Positions 1 to 64,000 of a stretch of 64,000 nucleotides of DNA are shown one piece after another. The notes beneath the pieces are model-generated. The model was given only the letters and a program-made list of their open reading frames with translations, was not told where the DNA came from and did no database searches. Source of the stretch: Cyanobium sp. CZS48M (GTDB taxonomy: Bacteria > Cyanobacteriota > Cyanobacteriia > PCC-6307 > Cyanobiaceae); contig JAUCZK010000010.1 of assembly GCA_030373145.1 (NCBI GenBank), forward strand, positions 3,679 to 67,678, written 5' to 3'. The position numbers and the translations under genes are program-made. Within the stretch, counting starts at the first letter, position 1. The number at the start of each line of letters is the position of its first letter.

Positions 1-155
1 TCGCCGCCAACGAGGCCGAGAAGTCGTCGAACATCACCGTGGTGGATGTGAAGGCCGTGGGCGCCTATGGGCGCCTGACCCTGGCGGGCCGGGAGGGCGA
101 CATCGACGAGGCCGCCGCCGCCGCCATGCGCGCGATCGAGATCATCAACCGCTGA
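1..155 (+). CDS. csoS1D: 3' end of tandem-BMC-domain carboxysome shell protein (CsoS1D/CcmP-like), partial
   Basis: Hand translation from nt 3: AANEAEKSSNITVVDVKAVGAYGRLTLAGREGDIDEAAAAA...; BMC-type C-terminus; convergent with ham1 as in alpha-cyanobacteria. Confidence 0.8.
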   Translation, partial: AANEAEKSSNITVVDVKAVGAYGRLTLAGREGDIDEAAAAAMRAIEIINR

Positions 156-756
156 AGGGTCGGCTGTTGCCGTTCAGGCCCAGGGCCCTGGGCAGATCAG
201 ACGCCAGCGTGCGCAGGGCTTTGGCGCGGCTGCCGAGCTTCTCCAGCTGATGGGGGGGCATCTCGGCGAGGGTGCAGCCGGCCTCGCGCACGTGCAGCAG
301 ACGGTTGTAGCCGTAGCCGGGGGCCTCCACGGGCTGACGCAGGATCTCCCCCCGGCAGATTCCCTCTGCCTCGAGCACGGTGCTGCCGCTGGGGTCAGCC
401 AGGGCCACGGCGCTGATCAGGGCTGCGCTGCGGTAGGGGGTGTCCCCCAGCTCCCGCAGCAGGCGGGCCATGCGCTGCTCATCACCCTGGGCGTAGCGGG
501 CTGAGTACACCCCCGGAGCACCTCCGAGGGCATCCACCGCCAGGCCCGAATCATCGGCCAGGGCCCAGCGACCGGTGATGCGGGCCACGGTTTCGGCCTT
601 CAAGCGGGCGTTCTCAGCGAAGGTGCTGCCGGTTTCCTCCACCTCCAGTCCCTCGGGCTGGGGGATCACCAGCAGATCCAGTGGGGCCAGCATCGCCTCC
701 ATCTCCTGGATCTTGTGGTGGTTGCCGCTGGCGATCACCAGCACGGGCCTGGCCAT
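145..756 (-). CDS. rdgB: RdgB/HAM1 non-canonical purine NTP pyrophosphatase
   Basis: ASGNHHK, EETGSTFAENARLKA, ADDSGLAVDALGGAPGVYSARY motifs. Confidence 0.92.
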   Translation of the reverse strand: MARPVLVIASGNHHKIQEMEAMLAPLDLLVIPQPEGLEVEETGSTFAENARLKAETVARITGRWALADDSGLAVDALGGAPGVYSARYAQGDEQRMARLLRELGDTPYRSAALISAVALADPSGSTVLEAEGICRGEILRQPVEAPGYGYNRLLHVREAGCTLAEMPPHQLEKLGSRAKALRTLASDLPRALGLNGNSRPFSG

Positions 757-762
757 GGAAAC

Positions 763-1179
763 TCAGGCCTGGGTGGCCAGCGGGCGCGGTCCCTGCCGGG
801 GCACGGGGCCGTCGCGGTCGGAGCGGAAGATCAGCTCCAGATCGCCAGCGTGGTCGGGCAGCAGGGAAATCAGCTCGGCAAAGGCCGTCTGGGTCTGGGG
901 CGCCCCCTTGATCATCGTCTCGGAGCTCATCAGCACCACATCCAGCTCGGGGCCATCGGCCTGGGGCTGCACATCGGCAAAGATCTGAACCACCAAGCCC
1001 TGGGGGGGGAGGCGCATCACGCCGCTGAGGTGGGACGGGCCCTGGTGCTCAAATTCGGCATTCAGGCGCTGCAGTGCAGGCATCAGCTTGGGGATCAGCT
1101 CATGGCCCGCCGCCGGCCCCCGGGGCTTGAGCACGATGATCAGACGAGCCATCTCCGCCGCTGCGTTCGAGGTCCGCAT
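763..1179 (-). CDS. hypothetical protein
   Basis: 138-aa ORF co-oriented and tightly packed between SDR and rdgB; start may be at MARLIIVL. Confidence 0.6.
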   Translation of the reverse strand: MRTSNAAAEMARLIIVLKPRGPAAGHELIPKLMPALQRLNAEFEHQGPSHLSGVMRLPPQGLVVQIFADVQPQADGPELDVVLMSSETMIKGAPQTQTAFAELISLLPDHAGDLELIFRSDRDGPVPRQGPRPLATQA

Positions 1180-1209
1180 CCTTGCGCAGCGTCGCCCCCA
1201 GAGGGGCCC

Positions 1210-1908
1210 TCAGCGCTCTCGCTGACAACTGATGGCCAGCTCGAAGGGCACCGCAGTGGTCGGCAGGTCCAGCAGCAGGCTCACCTGGGCGGCCAGATCC
1301 TCCGGCTGGGTCATCTCCTGGGGCGGGATGGCCTCAACCGCTACCGCCATCTCGGTGTTCACCCAGCTCGGGCAAATGGCCGTGACCCGGATACCCGCCT
1401 CCCAGCCCTCCTGGCGCATGCAGTCGCAGAGGGCCATCAGGGCGAATTTGCTGGTGGCGTAGGCCGCCAGACCCCCCTTCACCCGCTTGCCGCTCATCGA
1501 GACCAGCGTGATGATCCGCCCCTGGCCACTGCGCGCCAGCCAGGGCCAGGCCGCCCGCGTCAGCCACCACGGGCCCATCAGGTTCACGGCCCACAGCCTC
1601 TCCGGCTCCGCCGCCGCCGCCGCGTCAAACAACAGCCCGGCGCGGGAGAACACTCCGGCGCAGTGGATCAGACCATCGATCGCACCAAAACGCTCGGCCG
1701 TGGCCGCCACCCAGGCCTCGGCACTGGCCGGCTCGGTGGCCTCATAAGGGTGCAGAAGCAAAGGCGCCGAGGCCTGCAGTGGCGTGCCCTCCAACGCCTG
1801 GGGGGAGCGCACCCCCAGGCTCAGGCGGTGGCCCTCAGCCGCAAGGCGCGTGGCGATCGCCCGGCCGATGCCGCGGCTAGCGCCACTGATCAACAACGTG
1901 CGAGGCAT
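1210..1908 (-). CDS. SDR family NAD(P)-dependent oxidoreductase
   Basis: ISGASRGIG (GxxxGxG), HCAG, YATSK (YxxxK). Confidence 0.92.
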   Translation of the reverse strand: MPRTLLISGASRGIGRAIATRLAAEGHRLSLGVRSPQALEGTPLQASAPLLLHPYEATEPASAEAWVAATAERFGAIDGLIHCAGVFSRAGLLFDAAAAAEPERLWAVNLMGPWWLTRAAWPWLARSGQGRIITLVSMSGKRVKGGLAAYATSKFALMALCDCMRQEGWEAGIRVTAICPSWVNTEMAVAVEAIPPQEMTQPEDLAAQVSLLLDLPTTAVPFELAISCQRER

Positions 1909-2118
1909 TCAGCCCTGGTGGTAGGCCGGGTCGAGCCAGCAGCGGGGCATCGCTTCATCCGAGGGGAACACCAGGTCGGTCTTGGTGAACGACTGTGGAT
2001 CCTGCATCTCCTCGCCAGCGTGGAAGCGCCCGCTCAGGCAAGCGGCGAAGGGGTCCATCAATTGCTTGACATCGAGCACCTCCACCAAGCTGCCGTCGGG
2101 ACGGTACTTCAGGAACAT
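1909..2118 (-). CDS. small conserved cyanobacterial protein (often labelled acetyltransferase, function unknown)
   Basis: MFLKYRPDGSLVEVLD...GRFHAGEEMQDP...LVFPSDEAMPRCWLDPAY. Confidence 0.7.
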   Translation of the reverse strand: MFLKYRPDGSLVEVLDVKQLMDPFAACLSGRFHAGEEMQDPQSFTKTDLVFPSDEAMPRCWLDPAYHQG

Positions 2119-2174
2119 GGGGCCCTCCAGGGGATCTACCTCCGCTGTAGATCCGCCCCGGGCTCTCTGGAGCA

Positions 2175-3788
2175 TCAGCGTGGTGGAGCGTCACCGACTG
2201 AGCGGACGCCACGGAGGGAGCGCCGTTGCGCCCAGGCCGCCGCAGCGAACACCGCGGCCATCACCAGATACCCGAGAGCCCAGTCGGCACCGGTGCCCCA
2301 GCCCAGGTTCAAAACTGTGTCGGCGGGGGTGAAACGCCAGGCGTGGATCAGCCCGAACCAGGACCCGGCAGCCGCCACGAACGCACAGGTCGAGGCCGCC
2401 AGGAAGCGCCGCTCGATCACGTACACCAGCAGAGCTGAGAGCAGCATCGCCGCCACGATCTGACCCTGCTCTAGGGCGAAGGCTCCCGCCGCCCAGACGT
2501 CGGCCTGCTGCAGCGGCAGTAGCAGAGCGGGGCCGAAGGGTGGCCCCGCCGTGCCGGCACCGCCGGCACGCAGCCCGGCTTTGAGCAGCAGGGCACCCCA
2601 GCCCGCCAGCCCCGGCAGCATCCCCAGCACCACGGCCGGGGCGTGGGCCGCAGGGGTGGCCTGGAAGCACTGGGCGGCGATCACGATGCCGATGTAGAGC
2701 ACGATCGCCATGCCGGCCTCGATCGGCACCAGCTGGCCCACCAACCCGAACAGGCCGAACAGGCAGCCCAGACCCATCAGCAGCCCGTTCAGCCAGGAGT
2801 AGCCGATCCTGGCGCCCATCCCCTTCCAGCCGGGATGGCCGATGTAGATGGTGGTGGGGAAGCAGGAGCCCAGCAGCGCCGCCGCGATCGTGCCCACGCC
2901 ATTGATCAGCAGCGATCCCTTCACGGGATAGCGGTCGCCGGCGGCCTCGGCGCTCTCCAGGTTCTGCAGTGAACCGAGGATGTTGAACAGTCCCATCGGC
3001 ACGATCACGCCGATCCAGGGCAGCAGCTGGTCACGGGCCTGCCAGAGAGCCCCCAGCTGAAGCCTGGGTCCATGCCAGCCCACATGGGCGGCATTGGCCT
3101 GCCAGCTGATGGGATCCAGGCTCAGCAAGCCAGTGGCCGCCGCCAGGACGATGCCGAGCAGCACCGCCAGCAGGCCTCCTGGGATGGGCAGGCGCAGGTT
3201 CCCGTAGTAGGTGAGCAGGATCACCGCCAGCACCGCCAGCCCCACCACGGGATGGGCGTAGGTGCGCAGCAGGAAGCCAAGGGCGATGTAGCCCAGAGCA
3301 ATGCCGGCCAGGGTGGAGAGCAGGGCTGCCCGCGGCAGCCAGCGCCGCAGCCCTCCCACACACCAGGCCCCCGCCGATTCGATCACCCCCGAACCCAGGC
3401 AGGCCATCAATCCCGCCTGCCACGAGAGCCGTACGGCCTCAGCGTCACTCAGACCCTGGCCGAGGGCCGTGAGCTTCACCGGCAGCATCACCAGGAACAC
3501 ATAGGCGAACAGGCTCACCGTGTTGATGCCGTAGGGCAAGGCGGTGCGGTCGGAGCGGCGCTCCAGCCGGCCGAGCCGATGGGCCTGCCAGGCATAGGCG
3601 GCATTGCCCACCAGCAGGCTCATACCTGTGGCCGGAAGGATCACCCCGAAGATCAAGCGATCGGGGTAACCGAGCACGCCCCGGCAGAGGCTGAGGATCA
3701 GCAGGATCTGGATCAGGTTGTCCAGTCCGAGTCCGAGCAGCCCGTCCCAGTCGCCGGGCACCAGCCAGCGGGGTCCCCTCTCCTGCAT
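2175..3788 (-). CDS. NCS2/AzgA-like xanthine-uracil-vitamin C permease family protein
   Basis: More than 12 hydrophobic segments; GDWDGLLGLGLDNLIQ, ALPYGINT, PTTIYIGHPGWK; start uncertain (3788-3812). Confidence 0.8.
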   Translation of the reverse strand: MQERGPRWLVPGDWDGLLGLGLDNLIQILLILSLCRGVLGYPDRLIFGVILPATGMSLLVGNAAYAWQAHRLGRLERRSDRTALPYGINTVSLFAYVFLVMLPVKLTALGQGLSDAEAVRLSWQAGLMACLGSGVIESAGAWCVGGLRRWLPRAALLSTLAGIALGYIALGFLLRTYAHPVVGLAVLAVILLTYYGNLRLPIPGGLLAVLLGIVLAAATGLLSLDPISWQANAAHVGWHGPRLQLGALWQARDQLLPWIGVIVPMGLFNILGSLQNLESAEAAGDRYPVKGSLLINGVGTIAAALLGSCFPTTIYIGHPGWKGMGARIGYSWLNGLLMGLGCLFGLFGLVGQLVPIEAGMAIVLYIGIVIAAQCFQATPAAHAPAVVLGMLPGLAGWGALLLKAGLRAGGAGTAGPPFGPALLLPLQQADVWAAGAFALEQGQIVAAMLLSALLVYVIERRFLAASTCAFVAAAGSWFGLIHAWRFTPADTVLNLGWGTGADWALGYLVMAAVFAAAAWAQRRSLRGVRSVGDAPPR

Positions 3789-3860
3789 GGCCATGGCCCC
3801 TGCTCGCCCCATGATCCTGAAGGCAGAAGCGGCGGCTGTGAACCCTTGTGACCCTGGCTC

Positions 3861-4508
3861 TCAGCGGTGCTCGATCAGTTCCGCCAGGGGGTAACGCACC
3901 TTCGCGAGGCTGGAGTACTTGTCGTTGGCGCTGCGGTAGCCGGCGGCGCAGACCACACAACTGCGGTAAGGGGTGCCCTCAAGGGCCAGCAGGCGGTCGT
4001 AATCGGGCGGGGAAAAGCCTTCGATCGGGCAGGTGTCGACCCCGAGCAGGGCCGCCGCCGTCATGAAATTGCCCAGGGCGATGTACGTCTGATTGCTCGA
4101 CCAGACCTCGATCCGGGCGCTGCGGGGACCTGCCACCAGGTCGTTGTGCATCAGCTCGCGGTAGCCGGCCAACTGCTCTGGATCCAGACCGCGGGCAGCG
4201 GCGGTGGCGGTGATCAAGCGGTCGAGATCACTGTCCTCGATCCGGCGCCGTGCCAGGAACACCACCAGATGGGAGGCCTCGGTGATCTGGGCCTGGTTCC
4301 AGGAAAACGGCCGCAACTCCGTGCGCAGAGCCGGATCGTCGATGACCAGGAATGTCCAGGGCTGCAGGCCATAGGACGAGGGGGTGAGAACCAGCGCCTG
4401 CTCGAGGGACTCCCATGTCTCCGTGGGGATTTTGCGCTCGCTGTCGAACAGCTTGGTGGCATAGCGCCACATCAACGAGTCGAGCAGATCCGTATTCGCG
4501 ATCGGCAC
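3861..4508 (-). CDS. NAD(P)H-dependent nitroreductase (NfsB-like)
   Basis: WRYATKLFD, TPSSYGLQPW, GVDTCPIEGF motifs; GTG start at 4508 inferred. Confidence 0.88.
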   Translation of the reverse strand: MPIANTDLLDSLMWRYATKLFDSERKIPTETWESLEQALVLTPSSYGLQPWTFLVIDDPALRTELRPFSWNQAQITEASHLVVFLARRRIEDSDLDRLITATAAARGLDPEQLAGYRELMHNDLVAGPRSARIEVWSSNQTYIALGNFMTAAALLGVDTCPIEGFSPPDYDRLLALEGTPYRSCVVCAAGYRSANDKYSSLAKVRYPLAELIEHR

Positions 4509-4561
4509 GGGGTTCTCCTGTAAAGAAAATCTTAAGGAGCTTGGATCGGCCGGTGGCGCTT

Positions 4562-4810
4562 GTGCCAACCTTGGTCCCGTCACAAGCACGGTGGGACCGG
4601 GTGGAGCACTGTTCCTTCACTGGCCAGGCGATCTGGCTCAGGCGTTCCAGGGTTGAAGCGCTGCGCAGCAGGCTCAACAACCTGCAATCAAATTTGCAGA
4701 GCCAAATTCAATCTTTGCCGCTGGGCAACGAGAGCTGGCTCGACACGGAGCGGGAGCTCAATGCGGCAGAAGCTGCCCTGTCCCAGTTGGGGGACTGGGG
4801 GCTGGGCTGA
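4562..4810 (+). CDS. small hypothetical (coiled-coil) protein
   Basis: LRSRLNNLQSNLQSQIQSLPLGNESWLDTERELNAAEAAL; fills the gap divergent from the nitroreductase; start uncertain. Confidence 0.5.
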   Translation: MPTLVPSQARWDRVEHCSFTGQAIWLRRSRVEALRSRLNNLQSNLQSQIQSLPLGNESWLDTERELNAAEAALSQLGDWGLG

Positions 4811-4820
4811 ACAACGGACC

Positions 4821-5171
4821 TCAGCGACTGCAGAGAAACTCCTCCGGGGAGCCCACCAGCAAGCTGAACTTGGGTCGCTCGGGGTCGGCGGCAGACCAGA
4901 ACCACTTGCCGTCGGAGTAGCTGGGAGCGCCATGGGTGTTGGTGCGCGGCAGCTGCAAGCTCAGATCGCGCCAACGCAGCACCACGAAGGCACCCGGAAC
5001 GGTGCCGGCACTGGTGTTGGGGATGCCCGGTGCGTCAACGGCACCGGCATGGACTTCGGCCAGCATGGGATCTCCGGCGCAGAGGTAACGCTCCGGCGGA
5101 GCGGCCCAGGCGGGAGGCACAACAAAGCCGCCCAGAAGCAGGGCGGCCAGCAGAACAGCAAACAAGCGCAT
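4821..5171 (-). CDS. secreted hypothetical protein
   Basis: Signal peptide MRLFAVLLAALLLGGFVVPPAWA; two Cys. Confidence 0.65.
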   Translation of the reverse strand: MRLFAVLLAALLLGGFVVPPAWAAPPERYLCAGDPMLAEVHAGAVDAPGIPNTSAGTVPGAFVVLRWRDLSLQLPRTNTHGAPSYSDGKWFWSAADPERPKFSLLVGSPEEFLCSR

Positions 5172-5211
5172 GGCAACGGAGGGGCTCAGCGAGTGCTGAG
5201 CCCAGCGCAGA

Positions 5212-5496
5212 TCAACCGATGCCGAGCAGACCACGGGTGAAGGCCTCGCCGCCCAGGGCGAATTCAGTGGCCAGCAGGGCGATGAAGCCGAGCATGGCCA
5301 TGCGGCCGTTGAGCTTCTCGGCGCGCTCGTGGAATCCCCAGCCGCTCTCGGGGCTCACCACTTCCATGCGCGGCTCAGTGGCGAAGGCATTGAGGCGGCC
5401 GCCGTCTTCGGTGGTGACGGTGGCGCCGCGGATGGTGGCTCGCTCGCTGGCGGTCACAGGAGCCGAGCTGGGGGCGGTGGTGGTGGCTTGAGCCAT
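5212..5496 (-). CDS. hli: high light-inducible protein (HLIP)
   Basis: AEKLNGRMAMLGF chlorophyll-binding motif (ExxNGRxAM). Confidence 0.92.
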   Translation of the reverse strand: MAQATTTAPSSAPVTASERATIRGATVTTEDGGRLNAFATEPRMEVVSPESGWGFHERAEKLNGRMAMLGFIALLATEFALGGEAFTRGLLGIG

Positions 5497-5520
5497 GGGG
5501 ATCTCCGTTTCGATGAACTC

Positions 5521-5538
5521 AATGTAACACATTGTTGC
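5521..5538 (-). promoter_or_regulatory. HLR1-like (RpaB-type) site upstream of hli
   Basis: Minus strand GCAACAAT-GT-GTTACATT; second half matches (G/T)TTACA(T/A)(T/A) exactly, first half is degenerate. Confidence 0.5.
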
Positions 5539-5606
5539 GGATCATTACAAGCCTCCCCAGGCCTGCCGACTCGCCATCATCAACAACAGATCCCATCAGC
5601 TCCTAC

Positions 5607-7166
5607 GTGTCCGCCCCCCCCTCCAGCTGTGATCTGGTCGTGATCGGCAGCGGTCTCGGCGGGCTGAGCTGCGCCGGCCTGGCCGCCCTGCATGGGCTCG
5701 ATGTGGTGGTGCTCGAAGCCCACGACCGCGCCGGCGGGGCCGCCCATGGTTTCGAGAGGCGCGGCTTCCAGTTCGAATCGGGGCCTTCGCTCTGGAGCGG
5801 TCTGGGCCGCTGGCCCAGCAGCAACCCCCTCGCCCAGGTGCTGCGCGCCCTCGGCGAAAGCGTGCCCGTCGCCACGTATCACGACTGGGGGCTGCTGCTG
5901 CCGGAGGGTTCCCTGCGAATTGGTGTGGGGCCCGAGCCCTTCATCGCCACGGTCCGTGAGCTGAGGGGGCTGGCCGCCGCCGAGGAATGGAGCGCCTTCA
6001 TGACCTGGCTCCAGCCCTACAGCCAAGCCGCCCTGGCCCTGCCACTGCTGGCCCTGCGCCCTGGTCTGGGCATGGCCGCCGTGCTGGGAGTGCGCCGCTC
6101 CGCCCGGCTGGCCCGGCTGGCCCCGCAGCTGGCCGCCCTGGGGGGCGCCTTCGGGCCGATGGCACGCCGTCACCTGCGTGATCCCTTCCTGCTGCATTGG
6201 GTGGACCTGCTCTGTTTCCTGATCTCGGGCCTGCCGATGGATCAGACCAGCGCCGCCGCCATGGCGACCCTGTTCGCCGACTGGTTCGACCCCGGCGCCT
6301 GTCTGGAATACCCCCTCGGCGGCAGCCCCGCTGTGGTGGCCGCCCTGGTGCGGGGCCTGGAGCGCCACGGCGGAGCCCTGCACACCAGCTGCCCCGTGGC
6401 CGAGATCATCCTGGAGGGGGGTTCCGCCCGGGGGGTGCGCCTGGGTGATGGCCAGCTGATCCGCGCCCGGCGCGGGGTGGTGAGCAACGCCAGCCCCTGG
6501 GACACCCTCGCCCTGCTGCCCCCTGGATCTGGCCACAGCCGTTGGCGCCAGCAGCGAGCCGCCACTCCGGCCTGCGCCAGCTTTCTGCACCTGCACATGG
6601 GCCTGCGCGGCGAGGGGCTGCAGGATCTGCCGGTCCACCACGTCTGGGTGGGCGACTGGGAGCGGGGGATCGGCGCCGAGCGCAACATGCTGGTGCTCTC
6701 GATGCCGTCGCTACTGGATCCCTCCCTGGCCCCCCAGGGTCAGCAGGTGCTGCACGGCTACACCCCGGCCAACGAACCCTGGGAGCTGTGGCAAGACCTG
6801 GAGCCTGGAACGGAGGCCTACGAGCAGCTCAAGCGCGAACGCTGTGCCCTCTTCCGCCAGGTGCTCGGCGGCATCATTCCCGATCTGGAGGAGCGTGTGG
6901 TGATCGAACTCCACGGCACCCCCCGCAGCCACCAACGCTTCCTGCGGGTGCATCAGGGCAGCTACGGCCCGGCCCTGGGGGCCGGCCAGGGGACCTTCCC
7001 CTCCGGATCCACGCCGATCGAGGGGCTCAGCCTCTGCGGGGCGGGGGTGTTCCCCGGCATCGGCGTGCCGCCGGTGGCGGTCAGCGGGGCGATGGCCGCC
7101 CATGGCTTCGTTCCCGTTTCCCGGCACAGGGAACTGCTGGAGAGCCTGGATCTGCTCAGGCCCTGA
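5607..7166 (+). CDS. FAD-dependent oxidoreductase, phytoene desaturase/carotenoid isomerase (CrtH-like) family
   Basis: DLVVIGSGLGG, FESGPSL, CGAGVFPGIGVPPV; GTG start at 5607 inferred (ORF extends to 5532). Confidence 0.85.
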   Translation: MSAPPSSCDLVVIGSGLGGLSCAGLAALHGLDVVVLEAHDRAGGAAHGFERRGFQFESGPSLWSGLGRWPSSNPLAQVLRALGESVPVATYHDWGLLLPEGSLRIGVGPEPFIATVRELRGLAAAEEWSAFMTWLQPYSQAALALPLLALRPGLGMAAVLGVRRSARLARLAPQLAALGGAFGPMARRHLRDPFLLHWVDLLCFLISGLPMDQTSAAAMATLFADWFDPGACLEYPLGGSPAVVAALVRGLERHGGALHTSCPVAEIILEGGSARGVRLGDGQLIRARRGVVSNASPWDTLALLPPGSGHSRWRQQRAATPACASFLHLHMGLRGEGLQDLPVHHVWVGDWERGIGAERNMLVLSMPSLLDPSLAPQGQQVLHGYTPANEPWELWQDLEPGTEAYEQLKRERCALFRQVLGGIIPDLEERVVIELHGTPRSHQRFLRVHQGSYGPALGAGQGTFPSGSTPIEGLSLCGAGVFPGIGVPPVAVSGAMAAHGFVPVSRHRELLESLDLLRP

Positions 7167-7208
7167 GCCCACGGCACGTACTCTTCCCCCAGTGCGACAG
7201 ATCAGCGG

Positions 7209-7898
7209 GTGCTGAAGGGCAGTGACAACCGGGTCGAGGAACTGAAGGCCCTGGGCTGGTCAGCGGAGGACCTGCGCAAGTTTGAGGAACTCTGGGAGTA
7301 CCGCCAGCGCTGGGGTGCGATCAACCTGGAGCTGGAGGACCGCGTCTTCCTGCGTCAGGCCGAGGCGGCCCTGCCCAAACGGGCCGCCCATGGCAAGGGT
7401 GGAGGGCGCAAGACGATCCAGGAGAAATCCCACTACCGCTGGCTCAGTGCCCAGCTGGAGGCCATGCGCAGCAGTTCCGTCGAGACGGGCCTGGAAAACG
7501 GCCGCATCGGTGCCTGGCCGATCGTGCTGGAGGAAGAACTGCGCGCCCTGGCCTACTACCAACCAGTGCTGGGCCTGCCCGACACGCTCAAGGCCAAGGC
7601 CCTGATCCCCGCCCGGGAGCGCTGGATCGAAGCCGCCGCCGCCCAGGGCGAAACCCTGTCCTTTGATTTCCCCGCCGCCCTCGAGGCCATCCGCCAGAGC
7701 GGCACCCCCAGCTGGAAATCCCTGCGCTCCGAAGCCCCCGAAAATCCTCTGAGCTACCCGGTGCTCGATGCCGAAGCTGCCGCCAGCTTCCGCGCCACCG
7801 TGCGCCAGGAGGTGCTGGCGCTCACCCGCAGCACCTTCCCCTCCCTGGCCGAAACCAGCAAACCTGAACCTCCCGACGACTGGCAGCCCAGCCGCTGA
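7209..7898 (+). CDS. conserved hypothetical protein
   Basis: 229-aa ORF with genome-typical codon use; WEYRQRWGAINLE. Confidence 0.7.
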   Translation: MLKGSDNRVEELKALGWSAEDLRKFEELWEYRQRWGAINLELEDRVFLRQAEAALPKRAAHGKGGGRKTIQEKSHYRWLSAQLEAMRSSSVETGLENGRIGAWPIVLEEELRALAYYQPVLGLPDTLKAKALIPARERWIEAAAAQGETLSFDFPAALEAIRQSGTPSWKSLRSEAPENPLSYPVLDAEAAASFRATVRQEVLALTRSTFPSLAETSKPEPPDDWQPSR

Positions 7899-7940
7899 CG
7901 ATCTGGCGGAGGATCAGGGGGAGCTGTCGATCCACTCACC

Positions 7941-9479
7941 ATGCTGACGATCATGCCCATGGGTGATTCGATCACCCATGGGTTCACTGTTCCAGGTGGT
8001 TATCGCAAGCCACTCGACGAGCTCCTGATCTCCTGGGGGTTACGGGCCGATTTTGTCGGCCGTTACAGCCAGTCGGGCGACACCTCAGCCGACCGGGATC
8101 ACTGGGGACGGCCCGGCTGGGGGATCTCCCGCACCGATGCCACGATCGGCGGCAGGAGTTACGTGTCGCTGCAGGCCAACGAAGGATCCCAGGGTGCGAT
8201 TCGTGACGGGCTGTTCCAGGATCTGAATCAAGCCATCAGCACCAGCTACTTCTCCAGGGACAGAGAGGCGATCAATGTGCTGCTGCTGATGGTCGGCAGC
8301 AATGACATCGTTCATCAGGTGGTGGAGCGGCGGGATGGAGCAGTGGCCGCCGGCGACCGCAACAACGATGGCCAAGGTGAGCAGCAGAACCGCATTGCCG
8401 AAGCCAACATTGATCGTCTCAAGGCCTTCCTCGATGAGGTGAACCGCCTGGCTGCCCGGGAGGAGCTCCAGCTGGAGCTGATTGTGGCCACCATTCCCAC
8501 CATCACCGAGGCCTGGAACCGGGAGCGGCTGAAGGATCCGATCAGTTCCGTCATGCTCCAGGAATTGCGTGAGTACAACGACTTCATTCGCAACACCTTG
8601 CCGGATCTGCGTTTCTCCCAGCTGCGGCTGCGGGTGGTGGATCAGTTCAAGGCCGTCGGCAGCGATCTGATCGATGGTCTGCATCCGTCGAGCCAGGCCT
8701 TTGAACGCATGGCCGCCACCTGGGGGGAGGCTATTGAGCAGGTGGTGGAGGAGCGGGTCCCTGCCCCGATGCCGAGGCCCTTAGTTCATGCCCTCCAGGT
8801 GAATGAGGAGGGGCAGCTGGCGGTGGCGCCTGGCGATGCAGCCATCAGCGGTATCGAGCTCAGCGGCGATGCTGTGGCCGCCGACTCACTGCTGGGCAGC
8901 GCAGAACTCGATCAACTCAGGGGCCTGGGCGGTAACGACAGCTTGCGGGGACTGGTTGGGGACGACCGCTTGTTCGGCAACCAGGGTGACGACCTGATCC
9001 TTGGCAATCAGGGCCACGACTACCTGGTGGGCGGCCAGGGCGATGACTTGATCCGTGGTGGCCGGGGGCGGGATCTGATCAGCGGCGGGCTCGGGTCCGA
9101 CATCCTCTTCGGCGACTTCGGGACCAACATCTTTCTCTCATCAGCTGATGGCAATGCTGACATTCTGGTGATCAGCAGTGAACAATTTCTCGTTAATCCT
9201 TTCCACGCAGACGACGCCAACAACCTGCCGGGGGGGAAGGTGGATGTAATCGAGGCGATCGATGACCTTGACCGGATCGTGATCCTTGGGGTGGACACAG
9301 CCGATCTTTCCCTGGCACCCACCCGCATCACCGACTCTGGCGGACGCGGCCTCGAAGGCCTGGGGATTTTCGCCCGCGGCAGCCTGGAGGCTTTGCTGAT
9401 GGGCAGCAGCCTGGATCCTGGGGTCCTGGCCGGTCGGATCAGCGGAGTGATCAACGAGGATTCCCTCCAGCTGGGTTGA
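7941..9479 (+). CDS. SGNH/GDSL hydrolase with C-terminal RTX-type Ca-binding nonapeptide repeats
   Basis: MGDSITHG (block I), MVGSND (block III), DGLHP (block V); about 8 GxxGxD repeats (GLGGND, GNQGDD, GGQGDD, GGRGRD, GGLGSD). Confidence 0.85.
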   Translation: MLTIMPMGDSITHGFTVPGGYRKPLDELLISWGLRADFVGRYSQSGDTSADRDHWGRPGWGISRTDATIGGRSYVSLQANEGSQGAIRDGLFQDLNQAISTSYFSRDREAINVLLLMVGSNDIVHQVVERRDGAVAAGDRNNDGQGEQQNRIAEANIDRLKAFLDEVNRLAAREELQLELIVATIPTITEAWNRERLKDPISSVMLQELREYNDFIRNTLPDLRFSQLRLRVVDQFKAVGSDLIDGLHPSSQAFERMAATWGEAIEQVVEERVPAPMPRPLVHALQVNEEGQLAVAPGDAAISGIELSGDAVAADSLLGSAELDQLRGLGGNDSLRGLVGDDRLFGNQGDDLILGNQGHDYLVGGQGDDLIRGGRGRDLISGGLGSDILFGDFGTNIFLSSADGNADILVISSEQFLVNPFHADDANNLPGGKVDVIEAIDDLDRIVILGVDTADLSLAPTRITDSGGRGLEGLGIFARGSLEALLMGSSLDPGVLAGRISGVINEDSLQLG

Positions 9480-9487
9480 CCCGGGCC

Positions 9488-10150
9488 TCACCACAGCCAG
9501 GGCAGCAGACGCACACTGCTGGCCTGATAGGTCTCAAAGTTGTCGTAACGGCTGAGCATCGATGACTCCTTGGCCTGGATTCGAGCCAGATAGAGCAGTG
9601 CCACGCTCAGGGGCAAGCTCCAGGCCCAGAGCGAGCCGGCAATCACAGCGAAACTGGAGTAACGCATCAGATCCCCGAGGTAGTTCACGTGTCGCACCCG
9701 GCGCCAGATGCCGGTGGACACCAGCGAGGCTCCCATGGCCTTGGCCGTCATTTTCTGCACATCGGCAGCCGTGTTGATCAAGCTGCCCAGGATGTAAAGA
9801 ACAAGACCGAGGGCGATGGTCATTGCACTGATCGGCTGCGGGTTGGCCATGGCCAGCCAACCGGGTACGGCATAGAACACACCCACGTAGAGCAACAGGG
9901 CGAGCAGGGTGAGCACGCCGATGCGCTCGGTGAACAGCTGCTGGGCCCGCTCCGGGAACAGCGCCTGCTCCAGCAACCACCAAAAGCAATAGGTGAGATG
10001 CAGGCTCAGGTATATCGCCACCCTCACGCTCGGTGAACCTGCGACCAGCGCTGGGATCAGCAACAGCACCATCGTGAGCAGCTTGGCCAGGTTCAGGCCC
10101 TGCATCTGGCTGATCAAACCTGGAGATGCGGTGCCTGGGGTCTTGGCCAT
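9488..10150 (-). CDS. DUF1295 / steroid 5-alpha-reductase-like membrane protein
   Basis: Multi-TM; ADVQK..AK, TGIWRRVRHVNYLGDLMRY. Confidence 0.75.
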   Translation of the reverse strand: MAKTPGTASPGLISQMQGLNLAKLLTMVLLLIPALVAGSPSVRVAIYLSLHLTYCFWWLLEQALFPERAQQLFTERIGVLTLLALLLYVGVFYAVPGWLAMANPQPISAMTIALGLVLYILGSLINTAADVQKMTAKAMGASLVSTGIWRRVRHVNYLGDLMRYSSFAVIAGSLWAWSLPLSVALLYLARIQAKESSMLSRYDNFETYQASSVRLLPWLW

Positions 10151-10218
10151 AGGGCCCATCAGCTGCAGGGTGGGGCGGCGACCCTAGGGGATAGAAGGCC
10201 ACCAACCAGCCTTTCGGC

Positions 10219-10722
10219 TCAGAGCCTGGGGGTGGAGCAGGCCTCCTTCAGCAGCAGGGTTTCGAAGGTGGCCTGGGGCTTCTCCCAGCCCTTCCAGGCC
10301 ATCGCCGCGCCGGTGACGTTGATCTGGCCGGCCTTGCAATGGACCGAGAGATACATCATCTGGCCCTTGGCATTGCGGCTGCGGGTCACCAGGCTGCCGT
10401 CCATCAGCTGCCAGCTGGACCAGTCGATCGAGAGCGGGCCGTAGGCGCGCCAATCGGCCGCCATGGCCGGCTGCGCCGGCAGGGCCAGAGACAGCATCCA
10501 CCCCGGCAGGGGGCCAGAGGCCGTGGGGCCGGCCGGGGGTTGCGGGCGGAGTCTTGGATCAGGGGCTGGCGCCAGCAGCATGCGCACGATCACCACCGCC
10601 AGATTGACGGCGATCAGGGCGAAGGCCAGGGCCCCCACCCCAGCCAGAACCCGCAGCCCCAGGGGGCGGGAGGGGGCATGGGCCAGTTCGTGGTCGTCGA
10701 GATCGTCGAGGTTCTGGGGCAT
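10219..10722 (-). CDS. hypothetical protein, possible fusion of a single-TM protein and a secreted protein
   Basis: N-terminal TM, Pro-rich linker, then a second signal-like segment and a WRAYGPLSIDWSSWQ domain. Confidence 0.55.
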   Translation of the reverse strand: MPQNLDDLDDHELAHAPSRPLGLRVLAGVGALAFALIAVNLAVVIVRMLLAPAPDPRLRPQPPAGPTASGPLPGWMLSLALPAQPAMAADWRAYGPLSIDWSSWQLMDGSLVTRSRNAKGQMMYLSVHCKAGQINVTGAAMAWKGWEKPQATFETLLLKEACSTPRL

Positions 10723-10740
10723 TCAGTGGATCGGCGGGGC

Positions 10741-10992
10741 CTAGGGGGCGGGTTTGGCGGCAGGCGGGCTGGTGGTGTACTCAACGCTGCAGCGGTAACG
10801 GAAGCTGTCACCGGGCATCACGATCTGCTGGCAGCGGCTGCCGGTCACCGTGGCGCCCTGGGGAACCTGGCCGGTGGCCGCTTGAAGGGCACTATCCTGG
10901 TCGATGATCGAATCGGCCGTGACGGAGCCAGCGCTGGCGGGAAGCGCTCCCAGCAGCAGGACGGCCGCGAGGCCGCCGAGGGATCGAAGCAT
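10741..10992 (-). CDS. small secreted hypothetical protein
   Basis: Signal peptide; AGSVTADSIIDQDSALQAA...C...C. Confidence 0.6.
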   Translation of the reverse strand: MLRSLGGLAAVLLLGALPASAGSVTADSIIDQDSALQAATGQVPQGATVTGSRCQQIVMPGDSFRYRCSVEYTTSPPAAKPAP

Positions 10993-11036
10993 GGTGGAGA
11001 TCATGGGGATCCGAGGAGAGTGGAATCGGGACCGCC

Positions 11037-11930
11037 TCAGGGTTTGGTCGGCACCTCTTCCTTGAAGTCAACCATCAACTGCATGGTTTCGGTGAACAGC
11101 CCAGTGACGTCCTGGGTGAGGGGCGTTTTGCCCTGGGGGCCGAACCAGCGGTCGAAGATGCCCCGCTCCCTGGGCTGCTGACGCAAAAACCCCTGCATGT
11201 AACGGATCAGGGCCAGGTCCACCACCCGCTGGAAGGAGGAGTTGTTCTGGGGCACCATGCAGGCGATGCCCTCCCGGGAGTAGGTGTCCGCTGACACCTG
11301 GAAGGGAGCCTGGCCGCCCTGACGCTGCAACCAGGCGTAGAGCAGCATGCCGTCGTCGGCGAAGGCATCGATGCGGCCCTGCTGAAGGGCCTCATAGCCC
11401 GCCTGCCTGTCCTTGAGCAGCACCACCGAGGCGGCCGGCTGGCGGCTGGCCACCGCCAGGGCACTGGTGGTGCGTGGCAGGGCACCCACTCTCTTGCCCG
11501 CCAGCGAGTCTGGAGAGGACAGGCCCGATCCCCGGGGCACCAGCAACTGGGTGCCGGTGATGCCGTAACTCACCGAGAAATCCACCTTCTCATCGCGGCT
11601 CCAGGTGAAGCTGCTGGCATCGCAGACCAGGTTCACCGCCCCGGATTCCAGGCTGGAGAGGCGCTGGTCGGTGTCGAGGGGCACCAGCTTCAGCTTGATC
11701 GGGCGGCCGGTCTGGCGCTCGATCTCCTCCCGGATCAGGTTCATCATGTCGATCGAGTAGCCCACCAGCTGCCCCTGCTCGTTCTGGTAGGCGAAGGGGA
11801 AGGCATCCCGGCTGGTGCCCCCCACCAGGACACCCGAGGCCGCCACCGACTCCAGCAGGGAGGTGGCGGAAGCCGGTGCCGCCAGGGCCAGAGCGGCGAG
11901 GAGTTGCAGCAGCGGGAGCAGACGTTTCAC
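11037..11930 (-). CDS. family-3 extracellular solute-binding protein (GrrP-like orphan)
   Basis: PFAY, GYSIDM, VDFSVSY, IDAFADD motifs; signal peptide; no ABC permease or ATPase adjacent. Confidence 0.8.
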   Translation of the reverse strand: MKRLLPLLQLLAALALAAPASATSLLESVAASGVLVGGTSRDAFPFAYQNEQGQLVGYSIDMMNLIREEIERQTGRPIKLKLVPLDTDQRLSSLESGAVNLVCDASSFTWSRDEKVDFSVSYGITGTQLLVPRGSGLSSPDSLAGKRVGALPRTTSALAVASRQPAASVVLLKDRQAGYEALQQGRIDAFADDGMLLYAWLQRQGGQAPFQVSADTYSREGIACMVPQNNSSFQRVVDLALIRYMQGFLRQQPRERGIFDRWFGPQGKTPLTQDVTGLFTETMQLMVDFKEEVPTKP

Positions 11931-11991
11931 CACCAAGACTCGACTCACCAACTGAATTGAACTGGAATCAACATAGTCCAAAGGCCCCAAA

Positions 11992-13056
11992 TCAGAGGGC
12001 CTGAAAGTAAAGACCAGCCGCCAGAATCACGTAGGCGGCCAGCAGCAGCACCCCCTCCAGCCAGTCGGAGCGGCCATCGAGGCTCACCAGATTGCTCACC
12101 AGCACCGCCGTGATCACCGCCACCAGCTCATAGATCTCAAAGCTGAGGTCGAGGGGATGCCCCAGCAGGGGGCCCGCCAGCACCAGCACCGGCACCACCA
12201 GCAGGGCCACCAGCAGGGTGGAGCCCATCGCCACCGACACCGCCAGGTCCATCTGATTGCGGCGGGCCATGGTGATCGCGGTGAGGAATTCCGCCGCTCC
12301 GCCCAGCAGCGGCAGCAGCACCACCCCCGTGAACAGAGCCGTGAGCCCGAGCTGGCTGGTCACGGATTCCACCACGCCAACGAAGATCTCCGACACCAGC
12401 GCCAGGGCGGTGGTGGCCCCGATCAGCACCAGCAGCCAGGGCAGCGGACTGACGGCTGCTTCCCCATCGCGGCACTCCGCCTCCGCCACCTCATAGAGGG
12501 CCCGGTGGGTGCGCAGCGAAAAGATCAGGGTCAGTCCATAGACCAGCAGCAGCACCCAGGCCACGAATCCCGAGAAGGCCTGGGTGCGCTCCGGCGCCGC
12601 CCCTGTAGAGAACACGGCAATGCTGGGAATCAGGATCGCCAGCACCGCCAGGGTCATTGCCGAGCCGTTCACCCGGGCCACCACGGGCTGGAAGCGCTGC
12701 TCGCTGCGCCCCAGCCCGCCGAGAAACATCGAAAGACCGAGGGCCAGCAGGAGGTTGGCCATCACCGTGCCGGTGATGCTGGCCTTGACGATGTCCACCA
12801 GCCCGGCCCGCAGGGCCACCAGGGCAATGATCAGTTCCGAGGCATTACCGAACACCGCATTGAGCAGGGCGCCCAGGGATGGGCCCAAAGCCACGGACAA
12901 CTTCTCCGTGGCCATGCTCAGCCAGATCGCCAGCGGCAGGATCGCCAGCCCCGAGCAGGCGAAGACCACGCTTTCGCCCCAGTGCAGTCGCTCAGCCGCC
13001 CATGAGAGCGGCACCAACACCATCCCAGCCGTGGCGAAGGTCCGTCGGGTGAACAT
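11992..13056 (-). CDS. cax: Ca2+/H+ antiporter (CaCA family)
   Basis: NAVFGNASELII and GGAAEFLTAI alpha repeats; start 13056 or 13080. Confidence 0.9.
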   Translation of the reverse strand: MFTRRTFATAGMVLVPLSWAAERLHWGESVVFACSGLAILPLAIWLSMATEKLSVALGPSLGALLNAVFGNASELIIALVALRAGLVDIVKASITGTVMANLLLALGLSMFLGGLGRSEQRFQPVVARVNGSAMTLAVLAILIPSIAVFSTGAAPERTQAFSGFVAWVLLLVYGLTLIFSLRTHRALYEVAEAECRDGEAAVSPLPWLLVLIGATTALALVSEIFVGVVESVTSQLGLTALFTGVVLLPLLGGAAEFLTAITMARRNQMDLAVSVAMGSTLLVALLVVPVLVLAGPLLGHPLDLSFEIYELVAVITAVLVSNLVSLDGRSDWLEGVLLLAAYVILAAGLYFQAL

Positions 13057-13134
13057 CAGCAGCGATTTGGCTGGGGGCATTCTGTGCCGAACCGGGCCAG
13101 TAGGCTCTGCCGGTCCGGAGAGAATTCCGCAGGG

Positions 13135-14331
13135 ATGGAGATCGCCGGTTTCGCCACCTTCAATATCGCCATCGTGGTGCTGGCGATCGGGCGCTGGTTA
13201 AATCAGCGCTTCACGATGCTGCGCACGTTCAACATTCCCGAGCCCGTGAGCAGCGGCCTGCTGGTGTGCCTGCTGCTGGCCCTGGTGCATGCCGTGAGCG
13301 GGCTGGAGATCAACTTCAACCTGGACACCCGCGACTTTCTTCTCCTCTATTTTTTCGCCACGATCGGCCTCAACGCCGACGTCAAGACCCTGCTGGCCGG
13401 TGGCCGGCCGCTTCTGGTGCTGGTGGTCCTGACCGTGGCCTTCATGATCCTGCAGAACCTGACCGGCGTCGGGGTCGCCAGCCTGCTGGGGTTCTCCCCC
13501 CTCAACGGACTTCTGGGGGGTTCCGTGTCATTGCTGGGGGGCCACGGCACCGCCATCGCCTGGGCACCCCGATTCGCGCGGGAGCACGGCATCGGCAACG
13601 CCATGGAGATCGGCGTGGCCTGCGCCACCCTCGGCCTGGTGCTGGCTTCGCTGATGGGAGGGCCCGTGGCCAGGTTTCTGATCCGCCGCCATCAGCTGCG
13701 CTCCGGTCCCGCCGACGGGCCCACGGAGCGGGCCGACACCCCCACCGATCCCCGGCCGGTGGATTTCTTCAGCCTGCTGCGCACCCTGTTCTGGCTGAAC
13801 ATGAGCCTGGCGCTGGGGGAAGGGCTGCATGAGGCCATTAAGGCCATGGGCAGCAACCTGCCCCTGTTCGTCTGCGCCCTGTTCAGCGCGATCCTGCTCA
13901 CCAACACGGTGCCGCGCCTGATCCCCCGGCTGATCTGGCCGGCCCAGACCCGTTCGCTCGCGCTGATCTCGGAGATCTCCCTGGGGATCTTCCTGACGAT
14001 GTCACTGATGAGCCTGCAGCTCTGGACCATCACCGAGCTGGCCGGAGCGATCCTGATCATCCTGTCCGCCCAGTTCCTGATGGCGGTGCTGTTCTCCGTG
14101 ATGGTGGTGTTCCCCGCCATGGGCGGGGGCTACGACGCCGCGGTGATCTGCTCAGGCTTCGGCGGGTTCTCCCTGGGGGCCACCCCCACCGCCATGGCGA
14201 ACATGGCGGCGGTGACACACCGCTACGGTCCGTCACCCCAGGCCTTCATCATCGTTCCGCTGGTGGCGGGTTTCTTTGTGGACATCAGCAACGCCGTGGT
14301 GATCCAGCGCTTCCTCAACTGGCTGGGCTGA
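13135..14331 (+). CDS. gltS: sodium/glutamate symporter
   Basis: NIPEPV, SLLGGHGTAIAW, LGATPTAMANM motifs. Confidence 0.9.
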   Translation: MEIAGFATFNIAIVVLAIGRWLNQRFTMLRTFNIPEPVSSGLLVCLLLALVHAVSGLEINFNLDTRDFLLLYFFATIGLNADVKTLLAGGRPLLVLVVLTVAFMILQNLTGVGVASLLGFSPLNGLLGGSVSLLGGHGTAIAWAPRFAREHGIGNAMEIGVACATLGLVLASLMGGPVARFLIRRHQLRSGPADGPTERADTPTDPRPVDFFSLLRTLFWLNMSLALGEGLHEAIKAMGSNLPLFVCALFSAILLTNTVPRLIPRLIWPAQTRSLALISEISLGIFLTMSLMSLQLWTITELAGAILIILSAQFLMAVLFSVMVVFPAMGGGYDAAVICSGFGGFSLGATPTAMANMAAVTHRYGPSPQAFIIVPLVAGFFVDISNAVVIQRFLNWLG

Positions 14332-14345
14332 AGCCGGTAAGGTGA

Positions 14346-15374
<1,029 letters not shown>

Positions 15375-15389
15375 GGGGCTGGCGGATGC

Positions 15390-15638
15390 GTGGATCTGCG
15401 GTTGATTGAGCCCTGCAGGTCCCCTGCACCGCACCCCTCGATGGAGTTCCCCACCCTTTTGGTCAGGCTCGTGAGCCGCCCGCCCGGCCATGACCGGGCC
15501 CTGGTGCTGCGCAACCGCCAGGGCCGTGTCACCGGGGGGTACCACAACGCCAGGCTGCTCGACCCGGAGCAGACCAAGGCGCTGATGGCCGACCATCACT
15601 GGGATGTGGTGCCCGGCATGGACGCCAGACGGGGCTGA
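15390..15638 (+). CDS. small hypothetical protein
   Basis: Follows gap closely; alternative start at 15441. Confidence 0.45.
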   Translation: MDLRLIEPCRSPAPHPSMEFPTLLVRLVSRPPGHDRALVLRNRQGRVTGGYHNARLLDPEQTKALMADHHWDVVPGMDARRG

Positions 15639-15642
15639 TGCC

Positions 15643-18384
15643 TCAGCTCTGCAGCGAGCGCATCAGGCTCTGGAGGTGGCGGCTCTCCAATTGCAGCACC
15701 CGCCGGGCAAAATCGGGGTCACGCTCCAGCACCGCATCGAAGCCATCCACGGGCACCGCCAGCAGCCGTGTCCCCTCCTCTTGGGCCACGATCGTGTTCT
15801 CCGAGGCGCTGTGGCTGAGCACCTCCAGCTCATCGAGCACCTGGCCGGGGAGCAACGGCTCCAGGCGAAGGCCGTCGGCCTCCTGGTAGCGAACCGCCGC
15901 CCGCCCCGCGATCAGCAGCAGCAATTCGCGGCAGGTGTCACCGGTTTCGGTGATCAGCTCACCGGCAGCGAAGTGGCGCAGCTCCGAGGCCGCCGCCAGC
16001 TGCTCCAGGCTGGCGTGGCTGGTGCCGCGGAAAAAATCGCTGGCCGCCAGGTGGACACGCATCTCCAGCTCCGGCAGTTCGTGCAGCTCGGGCACGGGCG
16101 ACGTGGGGTGACCCACCGCCTGGAGCACCTCCCCCAGGGGTACGGGCGCGGCGGCGGCATCGAGGCCACTGGCCAGGAGGCGGGCGCGGTTGGGATCGAG
16201 CCGCGCCAGCAGGAACAGGGCGGCGGCCCGCAGCAGCGGTGTGCGCTCCTGCAGCAGATCCTCCAGGCTGGAGAGGGTGTCGGCGAGGGGACAGGCCGGC
16301 GGCTCATCCGCGGCGCCCGGCAGCGGCTGCAACAGCAGCGCAAGCACCGGCCCCGAGAGTTGCCGCTTCCAGTTCCCTTCCAGCAACAGCTGGTGCAGAT
16401 TCAGCGGCCGCAGGGCCTGGAGCCTGGCGGCCCACTCCAGGGCCTGGGGCTGTTCTTTCAGCTCAGAGAGCACGCCGAGCATGGCGCGCACGCTCAGGTC
16501 CTGACGCTGGAGCAGGGACTCGGCGAGCAGGTCACGCACCAGCGGCTGATCGGCCAGCTGTGGCTGCAGCAGGTTCAGGCGTGAACGCCGCAGTTCGGAG
16601 AAGCGGGGCAGCATCGCCTCCAGCTTCTGCAGGGCCGAGGTGCTGGGGGCCAGACCCTCAAGCACGCTGGCCGCTTCATCCGGGCTGATCGAGTACTGGT
16701 TGCGCAGGCTGCGGATCACCTCGGGATCGGCCTGACGGCTCTTGAGCAGCATCAGCCGTTCCAGGGATTTGGTGTAGCCGCTGAGGCGCACCTGATCCTC
16801 GAGGCTGCGGCGACCGTCGGGATCCAGCAGATCGGGGTTCTCCACCCCCACCGATTCGAGCAGCAGGCTGTGTTCCTCATCGCTGATGCCGATCTCCCGC
16901 CGCATCTGGCTGAGCACTTCCAGGCTGCTGGAGGCATTGGCGTAGCCCTCCTGCAGGGCCTCCCGCACCACCTCCTTGTAGACCTGCTGGCGCTTCTCAC
17001 GGGTGAAGCCCGGCAGCACCTTGGCGAGCACATAGACCTCATGGGGACTGAGGTCGGCCAGCTGGCGGCCATCGAGGTAGCGCCCCACATCAAGATCGAG
17101 CTTCTCCAGCTGGCGGCGGAAGCGGCTGGCCAGGTTCTCGCGCTGATGCAGGTCGGAGCTGCGCTCCCAGGAGCGGTAGAGCCAGAGGCTGCTCACCGAC
17201 ACCACCACAGCATCGAAGAGGGTCTGTACCCAGGCGGGCAGCAGCAGCAGCAGCGGCCTGCCGGAGAAGAGAAAGAAGAAGTTGAACACCAGAAACGTGG
17301 CCAGCACGAAGATCTGATGCCGTCCGAAGCGGCCGCTGCGCTCGATCCAGCGGCCCAACACCACCCCCAGCCAGGTGAACAGTCCCAGCACCAGCGGCAC
17401 CGCCACCAGCCGGGGCACATTCAGGCTCTGGCCGAACAGAAACAGCCCGGGCCGCAACAACAGCGACAACTGATCGCTCTGGCGTAGCCAGGCACCGGAG
17501 AAGTAATAGTCCCAGCTGCCGGCATAGAGGTAGTAGTAGAGGAAATAGCCAACCACCAGGCCCACATAGGCATAGCGCTCGAAGCTGAACTCGCGGCTGC
17601 TCAATCGCGTCCAGTACATGCGCTCGGCGTCGATGTCGATGCAGGGCTGCTGGCAGGCCACGCAGGCGCTCTGTTCACTGCCGTCGGGCAAGACGGTGCG
17701 GCACATCGACTGGGTGATCGGTGTCTCGCTCAGGTGGGCCTTGCTGCCGAGCAGGCCCGCCGGGGTGGAGTAGGCGCTCTGCACCGGCGCCATCGGGCAG
17801 AAGTACTGGCACCAGGCCTTGCCGCCATAGAGCCAGCCCACGCTGATGGCGGCGGCAATGGTGAACAGCATCCAGCCGGCCAGCACCAGCCGGTCGGCAT
17901 TGAAGAAGAGGATCCGCCCGCAGAGGCCCACGAACAACCAGCCGAACTGGAGCTGGGAGTAGTGACGAGCCAGCCAGGAGTCATCGGGCACCTTGGCCAG
18001 CTGCTGGCGGCGTTCGCCGGTGCGAGGGTTGACCTTGGTGCGCTGGCGCTGCTGGCCCAGGGCCCGGGGGATCTGGGAGAGGAAGGAGAGGGGGCAGATG
18101 CGGCGCCAGAGCTCGTGGCCAAACACCAGGAGGATCAGCACCGCCGCCGGCACCACGGCGCCCCAGAACAGCGTGGTGCCCAGGGGATAAGGGGCCTCGC
18201 TGAGGCAGGCGCCCTGCACCTGAACGCAGGTGTCGGGCAGGCGCAGGGGGCTCCAGGGGTGATCCGCCTCGGTGAAGCGGGGCGTCCAGGGGTCGTAGAA
18301 GAGCGAGGCGATGATCAGCAGCCAGGCGCTGGTGAGAATCCAGCGGATGCCATGCATCCGTGCCTCAGACACCTCAAAGGCCAT
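15643..18384 (-). CDS. membrane 4Fe-4S-binding (NapH/NosR-like) protein with C-terminal cyclic-nucleotide-binding domain
   Basis: WRRICP, WCQYFCP, CVACQQPC; multiple TM segments; C-terminal LITETGD...LLLIAGRA...GQVLDELEVL...ENTIVA. Confidence 0.8.
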   Translation of the reverse strand: MAFEVSEARMHGIRWILTSAWLLIIASLFYDPWTPRFTEADHPWSPLRLPDTCVQVQGACLSEAPYPLGTTLFWGAVVPAAVLILLVFGHELWRRICPLSFLSQIPRALGQQRQRTKVNPRTGERRQQLAKVPDDSWLARHYSQLQFGWLFVGLCGRILFFNADRLVLAGWMLFTIAAAISVGWLYGGKAWCQYFCPMAPVQSAYSTPAGLLGSKAHLSETPITQSMCRTVLPDGSEQSACVACQQPCIDIDAERMYWTRLSSREFSFERYAYVGLVVGYFLYYYLYAGSWDYYFSGAWLRQSDQLSLLLRPGLFLFGQSLNVPRLVAVPLVLGLFTWLGVVLGRWIERSGRFGRHQIFVLATFLVFNFFFLFSGRPLLLLLPAWVQTLFDAVVVSVSSLWLYRSWERSSDLHQRENLASRFRRQLEKLDLDVGRYLDGRQLADLSPHEVYVLAKVLPGFTREKRQQVYKEVVREALQEGYANASSSLEVLSQMRREIGISDEEHSLLLESVGVENPDLLDPDGRRSLEDQVRLSGYTKSLERLMLLKSRQADPEVIRSLRNQYSISPDEAASVLEGLAPSTSALQKLEAMLPRFSELRRSRLNLLQPQLADQPLVRDLLAESLLQRQDLSVRAMLGVLSELKEQPQALEWAARLQALRPLNLHQLLLEGNWKRQLSGPVLALLLQPLPGAADEPPACPLADTLSSLEDLLQERTPLLRAAALFLLARLDPNRARLLASGLDAAAAPVPLGEVLQAVGHPTSPVPELHELPELEMRVHLAASDFFRGTSHASLEQLAAASELRHFAAGELITETGDTCRELLLLIAGRAAVRYQEADGLRLEPLLPGQVLDELEVLSHSASENTIVAQEEGTRLLAVPVDGFDAVLERDPDFARRVLQLESRHLQSLMRSLQS

Positions 18385-18424
18385 CAGGCGGCGCCACACT
18401 GGCGCGAACCCTAGAGGGACCGCC

Positions 18425-19162
18425 CTGACCCTGCCTGCCTTCCGCCGCTGCCGCGTCCTGACGGCCGTTCTGGGTCTGGCGCTGGTGGCCCTGCCGCCGC
18501 TGCTTCCCCGTGCCCTGGCCCAACCCGCGGCGGCCACGATCCCCCTGCCGGAGCCCCAGGGCCAGACCCTGCTGCTGCAGAGCAACGACCGCGCCGACTA
18601 CGGCCCGCTGGCCGAGCAGTTCATCACCCAGGCCAACCTGGCCTACTGCGGCGTGGCCAGCATGGTGATGGTGCTCAACAGCCTGGCGGTGCCGGCACCG
18701 GCGGCGGCGGGCTACGGCAGCTACCGCTTCTGGACCCAGGAGAATGTGTTCGAGGCCGCCGCCACCCGGGCGGTGCTCAGCCCCGAGCTGGTGGCCCGCC
18801 AGGGGATGACCCTGCAGGAACTGCGGGGGCTGCTGGCCAGCCTTGGAGTGCAGGCCCGGGCCATCCACGGCGATCGCCTCAACCTGGCCCAGTTCCGCCT
18901 GCTGCTGCGCAACAACCTCAGCCAGGCCAGCGATCGCCTGCTGGTGAACTACGACCGCAAGGCCCTCGGCCAGGCCGGCGGCGGCCACATCTCCCCTGTG
19001 GCCGCGTACCACGCCGCCAGCGATCGGGTGCTGATCCTGGATGTGGCCCGCTACCGCTACCCATCAGTGTGGGTGCCCCTGGCGGATCTCTGGCAGGCGA
19101 TCCGCACCACCGACAGCAGCTCCGGCCGCAGTCGCGGCGTGGTGGTGGTGCGACGGATCTGA
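18425..19162 (+). CDS. phytochelatin synthase-like (papain-fold) periplasmic protein
   Basis: AYCGVAS (Cys), GGHISP (His), ILDVARY (Asp); signal peptide; start uncertain (ORF opens at 18311). Confidence 0.88.
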   Translation: MTLPAFRRCRVLTAVLGLALVALPPLLPRALAQPAAATIPLPEPQGQTLLLQSNDRADYGPLAEQFITQANLAYCGVASMVMVLNSLAVPAPAAAGYGSYRFWTQENVFEAAATRAVLSPELVARQGMTLQELRGLLASLGVQARAIHGDRLNLAQFRLLLRNNLSQASDRLLVNYDRKALGQAGGGHISPVAAYHAASDRVLILDVARYRYPSVWVPLADLWQAIRTTDSSSGRSRGVVVVRRI

Positions 19163-19259
19163 GGGCAGTACAACGCCTCTATCTGCATCGCCACGGTCCG
19201 TGGCGAGTAGGCCTGTGCTGCGCTCGATCGCCCCTGCCCGCTGCCGGCTGAACCCGGCG

Positions 19260-20024
19260 ATGCTGGTGCTCACCGTGCTGGGCGGACTCTGCGCTGCCGC
19301 CCTGATCCACGCGCGGCCAGCCATCGCCGTGCCGCTGATCCCCGACTCGGCCAGCGGAGCGGGGTCTGAAGACGAGACCTGGACTGAGGCCATTCGACAA
19401 CCGTCAGCTGTGATTCCCCCAGCGGCAGCTCGTCTGGCGCCGCTTGATCTGGCCCCCGCGTCTCCTGTTGCGCCCCCCATTCCCGAGCGGCCGGCAACGG
19501 TTCCCCCCGTGGTTGCCGTGGGAGATCTTGCACTCGAAGGGCAACCGCCGGGGGCTGGCGAGGCTGCCGCGAGGCCACCGGAGCCGTTGCATTACCCCCT
19601 GGCCCGCCCCGCCAGCGAACAGGACCCCTGGGGCTGGCGTTATGCGAGCGCCCGCGGAGCCTGGCGCATGCACACCGGAGTGGATCTGATCGCGCCAGAG
19701 GGCACCGCCGTGCTGGCCGTGAACGGTGGCCGGGTGCAGCGGGTCGATGTGATTTCGGGCTATGGCCTCACGGTGCTGATCGACCACGGTGCCGGCTGGT
19801 CGAGCCTCTACGCCCACCTGCTGGAGGCCAGCGTGAGCCCTGGCGAGAGCCTGCGGGCCGGGCAGCCCCTGGGTCTGGTGGGCCAGAGCGGCAATGCCAG
19901 CGGTCCCCACCTGCACCTGGAACTGCGCCAACGGCAGCCTCAGGGGCTGGTGGCGGTGGACCCCACACCGCTGCTGCCCGCGCCTCCCTCCGTTGGGCCC
20001 ATCGCTGGCGACCTGCGCCCCTGA
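19260..20024 (+). CDS. M23 family metallopeptidase
   Basis: MHTGVD (HxxxD), YAHL, GPHLHLE. Confidence 0.88.
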   Translation: MLVLTVLGGLCAAALIHARPAIAVPLIPDSASGAGSEDETWTEAIRQPSAVIPPAAARLAPLDLAPASPVAPPIPERPATVPPVVAVGDLALEGQPPGAGEAAARPPEPLHYPLARPASEQDPWGWRYASARGAWRMHTGVDLIAPEGTAVLAVNGGRVQRVDVISGYGLTVLIDHGAGWSSLYAHLLEASVSPGESLRAGQPLGLVGQSGNASGPHLHLELRQRQPQGLVAVDPTPLLPAPPSVGPIAGDLRP

Positions 20025-20036
20025 GCGCTGCTGGGT

Positions 20037-20054
20037 TGGGGTCATGGGACCCCA
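20037..20054. terminator. GC hairpin after the M23 gene at the left island edge
   Basis: TGGGGTC-ATGG-GACCCCA, 7-bp stem; no clear U-tract. Confidence 0.3.
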
Positions 20055-20139
20055 TCACCCGCAAGGCATGTGTCTGTTAAGCACCATGATTCGCCTTTAG
20101 GATGCCATCAGGCAACACAACTGCCACTTCCCACTGCTG

Positions 20140-20484
20140 ATGACCAAGGCCAGTCTCATCGTTCGTCATCCCCCGGCGGCACTGGAGCAGAGCCTGGAGC
20201 GCCTGGGCCGGAACATCCGCACGGCCCGGCTGCGGCGCCGCTGGCGACTGGAGGATGTGGCCGAGCGCATGGGGGTGACGCGCTTCACGGTGGCCGATGT
20301 GGAGAGAGGCAAGCCCGGCACCTCCGTGGCGGCCTATCTGGGGGCGCTCTGGGTCCTGGGGTTACTGGATCAGATGGCCGAGGTGGCCGATCCGGATCGC
20401 GATGAGGAGGGCAAGGCCCTGGAGGGGGCCCGCAGCCCGAAGCAGGCACCTCGCCGGCACCGCCGTCTCGATGACGACTTCTGA
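20140..20484 (+). CDS. XRE-family HTH protein, HipB-like antitoxin
   Basis: LGRNIRTARLRRRWRLEDVAERMGVTRFTVADVERG; 2 bp upstream of a HipA-like gene. Confidence 0.85.
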   Translation: MTKASLIVRHPPAALEQSLERLGRNIRTARLRRRWRLEDVAERMGVTRFTVADVERGKPGTSVAAYLGALWVLGLLDQMAEVADPDRDEEGKALEGARSPKQAPRRHRRLDDDF

Positions 20485-20486
20485 CC

Positions 20487-21764
20487 ATGGCGGCTGACCA
20501 GGCGTGTTTTGTCTATGTGGTGCTGCCTGGCCAAACCCAGTTCGTCACGGCCGGGCGGTTTGAGCTCCAGGAGGATCGCCAGGGCCGCATGGTGGGAGCC
20601 TTCATCTACGGCCGTCGCTATCGGGAGCGACCTGAGGCTGTCGAACTCGACCCGGTGGAGCTGAGGCTGGGCGCACGCCCGTTTGAGACCGGCCGCATGG
20701 GGGGCTTCTTCGGGGCCCTGCGTGATGCGCTGCCGGATTTCTGGGGCCGGCAGGTGATCGCCCGCCACGGCGGATTGGGCGAGCCCAGCGATTTCGATCT
20801 GCTGCTGCTGGGGCCGGATGATCGCGCTGGCGCGCTTGGCTTCGGCCGCAACGTCGAACCTCCGGCACCGCAGCGGCGCTTCAACCGCACGCTCGATCTG
20901 GAGCGGATCCAACAGGCGGCGAACGCGATCCTCACGGATCAATCTCACCTGGCGGGCTCGGCCCACGATCAGGTGGACGAGTTGCTGCAGGGGGCCGGCA
21001 CCTCCATGGGCGGAGCCCGGCCGAAAACCACCGTGGAGCATGACGGTGCCCTCTGGCTCGCCAAGTTCCCGGCACCCAGCGACCGATGGAATCAGCCGAA
21101 GGTGGAGCACGCGCTGCTGCTGCTGGCGCGGCAGTGCGGGCTGCAGGTGGCGGAAAGCCGGCTCACCCGGGTGGGGGAGGCCGATGTGCTGCTGGTGAAG
21201 CGCTTCGATCGCGATTGGAGCGGTGATGGATACCGGCGTCACCGGATGGTGAGCGCCCTCACCCTGCTGCAGGCGGAGGACAGCACCACGGACCGGCAGA
21301 AGTGGTCGTATCTGCTGCTGGCCGATGATCTTCGGCGGGTCAGCGCCACTCCGGCTGAGGATCTGCGGGAACTGTTCACCAGTGTCTGCTTCAACGCGGC
21401 GGTGTCGAACCTCGACGATCACCCCCGCAACCACGCCCTGCTGGCCCGCTCCCGCCAGTGGCGGCTCAGCCCCGCCTACGACCTCACCCACGGCACGATG
21501 CGCACGGAAACCCGCCGTGATCTGGCAATGGTCTGTGGCCTGGAGGGCCGCAGGCCCAGCCGCTGGGCCAATCGGGACACGATCGTGGCCGGCGCTGGCC
21601 GGTTCCTTCTGGAGAAGGAGGAAGCGGAAGCGATCGCGGCCCGGGTGATCACCACCGTGGCAGCGGACTGGGAGGGTCTGCTGCGCAGCGTTGGCGTCAG
21701 TCAGGCCGACTGCGACTTCGTTCGGGGCGCTTTCGTGTATGGAGGGGTGGAATTGCCCGACTGA
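20487..21764 (+). CDS. HipA-family kinase toxin
   Basis: GTSMGGARPK, LAKFP, DDHPRNH, LSPAYD; N-terminal couple_hipA-like region. Confidence 0.9.
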   Translation: MAADQACFVYVVLPGQTQFVTAGRFELQEDRQGRMVGAFIYGRRYRERPEAVELDPVELRLGARPFETGRMGGFFGALRDALPDFWGRQVIARHGGLGEPSDFDLLLLGPDDRAGALGFGRNVEPPAPQRRFNRTLDLERIQQAANAILTDQSHLAGSAHDQVDELLQGAGTSMGGARPKTTVEHDGALWLAKFPAPSDRWNQPKVEHALLLLARQCGLQVAESRLTRVGEADVLLVKRFDRDWSGDGYRRHRMVSALTLLQAEDSTTDRQKWSYLLLADDLRRVSATPAEDLRELFTSVCFNAAVSNLDDHPRNHALLARSRQWRLSPAYDLTHGTMRTETRRDLAMVCGLEGRRPSRWANRDTIVAGAGRFLLEKEEAEAIAARVITTVAADWEGLLRSVGVSQADCDFVRGAFVYGGVELPD

Positions 21765-21821
21765 TCCCAAAACCGCCCCACTCCAGGCAGACTCCCCCCA
21801 TTGGCGCCTCCTGATTCCTCG

Positions 21822-23636
21822 ATGCCCGATCAGGAGCAACTGGACGACTTCCTCGAAGCCCTGGAAACAGCCGCCAGCCCCGCCAGAAACCCTGCCCTGC
21901 GGGAGGTGCTCGGCTGGGATGAACCCCTCTACGAGGAGGTGAAAGCGGAACTGGTGGCCAAGGGGATCGTGGTGCGCGGCCGGGGCCGCAGCGACAGCGT
22001 GTCGCTGGTGGGGGCAGAGCCTGTGGCGAAAGCAGTGCGACCGGCCAGCAAGGGCCGCAAGGCCAAGGCATCAAGCAACGGCACCGCCAACCTCGGCTTC
22101 GAGGCCAAGCTCTGGCTCACGGCCGACAAGCTGCGCAACAACATGGACGCGGCCGAGTACAAGCACGTGGTGCTCGGCCTGATCTTCCTCAAGTACATCT
22201 CCGACAGCTTCGAAGAGCACCGCGCCAAGCTGCTGGCCGGCGTTGGCGACTACGAAGGTGCCAACCCGGAAGACCCCGACGAATACAAGGCCGAGAACGT
22301 GTTCTGGGTGCCGGCCGAGGCCCGCTGGAGCCAGCTGCAGGCCAACGCCAAGCAACCCACGATCGGCAAGCTGGTGGACGACGCCATGGTGGCGATCGAG
22401 CGCGACAACCCGCGCCTCAAGGGCGTGCTGCCGAAGGACTACGCCCGTCCGGGCCTCGACAAGCAGCGGCTGGGGGAGCTGATCGATGTGATCGCCACGA
22501 TCGAACTCACCGCCGCCAGCGAGGGGGAGGTGACCCACCGCTCCGTGGATCTGCTCGGCCGCGTGTACGAATACTTCCTCACCCGCTTTGCGTCGGCCGA
22601 GGGCAAGAACGGCGGCCAGTTCTACACGCCGAGTTGTGTGGTGCGCTGCCTGGTGGAGATGTTGGAGCCCTACAAGGGCCGCATCTACGACCCCTGCTGC
22701 GGCTCCGGCGGCATGTTCGTGCAGAGCGAGAAGTTCGTGGAAAGCCACGGCGGCAAGCTGGGCGACATCTCCATCTACGGCCAGGAGAGCAACGCCACCA
22801 CCCGCCGCCTGGCGGTGATGAACCTGGCCCTGCGCGGCATTGAGGCCGACTTCGGCGCCGAGCACGCCGACAGCTTCCGCCGCGATCTGCATCCGGATCT
22901 GCGGGCCGATGTCGTGCTCGCCAACCCGCCCTTCAACGACTCCGACTGGTTCCGCCGTGACGACGACGTGCGCTGGCAGTACGGCGTGCCGCCGAAGGGC
23001 AACGCCAACTTCGCCTGGGTGCAGCACTTCATCCACCACCTGGCGCCGCAGGGCATGGCCGGCTTCGTGCTCGCCAATGGCAGCATGAGCTCCAATCAGA
23101 GCGGCGAAGGCGAGATCCGCCGCGCCCTGATCGAAGCTGACCTGGTGGACTGCATGGTGGCCCTGCCCGGCCAGCTCTTCTACAGCACGCAGATCCCGGT
23201 GTGCCTGTGGTTCCTGGCGAAGAGCAAGGCTGCCGACGGCCAGCGGGGCTTCCGCGATCGGCGCGGGCACACATTGTTCATCGATGCCCGCAAGCTCGGC
23301 AGCCTGATCGATCGGGTGCATCGGGAGCTGCTGGAGGCCGATCTGGAGAAGATCAGCGGCACCTATCACCGCTGGCGGGGTGCCGACGGGGCGGAAAGTT
23401 ACGACGATGTGCCGGGGTTCTGCAAATCCGCCACCACCGCCGAGATCGCTGCCCATGGCCACGTGCTCACGCCGGGGCGGTATGTGGGGGCGGAGGAGGT
23501 GGAAGACGACGGCGAGCCTTTTGAGGAGAAGATGCCACGGCTGGTGGCGGAGCTTGAAAGCCAGTTCGCTGAATCGGCCAGACTGGAAGCGGCGATCAGG
23601 GCGAATCTGAAGAACATGGGCTTCCCGCTTCGATGA
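21822..23636 (+). CDS. hsdM: type I restriction-modification methyltransferase subunit M, with N-terminal extension
   Basis: [27 protein letters not shown]. Confidence 0.95.
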
Positions 23637-25120
23637 AGCGCAGCTTCTCCATCTTCGTGAGCAGCGTCCAAAAGGAGTTGGCGGCAGAACGCCGCGCCGT
23701 GAAGGACTACATCACGCGCGATCCGATGCTGGGACGGTTCTTTCCGGATGTTTTCCTGTTCGAAGATCTTCCAGCCCGGGACCAACGCCCCGACGGGCGA
23801 TACATCGGAGAAATCGACCGACGAGACATTTATCTTGGGATTTTCGGCCTGACCTACGGGGCAAAGGATCAGGATGGCTTGTCTCCCACCGCTCGGGAGT
23901 TCCAGCAGGCCACTCACGAAGCCCCCAACCGACCGGAACGGATCATCTTCATCAAGGGCCTCGACGACAGCGATCGTGAGCCAGACATGTCGAAACTGAT
24001 TGCCGATGCGGGTGCACAGCTGACTCGTCGCCGCTTTATCGATATCCCCAGTCTTTTGCGTGAGGTTTACAACAGCCTCGTCGATTTCCTGGATGAGCGT
24101 CACCTCCTGCGTACGCCGCCCTTCGACTCCGCCCCCTGTCCCGGTGCAACCTTGAACGACATCTCGGCGGCGAACGTCCGGGAGTTTCTCCGTCTTGCGG
24201 AAGAGAATGGACGCTTCCAGCCTGTCGGCCCCCGCACACCGGCGCATGTGCTGCGCCACTTCCATCTTCTCGCCGATGGACAACCCACTCAGGCGGGCAT
24301 CTTCCTGTTTGGCGACAGACCGGCACACTTTCTCCGCCAGACCCAGCTTCAGTGCCTCCAGTTCGAGGGAACCGAGAAACGCAAGCCGATCGCCGACCAA
24401 CGGGCCTTCGAAGGCTCGGTCTTCGAAACGATCGATGCCGCCCGCCAATTCGTCCTTGCCAAGCTCACGACGCGGGTCGGGCTTGCTGCCGCTGGCGCTT
24501 CAGCTCCGGTCCAACCCGAAATCCCGACATTCGTGATTCGCGAGGCCATCGTCAACGCCGTGGCCCATCGTGATTACACCAGCGATGGCTTCGTCCAGGT
24601 GATCGTGTTCAGCGACCGCGTGGAGATCTGGAATCCCGGCCGTCTTCCTGCAGGCCTCAGCGAAGACGACCTCCGCCACCCCCACGGCCCCCTGCCACGC
24701 AACCCGCTCCTGGCTGAACCGCTTTACCGTGCCGGTTATGCCGAAAAGGCCGGTTCCGGCACCACCGACATGATTGACGCCTGCCGCGACGTCGGGGTTC
24801 CTGAGCCCACCTTCAAGCAGCACGGCCCCCATTTCGTCGTCACCCTATGGCGCGACTGGCTCACCGACGACGTGCTGGCCGGGCTTGGCCTCAATGAGCG
24901 TCAGTTGAAAGCACTCCCCGCCATCCGGCGGCAGTCGCGATTTGCCAACAGCGACTATCAGGCGACCACGGGCACCAGCCGCGCAACCGCCAAGCGCGAT
25001 CTCGAGGACCTGATTGCCAAGGGACTGATCGTGCCGAAAGGGAGCGGCCGCGGCGCCTACTACGAGTTTGCCCGCAAACGGCCCAACAATGGCTCCAATG
25101 GCCCACCGAGGCAGGCGTGA
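23633..25120 (+). CDS. DUF4062 + HATPase_c_4-type ATP-binding + winged-helix protein
   Basis: [15 protein letters not shown]; [23 protein letters not shown]...EKAGSG; C-terminal [15 protein letters not shown]; ATGA overlap with hsdM. Confidence 0.8.
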
Positions 25121-25151
25121 TCAATGGCTCACCAATGGCTCAAATGGCCCA
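25081..25151 (+). repeat. imperfect 25-bp direct repeat (25081-25105 / 25127-25151) with internal AATGGC(T/C)C units
   Basis: GCCCAACAATGGCTCCAATGGCCCA vs GCTCACCAATGGCTCAAATGGCCCA, 22/25 identical. Confidence 0.75.
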
Positions 25152-25504
25152 GGCCAGCCACCGGGGCGTGGGACCACCAGCCCTGCCTCGTCGCCAAACT
25201 GCACGCCCAGCTCACCGGGCCTGCGAAACTGGAGCTGGTGCGTTCGGTGTTTCGTCTGCATCCCGAGGTGATGAGCGCCACGCTGTTCGGCTCACGCGCC
25301 AAGGGCACCCACAGCGACCGCTCAGATGTGGACCTGGTGGTGGCTGGCGACATCGAGCCGCTCCGCGCCGAGGCGATCGCGGCCGAGTTGGAGGAGCTGC
25401 CGTTGCCGTATCGGTTTGACGTGCAATCCCTGGCCCACATTCAGCACCGCCCACTGCTGGAGCACATCCAGCGGGTGGGAATTCTCATCTATCCGGCGCC
25501 ATGA
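25124..25504 (+). CDS. minimal nucleotidyltransferase (MNT) domain protein
   Basis: LFGSRAKG...SDVDL (GS-x10-DxD), RFDVQ; no adjacent HEPN or substrate-binding partner. Confidence 0.85.
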   Translation: MAHQWLKWPRPATGAWDHQPCLVAKLHAQLTGPAKLELVRSVFRLHPEVMSATLFGSRAKGTHSDRSDVDLVVAGDIEPLRAEAIAAELEELPLPYRFDVQSLAHIQHRPLLEHIQRVGILIYPAP

Positions 25505-25620
25505 CGGTGATTCCCGCGATACCGAGGTTTGCCTGTGAACGGCATGGTCTGTTCGCCGGGGGAGAGAAACTTGGACAGGCCATCCAAGTCAACCTGAGGG
25601 GGCTGGGTTATGGAGGTTGA
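25501..25620 (+). pseudogene. vestigial C-terminal tail of a second hsdM, overlapping the MNT stop and the hsdS start
   Basis: MTVIPAIPRFACERHGLFAGGEKLGQAIQVNLRGLGYGG* aligns without gaps to the intact HsdM tail [30 protein letters not shown] (11/30 identical). Confidence 0.7.
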
Positions 25621-26896
25621 TTGGGAGGAAACAACGCTCGGCGAATGTGCAGCGTGGTTGTCTGGCGGAACGCCGTTCAAGGGCAACGAGGCGTTCTGGT
25701 CTGGGCCCATTCCGTGGGTCAGTGCAAAAGACATGAAGTCTTTCCGCCTTCACGACGCTGAGGACCACATCTCACCGCTCGCAGTCGGCAATGGCGGAAA
25801 GCTCGTCCCTGCTGGAACCATTCTCCTCCTGGTTCGCGGAATGACGCTGCACAACGACGTGCCGATTTGCATGGTCACGCGGGAGATGGCTTTCAATCAG
25901 GACATCAAAGCGCTCCGGCCAGCGAAGAATGTCGATGGTGCGTTTCTCGCCTACTGGTTGCTCGCCAATAAGCCTGAGCTCTTGGCGTCGGTGGACCATG
26001 CAGGACATGGAACCGGCAGGCTTGTCACCGACACGTTGAAGGAAAAGCACGTCCTTCTCCCACCCCTCGCCGAGCAAAAAGCCATCGCGGCGGTGCTTGG
26101 GGCGTTGGACGACAAGATCGAGTTGAACCGGCGGATGAACGCGACGCTGGAGGCGATGGCGCGGGCGCTGTTCCAGAGCTGGTTTGTGGATTTTGATCCT
26201 GTGCGGGCCAAGCTGGATGGGCGGCAGCCTGTTGGACTTGATCTAAGCACCGCCGCCCTTTTCCCCGGGCACTTCGCACATAGCGAACACGACATGCTGC
26301 CCGTCGGCTGGCGTCTCGCCGCCATAGAAGAAGTCTGCGCCATCAACGCATGGACGCTCGGCAAGAACGACGACTTGGAGACGCTCGAATACGTCGAGAT
26401 TTCCGAAGTGAATCGCGGCAACATTTCCAACATCTCGACCTACCAACGCGGCGAAGAACCGAGTCGAGCCCGACGGCGCCTGCGACACGGCGACACCGCT
26501 CTTTCCACGGTCCGCCCCGACCGAGGCTCTTACGTCCTCGTGCTAAATCCGCCAGAGAACAGGGTTGCGTCCACCGGCTTCGCCGTGCTGACGCCGACCA
26601 AGGTCCCGTGGTCATTTCTCCACGCCGCGCTGACGCAGCCGGAGGTCTCCGACCACCTCGGCCAAATGGCAGATGGCGGAGCCTATCCCGCTGTGCGTCC
26701 TGAAGTCATCGGAGCCATGCAGGTCGCACTGCCAAACGAGCCAGAGATTCTCGAAGCCTTCCACCGCACCTGCGCTCCGCTCTTTGAAAAAGCCGAAGCC
26801 AACCGCAGCCAATCCCGCAACCTCGCCACCCTGCGCGACACGCTGCTGCCGAAGCTGCTGAACGGGGAATTGAGCGTGGCGGATCTGGGGAATTGA
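25610..26896 (+). CDS. hsdS: type I R-M specificity subunit S
   Basis: Two TRDs; LPPLAEQKAIAAVLGALDDKIELNRRMNATLEAMARALFQSWF central region; LATLRDTLLPKLL tail. Confidence 0.95.
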   Translation: MEVDWEETTLGECAAWLSGGTPFKGNEAFWSGPIPWVSAKDMKSFRLHDAEDHISPLAVGNGGKLVPAGTILLLVRGMTLHNDVPICMVTREMAFNQDIKALRPAKNVDGAFLAYWLLANKPELLASVDHAGHGTGRLVTDTLKEKHVLLPPLAEQKAIAAVLGALDDKIELNRRMNATLEAMARALFQSWFVDFDPVRAKLDGRQPVGLDLSTAALFPGHFAHSEHDMLPVGWRLAAIEEVCAINAWTLGKNDDLETLEYVEISEVNRGNISNISTYQRGEEPSRARRRLRHGDTALSTVRPDRGSYVLVLNPPENRVASTGFAVLTPTKVPWSFLHAALTQPEVSDHLGQMADGGAYPAVRPEVIGAMQVALPNEPEILEAFHRTCAPLFEKAEANRSQSRNLATLRDTLLPKLLNGELSVADLGN

Positions 26897-26903
26897 ACTC
26901 ACC

Positions 26904-27890
26904 ATGGCTGGAACCAGAAAGCGCAGCAGAAGGGTTCACTCGGTTTCGGACGAACTGATTCACAAGTCACGTGAGGCGGCTCTCGCAGCCGTTCAAATCT
27001 TCAATAACCCACAGATCACCTTCAAATCGGAGATGTTTATCGTCCTGATGAACATCGCCTGGACCTACATGCTCCACGCCTATTACCGGAAGAACGGCAT
27101 AGAGTATCGATACTATGCGCTCAAGGGAAAGATACGGCGCTTCGACCGCACGGCAAAGGGTGCTTACAAATATTGGGAACTGGAACGGTGCCTTAACGAG
27201 AAGCTGAACCCGGTAGACCGTGAAGCGGCGACCAACCTTCGATTTCTCATCGGCGTTCGCCACGAAATTGAGCATCAGATGACGACAAGAATCGACGCAT
27301 CCTTCAGCGCAAAATTCCAGGCATGCTGCCTGAATTACAACGACCACATCATCAGGTTCTTCGGCGACGAGCACGCAATCGACAAGCACCTCTCGTTCAG
27401 CTTACAGTTCTCATCGATCACGAGAGACCAAGCTGCACAGCTGCAAGCGCAATCATCGCTTCCGCCACATATCAAGTCGTTCGTCGAAGGATTTGAGTCA
27501 ACATTGACTGATGAGGAGTTTAATAGTCCAAAGTTTGCCTACCGAGTTCTCTTCGTAGCGAAGACGGCAAACCGCAAGGGCCAGGCTGACGAGGTGATTG
27601 AGTTTGTGAAAGCCGATTCGGAGTTGGCGAGAGAAGTTAACCAGAAATACGCCATTATAAAAGAAACCGAACGCCTGAAACTCCGGCCGAAGACGATCGT
27701 GGACACGATGAACACGGAAGGATTCCCGAGGTACAAAATTCACCATCACACTCTGCTCTGGCAGGATAAGGATGCGAAGAATCCTGCCAAGGGTCTCGGC
27801 ACCCATGTTGAAGGGAGTTGGTTTTGGTATGAGCCCTGGCTTGAGCAGGTCAGGCACTACTGCAAGGCGAACGCTGGGCGTTTTAAATAA
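26904..27890 (+). CDS. DUF3644 domain protein (HEPN-like, RxxxxH)
   Basis: KSREAALAAVQIFN...FIVLMNIAWTYMLHAYY; VRHEIEH; lower GC than the flanks. Confidence 0.8.
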   Translation: MAGTRKRSRRVHSVSDELIHKSREAALAAVQIFNNPQITFKSEMFIVLMNIAWTYMLHAYYRKNGIEYRYYALKGKIRRFDRTAKGAYKYWELERCLNEKLNPVDREAATNLRFLIGVRHEIEHQMTTRIDASFSAKFQACCLNYNDHIIRFFGDEHAIDKHLSFSLQFSSITRDQAAQLQAQSSLPPHIKSFVEGFESTLTDEEFNSPKFAYRVLFVAKTANRKGQADEVIEFVKADSELAREVNQKYAIIKETERLKLRPKTIVDTMNTEGFPRYKIHHHTLLWQDKDAKNPAKGLGTHVEGSWFWYEPWLEQVRHYCKANAGRFK

Positions 27891-28528
27891 CGGTGCGTAC
27901 CAATGCTTTCATGGGTGTAAAGTGGCGAGCAAATATCATTCCAAGGAAGAACCGGCGTTTAAAATCGCCTGCGTGAGAGGTAGTGAAAATTGTTTTGGTC
28001 ACGTGATGGTCGCTGACAAGAAGCTAAATCATATCAATGGATACTCCCGCATTGCATACATTTAAGCGATCATGACGGCAATCCTTTGGGTGTCGGGCAG
28101 TGTGGCTGAGCGCGCGGACTACATTCCCCGATTAAGCGGTATCGAGCTTCCGAGGTTCGCATCATTGCCTGCCACCAGCTCAGGAATGGCAAGATGTGGT
28201 ATCGGCTAGGGCTTATCCCTCCTTCTTATCTTTCGCGAGCTTTTCGGCTAGGGACCACTTAACTATGACCAGACAGAAGGGAAGAACTTGGCAAGGGTTT
28301 GATTTATTCGCTCTCACCAGAGTTATTGTGATTTGGATAACGTCGCACGAGCATTGACGAATTCCTCATCAATTACGCCGCCCCCGGATGGTTCCAGGAG
28401 CAAGTTTATGCCATGCTTCCCAGCACCCAGATCGCACCCGGGGATTTCACCGCAGGAGTTGAGGTATTGGGCGATGGGTGCTGGAGGGGAGATCGTGCGA
28501 GGCATCCTGCAGCTGAATGCTGCCACGC

Positions 28529-28927
28529 TCAGGAACCTGCCGGCAAAATCAGCCTTGGCGCGAGATTGAGCTGCCGGATGCGGCGCCCGAAGCCGCGATC
28601 ATCAAACAACGACATGGCCTCGCAGCTTCAGCAGCTGGCATGGTGCAGCGCATCGGCCACGGCCTGCTCCAAGGCTGGCCGGTCTTCCGCCGAGACGCCG
28701 GGATGGGCCAGCAGGTGGTCGAACACCTGCAGCACCTGCTCCACCGGGAAGCCGTAGTACCCCCGCAGCACCGTCTCCAGCTCCAGGGCCACCGTTTTGG
28801 CCAGGAACAGCGGCTGGCCGGATTCGATCAGATCGCGGGCGGCCCGGCGCTGGCGTTCCGTGGCCGCATCGGCTTCGTCCTCCGCCACGAAGTAGCGGGC
28901 CAGCACATTGGTGTCCAAACCAATCAC
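28529..28927 (-). pseudogene. vapC: PIN-domain VapC toxin, inactivated
   Basis: IGLDTNVLARY...ADALHHASC then in-frame TGA (28628-28630); reading continues SCEAMSLFDDRGFGRR...LILPAGS*. Confidence 0.8.
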
Positions 28928-29172
28928 GGGCGCAGCAGGCTGGCGGGATCGAAGTCCGCCGGCACGGCTGGCCTGCTGGTCTTCAGCAATCCGAACCCGC
29001 TCTCCGGCAGTGGCTGCTCCGGCTTCCAGGGGCGCAGCTCGATGTGATCCCCCACCATCGCGAACGTCACGCGGCTGCCCCTGGCCAGCCCGAACTGCTG
29101 CCGCAGCGCCTTGGGGATGGTCACCTGCCCCTTGCTGGTGATCGAGCTGGTGACGGCTTCGGCAGACTCCAT
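28924..29172 (-). CDS. AbrB/MazE/SpoVT-family antitoxin (VapB)
   Basis: SSITSKGQVTIPKALRQQFGLARGSRV; GTGA overlap with vapC. Confidence 0.9.
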   Translation of the reverse strand: MESAEAVTSSITSKGQVTIPKALRQQFGLARGSRVTFAMVGDHIELRPWKPEQPLPESGFGLLKTSRPAVPADFDPASLLRP

Positions 29173-29197
29173 CGAAACTCACTCCCAGGGCTGGGTA

Positions 29198-29208
29198 TTA
29201 CCTGGTAA
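29198..29208. promoter_or_regulatory. palindromic operator upstream of vapB
   Basis: TTACC-T-GGTAA, about 26 bp upstream of the vapB start; typical of AbrB-type autoregulation. Confidence 0.45.
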
Positions 29209-29325
29209 GGCTAGTCGGGAGAAGCGCGCACGGGCTCGCGGCTGGATGGCGTGGTTCATGCGCATCAGCGCGGCGACGAGCCAGGGCTGATGACATCAGG
29301 CACACAGCCTCGCTAAGCTGGCCTA

Positions 29326-29619
29326 ATGAAGCCCTTCGTGTGGAGCGCCGCGAAAAATGCTCAACTCCTCGCCGAACGGCAGCTGTGCTTCGAGGCGGTG
29401 GTGGTGGCGATTGAGACGGGCGATCTGCTCGACGTGCAGGAACATCCCAACCAGCAGCGCTACCCAGGGCAGCGCATCCTCGTGGTGCGGCTCCATGGAT
29501 ACATCCACCTGGTGCCGATGATCGAAACCGAAGAGCATCTGTTTCTGAAAACGATCATCCCCAGCCGCAAGGCCAACCGCTTGTACACACCATCTTCGCC
29601 CGCTGGGCCTGAATCATGA
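29326..29619 (+). CDS. BrnT-like toxin
   Basis: FVWSAAKNAQL...CFEAVV...HPNQQRYPGQRILVV...LKTIIPSRKA. Confidence 0.8.
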   Translation: MKPFVWSAAKNAQLLAERQLCFEAVVVAIETGDLLDVQEHPNQQRYPGQRILVVRLHGYIHLVPMIETEEHLFLKTIIPSRKANRLYTPSSPAGPES

Positions 29620-29915
29620 CCATCCCCTCTTTGCCTGAACTGGAGCCTGAAGAGCAGCAGCTTCTCGCTGATTTCGAGGCCGGTGAACTGCGCAGTCTGG
29701 CCACGCCGGCTCTGCTGAGCCAACTCCAGGAAGCAGCGAAGGCAACGGGCTTAAAAGACCAGCGAATCAACATCCGCCTTTCCAGCGGTGACCTCCAGGC
29801 CATCCGCACCCGCGCCCTGCAGGAAGGCATTCCCTATCAAACGCTGATCAGCAGCGTGCTTCACAAGTACGTGAGCGGCACTTTGCCGGAACGAACTGAG
29901 GTGGGGCGAGATTGA
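29616..29915 (+). CDS. BrnA/CopG-like RHH antitoxin
   Basis: [14 protein letters not shown]...[15 protein letters not shown]; ATGA overlap with the toxin. Confidence 0.82.
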
Positions 29916-29979
29916 GCTGGCGGCCTCTCACCATGGCAGCTCGACAACAAGTGCAAAATCTGCACTGGTTGGATCCGAC

Positions 29980-32900
29980 ATGACCCTCAACGAAGCCCTC
30001 ATCGAAGAGGCGGCCCTGGGCTGGTTCCGGGAGCTGGGCTACACCGTGCTTCCCGGCCCCCAGCTGGCCCCCGGGGAACCAGCGGCGGAACGGGATTCCT
30101 TCAGTGATGTGCTTTTGGTGGGCCGCCTGCGCCAGGCCATCCGCCAGCTCAACCCGGCCATTCCAGACGACGCCCGTGAGGAGGCCCTGCGCAAGCTGTT
30201 GCGGCTGGCCACACCCTTGCTCGTGCAGACCAACCGCGCCTTCCACCGCCTGCTGCGGGAGGGCGTGCCGGTGGAATATCCCCGGCCCGATGGCAGCATC
30301 GCCGGCGACCACGTGCGGCTGGTCGACTTCGCAGCCGTTGCGGCCAACGACTGGCTGGTGGTGAACCAGTTCGCCGTGAGCGACGGTCAGTACAACCGCC
30401 GGCCGGACCTGGTGGTGTTCCTCAACGGTCTGCCCCTCGGCCTGATCGAGCTCAAGAATGCCGCCGCTGAAGGCGCCACCATCTGGAGCGCCTACGCCCA
30501 GCTGCAGACCTACAAAGCCGAGATTCCCGGGCTCCTTCAATACAACGCCGCCCTGGTGGTGAGCGATGGGCTGCAGGCGCGCATCGGCTCGATCACCGCC
30601 AACCAGGAGTGGTACAAGCTCTGGCGCAGCATTGAGGGCGAGGCCGACGCCCCCGCCACGGCCCTGGAGCTGGAAACGCTGATCCGTGGCGTGTTCGCAC
30701 CGCAGCGCTTCCTCGATCTGCTGCAGCACTTCATCGTCTTCGAGGAAGATGCCGATACAGGCGCCCTCCACAAGATCATCGCCGGCTACCACCAGTTCCA
30801 TGCCGTGAACGCGGCGGTGGAGGAAACCGTGCGCGCCAGCGGCATGGGTCCGGCAGCCAGGAGCCAGGGCGGCCGCCCGGGCGACCGCCGCGCCGGGGTG
30901 GTGTGGCACACCCAGGGCAGCGGCAAGAGCTTCTCGATGCTCTTCTATGCCGCCCGCATCGTGCGCCATCCGGCGATGGCCAACCCCACCCTGGTGGTGC
31001 TCACCGATCGCAACGATCTCGACGACCAGCTCTTCGGCCAGTTCCAGCGCTGCGCCGACCTCCTCGGCCAGACGCCCATGCAAGCCGCCAATCGCGAACA
31101 CCTGCGCGAGCTGCTCAACCGCGCCAGCGGCGGCGTGGTGTTCACCACCATCCAGAAGTTCATGCCGGAAAAGGGCGCAGCGATGCCCGAGCTGAGCGCC
31201 CGCGCGAACATCGTGGTGATCGCCGATGAAGCGCACCGCAGCCAGTACGGCTTCGGCGGCAAGGTGAACGAGAAAACCGGAGAGATGTCTTACGGCTTCG
31301 CCAGCAACCTGCGTGAGGCCCTGCCCAACGCCTCCTTCATCGGCTTCACCGGCACGCCGATCGAGCAGACCGACGCCAACACCCGCGCCGTGTTCGGCGA
31401 TTACATCTCCATCTACGACATCCAGCGCGCCGTTGCCGACAAGGCCACCGTGCCGATCTACTACGAGAGCCGCATCTCCAAACTCTCCCTGAACGCCGCC
31501 GCGCTGCCCGGTCTGGACGCCGAATTTGAGGAGATCACCGAAGGCGAGGAGTTCACGCAAAAGGAAAAGCTGAAAACCAAGTGGGCCGCCCTCGAAGCGC
31601 TGGTGGGCGATCCCAAGCGGCTCGCCCTGGTTGCCGCTGATCTCGTGGCGCACGTGGAGAAACGCCTGGAGGCCATGGACGGCAAGGCGATGCTCGTTTG
31701 CATGAGCCGCCGCATCTGCGTCGATCTCTACAACGCCCTGATCCAGCTGCGGCCCGAGTGGGCGCAAGACACGCTCAAAGTGGTGATGACCGGCAGTGCC
31801 GACGACGGCCCCGACTGGCAGCCCCACATCCGCAGCAAGGAGGCCCGCCGCCAGCTCGCCAATCGCTTCAAAGACGCCAACGACCCCTTCAAGATCGTGA
31901 TCGTGCGCGACATGTGGCTCACCGGCTTCGATGCGCCCTGCCTGCACACCATGTATGCCGACAAGCCGATGCAGGGCCACGGCCTGATGCAGGCCATCGC
32001 CCGCGTCAACCGCGTGTTCCGCGATAAACCGGGCGGCCTGGTGGTGGATTACCTCGGCCTCGCCGATCAGCTCAAGCGGGCACTGGCCAGCTACACCGAA
32101 AGCGGCGGCCAGGGCGACCCCACCTTCGACCCCGCCCAGGCCATCGCCGTGATGCTCGAAAAGCACGGCATCGCCTCTGATCTGTTGCACGGTTTTGACT
32201 GGTCGAACTGGACCAGCGGCACACCCAGCGAGCGCCTGCAGCTCCTTCCCGCCGGCCAGGAGCACATCCTGCTGCAGGAGAACGGCAAGCAGCGCTGGCT
32301 GCAGGTGGTGGCCGAACTCTCCCGCGCCTTCGCCCTCTGCGCCGCCAGCGACGAGGCCACCGCCATGCGCGACGACGTGAGCTTCTTCCAGGCACTGCAG
32401 GCCGCCCTCTCCAAGCAAACCAGCAGCACCAGCAAAACGCCCGAGCAGATCGATGCCGCCATCCGCCAGCTGGTGAGCAAGGCCATCACCACCGATGGCC
32501 AGGTGATTGATGTCTTCACCGCCGCCGGCCTGCCCAAACCCGACATCTCGATCCTCAGTGATCAGTTCCTCGCTGAGGTGCGTGGCCTCAAGCACAAGAA
32601 TGTGGCCGCCGAGCTGCTGGAGAAGTTGCTCAAGGATGAACTCAAGGTGCGTTCCAAGCGCAACCTCGTGCAGAGCCAGGTGTTCTCCGAAAAGCTCAAG
32701 ACCACCCTCAACGCCTACCACAACCGCGCCATCTCCACGGCGCAGGTGATCGAGGAGCTGATCGCCCTCGCCAAAGACCTCGATGCCGCCACCAAACGCG
32801 GCGAATCCCTTGGCCTCAGCAACGACGAAGTCGCCTTCTACGACGCCCTTGCCGCCAACGACAGCGCCGTGGCGGCCATGGGCGACGCCAAGCTCAAACT

Positions 32901-33096
32901 GATCGCTGCCGAACTGATCACCCAGGTGAAGAAGAGCGTGTCGATCGACTGGACCCTGCGCGAGAGTGCCCGCGCCAAAATCCGCGTGATGGTGAAACGC
33001 ATCCTCAACAAATACGGCTATCCCCCCGATCTGCAGGAAGAGGCGGTGAAAACCGTGCTCGCCCAGGCGGAGCTGCTCTGCTCCGCCTGGGTGTGA
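29980..33096 (+). CDS. hsdR: type I restriction endonuclease subunit R
   Basis: [51 protein letters not shown]; DUF3387-type C-terminus. Confidence 0.96.
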
Positions 33097-33174
33097 GGGT
33101 GAGGGCCTCACTCAGGGGAGTTCCAAGCAACCCCGCAGCGCCAGATCCAGCACGATCAGCAGCTGGGGAATCCT

Positions 33175-33360
33175 GTGCAGGTGCTCTCGATCGGTGATGG
33201 CGCCAACGCCCGCAGTACCCAGACGGTGGATTGCTACGGCCGCATGGTGGCGGAGGTGATCGGCGGTGTGAACATCAACCCGGCACTGGTGGAAGACGGC
33301 CTGGCGTTTGCCTACCGGCTCCGCCATGGAGTGTGGAGGGGTCCGAGCGGCACCTCCTGA
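33175..33360 (+). pseudogene. thermonuclease (SNase-like) remnant with internal deletions
   Basis: QVLSIGDG...TQTVDCYGRMVAEVIGGVNINPALVEDGLAFAYR...GVW; the RLACIDAPE-type core is missing. Confidence 0.6.
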
Positions 33361-33381
33361 TCGCCCTGCTGGTGGCAGAGA

Positions 33382-34635
33382 TCAGACCGCCTCGAGCTGC
33401 TGCCGCAGGGGCGGCGGCAGGCGAATCCCCGAGAGGAAGGCCAGGATCACCAGCAGACACGAGGCCCACAGGCAGGCCTGCAGGCCGCCCACCAGGAACA
33501 GGGCACCCGACAGCAACGTCCCCACCAGCCGGCCAGCCGCGTTGGCCATGTAATAGAAGCCCACGTTGAGGCTCACCGAGTCGGCATCGGTGTAAGCCAG
33601 CACCATGTAGCTGTGGATCGAGGAATTCATCGCGAACACGGCCCCAAAGGCAGCCAGACCCACCACCAACGCGACGCCGGGATTGCCCACCTCGCGCCAC
33701 AGGCTGATGGCGATCAGGGCGGGAATGGCGGTGAGCACGGCGCTCCAGAACTGCACAGCAGACACCCCTGGTGGGCCGCTTTTGCCCCAGCTGCGCCGCA
33801 GGGCCGGCACTGAGGCCTGGATGATCCCGTAGCCGATCACCCAGAGGCCCATGAAGCCACCCGCTTCCCAATACTTCCAGCCCAGCACCGATTGCAGAAA
33901 CACCGGCAGGGCCACAACGAACCAGACATCTCGGGCGCCGAATAGGAAGAAGCGCGCCAGCGACAGCACGTTGATGCCCTTCGATTTGGAGAACAGGGCA
34001 GTGATGGCCGGTTTCTCCTTCATGCGACCGATCTCACCGGGCAGCACCAGGGTCATCAGGAAAGAGAGAAACAGGCCAGCGGCCATGGCCCCAACGGCGG
34101 CACTGAAGCCGATCGTGGCGAGCAGCACCCCGCCGAGAAAGAAGCCCACCCCCTTGAGGGCGTTCTTGGAGCCGGTGAGGATCGCCACCCATTTGAACAG
34201 CTGGTTTTCGCCCCGGCTGTGGTCGTCGGGGGTTTCCGGCACCACCGTCTTGATGGCGCTCTTGGCACTCATCTTGTTGAGGTCCTTGGCGATGCCGCTG
34301 ATCGCCTGGGCCACCATCACATAGGCCACACTCCACCAGCGGGGCCAGTCGTCGGCCACCGGTATCAGCATCAGCAGGGCAGCCACCTGCATCAGCGTTC
34401 CGGCCCAGAGGGTGAGCCGCAGGCCGAAGCGGGCCCCCAGCCAACCGCCATAGAGGTTGGTGATGATGCCGAAGAATTCGTAGAAGAGAAACAGAAAGGC
34501 GATCTCCAGGGTGGAGTAGCCGAGCTGATGGAAGTGGAAGACCACGAGCATGCGCAGGGCCCCATCGGTGAGGGTGAACGCCCAGTAGTTGGCTGTGACG
34601 ACTGCGTACTGCTGCAGTCCCGTGAGCTGTTTCAT
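33382..34635 (-). CDS. arsJ: organoarsenical efflux MFS transporter
   Basis: [41 protein letters not shown]; downstream of a GAPDH. Confidence 0.93.
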
Positions 34636-35678
34636 CGGGCGGCACCTTCCAGGGCTGCACGTTCCAACGCAGCCACGTGGCAGGCCAGATCGGCCATGCG
34701 GCAGCTGTAGCCCCACTCGTTGTCGTACCAGGCGTAGACCTTGAGCTGGGTGCCGTTCACCACCAGGGTGGAGAGGGCATCAACAATGGCGCTGCGCGGA
34801 TCGTTGACGTAGTCGATCGATACCAGCGGCCTGGTTTCGTAGCCGAGGATTCCCTGCAACGGCCCGTCGGCGGCGGCCGCGAAGGCGACGTTCACCTGCT
34901 CGGCACTCACCTCCTGCTTGAGCTCGAACACCGCATCAGTGAGCGAGCCATGCAGCAGCGGCACCCGCACGGCGTGGCCGTTGAGCTTGCCCTGCAACTC
35001 GGGGAAGATCATCCCGATCGCCCGCGCCGAGCCGGTGGTGGTGGGGATCAACGATTGCAGGCAGGAGCGAGCCCGGCGCAGGTCGCTCTTGAAGGCATCC
35101 ACCACCACCTGGGTGTTGGTCACATCGTGGAGGGTGGTGATCGAGCCGTGGCGAATGCCGAAGCTCTCGTGCACCACCTGCACCACCGGCGCCAGGCAGT
35201 TGGTGGTGCAGGAGGCGGCGGTGAGCAGGCGGTGGCGGAGCGGGTCGTAGAGCTGGTGGTTGATGCCGAACACCACGTTGAGGGCTTCTGCGCCGGCGAT
35301 CACGCCCTTCACCGGACAGGCCACGATCACCCGCTTCAGGCCCGCCACGCTGAAGTAGGGCTCGAGGGTTTCGGGCGTCTTGATCTTGCCGCTGCACTCG
35401 AGCACCAGGTCCACGCCGGCAGCGCCCCAGGGGACAGCGGTGGGATCCTTCTGCTGGGTGTAGCCCACGGACTGACCGCCAAACCGGAAGCCCGGACCGC
35501 CTGCTTCCACCGGCTGGGGCCAGCGGCCATGCACCGAGTCGAACTCCAGTAGGTGGGCGGCGGCGGCGGCATCCCCGGCCGGGTCGTTGACGTGAACAAC
35601 TGAGATGCCGGGGCGGCCCCAGAGGGCCCGGCAGACGAGCCGTCCGATGCGGCCGAAGCCATTGATGCCGATGCGCAT
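34632..35678 (-). CDS. gap: ArsJ-associated glyceraldehyde-3-phosphate dehydrogenase
   Basis: [32 protein letters not shown]; overlaps the arsJ start. Confidence 0.93.
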
Positions 35679-35743
35679 GGACCGCAACTCCGCCAAATCC
35701 GCGACGATGGGGAGACCGAGGAGCCGCCCTGGGCGGAACCTAG

Positions 35744-35759
35744 ATCAATTTCAGTTGAT
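35744..35759. promoter_or_regulatory. ArsR operator
   Basis: ATCAA-N6-TTGAT between divergent gap and arsR, matching the cyanobacterial ArsR box; a second half-site ATCAA lies at 35762. Confidence 0.7.
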
Positions 35760-35779
35760 TCATCAAGCAAACCTGTTCA

Positions 35780-36115
35780 ATGCGTGTCCTGGATCACCCC
35801 GCCCCGCCCCTGGGTCTCTCCTCGGACCAGGCCCGAGCGCTGCTCAAGGCCCTCGCCGATCCGCTGCGCCTGCAGGTGATCGAAGCCCTCGGCGGCGGCG
35901 AGCGTTGCGTCTGCGATCTCACCGCCGATCTGGGCCTGGCCCAGTCGAAGCTCTCCTTTCACCTCAAGGTGCTCAAGGAGGCCGGGCTGCTGGCCGATCG
36001 GCAGGAGGGCCGCTGGATCTACTACCGCCTGATCCCGGAGGCCATCGAGGGCTTGCGCGGTTGGCTTTCTGCACTGGGCGCCCAGTGCAGAAAGCCTGCG
36101 AGCCCCTGCACGTGA
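35780..36115 (+). CDS. arsR: ArsR/SmtB transcriptional repressor
   Basis: KALADPLRLQVI, ERCVCDL, SKLSFHLKVL, GRWIYY. Confidence 0.92.
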   Translation: MRVLDHPAPPLGLSSDQARALLKALADPLRLQVIEALGGGERCVCDLTADLGLAQSKLSFHLKVLKEAGLLADRQEGRWIYYRLIPEAIEGLRGWLSALGAQCRKPASPCT

Positions 36116-37173
36116 GCGACGTTGCCCCGGCGATCCGGTGGTTGCGCACCAGCCGGACCGGCCATGTCTCGCTGCTGGCCGGTCTCGTGGCCGCCTGGCT
36201 GGTGCTCTACCGGATCAACGAATCCCTCTGGGACGCGGTGCTGTTCGGCTGGCTGGGCCTGTCGCCTGAGGAGCGGCTCAGCGAAGCCCTGCGCTTCTTC
36301 CTCTACGACTCGATCAAGATCGCCCTACTGCTGAGCGGCATCATCTTCCTGGTGACCGTGCTGCGCTCGTATCTGAGCGTGGAGCGCACCCGGGCTCTGC
36401 TGGCCGGGCGCCGCGAGGGGATCGGCAACGTGCTGGCCGGCCTGCTCGGGGTGGTGACTCCGTTTTGCTCCTGCAGTGCGGTGCCGGCCTTCATCGGCTT
36501 CCTGGCCGCGGGCATCCCGCTGGGGGTCACGATGAGTTTCCTGATCGCCAGCCCGATGGTGAACGAGGTGGCGATCGGCCTGCTGTTCAGTCTGTTCGGC
36601 TGGCGGATCACGCTGATCTACATCAGCTCCGGCCTGGCGATCGCGATCCTGGCGGGTTGGGTGCTGGGCCGGCTGCGGCTGGAGCGCTGGGTCGAATCCT
36701 TTGTCTACGAGACCAAACTGCATGGACAGGCCGTGGATTTTTCGCGGGGTCTGTCCTTTGAGCAGCGGCTGCAGATGGGCGCCGAGGAGGTGGCTTCCAT
36801 CCTGCGGCAGATCTGGCCCTATCTGCTGGTCGGCATCGGGGTGGGGGCGTTGATTCACGGCTGGGTGCCCACCAACTTCTTCGCCACCTACGCCGGCCCG
36901 AGCAATCCCTTCGGGGTTCTGGTGGCGGTGGGGATCGGGGTTCCGCTCTATTCCAATGCGGCGGGTGTGATGCCGATGGTGCAGGCGCTCTATGAGAAGG
37001 GACTGCCGATGGGCACGGTTCTCGCCTTCATGATGAGTGTGGTGGCCCTGTCGGTGCCGGAGCTGATCCTGCTGCGCCGGGTACTCCAGCCACCGTTGCT
37101 GGCCGTCTTCTTCTCGGTCACAGGCCTCGGCATCGTGCTGATCGGCTACCTCTTCAATGCCCTCCTGGCTTGA
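36112..37173 (+). CDS. ArsP/DUF318 family permease
   Basis: TPFCSCSAVP, ASPMVNEV, GVPLYSNAAG, ALSVPE. Confidence 0.88.
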   Translation: MSDVAPAIRWLRTSRTGHVSLLAGLVAAWLVLYRINESLWDAVLFGWLGLSPEERLSEALRFFLYDSIKIALLLSGIIFLVTVLRSYLSVERTRALLAGRREGIGNVLAGLLGVVTPFCSCSAVPAFIGFLAAGIPLGVTMSFLIASPMVNEVAIGLLFSLFGWRITLIYISSGLAIAILAGWVLGRLRLERWVESFVYETKLHGQAVDFSRGLSFEQRLQMGAEEVASILRQIWPYLLVGIGVGALIHGWVPTNFFATYAGPSNPFGVLVAVGIGVPLYSNAAGVMPMVQALYEKGLPMGTVLAFMMSVVALSVPELILLRRVLQPPLLAVFFSVTGLGIVLIGYLFNALLA

Positions 37174-37191
37174 TCCTTATCCCCTCCCACC

Positions 37192-37437
37192 ATGGACATC
37201 AAGATTCTCGGCAGCGGCTGCAAGAAATGCATCACCCTGCAGGATCACGCCCGCAAGGGAGCCGCTGAGCTGGGCCTCGAGCCGAGCCTCGAAGCGATTC
37301 ACGATCCGGTGGCCATTGCTGGCTATGGGGTGATGCGTACGCCGGCGTTGGTGATCGACGGGCAGGTTGTGGTGTCCGGCCGGGTGCCCACTGCCGATGA
37401 GGTTCGCTCCCTGCTGAGCAAGGCCTCGAAGGATTGA
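37192..37437 (+). CDS. small thioredoxin-family (redox-active disulfide) protein
   Basis: KILGSGCKKC, YGVMRTPALVIDG. Confidence 0.88.
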   Translation: MDIKILGSGCKKCITLQDHARKGAAELGLEPSLEAIHDPVAIAGYGVMRTPALVIDGQVVVSGRVPTADEVRSLLSKASKD

Positions 37438-37545
37438 GCGAGAAGCGCTGCATCCCCTGGATCAGCCGAGAGCGGCCGTAACGCCTGGTTGATGGCTGAC
37501 ACTCGATTGGACCCGCCAGGGTCATCCTGAAAGCAACCCAGCCTG

Positions 37546-40380
37546 TTGAACCCGGTGCTGCTTTCTGCCTCCCAGCCGATCTGGTCGCTGTCGCTGGAGC
37601 AGGTGTACCCAGGCCTCCGCACCACCCCCGAGGGCCTCAGCCAACCGGAGGCGGAGCAGCGCTTGGAGCGCTATGGCGCCAACCGGCTGCCGCCCCTGAA
37701 GCGCCGGCCCCTGGCCCTGCGTTTCCTCGACCAGATGGTCCACTTCATGGCCCTGCTGCTGTGGATCGCCGGGGTGTTGGCCTTCGTGGCGGGAACGCCA
37801 CAGCTGGGCTGGGCGATCTGGGCCGTGGTGCTGATCAACGGCATCTTCTCGTTCTGGCAGGAGTTCCAGGCGGAGCGAACCCTGGCCGCCCTCACCCGCT
37901 CCCTGCCCCGCCAGGTGCAGGTGTGGCGCGATGGAACGCTTGGCTTCCGCTCCGCCGAAGAATTGGTGGCCGGCGACCGGCTGCTGCTGGAGGAGGGTGA
38001 TCGGGTGCCGGCCGACTGCCGCGTCAGCGTGAGCCATGAGCTCCGCGTCGACCTTTCGGTGCTCACCGGTGAATCGGTGCCGGTGGCGCGTCAGGCCATC
38101 GACCTGTCTGCCATCCAGGCCGAGCTGCGCCTGCCCACCGGCGAGCGGCCCAACCTGCTGCTGGCGGGCAGCACGATCGCCTCCGGCCGGGGCGAGGCGA
38201 TCGTCTATGCCACCGGCTCCGAAACCGAATTCGGCCAGGTGGCCCATCTCACAGCAGGCACGCCGCGCAGCGCCAGCACCCTCGAGCAGCAGGTGGCCCG
38301 CATCGTGCACACGATCAGCACGATCGCCATCACCATGGGCCTGCTCTCCTTCTCCTTGAGCCTGGTGTTCGTGGGCATGACGCCCCTGGAGAGCCTGGTC
38401 TTCGCGATCGGGATCATCGTGGCCAACGTGCCCGAGGGTCTCCTGCCCACCGTCACCCTGGCGCTGGCCTTGAACGTGCAGCGGATGGCGCGGCGGAAGG
38501 CGCTGGTGCGGCGTCTTTCGGCGGTGGAAACGCTGGGTTCGGTGAGTGTGATCTGCAGCGACAAGACCGGCACCCTCACCTGCAACCGCATGGCGGTGCA
38601 GGAAACCTGGCTGCCGGTACCCGGCGAGATCCTGCATCGACTGCTGCTGGAGGGTGCCGCCCTGTGCAGCAACGCCCGCCTCGATGCCGGTGGTGCCGTA
38701 GGCGATCCCACCGAAACGGCCATGCTGCAGGCGGCGCAGGCCGCCGGCCTGGATGCGGCGGAGCGGCAGCGCCTCCACCCGCGCCTACGCGAGATTCCCT
38801 TCGATTCGCATCGTCGCCGCATGACGGTGCTGGTGACCTGGAACGACCCGCCGCTGCCGATCGCCGCCGGCGGCAGCCTGGTGATCACCAAGGGCGCGCC
38901 GCTGGAGGTGCTGGAGCGCTGCGACGACTGGCTCACAGCTGCTGGCAGCGAACCGCTCGATGGAATCCGACGCCAGCGGGTGGTGGCCGCTAACGACGAC
39001 CTTGCCGCCCGGGGCTTCCGGGTGATCGCCGTGGCCCTGCGACCCGGGGCGGAAGAGCTTGATTCGGCGCCGGCGGAGGTCCTGGAATCGGGCCAGACCC
39101 TGATCGGCCTGCTGGGCCTCTACGACCCGCCCCGACCCGAAGTGCCCGACGCCATACGCCGCTGCCGCGACGCCGGCATCAAGGTGACGATGGTAACGGG
39201 CGACTACGGACTCACGGCTCAGGCGATCGCCCACCAGATCGGCCTGCTGGAGCCAGCGTCCACGAATGGCCACCAAGGCACCCGCCATCTCCGCTCCGCC
39301 GGGGCCGATCCCGTACGGGTGATCGAGGGCTCCACCCTGGCCCAGATCAGCGATGTGCATCTACGCCAGTTGCTCAAATACCGCCACCGTCTGGTGTTCG
39401 CCCGCATGGCCCCGGAACAGAAACTGCGGCTCGTGCAGGCTTATCAGGCCCTGGGCGAAGTGGTGGCCGTCACCGGCGATGGCGTCAACGACGCACCGGC
39501 CCTGCGCGCCGCCGATGTGGGACTGGCCATGGGCATCACCGGCACCGACGTGGCCCGTGAGGCGGCCGACATCGTGCTGCTCGACGACAACTTCGCGACG
39601 ATCGTCGAGGCCGTGCGTTTCGGCCGCTCGGTGGTGGCGAACATCGGCAAGTTCATCACCTACATCCTGGCCTCGAACGTGCCGGAGATCGTGCCGTTCC
39701 TGGCGATGGTGGTGCTGCGGATTCCGGCCGCCCTCACGGTGCTGCAGATCCTGGCGGTGGATCTCGGCACCGATCTGCTGCCGGCCCTGGGCCTGGGCTC
39801 CGAGGCCCCGGAGGCGGGGGTGATGCACCAGCCACCACGCCCCCGCCAGCTTCCCCTGCTCAACCGCTCCCTGATGGTGCGGTCCTATCTGGTTTTGGGG
39901 CTTGTGGAGGGACTGATCTCAATGGCGGGTTATCTGCTGGTATGGCACAACAACGGCGTCGACCTGGCCGCCCTGCAGCAGCTGGCACCCGATCTGCTCC
40001 ACCACCGCGCCACGCCTGCGGTGCAGGCAATTCAGCACCAGGCCTCCACGGTGGCCTTCTGCCTGATCGTGGCCGGCCAGATGGGAGCGCTGCTGGCCTG
40101 CCGCAGCGACCGGCGCCCCTTCTGGGAGCTGCTGCCTATCCCCAATCCGTTGCTGTGGCTTGGCTTTCTCAGCGAACCCGTGGTGGCCGGCAGTCTGGTG
40201 CTGGTGGCCCCGATCGCCGCCACGTTTGAAATGGCCCGCTTCCCGCTCGACTACCTCGGCCCGATCGCACTGGCACCAGTGGCGGTTCTGCTCGCAGACA
40301 CCTTGCACAAGCTGCTGATCCGGAAGCGCGGCTGGGGTCAACGTCCTTCAAGGCTGGCGGCGGCGGCACACTTTTCGTGA
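37546..40380 (+). CDS. P-type cation-transporting ATPase (P2-type)
   Basis: LTGES, ANVPEGL, CSDKTGTLT, GDGVNDAPAL. Confidence 0.92.
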   Translation: MNPVLLSASQPIWSLSLEQVYPGLRTTPEGLSQPEAEQRLERYGANRLPPLKRRPLALRFLDQMVHFMALLLWIAGVLAFVAGTPQLGWAIWAVVLINGIFSFWQEFQAERTLAALTRSLPRQVQVWRDGTLGFRSAEELVAGDRLLLEEGDRVPADCRVSVSHELRVDLSVLTGESVPVARQAIDLSAIQAELRLPTGERPNLLLAGSTIASGRGEAIVYATGSETEFGQVAHLTAGTPRSASTLEQQVARIVHTISTIAITMGLLSFSLSLVFVGMTPLESLVFAIGIIVANVPEGLLPTVTLALALNVQRMARRKALVRRLSAVETLGSVSVICSDKTGTLTCNRMAVQETWLPVPGEILHRLLLEGAALCSNARLDAGGAVGDPTETAMLQAAQAAGLDAAERQRLHPRLREIPFDSHRRRMTVLVTWNDPPLPIAAGGSLVITKGAPLEVLERCDDWLTAAGSEPLDGIRRQRVVAANDDLAARGFRVIAVALRPGAEELDSAPAEVLESGQTLIGLLGLYDPPRPEVPDAIRRCRDAGIKVTMVTGDYGLTAQAIAHQIGLLEPASTNGHQGTRHLRSAGADPVRVIEGSTLAQISDVHLRQLLKYRHRLVFARMAPEQKLRLVQAYQALGEVVAVTGDGVNDAPALRAADVGLAMGITGTDVAREAADIVLLDDNFATIVEAVRFGRSVVANIGKFITYILASNVPEIVPFLAMVVLRIPAALTVLQILAVDLGTDLLPALGLGSEAPEAGVMHQPPRPRQLPLLNRSLMVRSYLVLGLVEGLISMAGYLLVWHNNGVDLAALQQLAPDLLHHRATPAVQAIQHQASTVAFCLIVAGQMGALLACRSDRRPFWELLPIPNPLLWLGFLSEPVVAGSLVLVAPIAATFEMARFPLDYLGPIALAPVAVLLADTLHKLLIRKRGWGQRPSRLAAAAHFS

Positions 40381-40415
40381 AGGGATAGAGTCAGGCTTTC
40401 TCGCAAGCATCTTTT

Positions 40416-40520
40416 CTGCTCACCAAATTGGAGGAACTTGGTGATGCCTCCAAGTCCGATCTGGTGGAAACTACCGGCTATGCGAGCAGCAGGAAGGACG
40501 GCAGCGAACGGCTGAGCTTG
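40416..40520 (+). pseudogene. N-terminal remnant of a cyanobacterial AbrB-like regulator (cyAbrB)
   Basis: Hand translation LLTKLEELGDASKSDLVETTGYASSRKDGSERLS resembles cyAbrB N-termini; no start codon and no C-terminal domain. Confidence 0.6.
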
Positions 40521-41017
40521 ATGTCCTCGCTGACTTGGAAGCGGACCGCCGTGACCAGAAGACACTGATGGTTCAGGGCAGCCCCAAGTTCGTTCTTAAC
40601 GAGGGACGCCAAAAGCTAAACGGAAACGTTGGCTATGCTGTCATCGAAGCGAATATCAACGAATTGCTGCGTTCGCCGATTGCCGGTGCGGCCAATTGGT
40701 GTTAGCCCTGAAGCGAATGGCCGGCTCCGGGGCGAGCAAATGCCGCCCAACGAATAAGGATAAATCTTGCGCAGCCACGATCTGATCCGGTGTTGGACAA
40801 GCCCCTTGAAGCTTCTGAGCAGCCGCCTACGGTAGATACGTCCCGCCAGTTTGTTGTGTTGTCAACACTGGGGATTTAGTCTGCCGCGCAGCGGCTGCGT
40901 CCAACATCAGCCTTGAAGGCCTCGCTGTTCCGACGCATTGGTCATCTCCTCCGGATGTTGTGACCATGCGGCAGATGCGGTTCGGTACGCGATCACCTGG
41001 TCATAGGCCAGACCACC

Positions 41018-42208
41018 TCACTCGGCGCTCGCCGGTCCGATCTCGCCGAGGGAGCGCATCAGCGGTGTGATCGACAGCCCTTGCACGATCACCGAAAAGG
41101 CCACCACGGCGAAGGCCACTGTCACGACGGCGTCGCGGTAAGGGAGGCTGGAGGGCAGGCCCAGCGCCAGCGCCAGGGCCAGGGCGCCGCGCAGGCCACC
41201 CCAGAAGAGCACGTGCTGGTGGCTGGCCTTCACCCTCAGGGGTGAGCCCTGAAACAGGCTGCAGCAGAGATAGGTGGACAGGGCCCGCCCCACGGTCACC
41301 AGGGAGATGGCGATGCCGATCGGCAGCAACACCCGGGTGAAGTTCTGGTGGGCCTCCAACATCCCCATCAGCAGGAAGATCAGCGAATTCACCACGAAGG
41401 CGGCGTAATCCCAGAACGACTGAACCGCCTCGCGCCCCTTGGGGGAGATGGCACCCAGGGGCCCGAGGTTGCCCAGCATGATTCCGGCAGTGAGGGTGGC
41501 CAGCACCCCCGACACCTCCAGGTGCTCCGCCAGCAGGAAGGAACCGTAGGCCGCAATCGTGGTGAAGGTGATCTCCACCAGGGGATCTTCGGTGCGGCCG
41601 GCCAGGGCGAGCAAGGCCGCTGCCACCGCCGCGCCACAAGCCACGCCCCCCACGATCGTGACCGCCAGAAACTGAGCGGTGCCCAACGGCGTGATGGCGG
41701 CGCCGGTGGCGAAGGCGATCGCGATGCCGAAGCCCACGGCGGCGGTGCTGTCGTTGAGAAGGCTCTCCGCTTCGACCAGCTCCCGCAGCCGGCCATGCAC
41801 GCCCGCCTCCTTGAAGGTGGCGATCACCGACACCGGATCGGTGGCCGAGATCAGCACGCCGAACAGCAGCGATGCCGGCCAGCTCCAGTGAGCCAGGACG
41901 TGCATCCCCGCCGTGGTGATGCCGGCGGAGAGCACCACCCCCACCGTGGCCAGGGTGAGCACCACCGGCAGGTCCTTGCGCAGCGACGGCCAAGCGATGT
42001 AGATCGCCGCCTCGAAGATCAACGGCGGCAGAAAGGCATTGAAGATCAGCTCCCGCGTCAGGGCGATGTCGGGGGCGAAGGGCAGCCAGGCCAGCACGAT
42101 GCCCCCCAGCACCAGGCCCACGCTGTAGGGCAGCCGCAGCCTGCGGGCCACCATGGCCACCACCGCCGCCACCAGCAGCAGCAGCTCGACCGATTCGATG
42201 GTGAGCAT
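41018..42208 (-). CDS. CPA1-family Na+/H+ antiporter (NhaP-like)
   Basis: LPPLIFEAA, ISATDPVSV, ESLLND, GGLRGAL. Confidence 0.92.
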   Translation of the reverse strand: MLTIESVELLLLVAAVVAMVARRLRLPYSVGLVLGGIVLAWLPFAPDIALTRELIFNAFLPPLIFEAAIYIAWPSLRKDLPVVLTLATVGVVLSAGITTAGMHVLAHWSWPASLLFGVLISATDPVSVIATFKEAGVHGRLRELVEAESLLNDSTAAVGFGIAIAFATGAAITPLGTAQFLAVTIVGGVACGAAVAAALLALAGRTEDPLVEITFTTIAAYGSFLLAEHLEVSGVLATLTAGIMLGNLGPLGAISPKGREAVQSFWDYAAFVVNSLIFLLMGMLEAHQNFTRVLLPIGIAISLVTVGRALSTYLCCSLFQGSPLRVKASHQHVLFWGGLRGALALALALGLPSSLPYRDAVVTVAFAVVAFSVIVQGLSITPLMRSLGEIGPASAE

Positions 42209-42352
42209 GGGCGTGCGGCGTCCGCTGCAGTCCATTAAGTCTGGAAGCTGGCGGCCGTCAGCGTCAGCGCGGCGAATGAGGTGGGCTGCTGGGTGATCAG
42301 GCCAGGACATCCATGGTGGCCTCAACGCCTTCGAAGCCCTGTTGGACCTTTG

Positions 42353-42480
42353 CCCTTGCAGCAGCTTCAGGGCGATCTGCTCAGGGGTGTGGCGCTTGCG
42401 TTCATGAGATTTCTCCGGGCCAAGCCTGGCTGGCAGGGCAGCTCCCCTGAGGACTGGGTCAGGTTTTGGGATCCACGTCA
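42353..42480 (-). mobile_element. IS3-family left-end remnant
   Basis: ATG AA- CGC AAG CGC CAC ACC CCT GAG CAG ATC gives MKRKRHTPEQI with a 1-bp deletion; TG-starting end TGACGTGGATCCCAAAACCTGACCCAG about 75 bp upstream. Confidence 0.55.
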
Positions 42481-42503
42481 AGCGCGCTGCATCGCCAAGG
42501 AGC

Positions 42504-42521
42504 TTCACAAGCTGTTACATT
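42504..42521 (+). promoter_or_regulatory. HLR1-like (RpaB-type) site upstream of the hli operon
   Basis: TTCACAAG-CT-GTTACATT, 6/8 and 8/8 to consensus; an extra GTTACA lies at 42536. Confidence 0.55.
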
Positions 42522-42544
42522 TGTTCAAGAACACCGTTACACAC

Positions 42545-42694
42545 ATGACTGATTCCGCTTCCGCTTCCCGCTTTGGGTTTGTCGCCTTTGCCGAAACCTG
42601 GAATGGCCGCCTCGCCATGCTCGGCTTCGTGATCGGCCTGGGCACCGAGCTGCTCACCGGTCAGGGCATCCTTTCCCAGATCGGGCTGGGCTGA
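42545..42694 (+). CDS. hli: high light-inducible protein (HLIP)
   Basis: MTDSASASRFGFVAFAETWNGRLAMLGFVIGLGTELLTGQGILSQIG. Confidence 0.93.
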   Translation: MTDSASASRFGFVAFAETWNGRLAMLGFVIGLGTELLTGQGILSQIGLG

Positions 42695-42699
42695 TCGCC

Positions 42700-42816
42700 A
42701 TGAGCACCGACTACACCGCAGCTACCGCCGCCGTCATCGCCCTTGTGGTTGTTCTGACCGGCATGGTGACCTTCCTGCTCAGCCGTCCCAGCGATCTGGC
42801 CCAGAAAACCCGATGA
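42700..42816 (+). CDS. 38-aa single-TM microprotein
   Basis: MSTDYTAATAAVIALVVVLTGMVTFLLSRPSDLAQKTR; starts 5 bp after the hli stop. Confidence 0.55.
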   Translation: MSTDYTAATAAVIALVVVLTGMVTFLLSRPSDLAQKTR

Positions 42817-42890
42817 CCGCCGCCCTCACCATCGTTTTGTTCAGCACCTGGCTGGCTGCTGCCCTGCTGCAGCCAGATCCCGCGGACTGA
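42813..42890 (+). CDS. 25-aa single-TM microprotein
   Basis: MTAALTIVLFSTWLAAALLQPDPAD; ATGA overlap with the previous ORF. Confidence 0.45.
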   Translation: MTAALTIVLFSTWLAAALLQPDPAD

Positions 42891-42923
42891 CGACCAGCCC
42901 ACGTCCACTCACTACAGGAACCG

Positions 42924-43160
42924 ATGACCAACACTCCACTTAACGTGCCCAGCGCCCAGGAGCCCACTGAACAGCAGATCCACATGGATCAGCTCAAGCG
43001 CGCTGAGCTCTTCAATGGCCGCGCCGCCATGCTCGGCATTGTGATCGGCATTGTCGTCGAGGGGCTGACGGGCTTCGGGATTGCCCACCAGATCGGCCTT
43101 GGCGCCCTCGTGGATGGCTACGCCGCCTGCCGCACCCAGTATCTGCCGTTCTGTTTCTGA
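42924..43160 (+). CDS. hli: HLIP / chlorophyll a/b-binding family protein with C-terminal extension
   Basis: AELFNGRAAMLGIVIG; tail VDGYAACRTQYLPFCF. Confidence 0.88.
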   Translation: MTNTPLNVPSAQEPTEQQIHMDQLKRAELFNGRAAMLGIVIGIVVEGLTGFGIAHQIGLGALVDGYAACRTQYLPFCF

Positions 43161-43283
43161 TCCACAGGTCCAAGTGCGGATCACTTCAAACCCCTGAGCC
43201 CTGCCTGAGGGTGAAACGGATGGGGTGAATTCCTATGTCTCATCGCACCGACGGTAACCACCCGCTTCATCAGCCCCACAGGT

Positions 43284-45407
43284 TCAGCCCTCCAGCTGAA
43301 TAGCCATGGGCATTCGCAGCAGTCGCAGACCATTGGCGATCACGATCAGGCTGGTGCCCATGTCCGCGAAGACTGCCATCCACATCGTGGCGTTTCCAGC
43401 CAGGGTGAGCACCAGGAAGAGGGCTTTGATTCCCAGCGCCAACGCGATGTTCTGGCGCAGGATTCGAAAGGTGCGGCGCGAAAGGGCGATGGTTTCCGGC
43501 ACGCACATCAGATCGTCGTTCATGATCACCACATCAGCCGCTTCCATGGCGATGTGGGTGCCGGCGGCCCCCATCGCAAAACCGATGTTCGCCTGAGCCA
43601 GAGCCGGCGCATCGTTGATCCCATCGCCGGCCATGGACGTGGATCCATAGCGGGACTGCAGGTCGGACACCACCTCGAGCTTCTCCTGGGGCAGCAGGTT
43701 GCTCTTCACCTGATGGATCCCTGCCTGGGCCGCAATCGCAGAGGCTGTGGCGGCGTTGTCACCCGTGAGCATCACCGGGGTGACGCCCAGGGCCCGAAGG
43801 GCTTCCATCGCGGCCAATGAGCTGGGCCGCACGGTGTCGGCGACGGCGATCAGGGCGAGCACGCCGTTGTCATCGGCCAGCAGGCTGAGCGAGCGGCCCA
43901 TGTGCTCGTGAGCTTCCATCGTGGCTTCCAGCGCGCTCGAGCAGAGCCCCAGCTCCTCGATCCAGCGGTGATTCGCCAGCATCAGAGGCCGCCCCGAGAT
44001 CAGGCCGCGCACACCCCGGCCCGGCAGGGCCTCGAAGCCCTTCACGTTCAGACGCTCGCCATCAAGGCCTGCAGCAACGGCCCGCGAGACGGGATGGTCG
44101 GAGCGCTCCGCCAGGCTGCTGGCCAGTTGTTGCAGCCCAGCGGCATCGCCGCCCTCCTGCAGGGGGAGGAAGGCCACCAGTTTCGGCTTGCCCAGGGTGA
44201 TCGTGCCGGTCTTGTCGAGCGCCAACACCTTGATCTTGCGGGCCTCCTCAAGGTAGAGACCACCCTTGATGATGATGCCGCGCCGTGCGGCGGTGGCCAA
44301 GCCGCTCACCACCGTGACCGGGGTGGCGATCACCAGTGCACAGGGGCAGGCGATCACCAGCAGCACCAAGGCCTTGTAGATCGCCTGCAGAGGCGTGAAC
44401 CCCAGCCAGGGGGGCGCCAGCAGGGCAACAGCCAGGGCGACCACGAAAACTGCGGGTGTGTAGCGCGCTGCGAAGCGATCGACGAAGCGCTGGATCGGCG
44501 CGCGGGACGCCTGGGCTTCCTCCACGGCCTGAATGATCCGCGCCAGGGTGCTCTGTGAGGCGGGCGCCGTCACGCGGATCTGGAGCTCGCCGCTCTGATT
44601 GATCGTGCCCGCGAAGACTTCATCACCACGGCTCTTGTCCACCGGCAGGCTTTCGCCGGTGATCGGGGCCTGATCGATCGCGCTCTCGCCGCTGAGCACG
44701 GTGCCATCGAGCGGCAGCCGTTCGCCCGGGCGGACGCGCACCACATCGCCGATCACCGCGGCACTGACGCTGACTCTCCGCCAACGGTCATCCTGCTGGA
44801 GGATCTCCGCCTCGTCGGGGGCCATCGCCATCAGGCTGGTGATCGCCTGGCGAGCCCGATCCACCGCCCGCGCTTCGATCGCCTCAGCTACGGAATACAG
44901 CGCCATCACCATGGCGGCTTCCGGCCAGCGACCGATCAGGAAGGCGCCCGTCACCGCCACGCTCATCAGGGCGTTGATGTTGAGCCGGCCTTGGCGCAGA
45001 GCGGCCAGGCCCTTGCGAAACACGGAGAAGCCCGCCAGAGCAATCGCGGCGATGGCGATCACGATCTCCGGCAGTTCGTGGCCCGGGAAGACTGGAACGA
45101 TCAGATGCAGGAGCTCCGCCGTGATCGCCAGCGCCAGGGAGCTCCCCAGGCGGAGCCGTTCGCGTCGCCGCTCGGCGCGGGTCTGGGCCGCAGACGGCCG
45201 GTGATCGGGGCTGATCGGCTCCGGGCTGAATCCAAGCCGGCGGATCGCAGCAAGGGCGGAACTCAGTGCGGCCGCTTCGGCATCGATTGCCAGAACGCGC
45301 TCGGCGAGCCGGAACTTCAGGCCGCGGATTCCGTCGAGGCCTGAGAGGGCTTGGCGAATCTCGGCTTCCTCCGTGGCGCAATCCATCGCGCTGATCCGAA
45401 TCAGCAC
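43284..45407 (-). CDS. heavy-metal P1B-type ATPase (ZntA/CadA-like)
   Basis: HMA MDCATEE, ITGES, IACPCAL, DKTGT, HP, GDGINDAP. Confidence 0.93.
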   Translation of the reverse strand: MLIRISAMDCATEEAEIRQALSGLDGIRGLKFRLAERVLAIDAEAAALSSALAAIRRLGFSPEPISPDHRPSAAQTRAERRRERLRLGSSLALAITAELLHLIVPVFPGHELPEIVIAIAAIALAGFSVFRKGLAALRQGRLNINALMSVAVTGAFLIGRWPEAAMVMALYSVAEAIEARAVDRARQAITSLMAMAPDEAEILQQDDRWRRVSVSAAVIGDVVRVRPGERLPLDGTVLSGESAIDQAPITGESLPVDKSRGDEVFAGTINQSGELQIRVTAPASQSTLARIIQAVEEAQASRAPIQRFVDRFAARYTPAVFVVALAVALLAPPWLGFTPLQAIYKALVLLVIACPCALVIATPVTVVSGLATAARRGIIIKGGLYLEEARKIKVLALDKTGTITLGKPKLVAFLPLQEGGDAAGLQQLASSLAERSDHPVSRAVAAGLDGERLNVKGFEALPGRGVRGLISGRPLMLANHRWIEELGLCSSALEATMEAHEHMGRSLSLLADDNGVLALIAVADTVRPSSLAAMEALRALGVTPVMLTGDNAATASAIAAQAGIHQVKSNLLPQEKLEVVSDLQSRYGSTSMAGDGINDAPALAQANIGFAMGAAGTHIAMEAADVVIMNDDLMCVPETIALSRRTFRILRQNIALALGIKALFLVLTLAGNATMWMAVFADMGTSLIVIANGLRLLRMPMAIQLEG

Positions 45408-45623
45408 TTCCGTGCCGCTGGCCTGCTGCGGCTTCGTGGGGGGTGGTTTCGTGCGCTGGCTCTAGCGGTGGTTCGTGTCCTGAAGCTAGCGAGAGGCGAT
45501 CATCACGCAATCGGCAACACAACTTCATCTATGAATGTGTCTGTTGTTCTCCACACCCGGCCTTCCATTGGCACGGATGGGGAAGGCGGCGTGAGTAGAC
45601 CGGAGAACCAGGGATTCTCATTC

Positions 45624-45710
45624 ATGTTGCACACAATCCCGTTGCTGGCCGCTACCTGTCTGGCGGGATTCACGGTGCTGCAACTGCTGTTCAGCACCGG
45701 GTCATGGTGA
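45624..45710 (+). CDS. possible 28-aa hydrophobic microprotein
   Basis: MLHTIPLLAATCLAGFTVLQLLFSTGSW; 21 bp upstream of rhodanese. Confidence 0.25.
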   Translation: MLHTIPLLAATCLAGFTVLQLLFSTGSW

Positions 45711-45731
45711 TCAGCTAATGGCTGGTTCGCG

Positions 45732-46184
45732 ATGCAAAGCTTCGTGTGGTTCTGGCTGAAGCAGTGGATCCGGTTGCGCTATTCATCGGTTCCCTCCATT
45801 CATCCTGATCGCCTGCAAAAGATTCTGGCGATGCAGCAGACTGGCGAGTGGTTGATTCTCGACGCCCGCACGGCCGCCGAATTCAACGTGAGTTGCCTCC
45901 CAGGCGCGGTGCCTATCGGGGATGGAGAGGAGATTCCGCTCTCAGGCCCGCTGGGCAAAGCCTCGAGGGAGCGGCCGATCCTGGTGTGCTGTGCGGTGGG
46001 GGTGCGCAGTGCTGCCGTGGTGAACCGGCTGCGGGATCGGGGCTTCCGCAAGGCCGTGAATCTGGAGGGAGGGCTGTTTGAATGGGTGAATCAAGGGCAT
46101 CAGCTGGTGCATGAGGGCCAACCCACCACGCTTGTGCATCCGTTCAATCGCTTCTGGGGTCTGCTCCTGAAGCCGCACCGATGA
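45732..46184 (+). CDS. rhodanese-like domain protein
   Basis: ILDART..EFNVSCLPGA, CAVGVRS loop, NLEGGLFEW. Confidence 0.85.
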   Translation: MQSFVWFWLKQWIRLRYSSVPSIHPDRLQKILAMQQTGEWLILDARTAAEFNVSCLPGAVPIGDGEEIPLSGPLGKASRERPILVCCAVGVRSAAVVNRLRDRGFRKAVNLEGGLFEWVNQGHQLVHEGQPTTLVHPFNRFWGLLLKPHR

Positions 46185-46195
46185 GAGGCACTGGC

Positions 46196-46927
46196 ATGGC
46201 GCCACTGTCGATCATCATTCCCACCCTGAACGAGGCCGCCAGCCTGGGACGCACGCTGGCGAATGTGCATGCCCTCGATCCACCGGCCCTCGAAGTGCTG
46301 GTGGTAGATGGCGGCAGCTGCGACGCCACCCGGGCGATCGCCACCGCGGCGGGTGTGGAGGTCTTCCCCTGCGAATCAGCGGGCCGGGCGATCCAGATGA
46401 ATGCAGGCGCGCGGCAGGCCCGCGGCAGCCTGCTCTGCTTTCTGCATGCCGACACCCTCGTTCCCACCGATCTGGTGGCGATCGCGGAGCGGGTGCTGGA
46501 GGACCGGGCCATCGCCGGGGCGGGCTTCGTGTCGCTGATGAGTGGCGAAGACACCACCCGTTGGGGGATTTCGGCCCTGAACCTGCTCAAGACCCATCTG
46601 GCGCCATTGCTGTTTCGCCCACACCTGTATTGGCGCGGACTGCGTCTGCTGTTCGGCGATCAGGTGATGATCTGTCGCCGGCAAACCTTCTGGGAGGTCG
46701 GTGGCTTCAACGAAGCTCTGCCGATCCTGGAGGACGGCGATCTCTGCCTGCGGCTGCTGAAGCAGGGACGCATCCGGCTGATCAACCGGGTGGTGATCAG
46801 TTCCGACCGGCGGGTGCAGCGCTGGGGCGCCGGCAAGGCCGCTGCGATCTATCTCTCCATCGGCGTGCTCTGGGGTCTGGGCATGCCACCAGCGCCCCTG
46901 AAGCGCCTCTACGAGGACATCCGCTGA
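46196..46927 (+). CDS. GT2 glycosyltransferase, TIGR04283-like (arsenosugar-associated)
   Basis: SIIIPTLNEA, VDGGS, GRAIQMNAGA, FLHAD, FGDQ, EDGDL, SSDRR. Confidence 0.85.
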   Translation: MAPLSIIIPTLNEAASLGRTLANVHALDPPALEVLVVDGGSCDATRAIATAAGVEVFPCESAGRAIQMNAGARQARGSLLCFLHADTLVPTDLVAIAERVLEDRAIAGAGFVSLMSGEDTTRWGISALNLLKTHLAPLLFRPHLYWRGLRLLFGDQVMICRRQTFWEVGGFNEALPILEDGDLCLRLLKQGRIRLINRVVISSDRRVQRWGAGKAAAIYLSIGVLWGLGMPPAPLKRLYEDIR

Positions 46928-47601
46928 TTCAGGCTCCAGTCGTAGGGCAGAAACGCGACCCGGGGTTGATGATCCGGTACCGAAACGCCGCTCAGGCGGG
47001 GGAGGATGTAGTCGGGCAGGGAAGGCGCCACCGCCAGGAAATCAGCCTTGTACCACCGGAAGATCTTGCTGCAGTACAGAACGCCCCTCTCAGCATCGAA
47101 TCGCACCTTGGCGCGGTTGTTGATGAAGCGGGTCACATCCTGCTCCAATTGCTCTTCCACCCGCTCCGGCGTGTAGGCCTCATGGCGCAGCAGCGGACAA
47201 CCCAACGAGGCACAGACGATCGCGAAGTGGATGCGGGGATCACCAGTGCGCTGGCGCAGCATCCTGTTTTCGATCTGCGCCAGGCTGAATAACTCATTGC
47301 CAAGGCGATGCACGCGCCGCTGGAAGAAGCGCAAGAACGCGATCCAGTTCGGAAGGCCGATCAAGGTGGGGCGGATCGACACGATTGGATAGGCCGAGAG
47401 CACCGCCTGGATTGTGAAAGCGTTGTAGAGGTTGATCCAGTGGGCGATGTGATCCTGGCGGCCGTGGGTATCAGCAGATTGCCTGGCCAGCCAGCGGATG
47501 AGGGTCTCGGGGTGGTGGGTTCTCCAGGCTTCGTAATCCACCCGGCCGTCCCGGTCCACGTAGTGCTGGAGCAGATGATTCCAGGCGGGCAGGTCGTTCA
47601 T
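46909..47601 (-). CDS. DUF547 domain protein
   Basis: VDRDGRVDY, AHWINLYNAFT, DPRIHFAIVCASLGCP, SKIFRWY, YDWSLN. Confidence 0.88.
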   Translation of the reverse strand: MNDLPAWNHLLQHYVDRDGRVDYEAWRTHHPETLIRWLARQSADTHGRQDHIAHWINLYNAFTIQAVLSAYPIVSIRPTLIGLPNWIAFLRFFQRRVHRLGNELFSLAQIENRMLRQRTGDPRIHFAIVCASLGCPLLRHEAYTPERVEEQLEQDVTRFINNRAKVRFDAERGVLYCSKIFRWYKADFLAVAPSLPDYILPRLSGVSVPDHQPRVAFLPYDWSLNQRMSS

Positions 47602-47647
47602 GGTTCGGCAAGAGCCCCCGCTTCTTGATCCCAGTGTCATTGAACCA

Positions 47648-47824
47648 ATGATGGATCTGGCCAGTCCAGCAAGTCATAGTGGATGGGGCTTTCACCGCCG
47701 TGCTGAGCTCTTGAATGGTCGCCTGGCCATGTTGGGTTTTGCGATCGGAGTGGCATTGGAGCTCCTCTCAGGCCAGGGGATTCTCCATCAGCTGGGTTTT
47801 GCTGCCCTCCTTCATGGTGGTTGA
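47648..47824 (+). CDS. hli: high light-inducible protein (HLIP)
   Basis: WGFHRRAELLNGRLAMLGFAIG. Confidence 0.9.
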   Translation: MMDLASPASHSGWGFHRRAELLNGRLAMLGFAIGVALELLSGQGILHQLGFAALLHGG

Positions 47825-47833
47825 TCCCCAAAG
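47808..47833 (+). repeat. 26-bp perfect direct repeat, copy 1 (3' end of hli)
   Basis: TCCTTCATGGTGGTTGATCCCCAAAG, identical at 49683-49708. Confidence 0.9.
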
Positions 47834-48220
47834 TCGGAGATCGTGCATGGGAACCGTGCTTAGCTCGGGGATGAGCTCACCTGGGCTGGTGCCCTGCATG
47901 AGCTGAGTCAGTACGGATGCGGCAGAGTTGGGGGTAGGCATGGCCTGTCTGGTTTGAGATGGCCCGTCAGACCCACCTCCGGTGGAACTGGTCCACCGAA
48001 TTTCTACCACTCCGAGGGACTGTACTTGAATTCATCGGTCCTAGGATGGAATTACTTCGAGAAAGGGGCCTAATGGCCACCTGCGACATACCGGCTGCAT
48101 CTGCGACCACTCCGAACAAAGACGCCATGCATCAATTCAAAAAACTCTTGCAGCGAGATCACAGCTTTGCCATTACCTTGCTTGCCACGTCCACCACAGA
48201 ATGAAGGGAAGAAGTACTCC

Positions 48221-48559
48221 TCAGCTCATATCGATACCTTCGATGGAATCAAGTTCTGTCGCCAGAGCGATATCAGCGCGGGTGAGCCCCTCAGGCTGGT
48301 GGGTGTAGGTGATCGCTTCCGCATATCCCCAGCCCAGCTTGAAGTCGGCATGGTGGCCCTGTTTCTCACAAATGGCGCCAGCGTGACGGACCCAGTCGAG
48401 GGCTGAGATGAAGTCCTGAAAAGTCCAGGCTTTGTGCAAGTGATGGCCATCGACCAAATCCCAGCCTGTGAGTACGCCAAGGGACTCTTTGATCTCATCT
48501 GGTGTCAGGTTGGCAACAACATCCTCGGCAGGGCTGTCGACCATATCGGATAATGTCAT
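48221..48559 (-). CDS. pterin-4a-carbinolamine dehydratase, copy 1
   Basis: WDLVDGHHLHKAWTFQDFISAL...CEKQGHHAD...YTH..GLTRADIALA. Confidence 0.88.
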   Translation of the reverse strand: MTLSDMVDSPAEDVVANLTPDEIKESLGVLTGWDLVDGHHLHKAWTFQDFISALDWVRHAGAICEKQGHHADFKLGWGYAEAITYTHQPEGLTRADIALATELDSIEGIDMS

Positions 48560-48789
48560 AATCAGTTCGATCAGATTGGACTATGAGATTCTAGCGATGG
48601 AGAGACCGACTGAAGACTTTTTCCTGGTTGCTCAAGATGCAATCAAGGCGCTGATCTACAGCACATCAGGTGTTCAGGCCTGTGCGATCAGCCCTCTAAA
48701 ACCAGCATGCTGTAACGGAAGGCAACAGATTTGATCAAGTTCGCTTGACTCGGGTTTTGACTTCAATCATCAACATCGTCATCCCTTCA

Positions 48790-49365
48790 ATGAAAACTCA
48801 GTACTATTCCGCCTGCAGCCTGGATGGTTTCATCGCCAGCAAGGACAACTCCCTGGACTGGCTGCTTCAGTTTGGAGAAGCAGAAGGTACAGGCTACAAA
48901 GATTTTCTTTCTGAGGTTGGTGCGATCGTCATGGGCTCAACCACCTACCAGTGGTTGTTGGATCATCACATCAAAGCAGGAACAACAGAAGAAAAGCCCT
49001 GGCTCTATCAACAGCCCACGTGGGTCTTCTCGAGCCGAAAGCTACCCACCGTGCGAGATGCAGATCTGCGCTTCGTGTCTGGCGAGGTCTCTACCGTGCA
49101 CCAGCAGATGGTGGACGCAGCTCTGGGGAAGAATATCTGGGTTGCAGGAGGGGGCGAGTTGGCCGGACAGTTCTTTGATGCTGGCCTGCTTGATGAACTG
49201 ATCATTCAGGTGGCCTCGGTGACGTTGGGTCAGGGCTCGCCGCTCCTCCCGCGGCGGATCGCCTTTCCACCCCTGAGGCTCACCTCAGCGCAGGCCTTGG
49301 GAGAGGCCTTTGCTGAGCTCCACTACGAGGTACCACGGCAACCCCAGGCGTCGAGTCCCGCCTAG
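48790..49365 (+). CDS. dihydrofolate reductase-like (RibD_C) protein
   Basis: ACSLDGFIA, IVMGSTTY, IWVAGGGELA, LLDELII. Confidence 0.88.
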   Translation: MKTQYYSACSLDGFIASKDNSLDWLLQFGEAEGTGYKDFLSEVGAIVMGSTTYQWLLDHHIKAGTTEEKPWLYQQPTWVFSSRKLPTVRDADLRFVSGEVSTVHQQMVDAALGKNIWVAGGGELAGQFFDAGLLDELIIQVASVTLGQGSPLLPRRIAFPPLRLTSAQALGEAFAELHYEVPRQPQASSPA

Positions 49366-49682
49366 ATCTTGAGGTTATTGTTATCTCTTAAGGAATTGTC
49401 AAGGTTTAAACGGATCTGTGAGTAAAAGCCTATGTGAGCAGGCCCTGGCGGAGGGCAATTCTGCATCATCGACCGGAATTTATTGGCAAGGGTGATTACC
49501 ATGGAGAGAAAGGCTTCAGGGTCCGGCTGATGGCTTCAAACAAGCAACAATCGATCCAACGCTTTGCCACTGCTTCGATCTGACTGTTGAAGCACGGCGG
49601 ATTCGTTTCAGTTGTGAACTCAGCTGACTGGATCAGGCATTGGCGCTACCCCAACGACATGATGCTGGCAGTGCCTTGACCG

Positions 49683-49708
49683 TCCTTCATGGTGGTTGAT
49701 CCCCAAAG
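49683..49708 (+). repeat. 26-bp perfect direct repeat, copy 2
   Basis: Identical to 47808-47833; about 60% identity continues for roughly 30 bp downstream. Confidence 0.9.
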
Positions 49709-49901
49709 ACTGAGTCCGTACCTGGGGATCGGGCCTGAGGATCCAACCGGTGTTGCAACGGGCCTCGAGATGGCGTCCGAAGCTCGCCACTGCCGCTGGA
49801 TCGCAGGGAACGATGTGTTCCCCCTCCCTCTCGTCGCAATCAGAAAACCACTCCATCAGAAAGGAGTGCCTCTCGCCAGACAGGTCACAACGTCCTGAAC
49901 A

Positions 49902-50228
49902 TCAGGGGTTTATGGCATCGAACTTGGCAGCCAGGACGGCATCGGCTCGCGTCAGGCCATCGGCTTTGTGGGTGTAGATGTCGATTTCCACGTAGCCCCA
50001 ACCCACCCGAAAGTCACCGTGGTGTCCCTGGTCTTCACAGATGGCGCCGGCATGATTCAGCCAGGCCAATGCCGCACTGAAGTCGGGGAAGCTGAGGCGC
50101 CTGTGAAGGTGGTGGCCTTCAATCACTTTCCAACCCGGCAGCTCAGCCTGCAAGGTGGCCAGGTCATTTGCTTCAAGTGTGGGGCCACCGTCTTGGCAAG
50201 GTAGACAGGCTTCATCGCTTAGGGCCAT
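49902..50228 (-). CDS. pterin-4a-carbinolamine dehydratase, copy 2
   Basis: CLPCQDG N-terminus, GHHLHRRLSFPDF, CEDQGHHGD, YTHKADGLTRAD. Confidence 0.9.
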   Translation of the reverse strand: MALSDEACLPCQDGGPTLEANDLATLQAELPGWKVIEGHHLHRRLSFPDFSAALAWLNHAGAICEDQGHHGDFRVGWGYVEIDIYTHKADGLTRADAVLAAKFDAINP

Positions 50229-50674
50229 TGGGTTGACATCCAACAAGGATGCTTTCATCGTGCCGCACGACTGGTGCGACCGCACAGGGGATAACCCTAC
50301 CCACTGGAAGAAATCCCCTACGAGGAGCCCGACCAGGCAGGATTCGCAGTCTGCTGTGGATAATACCTACTGCCACAGATTCTACATCATGTTCTCTCAT
50401 CGTAGGCGGGTGGATATCCAGTAACTACATCTTGTAAAGCAACGCACCTGTAGACCGAAAGCGCGGCAACGCTTAAGGGATGAGCAAACGTTAACGAGGA
50501 GAAGACCATGCGCGGGTTCAATGGTGACTCCCTCCGCAGACTTGGATCCACAGCCCTTCGGCTCGCGGGAGCAGAGCTTGTCTTGAGCGTGCCTTCCGTA
50601 GCGATGCCGGCGGCTCAAAACGGCAGGCCAGCAGCCTAGCTTGGCAATTAATCCCATTCGGTGGACTAGACATC

Positions 50675-50920
50675 ATGACATCAACAAGAGGTTATGAATT
50701 CCGCTGCACTCTCACCTACGGAGATATCTATGGGCAGATCCTTGTGTGGTTGCTGGTGATCTTCCTGAGCCTCGCTGCGGGCCTGGCGTTGATGGGTGCT
50801 ACCCATCCCCTGGCTGGCATCGTGTTGATAGGGCTGATTTTCGTGCTGTCTTTGCCATTTCTGATGTTTGCCTTCGTGACCACCTTGTTCAGTCACATCG
50901 CTCTTGATGAGCAGTCTTAA
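50675..50920 (+). CDS. small two-TM conserved cyanobacterial membrane protein
   Basis: FRCTLTYGDIYGQILVWL...LSLPFLMFAFVTTL. Confidence 0.7.
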   Translation: MTSTRGYEFRCTLTYGDIYGQILVWLLVIFLSLAAGLALMGATHPLAGIVLIGLIFVLSLPFLMFAFVTTLFSHIALDEQS

Positions 50921-51240
50921 TTGCTGGCGTATTCACGCAGCAGGTCCTGCAGGCGTGCCTGGAATTTGTCCTCAGGCAGGCCGCCGGCGATTTCGCCATG
51001 GATGCTAAAGTCCCCCTCAGGATTGCTTACCAACAGATAGGTAGGCAACCCCAGATTGTGCTTGAGGGGATAGCGATGCAGCAATACCTTGCGGTATCGC
51101 CCGTAGATCATTGGGTTTTTCATGTCGACATCCATAAAAGTCAATCCCAGCCCATCGGCTACTCTGGAGTCGAAGGTAGCCATCCGCTGGCAGATTGAGC
51201 AGTCATGGGTGCCGTACTTCAGCAGGGTGAGCATGTCCAT
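50917..51240 (-). CDS. thioredoxin-fold protein
   Basis: HDCSIC (CxxC), LGLPTYLLV. Confidence 0.75.
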   Translation of the reverse strand: MDMLTLLKYGTHDCSICQRMATFDSRVADGLGLTFMDVDMKNPMIYGRYRKVLLHRYPLKHNLGLPTYLLVSNPEGDFSIHGEIAGGLPEDKFQARLQDLLREYASN

Positions 51241-51368
51241 CTCCTTCGCGTTGACTGATCACTAGCTTAACTGTGGTTCACCACTTGGTTGATCATGCCT
51301 GCAGCTGAGAGTGTCGCTGCTGAGGGGTGAGACCACCAGCGGTTGCGGATCCGATGTCTGCCAGCCGA

Positions 51369-52184
51369 TCATGTCGGTCCATCCCGCCCGGATGGGTTTG
51401 ATGTAGTCGAAGAACAAGCGAAAAGGGCGGCGCTGACGGCACCCTGAAACCAGCACAGCCTGATCGTCTGGTCAGCTCGTGGAGCAGGCTCTGAAACCAG
51501 TGCCGTCTTGACTGACTCACCGCTCAGGGAGGCTGAATTAACGTCGACCTCCTGGGCCCTTCTCACCTCCGCCTTCGGGTGGCACCTTTGCGCATCAGCC
51601 TTCTCGTGACCGTAGGTGGCACCTGCGGTCCGCTTCGGCTTGAGCACCTCCTCTGGCAAGACCAGCCCGCCTCGATACCCCTGCTCATACCAGAGAACAG
51701 GCGCCTGCTCGGGGCTGTACTCCCAGGTCTTGAGGACGCTGCCGAATTCCAGACCCTTGGATTTGTGGGCCGTGGTCAGGGCCATCACATCGGCCGTGAG
51801 CGAACTGACGGCCATCCGCTTGATCCCGGCGATCTCCTCGGGAATGCCCTGCCAGTGGTCGTGACGGTCGATCAGATGGCACCAGGCCTTGAGATCCCGC
51901 ACGTCCTGCTCTTCTGCGTAGGACTACAGCTCCCCGTAACCCTTGAAGCCAGCGAGAAAGCCATCACCGATCAGGGAGTGCTCGCCGCGCTTGAGGTGGT
52001 ACAGATCCAGCAGCTGCTGGAGCCGGTGTCCATCGATTCCACCGCACCAATACGTCCGCTTCCCATGGTGGGCAAGCGCGAGCGCCTGCTTGTAGATGGT
52101 GGCGCTACCACGTGCGATGAATGCAGAGGTGTCAGGTGCCGGTGTTGTCCGGAGACCCCTGAGTTGGCGTGATTCACCTTTCAA
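51369..52184 (-). pseudogene. UvrD-like SF1 helicase C-terminal remnant
   Basis: ORFs 51924-52184 and 51369-51902 are in frame across one TAG; motif V LTTAHKSKGLEF; motif VI and the N-terminal ATPase are absent. Confidence 0.7.
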
Positions 52185-52208
52185 GGCGAGCAGGTGGTGG
52201 GACAGGGC

Positions 52209-52709
52209 TCAGGCTTCCAGCAGGCTGCGGAGCATCCAGGCGGTCTTTTCATGCACCCGCAGCCGCTGGGTGAGCAGGTCGGAAGTGGGTTCGTCTCCGG
52301 CCTCCATCGCAAGCGGGAAGAGGCTGCGGGCGGTACGGGCCACAGCCTCATGGCCCATGACCAGCTCACGCACCATTTCGAATGCGCCGGGCTGCCCCTC
52401 TGTTTCCGGGATTGAGGAAAGCTCTGCAAAGCGAGCTCCGCCATACGGGGCTGGGAAGCCCAGGGCCCGGATACGTTCGGCAATCACGTCAAGTGCCGTC
52501 CAGAGCTCGGTGTACTGGTCCATGAACATCAGGTGAAGCGTGTTGAACATCGGCCCGGTCACGTTCCAGTGAAAGCCGTGGGTCTTGCCATAGAGCACGT
52601 AGCTGTCAGCCAGGAAGCGGCCCAGCCCCTCTGCGATCCTCTGGCGCTGGCCAGAAGGGATGCCGATGTCGATGGAAGTGGCAGTTGCAGTGGCAGTGGC
52701 AGTTGTCAA
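52209..52709 (-). CDS. dps: Dps DNA-protection during starvation protein
   Basis: [34 protein letters not shown]; TTG start; TATATATA from a hexamer repeat. Confidence 0.93.
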
Positions 52710-53243
52710 GGGTCGTTGGGCGATGGATAACCCAACCTATGCAGCACCAACCAAGGTGAAGCCATGATGTTCCGCGGGTTTTAAGGACATGTCAGGAAGG
52801 GTCCCGCCAAGGCCAATGGGACAGTCCATCAATGACCACTCCCGCTTCTAGCGGTCAACGATTCATGGCGCAGCAGAACCAGGAGGCCGCTGAGCTCTGC
52901 CTGGAGCCAGCCAGCTGGAGAAAAGAACGAGCCACTGGGAGACAGTGTTCCAACCGAGGTCTTCTACAGGCGGCAGGGGCTATTGATCAGCATCTCAGGA
53001 GCAACGTTGGCTCGACCCTCAAAGTTGATGATGAAATCCCCGCCCATTCGGTGCCTGCCGGCAAGGTCTTGATCATCTTCATCTTACTTGAAGAAATAAG
53101 CCGTGAAAACGCAGGTTTCACGTGAATACGCTGATACCTTGCATGAAATCCTAGAAGCGCCTTCTAGAAGAACTAGTATGCCAAAGAGGCAATAATATGC
53201 AGAATATTCAAAAGGGACGAGTCAAAGTCTTTTTTGAGGGCTT

Positions 53244-54119
53244 ATGCCTGTAATTCAACCAAACAGGATCGCTGTAGGCAATGGCCTAAGCGACTATTTC
53301 CGCCTAATCAAGCGGATTCCTCTTCTGGCTCCTGACGAAGAACTGCACCTGGCCGGAATCGTGCAGGAGTGGCTCAACGATCCCAATCCGTCGAAAGCTC
53401 TGCTGCGAAGGGGCGCCAGGGCCAAGAGTCGGATGGTATCGGCCAACCTCAGGTTGGTGGTGCAGATCTGCCTCAGATACAAGAATCGGATCGGGTCCCT
53501 CCAGATGGAGATGCTTGACCTTCTGCAGTCAGGCAATCTTGGATTGATCCGAGCCGTCGAACGGTACGATCCCAAACGCGGCTACAAGTTTTCCACCTAT
53601 GCCTTCTGGTGGATTCGCGAGGCGGTTACACGTGCTATGAGTGAAAACGGCAACGGCATTAAGATCCCAAGGACGATTCTCAACCTGGCCTACCGTGCCG
53701 ATCTTCTCCAAGCCTCATCCGACCAGGCCCTCTCGACCCGCGAGGTCGCATGTCGTCTCGGAGAATCAGAAAAGCGTCTGGTGAATTCGATCCGCATCGT
53801 ACGAGAGTGTCGTACGACATCACTCGATAAGCCAGTGGGCGCGATGAGCGAGGACACAAACCTGATCGATTTGATCGGAGATGAGCAGGTAATGACCGTA
53901 GACGACGACTACAAGTGGCTATATGAACATGTTCAGGCTCTAAACTCACGTGAGCGTCACGTGCTTCAGCTTCGCTATGGCGATGAGAAGAGCCGTTCAT
54001 ACGCCGAAGTTGGCGGTTCCATGGGCGTGACAAAGGATCGAGCGCAGAGTCTCGAACGAGGAGCCCTACGCAAGCTCCGCCGTCGACTCACTCCCGTACT
54101 CAATCCCTGCAAGGCCTGA
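53244..54119 (+). CDS. sigma-70 family (group 2/3-like) RNA polymerase sigma factor, divergent
   Basis: IPLL..DEE, ANLRLVV, DLLQSGNLGLIRAVERYDPKRGYKFSTYAFWWIR, region 4 HTH. Confidence 0.9.
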   Translation: MPVIQPNRIAVGNGLSDYFRLIKRIPLLAPDEELHLAGIVQEWLNDPNPSKALLRRGARAKSRMVSANLRLVVQICLRYKNRIGSLQMEMLDLLQSGNLGLIRAVERYDPKRGYKFSTYAFWWIREAVTRAMSENGNGIKIPRTILNLAYRADLLQASSDQALSTREVACRLGESEKRLVNSIRIVRECRTTSLDKPVGAMSEDTNLIDLIGDEQVMTVDDDYKWLYEHVQALNSRERHVLQLRYGDEKSRSYAEVGGSMGVTKDRAQSLERGALRKLRRRLTPVLNPCKA

Positions 54120-54924
54120 ACCTCTGAGATGATGTGTTTGAGAGGTCTGATCGTCATCCCGCACTCGCCTTGACCTTGCGGCGCGTGAGACCTTGAAATC
54201 CCGCCGCCGGGTAGGAGCGAGGCCAATGCGGAAGTTCAACCCTGTGCCTCGCCTGTCCAAGCAGCCAACAGTTCCAAGATCTTCTACAGCATGAACTCCA
54301 TGACAGCCGTCATGCCAATGGTTGTCATGGGTGCGATTTTACGAGTACTGGCCTGTGATTCCTGCTTCGCTCATTATATTCTCAACTTCCATTTCGAGGA
54401 GAATAGCTGGGACGTTTTAGCACTACTCAATCTCTCTCAGCTTTTCGCCTCAAAGCTTGCCCAAAATCACGATCAAGTCTTGCCCTCACAGCCAGGGCCG
54501 GGGTGTCACCGCCCGTCCCAAGCGGTGGTTCGGCTCCACCGAGTTGGATTGGCCCGACGGGCCTTCTCCTAGACATCGGCTCGTTGCTTACAGATTGCTT
54601 TGGCGGTACCGCAGGCTCTTCCACCTCAAGGGCCCGGATGCCTCAGGCCAGGGCTTTGAGTCACCCTCAAGGAGCGCCAGGAGAAGGCGGTGGAGGCGGC
54701 TTCGGCGGAGGGCTGAAGTCACTTCTCTCGATGAGGCGTTCGTGACTTGAGGCCAAGGGCGGCAACTGAGTGTGATGGGTGTCCGTCTGAGCCGCTCCAC
54801 GATGGAAGACGCGGCTCCGTGGAGCAGCCCATTGAGCAGTGACCCTGGCTCAACGATGAGGTGCACCAGCGCGGTTGGCGTATAATTTCCTTAGCTTGGG
54901 TACAGCCGGACGCTCGCAACTCTC

Positions 54925-55746
54925 ATGAGCATGAAGAAATGCCCATCGCCCGTCGAGTCGATCGAGGAGATGCAGACCGATCTTCCCTACGACGAACCGA
55001 TTGACAAGAAAGACTACAAACGTGACCTCGAAAAGCTCCAGATCGAACTGCTCAAGGCGCAGCGTCACATCAAGGCTGTCGGAGAGCGCGTGGTTCTCCT
55101 GTTCGAAGGTCGCGATGCGGCGGGCAAGGGTGGATCGATCAAGCGCTTCCGCCAACACCTGAACCCTCGCGGTAGTGAACATGTGGCGCTGGCGAAACCC
55201 AACGATGCCGAAGCAACCCAGTGGTACTTCCAGCGCTACGTCCCGCACCTGCCAGCGGCCGGCGAAATCACGATGTTCGACAGGTCGTGGTACAACCGGG
55301 CCGGCGTCGAGAAGGTGATGGGCTTCTGCACACCGCAGGAGCACGCCCTGTTCCTCCGCCAGGTTCCCGCCTTCGAACAGTCACTCGTCAGCAGTGGGAT
55401 CCTGCTCTTCAAGATGTGGTTCACCGTGTCGCAGGCCCGCCAGAAACATCGTTTCGACGACCGGCGCGAGGATCTGCTCAAGCAGTGGAAGATCTCGCCC
55501 ATCGACGAGGTGAGCGTGGAGAAGTACGACGCATACACCAAAGCTCGCAACGAGATGCTCCTCGCCACCGACACCCTCGTGGCGCCATGGACGATCGTCA
55601 ACTCGAACGAGAAGAGGCGGGCCCGTCTCGGCGCCATCCGCAGCGTGCTCCACGCACTGGACTACGAGCACAAGGACCACGACGTCGTCGGTGAGCCCGA
55701 TCCACGGGTCGTGCGCACGGCCCAGTCGTTGTTCATCGACAATTGA
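54925..55746 (+). CDS. ppk2: polyphosphate kinase 2
   Basis: FEGRDAAGKGG, WYFQRY, FDRSWYNRAGVEKVMGF. Confidence 0.94.
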   Translation: MSMKKCPSPVESIEEMQTDLPYDEPIDKKDYKRDLEKLQIELLKAQRHIKAVGERVVLLFEGRDAAGKGGSIKRFRQHLNPRGSEHVALAKPNDAEATQWYFQRYVPHLPAAGEITMFDRSWYNRAGVEKVMGFCTPQEHALFLRQVPAFEQSLVSSGILLFKMWFTVSQARQKHRFDDRREDLLKQWKISPIDEVSVEKYDAYTKARNEMLLATDTLVAPWTIVNSNEKRRARLGAIRSVLHALDYEHKDHDVVGEPDPRVVRTAQSLFIDN

Positions 55747-56220
55747 GTGGTCGCCTCGCGTCGGGATGACGCCACCGTCAAGGCCAAAGAGGTGACAGCT
55801 GAGACGATCGCGATCGCTGCAAGATCAATCCCTTGGCGGCACTGACTCACTTGTTCTTGGCCAGCCGCCAACTGCTGCTGACAAGCTGAACAAGGGTTCA
55901 GTTTACCAGTTGGGCACCAATAAGTCAGGCACCGATAAGGCCAACAAAGCAGGGCAGTTTCATGCCGAAATCAGCAGTGAGTGACTGATTGAGTTGTGAT
56001 GTCAACAGATGTGCTCATTTTTGATATTGTGCCGCTGCTGGTACCTACCCGGACGACATTGTCCAGAGCTTCCCTAGGCTTAAAATCATCACTGGATTGA
56101 AATCAAGAAATCGCTCCACAAGACTCCTTCCCAGTTAGAACTGGCAACATCTTTGTAATCCAATCCACACAAGCGGCCATGGCGCAGCCTTAAACTGGGG
56201 GTCATCCTGACAAGTAGCGA

Positions 56221-56448
56221 ATGCTGGCTTTTGTTCTGGCCTCCTCCTTGAACGCATCCGTGGCCAAAGCCAATCCCCCAGGCTCCCCCTGCAGCATCAC
56301 TCAGGAGGTGGTCGGGACGGCGCCTTCGGACATTGTCCAGAAAATGTTTGCTCAGCACTTCGACGCGCCATTGAACCGTGTTGATTGCCGAGACGATGGG
56401 CTCTGCTATCAGAAGTGGGGCAAAGATTGCAAGAAATCCAACCTCTGA
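56221..56448 (+). CDS. small putatively secreted four-Cys protein
   Basis: Signal-like N-terminus ending AKA; Cys at about residues 24, 56, 62 and 70. Confidence 0.35.
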   Translation: MLAFVLASSLNASVAKANPPGSPCSITQEVVGTAPSDIVQKMFAQHFDAPLNRVDCRDDGLCYQKWGKDCKKSNL

Positions 56449-56623
56449 CTGGTCGGCGTGACTGGGGCGCAGGCTGACCCATAAAAGGCACCCACCTCAG
56501 TCGGCCACTGGTCTATCCGCCTGGGAACGACAGCAGATCCTGGCGTCCTCTGCACCAGATCACTCAGCGATCACCGGGGTGTGAGACGCCTGTGGCACTC
56601 ATCAGTGCAGCTGCTTCTCCACC

Positions 56624-56995
56624 TTGGCCACCCGCGCCGTCTACTCATTCACCGGCTTCCCGGGCACGGCTGAGCGCCATCTCTACCTCCACCACGACGG
56701 CTACCCCACCGGGGCGGCCTGGCGCTTCGCCACCGCGCTGCGTCACAGCCACGAGGCCTCAGCCTTCCTCGCTTCCTTCCTGAGCACCCAGCCCAGGGCG
56801 GAGGCACTCACCAGCGCTGAGCATTCCGCCGATGCCGAGTACCGCTACCAGGTGCTGCTGCTGGAGAGCACCGAGTCCCGCCTGCAGGTGGCGTGCTGGC
56901 GACGGCTTCCGGGGGACTCCAGCTGGCAGCCCCGATGCGGACCCATGGCCCTGGCGGTGTTTATCCAGCGTTTCCTGCCCGGGGAGCTGCCCTGA
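56624..56995 (+). CDS. hypothetical protein with HHDGYP motif
   Basis: MATRAVYSF...LYLHHDGYPTGAAWRF; TTG start. Confidence 0.65.
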   Translation: MATRAVYSFTGFPGTAERHLYLHHDGYPTGAAWRFATALRHSHEASAFLASFLSTQPRAEALTSAEHSADAEYRYQVLLLESTESRLQVACWRRLPGDSSWQPRCGPMALAVFIQRFLPGELP

Positions 56996-57500
56996 TCAGG
57001 CCAAGCGGGCGCTCACAGCGCCTCAACCCCTCGGCGCAATCACCCCGCATCAGCAAGCCCGAGCCGCCCCAGATCAACCGCTGCGGCAGATCGAGCGCGC
57101 CCGCGCCCAGCTCCCGCAGCGGCTCAAAGCCCAGCCGGCGGAAGTAGCGAACCAGGCGGCGGTGCTGGTGCTCGTCGTCGCGGATGGCCAGCAGCGAGGC
57201 GCGGCGGCAGGGGGTGTGCTCCAGCGCCCAGGCGAAGGTGGCGGCCCAGATCAGCGGACCCACCAGGGCAGCGGCCGGCTCGCCGCGCGGCACCTGGATG
57301 CGCAGGGTGTCGAGATGGAGGCCGCCCGGCCGAGGAATCGCCCAGCCCTTGAGATCTCCCAGCAGCTGGGGGCCGCCCTCGGGGCCACGGCGGGCCACCC
57401 CCACCCGCAGCCCCCGCAGCACCGCGGGCCCGCTCAGCTGCAGGCGCAGCAGCAGCCCCCGCGCCGCGCCCCATGCCTCCAGTTCCGCCAGGGTGCTCAT
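56961..57500 (-). CDS. conserved hypothetical protein (possibly GNAT-like)
   Basis: LLAIRDDEHQHRRLVRYFRRLGF, LIWGGSGLLM. Confidence 0.7.
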   Translation of the reverse strand: MSTLAELEAWGAARGLLLRLQLSGPAVLRGLRVGVARRGPEGGPQLLGDLKGWAIPRPGGLHLDTLRIQVPRGEPAAALVGPLIWAATFAWALEHTPCRRASLLAIRDDEHQHRRLVRYFRRLGFEPLRELGAGALDLPQRLIWGGSGLLMRGDCAEGLRRCERPLGLIRAAPRAGNAG

Positions 57501-58507
57501 GCGGGGAACGGCTCCCAGGCCAACACCGCCGCCAGCGGCAGCGGCCCCCGGATGTGGGGGAACAGCTCAACGCTGCCGGGGGCCGGCTCCTCCACCACGG
57601 CGATGCCGGCGGCCGCCAGGCGCCCGGCATCGATCGTGAGCAGCAGCACCTCGGCCGCATCGGCGTAAAAGCGCTGGTGGGTGGCGGCGAGCTGATGGCT
57701 GTGGCTGGCGTGGATGAAGCCCACCTCCTCCAGGCTCAGGCCGCGGCTGGAGCGGCGGTAGACCCCCTCGCTCCTGGCGACGCGCCATTCCGGGGCCAGG
57801 GCCAGGTGATACAGCCAGCGCGGCGAGCGCCAGGCCGCTCGCGGGGCCCAGGGCGGGGCCATCACCGCCGAGAGCTCTGGGCTGACCAGGAACCGCCCCA
57901 GCCAGGCCTGCACCGCAGTCAGACCTGGCGCGGCATCGAACCTCTCCGGATCCGCCAGGCGGAACTGGCGCACGAACGGCAGCAGGGCCAGATCAGCCAG
58001 GGAGGGGCGATCACCCAGCTGGGGCAGCTTCTCATTCCACGCGCGCAGGATCGTCAGGGCCGCCGCCCGGTGCTCCTCGGGGTCGGCACCGGGGTGGCGG
58101 TTGGCGTACTTGAAGCGGTCGAGGTGGTGCTTGAAGGGACCGTCGTTGCTGGCGATCAACGCCTCGATCATGGCCCGCTGGGCCGCGTGGCCCGGTGTGT
58201 CGGCCCGCCGCCGCAGATCGCCGGGGTCGTGGTGCTCCAGGGCCCAGAGCATCACCGCCAGGCTCTGGTCGATCACGGAGCCAGCTCCATGGCTCTGCCC
58301 TGCTGAGGTGCCATCGGCTGGCAGCACCAGCACCGGCACCGTGCCCTTCGCGGAGGCCTCCAGCAATTCGGGGGGCTTGGCCTTCAAGTTCACCTCCCGC
58401 AGCTCCAGGTCACGGCCGGGCCGCACCCCCGCCGCCGCCATGGCCAGCCGGGCCCGGATCGCATAGGGGCAGCGGCGGAAGCTGTAGAGGATCGGCTGAT
58501 CTGCCAT
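57497..58507 (-). CDS. glutathione S-transferase fused to a DUF952 domain
   Basis: YSFRRCPYAIRAR, KGTVPVL; C-terminal LYHLA...GFIHAS...ELFPHIRGPL. Confidence 0.85.
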   Translation of the reverse strand: MADQPILYSFRRCPYAIRARLAMAAAGVRPGRDLELREVNLKAKPPELLEASAKGTVPVLVLPADGTSAGQSHGAGSVIDQSLAVMLWALEHHDPGDLRRRADTPGHAAQRAMIEALIASNDGPFKHHLDRFKYANRHPGADPEEHRAAALTILRAWNEKLPQLGDRPSLADLALLPFVRQFRLADPERFDAAPGLTAVQAWLGRFLVSPELSAVMAPPWAPRAAWRSPRWLYHLALAPEWRVARSEGVYRRSSRGLSLEEVGFIHASHSHQLAATHQRFYADAAEVLLLTIDAGRLAAAGIAVVEEPAPGSVELFPHIRGPLPLAAVLAWEPFPA

Positions 58508-58513
58508 GGGCCC

Positions 58514-59248
58514 CTACAGCACCCCCTGCTCGATCTCCTCGAGGTACAGGAACTCGGGAGACTTCACCCCCGCCCGCTCGCGAATCGCCACCAGCTCCTC
58601 GGATTCGAAGAAGGCGCGGGCCCGCTCCAGAGAACTCCAGGCGGAGAAATGGACCACCGTGTCTGTGGCGTCATCGAAGCGCAGCAGCTGGTAGCTGATC
58701 TCCCCGGCGGCCTTGCGCATCCCTGCAGCCTGATCGAACACCGCTTTCCAGGCGCCGTAGTCGGCAACGGCATGGATGATCAGCACATGGGACAGGGACC
58801 TGGGCGCCAGGTCGGGCTCCACCCAGCCGCGGCGGGCTTCCACCGACCACAGCCGCTCCGGCGAGTAGGCCTCCAGGGGCGAGGCCGGATCCGCCAGGTG
58901 GGAGGCCAGCAGCAGCTCCAGTGACTTCGGCAGCGGCAGCTCCTGATGGCGCGCCTGGTGAGCGGCCACCGCCCGCAGGAACCAGCGGGTGAGGGTCTCG
59001 TGGTAACCGGAGCTGTCGCTGTTCGGGGTGCCGGTGGCCTCGTTGTAGGCCCGGATCCGCTCGCGCAGATGGACCAGGGCCTGGTCATGCCCCCAACGGC
59101 CCAGGCTCGCCAGCGCGACCAGCAGGTGGGCCTGATGGGTCCAATGCGGGCGGGGCAGGCTGGCGGTCTCGAACGCCTCCACGAAGGTCTCGATCAGCTC
59201 GGGCGTCGACCACGACGCCACCACAGACGGCATCAACGGATCGGCCAT
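58514..59248 (-). CDS. two-domain hypothetical protein (HxxHL/YHET domain + ABM-like barrel)
   Basis: WTHQAHL...YHETLT...WVEPDL then HVLIIHAVADYGAWKAVFD. Confidence 0.7.
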   Translation of the reverse strand: MADPLMPSVVASWSTPELIETFVEAFETASLPRPHWTHQAHLLVALASLGRWGHDQALVHLRERIRAYNEATGTPNSDSSGYHETLTRWFLRAVAAHQARHQELPLPKSLELLLASHLADPASPLEAYSPERLWSVEARRGWVEPDLAPRSLSHVLIIHAVADYGAWKAVFDQAAGMRKAAGEISYQLLRFDDATDTVVHFSAWSSLERARAFFESEELVAIRERAGVKSPEFLYLEEIEQGVL

Positions 59249-59256
59249 GGGCCCCT

Positions 59257-60192
59257 TCAGCTGGTGAACACCTGGGCGATGTGAGCCTGGCCCCGCCGCT
59301 CAGCCAGCTCCACCTGGCGCTGGCGTTCCACCAGCTGGGCGCGGCGCTCCGGGGTGAGGCCATCGACACAATGGCGGCAGCTCACCCCCGCCACGTAGCT
59401 CGCCAGCTCGCGGTCGCTGGGGGAGAGGGGCCGGCGACAGCCGTGGCAGAGGCTGTGCTCACCGGGCTCCAGCTGGTGATTGACGGCCACCCGCTGGTCG
59501 AACACGAAGCATTCGCCGCGCCACTGGCTGCTGGGCTCGGGCACCTGCTCCAGATAGCGCAGGATGCCGCCCTGCAGGTGGTGCACCCCGCCAAAGCCCT
59601 GCTCCAGCAGATGGGCGGTGGCCTTCTCGCAGCGGATGCCACCGGTGCAGAACAGCGCCAGGGCCAGGGGGGCGCGCTCCGCCACCAGGGGGCGCAGCAC
59701 TGTGTCAACCCAGCGGGGGAAATCAGCGAAGCACTCCAGGCCCGGATCGATCGCCCCCTCGAAGCTGCCGAGCGCCACCTCATAGGCGTTGCGGGTGTCG
59801 ATCACCAGGGTGCCGGGATCATCGATCAGCTGATCCCACGCCGTGGGCGCCACGTAGGTGCCCACCTGCTCACTGGGCCTGGCTTCGGGGCGGCCCAGGG
59901 TCACGATCTCGGGCTTGAGACGCACCTTCAGCCTGTGGAAGCTCGGCCGCTCACTCCAGCTCAGCTTGGCCTCCAGATCCGCCAGGCGGGGGTCGGCGCG
60001 CAGGTGCTCGAGCACTGCCGTCACCCCCTGCTCGGGGCCGGCGATCGTGCCGTTCACGCCCTCCTCCGCCAGCAGCACCGTGCCCTTCACTCCCTGGTCC
60101 GCGGCCAGTTCCAGCAGCTGCGTGCGCCAGAGCGGCAACTCGGCGGCCGTGAAGGTCACGAACTTGTAGAAGGCCGCGATCCTGGCCCTCAA
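59257..60192 (-). CDS. trhO: rhodanese-related tRNA uridine(34) hydroxylase
   Basis: [51 protein letters not shown]. Confidence 0.9.
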
Positions 60193-61208
60193 GCCGCCAT
60201 CTCCACACTGACTCCCGCCGCCGCCAGCAGCGCCCGGTCGGAAGCCACATCGGGGTTGCCGGTGGTGAGCAGGGTGTCGCCATAGAAGATCGAATCAGCC
60301 CCCGCCTGCAGGCAGAGGATCTGGGCCTCACGGCTGAGCTGCTCACGGCCGGCACTCAGGCGCACCCGGCTGAAGGGCATCAGGATGCGGGCGGTGGCCA
60401 CCATGCGCACCAGCTCGAGCGGATCGATCGGCGGCTGTTGCTCCAGCGCTGTGCCCTCCACCGCCACCAGGGCATTGATCGGCACACTCTCGGGATGGGG
60501 ATCGAGGCCGGCGAGCACCTGCAGCAGGCCGGCGCGGTCGTTGACGCTCTCCCCCAGGCCGATGATGCCGCCGCAGCAGAGGGTGATGCCCGCCTGGCGC
60601 ACCCGGGCCAGGGTTTCCAGCCGCTCCTGGTAGGTGCGCGTGGTGATGATCTGCCCGTAGTGCTCGGGGCTGGTGTCGAGGTTGTGGTTGTAGGCGGTGA
60701 GGCCCGCCGCCGCCAGGCGTTCGGCCTGGGCGTCGCTGAGCATGCCGGCGGTCACGCAGGCCTCCAGCCCCAGCTCACGCACACCGCGCACCATCGCCAG
60801 CATCGCCTCGAAGGGGGCGCCGTCGCGGATGTCGCGCCAGGCCCAGCCCATGCAGAAACGGTGGGCACCGGCCGCCTGCGCCGCCCGCGCCCGCGCCAGC
60901 ACCGGCTCCACCTCCAGCTCCGGCCGCCCGCTCACATCACTGCTGTTGTGCATCGACTGGGGGCAGTAGGCACAGTCTTCCTCGCAGCCGCCGGTCTTGA
61001 CGCTGAGCAGGGAGGCCAGCTGCACCCGGTAGCCGGGGTTGGCGGCCCGGTGCACCCCCTGGGCCCGCCAGAGCAGCTCGATCAGCGGCATCTCCAGCAG
61101 CCCCTGGATCTCCCCGCGGCTCCAGTCGTGGCGCAGGGCAGGGGCACCAGCGGTGTGGGCGGCGGTGGCCGGGGCGGCAGCGGCTGAGGGGCGGGCGGTG
61201 GTGGTCAA
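60189..61208 (-). CDS. bioB: biotin synthase
   Basis: [36 protein letters not shown]. Confidence 0.96.
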
Positions 61209-61235
61209 CGGGGCAGGGAGTGGAAGGGGAGATGG

Positions 61236-62039
61236 TCAGGCGCCGGGGAGAAGCAGGGGCTCAACGCCACCGAAGCGCCGCTGGCGGCCCTGGTAATCCA
61301 GCACAGCCCGCAGCAGGGCCTGTTCGTTGAAATCGGGCCAGAGCACATCGGTGATGTGGATCTCGGCGTAGGCCAGCTGCCAGAGCAGAAAATTACTGAT
61401 GCGGTACTCGCCGCTGCTGCGGATCAGCAGGTCAGGGTCCACCTCACCGGCGGTGAGCAGCTGGGCCTCGAAGTGCGCTTCATCAATGGCGGCGGGATCG
61501 AGCTCACCGCGGGCCGCCTGCTGGGCCAGGCGCCGGGCCGCCTGCACCAGCTCCCGCCGGCCGCCGTAGTTGGTGCAGACGTTGAAGTGAATGCCGGTGT
61601 TGGCGGCGGTGCGGGCCTCGGCGGCGGCAATCCGCTCCTGCAGCCCCTCCGGCAGCTGCTCCAGATCGCCCAGGAAGCGGATGCGCACGCGCTCCCGCTC
61701 CAGGGCCTGCAGCTCGCGGGCGAGCACCCGCTCGAACAAGGACATCAGGAAGGTGACCTCCTCTCCGGGCCGGCTCCAGTTCTCGGTGGAGAAGGCGTAG
61801 ACGGTGAGGGCACCGATGCCCCAATCGCTGCAGAGCCGCAGGGTGCGCTTGAGCGCTTCCACCCCCTCGCGGTGACCCATCATCCGCGGCAGGCGCCGCC
61901 GCCGGGCCCAGCGGCCGTTGCCATCCATGATCACGGCCACATGGGCCGGCAACCGGGCGGGATCCAGGCAGGCCGGCAACAGCTCGGAGGGCTGGGCGGA
62001 AACCTGGATCGGGTCGGTGGTCGCCGGGGAGCGACTCAT
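61236..62039 (-). CDS. uppS: undecaprenyl diphosphate synthase / isoprenyl transferase
   Basis: [36 protein letters not shown]. Confidence 0.96.
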
Positions 62040-62899
62040 GCGCGGGATTCGGGCGTGTCCTCGGCCACGGTACGTCCCGTGGGAAGCGGCACCACCGAAC
62101 CGCCCACAGCCTTGGCCGGGGGTTTCGTGGAGGAGGGGGCCAGGGCAGCCGTGAGCAACTCCCGCAGACGGCTGCTGGTGATCGGCCGCTCCAACTTGCC
62201 CTGGCGGGCCAGGGAGAGGGTGCCGGTCTCCTCGGAGACCACGATGCAGAGGCAGCGATCGAAGCGCTCGGTGATGCCCAGGGCCGCCAGGTGGCGGGTG
62301 CCGTAGCGGGTGATGCCCTGGCGCGAGAGCGGCAGGATCACCCCTGCCGAGAGGATCCGGCTGCCGCGCACCAGCAGGGCCCCATCGTGCAGAGGGGTGT
62401 CGGCGGCGAACAGGTTCAGCAGCAGATCCACCGAGAGCATGGCGTCGAGCTCGATGCCGGGGTTGAGGAAATCCTCAGGGCGCAGATCACTGCCCAGATC
62501 CACCAGGATCAAAGCGCCGCGGCGGCCCTGGGAGAGGCGACCCGACGCTTCGGTGAGCATCGCCACCGCCCCCGACATCTCCTGATCGACGCCCTGGTTG
62601 CCCAGCAGCACGTCGAGGCGGCCGGTGCCCAGCAGCTCCATCAGGCGCCGCAGCTCCCCCTGCCAGAGGATCGCCAGGGCCAGGCTGCAACCCAGCACCA
62701 CCGCCTCCAGCAGGCGGGTGGTGAGGGGCAGGTTGGCGAAGCGCTGGACCACCCAGACCAGGGCCACCAGGAACAGCCAGCCCCGCAGCAGCCAGAGGGT
62801 GCGGGATTCGCGTACCCGGGCCAGCAACAACATCCCCAGGGACGAGGCGAACAGCAGATCCAGCAGCAGGCGCAGATCGAGGAGCCTCAGCCAGACCAC
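62036..62899 (-). CDS. cdaA: diadenylate cyclase
   Basis: Three N-terminal TM segments, PLHDGA, GTRH, VVSEETG. Confidence 0.93.
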
Positions 62900-62919
62900 A
62901 AATCCTTACAGCACTGGGC

Positions 62920-64000
62920 TCATGCTATCGGCCGAAAACGTTCTGGCAGCACGTCGTGGAGCAGCAGCTCGTCTGGTCGCTCCCGCCGCTGCACCAGCTC
63001 CGCCTGACCCCCGTGTACCAGCACCGCCGCGGGCCTGGGGATGCGGTTGTAGTTCGAAGCCATCGAGGCGTTGTAGGCGCCGGTGGCGAAGACCACCAGC
63101 AGATCGCCGCTGCTGCTGGCTGGCAGGGCCAGGTCCTTGAGCAGCACATCACCGGATTCGCAGTGCTTGCCCGCCACCGTGACCGTTTCCGTGGGCGTGG
63201 CCGTGGGCCGCTCCGCCAGCACCGCCGTGTAGCTCGATTGATAGGTGATCGGCCGGGGGTTGTCGCTCATGCCCCCATCCACCGAGAGGTAGGTGCGCAG
63301 GCCGGGGATCTGCTTGCGGCTGCCGATCGTGTAGACGGTGAGGCCGGCGGTGGCCACCAGGGAGCGCCCCGGTTCACACAGCAGCCGCGGCAACTCCAGA
63401 TCCCGCTCGCGGCAGGCACGCTCCACGGCCTCGGCCACGCCCTTCACCCACTCCTGGATGGTCGGGGGATCGTCGGAGCTCACGTAGCGGATGCCCAGGC
63501 CGCCGCCCACATTGAGATCAGCCACGGGGTGGCCGAGGGAGCGGGCCAGGGCCAGGGCATCGGCCATCACCCCAGCCAGATCACGGTGGGGTTGCAACTC
63601 GAAGATCTGCGAGCCGATGTGGGCATGGAGCCCTGTGAGCCTGGCCCAGGGACAACTGGCCAGGCGGCGCAGCACGGGGTCGAGCTGGTCGGGGTCGAAT
63701 CCGAACTTGCTGTCGAGGTGGCCGGTGCGGATGTACTCGTGGGTGTGGCACTCGATGCCGGGAGTGAAACGCAGCATCAGCGGCACCACCCGGCCGGCGG
63801 CGGGGGCCAGCTCGGCGAGGCGCTCCAGGTCGTGGTCGTTGTCCACCACCACGGTCACGCCGTGGGCCACCGCCAGGGAGAGCTCCTCATCTGACTTGTT
63901 GTTCCCGTGCAGAACGATCCGCTCCGGTGGCATGCCCCCCTGCAGTGCCGTGAGCAGTTCACCCGCTGAGACGGCATCAAGGCCGAGGCCTTCGGAGGCC
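62920..64000 (-). CDS. lysA: diaminopimelate decarboxylase (5' end outside the window)
   Basis: DAVSAGEL, HIGSQ, EPGRS, GKHCESGD, GAYNASMASNYN. Confidence 0.96.
   Translation of the reverse strand, partial: ASEGLGLDAVSAGELLTALQGGMPPERIVLHGNNKSDEELSLAVAHGVTVVVDNDHDLERLAELAPAAGRVVPLMLRFTPGIECHTHEYIRTGHLDSKFGFDPDQLDPVLRRLASCPWARLTGLHAHIGSQIFELQPHRDLAGVMADALALARSLGHPVADLNVGGGLGIRYVSSDDPPTIQEWVKGVAEAVERACRERDLELPRLLCEPGRSLVATAGLTVYTIGSRKQIPGLRTYLSVDGGMSDNPRPITYQSSYTAVLAERPTATPTETVTVAGKHCESGDVLLKDLALPASSSGDLLVVFATGAYNASMASNYNRIPRPAAVLVHGGQAELVQRRERPDELLLHDVLPERFRPIA

Follow-up and report, generated by a model that had tools for sequence, protein, structure and literature searches.

Sequence traces of cassette exchange at two inter-subunit junctions of an apparently intact type I restriction-modification operon in Cyanobium sp. 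CZS48M

In the 64-kb window of Cyanobium sp. CZS48M DNA analysed here, we find what is, with a probability of about 80%, an apparently intact type I restriction-modification (R-M) operon whose two inter-subunit junctions are swap-prone slots for separately mobile defence or toxin-antitoxin cassettes that would act in layers. Comparison with related loci shows both the exchange history of these cassettes and their independent assortment. We regard the locus as a mosaic of known module types, in which each cargo is of a known kind and which together make no new three-part system. The initial annotation had read the stretch as a type I R-M locus with other genes nested in it, which domain matches and full-length hsdM, hsdS and hsdR genes bear out, and had put it forward as a candidate composite anti-phage system, a claim defeated by the independent assortment of the cargo. 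The embedding of defence genes in operons of type I R-M, BREX and DISARM has been described under the term 'guilt by embedding' (Payne et al. 2024, bioRxiv 10.1101/2024.01.29.577857). As in those operons and in EcoprrI with its PrrC, extra defence genes are found between hsd subunits, and a DUF3644 gene sits in the prrC position. In contrast with them, two slots are filled at once and the scars of exchange are readable, and unlike EcoprrI the locus has no ABC-ATPase/PrrC-type protein.

The R-M backbone is readily identified. The hsdM gene (21822-23636, + strand) matches Pfam N6_Mtase (E 5e-104) and HsdM_N as well as PADLOC MTase_I (E 9e-218), and its ATG at 21822 is also the start of the orthologue in the sister locus L178. 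The specificity gene hsdS (25610-26896, +) matches Pfam Methylase_S and PADLOC Specificity_I (E 6e-81), aligning with positions 1-437 of that 446-position model. The hsdR gene (29980-33096, +) is full length, with Pfam HSDR_N, SWI2_SNF2, T1R_D3-like and T1RH-like_C domains, a match to TIGR00348 (E 1e-174) and a PADLOC REase_I match spanning HsdR residues 2-1033. With full-length Pfam, PADLOC and NCBIfam matches for all three subunits, the locus classifies as type I R-M. The PADLOC run that the initial annotation had called for thus returned MTase_I, Specificity_I and REase_I, together with PDC-S19 for the DUF3644 gene. Every gene in the order that it had named was found, on the + strand except for vapBC on the - strand. 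Its description of tight, same-strand packing from hsdM to the DUF3644 gene is also accurate: ATGA overlaps link hsdM to a 495-aa ORF (23633-23636) and the minimal nucleotidyltransferase (MNT) gene to a 39-aa ORF (25501-25504), the 495-aa and MNT ORFs are separated by 3 nt, the 39-aa ORF overlaps hsdS by 11 nt, and the gap between hsdS and the DUF3644 gene is 7 nt. Such spacing would fit co-translation and a degree of functional dependence on the R-M complex. A scan for promoter and terminator consensus sequences gave matches at the level of shuffled DNA and is therefore uninformative for a cyanobacterium. No known RNA family was detected at E<=0.1 between 19000 and 35000, and searches at the cassette borders for longer repeats, direct or inverted, yielded chance-level matches only.

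Sister picocyanobacteria have the same hsd backbone with quite different cargo in both slots, namely slot A, from hsdM to hsdS, and slot B, from hsdS to hsdR. L178 harbours NTase_sub_bind and MNT genes in slot A and, after hsdS, an unknown gene, AAA_21 and DUF4276, and L184 harbours MNT and MNT/HepT; loci L178-L184 keep an MNT gene but have no DUF4062 gene. L002 keeps the DUF4062 and MNT genes but has no DUF3644 gene, with KwaB (Kiwa), DUF4357 and MNT/HEPN between hsdS and hsdR. A blastn-based comparison with the sisters placed exact breakpoints at 23624/23625, 25218/25219, 26883/26884 and 28507/28508. The hsdM genes of L178 and the window are 90% identical in DNA up to 23624, and the stretch 23625-25218 stands in place of the HEPN gene of L178. 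From 25219 to 26266, identity with L178 is 94%; hsdS is itself a mosaic, as its second target-recognition domain differs and its conserved 3' end is widely shared. The exchanges have left their marks in a second copy of the hsdM tail, a stub of the hsdR 5' end, an orphan MNT gene truncated at its 5' end, a vapC gene with a nonsense mutation and a drop in GC to 0.50.

In slot A, the MNT gene (25124-25504, +; Pfam Polbeta E 4e-14, NCBIfam MntA below its cut-off) encodes a MntA/HI0073-like protein of the same class as the HI0073/HI0074 and MntA/HepT type VII pairs. Relative to sister loci, ~7 codons are missing from its start, as is its HEPN partner, which in L178 is the NTase_sub_bind gene (E 4e-33) directly upstream of MNT. 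Thus, unlike in those pairs, the partner has been replaced in the window, the gene's own start is lost and MNT is an orphan. The part of the ORF with homology to intact relatives, its core, starts at 25219, and the first ~32 codons are poorly conserved and overlie a repeat array described below. By a hand count of the translations, window and L002 share 88 of 94 residues in the core and 24 of 32 in the N-extension, and the orphan core still looks constrained. The 39-aa ORF (25501-25620, +) that bridges MNT and hsdS is what remains of the 3' end of a second hsdM allele: the orthologous stretch of L002 and L003 matches window HsdM residues 578-608 with 57-68% identity in tblastn, and nucleotides 25537-25620 are ~79% identical to the hsdM 3' ends of three operons bearing DUF3644 genes (L015, L016 and L026). 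The hsdM tail that the initial annotation had placed there is thus real. This ORF also occurs in L178, a locus without a DUF4062 gene. We had considered it as a relic of the HEPN partner of MNT, which is ruled out by its identity as an hsdM tail and by the position of the partner upstream of MNT. A similar 39-aa ORF before hsdS in L092 is not supported as a second hsdM tail, as it overlies the repeat arrays of that locus.

Slot B contains a block, 26884-28507, that is missing from L178 and L179. It comprises the DUF3644 gene (26904-27890, +, 328 aa; Pfam E 1e-57), with a GC content of ~0.50 against ~0.67 in the flanks and with 87% aa identity to a Verrucomicrobia gene, and an hsdR 5' stub (28350-28490, +), a start-less pseudogene fragment. 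The stub is identical to residues 2-48 of the window's HsdR at 19 of 47 positions (pairwise E 2e-9) and matches the start of the L002 hsdR gene in tblastx; by this similarity, it is a leftover of the import of the DUF3644 block. Further downstream are the vapBC genes, of which vapB (28924-29172, -; AbrB/MazE-type antitoxin, NCBIfam AbrB-family domain TIGR01439 E 3e-12) is intact. The vapBC genes named by the initial annotation are thus present, but vapC (PIN; 28529-28935, -) is a pseudogene: compared with its intact orthologues in L178 and L179, an Arg codon has become an in-frame TGA (28628-28630) and 8 codons are deleted, so that no intact PIN toxin is encoded, and its truncated product has no Pfam match. 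The brnTA pair is likewise there as two adjacent genes overlapping by 4 nt, a probable brnT-like gene (29326-29619, +; E 3e-4) and a probable brnA/CopG-like gene (29616-29915, +), but the BrnT_toxin and BrnA_antitoxin scores (21.4 and 18.5 bits) are below the curated Pfam cut-offs (34.5 and 26.1), and CopG_antitoxin alone passes (29.6 versus 28).

The DUF3644 protein matches the PDC-S19 model PDLC04948 over residues 6-324 (E 5e-159), i.e. over its full length, and PF12358 with 195 bits (cut-off 27.6). Its Rx4-6H motif, R119-H124 (RHEIEH), is invariant across 37 sequences from many phyla, as part of an invariant RHEIEHQMT stretch, and is followed by a small helix-hairpin domain at the C-terminus. 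AF2 gives a helical model (pLDDT 73); Foldseek found no match to it at E<=0.001, and the HEPN chains 2hsb, 8xdj and 1ufb appeared only at E 0.5-1.7. By its full-length match, its invariant Rx4H motif and its habitual place in R-M operons, the protein belongs to PDC-S19/DUF3644, the EC042_2821 HEPN family (Anantharaman et al. 2013, PMC3710099). PDC-S19 itself is a candidate system, the validated relatives being HEC-08 and Ishtar. HEC-08, a DUF3644 HEPN protein, is a defence protein that requires the Rx4-6H histidine (bioRxiv 10.1101/2024.01.29.577857); the C-terminal 128 residues of the window's protein lack the Cys-rich motif of HEC-08 and are modelled as a helix-helix-hairpin-helix module. 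Ishtar (ist1/ist2), an anti-plasmid system, joins an N-terminal DUF3644 or DUF4145 HEPN domain to a C-terminal one built from 5-7 strands and 3 helices. The HEPN part is common to both, whereas the Ishtar genes are stand-alone Acinetobacter genes and the C-terminal domain is different or unverified. Residues 212-256 of our model have pLDDT<50, which makes the strand count of its C-terminal region unreliable. In a sample of 80 species loci, DUF3644 genes have hsd neighbours in 56 and no hsd gene within the fetched flanks in 24. The gene lies downstream of hsdS in 51 and between hsdS and hsdR in 41; among the latter, hsdS ends <=150 nt upstream in 33 and hsdR starts <=150 nt downstream in 20. 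The comparison with PrrC made by the initial annotation is therefore apt for the prrC position of DUF3644, although, unlike PrrC/RloC, the protein has no ABC-type ATPase domain in Pfam and shares with them the hsdS-hsdR gene position alone.

The 495-aa protein (23633-25120, +) combines a DUF4062/NIR TIR-like head (residues 1 to ~130), a helical linker and GHKL ATPase domain (~130-410) and an ArsR-like winged helix (~415-480). Pfam identifies DUF4062 (PF13271; E 9e-17, 61.5 bits against a cut-off of 24.7), HATPase_c_4 (PF13749; E 2e-21) and a DIP2311-like_C winged helix, and the matches to PF13749 and PF22168 give the order GHKL, then C-terminal HTH, that characterises Schlatpase-HTH. In Foldseek, the AF2 model (pLDDT 82) best matches DIP2311 (PDB 3LMM, E 2e-17; residues 292-403 and 423-482), with weaker matches to the TIR domains of SARM1 and IL-18Rbeta. 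In a profile comparison, the head also matches the DUF4062 domain of KpSwz (PDB 10wc; E 8e-7, residues 4-153). KpSwz and Eva01, of the Swarozyc and Evangelion (Eva01-04) systems, are NADase abortive-infection defences (bioRxiv 10.64898/2026.05.01.722283, 10.64898/2026.06.25.731849). The window's gene resembles them in its homologous N-terminal head with an auxiliary C-terminal region and in being a single, horizontally mobile gene associated with defence islands. In contrast with Swarozyc, the auxiliary part is a DIP2311-like GHKL ATPase and winged helix and not the portal-binding AUX of KpSwz, as the KpSwz match ends at residue 153. Further differences are an Ala at the position of the KpSwz catalytic Glu97 and the presence of stop-codon word arrays in the DUF4062-GHKL family. 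This residue is Ala87 in the window copy and its closest relatives, and the NADase competence of the window's copy is therefore uncertain; the position is Glu in 37 of 45 relatives, and Glu89, two residues on, is invariant in all 45. As for Schlafen-ATPase proteins, their GHKL domain drives ATP-dependent tetramerisation and their modules swap with type I R-M (PMC13056530; bioRxiv 10.64898/2026.05.29.728809). The 495-aa protein has the GHKL and C-terminal HTH body of pSlfn-HisKinase-HTH/Schlatpase-HTH and DIP2311, and their modules are likewise exchanged with type I R-M systems, but a DUF4062 NADase-type head replaces the Schlafen/AlbA_2 nuclease head, Pfam finding no AlbA_2 domain (PF04326).

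Homologues of this protein number more than 4,200, and PADLOC v2 has no model for the DUF4062-GHKL-winged-helix architecture. Among 82 non-redundant DUF4062-GHKL loci, 40 have hsd genes, with the DUF4062 gene occupying 6 or more types of slot, and 42 have no hsd gene within the fetched flanks; the gene is also found inside PLD-SNF2/Eco57I-type methylase loci and beside an MmeI-like gene. In the window and in L092, L008/L094 and L093, its start codon and the stop codon of the restriction-type gene ahead of it overlap, and only 2 of 11 genomes of the genus have it. From this distribution, the gene is a mobile single-gene cassette. Matches to the family inside seven DUF3644 loci (L015, L050, L055-L057, L059 and L079) proved to cover only the middle and C-terminal GHKL/winged-helix parts of the query, without a DUF4062 head.

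The co-occurrence counts bear directly on whether the DUF4062-GHKL, MNT and DUF3644 genes form one co-evolved anti-phage system nested in the R-M operon. Their shared strand, minimal or overlapping intergenic distances and the conservation of the hsdM-DUF4062-MNT-tail order in three sister genomes would favour this idea, but these genomes are more than 90% identical in DNA and therefore do not provide independent evidence. The count that the initial annotation had called for went against it: a DUF4062 N-domain or MNT of the window type occurs in none of the 80 DUF3644 loci, DUF3644 in none of the 82 DUF4062-GHKL loci, where MNT is found only in the picocyanobacterial one, and the three cargo genes together in none of 162 loci outside close relatives. 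Together with the partial sets of L002 and L178-L184, these counts lead us to reject the trio as a single system, which we consider highly improbable. As to the remark of the initial annotation that it did not recognise the trio as a described system, two of the three cargo families were already catalogued or had recently been characterised, DUF3644 as PDC-S19/HEC-08/Ishtar and DUF4062 as Swarozyc/Evangelion. In MntA/HepT systems, MNT proteins neutralise HEPN toxins by AMPylation. With this precedent, and with DUF3644 as the only intact Rx4H protein of the operon, the orphan MNT might be thought to AMPylate and neutralise the DUF3644 HEPN protein across hsdS, such that loss of hsdS would be lethal. 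We reject this role for MNT as scarcely credible, since its natural partner is the HI0074-like gene upstream of it in L178, MNT occurs without DUF3644 in L002 and L178-L184 and in no DUF3644 locus, and DUF3644 arrived as a separate low-GC block.

Coupling of one or both effectors to the type I enzyme, like that of PrrC to EcoprrI, is less improbable but still unlikely. HsdM/S/R would hold the DUF3644 HEPN protein and/or the DUF4062-GHKL protein latent until a phage anti-restriction protein disables the enzyme, a scheme that is compatible with independent acquisition and needs no antitoxin-like gene between them. The prrC position of DUF3644, its close spacing to hsdS and hsdR, the hsd genes in about half of the DUF4062-GHKL loci and the overlapping gene starts argue for it, and PrrC is cited as found almost only inside type I R-M (bioRxiv 10.1101/2024.01.29.577857). 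However, the loci of both families without hsd genes in their flanks, the many slots of the DUF4062 gene, including non-type-I contexts, and the activity of HEC-08, Ishtar, KpSwz and Eva01 as single genes without an R-M partner speak against it. The strong enrichment of both families in hsd operons is something that independent stacking can account for only via 'slot' dynamics.

In the layered-cassette reading that we prefer, slot A first contained an HI0074-type HEPN and MNT pair, and in the lineage of the window the DUF4062-GHKL-winged-helix cassette, with its own two arrays, took the place of the HEPN toxin gene and the start of MNT. A low-GC block with the DUF3644 gene and the hsdR 5' stub, from a canonical hsdM-hsdS-DUF3644-hsdR operon, landed in slot B beside an older vapBC, now decayed, and the brnTA-like pair. 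What the proteins do biochemically, and whether they depend on the R-M enzyme, is suggested by analogy with relatives: the enzyme would cut unmodified DNA, the DUF3644 protein would be a latent HEPN RNase, and the DUF4062 protein would be an abortive-infection effector in which the ATPase/winged-helix part senses or regulates and the head depletes NAD+.

The least ordinary feature of the locus is the family's private triplets of 10-11-nt words straddling the stop codon of the DUF4062 gene. Array 1 (25077-25105, +), within the last codons of the 495-aa ORF, consists of three 9-11-nt words, AACGGCCCA, ACAATGGCTCC and AATGGCCCA; array 2 (25122-25151, +), starting 2 nt past the stop codon, consists of CAATGGCTCA, CCAATGGCTCA and AATGGCCCA, for which TRF reports a period of 11 and 2.7 copies. 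All four matches to AATGGCYCA in the window fall within 25097-25151, against 1.4 expected window-wide. Arrays are found at the same place family-wide, with a period of 9-12 at the stop codon in 16 of 22 loci of the close subfamily, where 0.028 would be expected for an equal stretch. Pairs that share words have a higher winged-helix identity (0.53 versus 0.42; reached by none of 2000 permutations), but no higher body identity (0.58 versus 0.61). By these comparisons the words covary with the recognition segment of the winged helix, and the arrays around the stop codon of its own gene are most probably a target of the winged helix, but some of the covariation could stem from joint transfer of two neighbouring DNA segments instead of binding. 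We tentatively propose, as a possibility less probable than not, that the winged helix binds both word triplets as a private DNA address, a cis platform that docks or represses the NADase-type effector until infection displaces it. No description of this idea was found in the literature searched, with the DUF4062 preprint 10.64898/2026.09.04.749371 lying outside that search.

The locus shows, as a clean example from nature, how second-line defences are gathered and swapped in type I R-M operons: from its sequence one can read the junctions of both slots, the type of donor of one block and which toxin gene was displaced. It also calls for caution, as tight gene packing does not equate to one system: three packed cargo genes have three separate histories. 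The part worth taking to the bench is the DUF4062-GHKL-winged-helix family, which is very large, is conserved across phyla, habitually resides in restriction systems and carries arrays that covary with its DNA-binding helix. If these arrays are an operator or docking site, they would offer a simple way to approach the silencing of a potentially lethal effector of the NADase type, and if the winged helix binds them ahead of hsdS, it could also gate the expression of the downstream restriction genes.

The gene order proposed in the initial annotation was borne out by the ORF list and by Pfam, PADLOC and NCBIfam scans, and the two ATGA overlaps and gaps of a few bases that it had claimed are present. 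On the forward strand, hsdM (21822-23636) is followed by the gene for a 495-aa DUF4062/HATPase_c_4/winged-helix protein (23633-25120), an MNT ORF (25124-25504), a 39-aa ORF (25501-25620), hsdS (25610-26896) and the DUF3644 gene (26904-27890). A vapB gene with a PIN-like ORF on the reverse strand (28529-29172) and a forward-strand brnT-like/brnA-like pair (29326-29915), both assigned from the ORF list and profile scans, then precede hsdR (29980-33096, forward strand). The R-M genes look intact. The G+C content falls from ~0.67 to 0.50 across 27000-28500; the source genome is 2.77 Mb in size, and the nearest public relatives of the window are picocyanobacteria of the Cyanobium/Synechococcus type. 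Immediately 5' of the operon, at 20140-21764, a hipB-like HTH gene (HTH_31) and hipA (HipA_C, E 1e-47) are found on the same strand as hsdM. As this pair is shared with L002, a locus of Synechococcus sp. UW140, but absent from the sister-type loci L178 and L179, the variable island reaches beyond the 5' end of the hsd operon. In sister strains it is undergoing decay.

The proposal that the three cargo genes form one composite system did not survive comparison with other genomes. The DUF4062 N-domain was found in 0/80 DUF3644 loci, as was an MNT of the window's type, and DUF3644 in 0/82 DUF4062-GHKL loci. The cargo genes of the window have separate histories, each of the embedded families has its own, independent association with restriction operons, and what they form here is a stack rather than a system. 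DUF3644 relatives are encoded in at least 385 species genomes, from which 80 loci were kept for context counts. Any hsd gene is present in 56 of these 80, with hsdS upstream on the same strand in 51 and ending at most 150 nt upstream in 33; DUF3644 lies between hsdS and hsdR in 41, and hsdR starts at most 150 nt downstream in 20. As for the DUF4062-GHKL family, with relatives in at least 600 species loci, hsd genes occur in 40 of the 82 non-redundant loci that were counted, in a variety of slots: the closest hsd genes on the same strand, upstream and downstream, are hsdS and hsdR in eight loci, hsdM and hsdS in seven, none and hsdR in six, and hsdR and hsdS in two. Its other contexts include PLD-SNF2 helicase and Eco57I-type methylase loci, an MmeI-like gene and a GIY-YIG/NOV_C gene. 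At three loci (L008, L009 and L094, ~4700-15700) the gene lies between a 1093-aa PLD-SNF2 helicase and a 1284-1350-aa Eco57I/TaqI_C-type methyltransferase, itself followed by a 662-aa protein of no assigned family, a recurrent restriction-like layout. Relatives of the GHKL/winged-helix body without a DUF4062 head share an hsd operon with DUF3644 at four loci (L015, L050, L055 and L079), indicating that the body itself is common cargo in hsd slots.

The two cargo-bearing junctions were compared across five sister loci whose hsd genes are ~90% identical in DNA (blastn). Between hsdM and hsdS, the window's arrangement recurs in L001-L003. At L178, this slot holds a 139-aa NTase_sub_bind gene (HI0074-like HEPN; PF08780, E 4e-33), then an intact 101-aa MNT gene, the same 39-aa tail ORF and hsdS; at L184, another sister-type locus, it holds an MNT gene and a second MNT/HepT pair. 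Breakpoints fall at 23624/23625 and 25218/25219 (blastn). A 1.6-kb DUF4062 cassette has taken the place of the gene for the HEPN toxin together with approximately seven codons at the start of MNT, which makes the window's MNT gene an orphan, 5'-truncated antitoxin gene. By our own count on the translations, 88 of 94 core residues of MNT are identical between the window and L002, so the core still looks constrained. The 39-aa ORF is the tail of another hsdM allele. Residues 578-608 of HsdM are matched by the L002/L003 stretch orthologous to this ORF, and the window's tail stretch is ~79% DNA-identical to the hsdM 3' ends of DUF3644-type operons. Since the tail ORF is also present in L178, it is older than the DUF4062 insertion. 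L001 has lost hsdS and the greater part of hsdR. A second NTase_sub_bind (HI0074-like) gene, with one TAG within the match, is present elsewhere in the window's own genome (G000:C27:20961-21323).

Between hsdS and hsdR, L002 carries a small membrane protein gene followed by a KwaB-like gene, DUF4357 and an MNT/HEPN pair, and L178 a 318-aa gene of no assigned family, an AAA_21 ATPase and DUF4276. The block specific to the window (26884-28507) holds DUF3644 and, in the low-GC spacer 3' of it, a start-less stretch (28350-28490) identical at 19 of 47 positions to HsdR of the window itself, over that protein's first 48 residues (pairwise E 2e-9). This hsdR 5' remnant is a scar left when the block was imported from another type I operon, one with the canonical order hsdS-DUF3644-hsdR. 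The vapBC genes are common to the window and L178/L179; vapC is intact in the latter, whereas the window copy has TGA in place of an Arg codon and has lost 8 codons.

The DUF3644 protein matches the PADLOC candidate family PDC-S19 from end to end (E 5e-159), and its best match, 87% identical, is in a Verrucomicrobia MAG. The motif RHEIEHQMT is invariant across 37 DUF3644 sequences. AF2 models the protein as helical (pLDDT 73), with a small helix-hairpin module at the C-terminus; for this model Foldseek returned only weak HEPN matches. DUF3644 has been described as a HEPN family found in R-M operons (PMC3710099). HEC-08 combines DUF3644 with zinc-finger-like domains and requires the motif histidine for anti-phage protection. 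Plasmid RP4 is cleared by Ishtar proteins, whose HEPN domain is of the DUF3644 or DUF4145 type.

The family of the 495-aa protein is very conserved: more than 4,200 database proteins match it, most at ~55% identity, across phyla. In the genus, the gene is found in only 2 of 11 genomes, one of the two copies having an internal stop; the L002 orthologue (8001-9485) is broken by an in-frame stop after ~115 codons. No PADLOC v2 model exists for the family, and only the middle part of the protein matches Argonaute-associated models. The best match of the AF2 model (pLDDT 82) is DIP2311 (3LMM, E 2e-17), the N-terminal domain resembling TIR domains and the C-terminus ArsR/SmtB winged helices. The family profile matches both the solved DUF4062 domain of KpSwz (Swarozyc, a single-gene NADase defence; 10wc, E 8e-7) and the GHKL region of 3LMM. 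The protein thus has a body of the Schlafen-ATPase-HTH type in which the Schlafen head has been swapped for a DUF4062 NADase-type head. Glu97 of KpSwz aligns with Ala87 of the window protein (counted on the printed alignment); 37 of 45 relatives have Glu here, and members of the window's clade have Ala or His. Glu89 is invariant. It is therefore uncertain whether the window copy is active.

The same triplet of 9-11-nt words occurs twice at this gene, in its 3' end and in the DNA right after its stop codon. In the window, array 1 (AACGGCCCA/ACAATGGCTCC/AATGGCCCA) spans 25077-25105 and array 2 (CAATGGCTCA/CCAATGGCTCA/AATGGCCCA) 25122-25151, and AATGGCYCA has four matches in the 64-kb window, all of them within these arrays. 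The 32-codon N-extension of the MNT ORF, which overlies array 2, is identical to L002 at only 24 of 32 positions. Stop-straddling triplets also occur at other loci (L011, L092-L094, L098-L104, L107, L109 and L111), with a word core that varies by locus; examples from family arrays are AAACCCGTCAT, AAACAGGACAT and AAAGGGGCCA(T). Of the 22 non-redundant loci in the winged-helix subfamily, 16 have a TRF-detected array of period 9-12 between -70 and +200 relative to the stop, against a background of 0.028 per stretch of equal length. The word core covaries with the winged-helix recognition segment, although the helix-coding segment adjoins the arrays and the two can be transferred together. Recognition-segment similarity is 0.53 in word-sharing loci versus 0.42, a value reached in 0/2000 label permutations, and body similarity is no higher (0.58 versus 0.61). 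The clearest case is that of the window and L109, with an identical word, a near-identical 12-residue recognition segment and a body identity of only 50%. Array 2 ends before the right breakpoint at 25218, so both arrays move together with the DUF4062 cassette. We read them as a candidate operator or docking site of the 495-aa protein itself. In a distant subfamily with a different C-terminal domain, a post-stop array is present in 12/57 loci; tandem words just after the stop at L132, L163 and L158 include AGCAGCCTAAG x5 and TATAAGATGCAG repeats.

By analogy with relatives, DUF3644 would be a latent HEPN RNase and the DUF4062 protein an abortive-infection effector, whose GHKL domain might serve as an ATP-driven oligomerisation switch and whose winged helix may read the word arrays. 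One or both effectors could depend on the R-M enzyme in the manner of PrrC. We consider such dependence unlikely, since the validated relatives work on their own and many members of the families are found outside hsd loci. Defence genes embedded in type I R-M operons, DUF3644/PDC-S19, DUF4062 NADase defences and MNT-HEPN pairs have all been described already. The locus is of interest chiefly for the DUF4062-GHKL-winged-helix family and the word arrays that this family carries.
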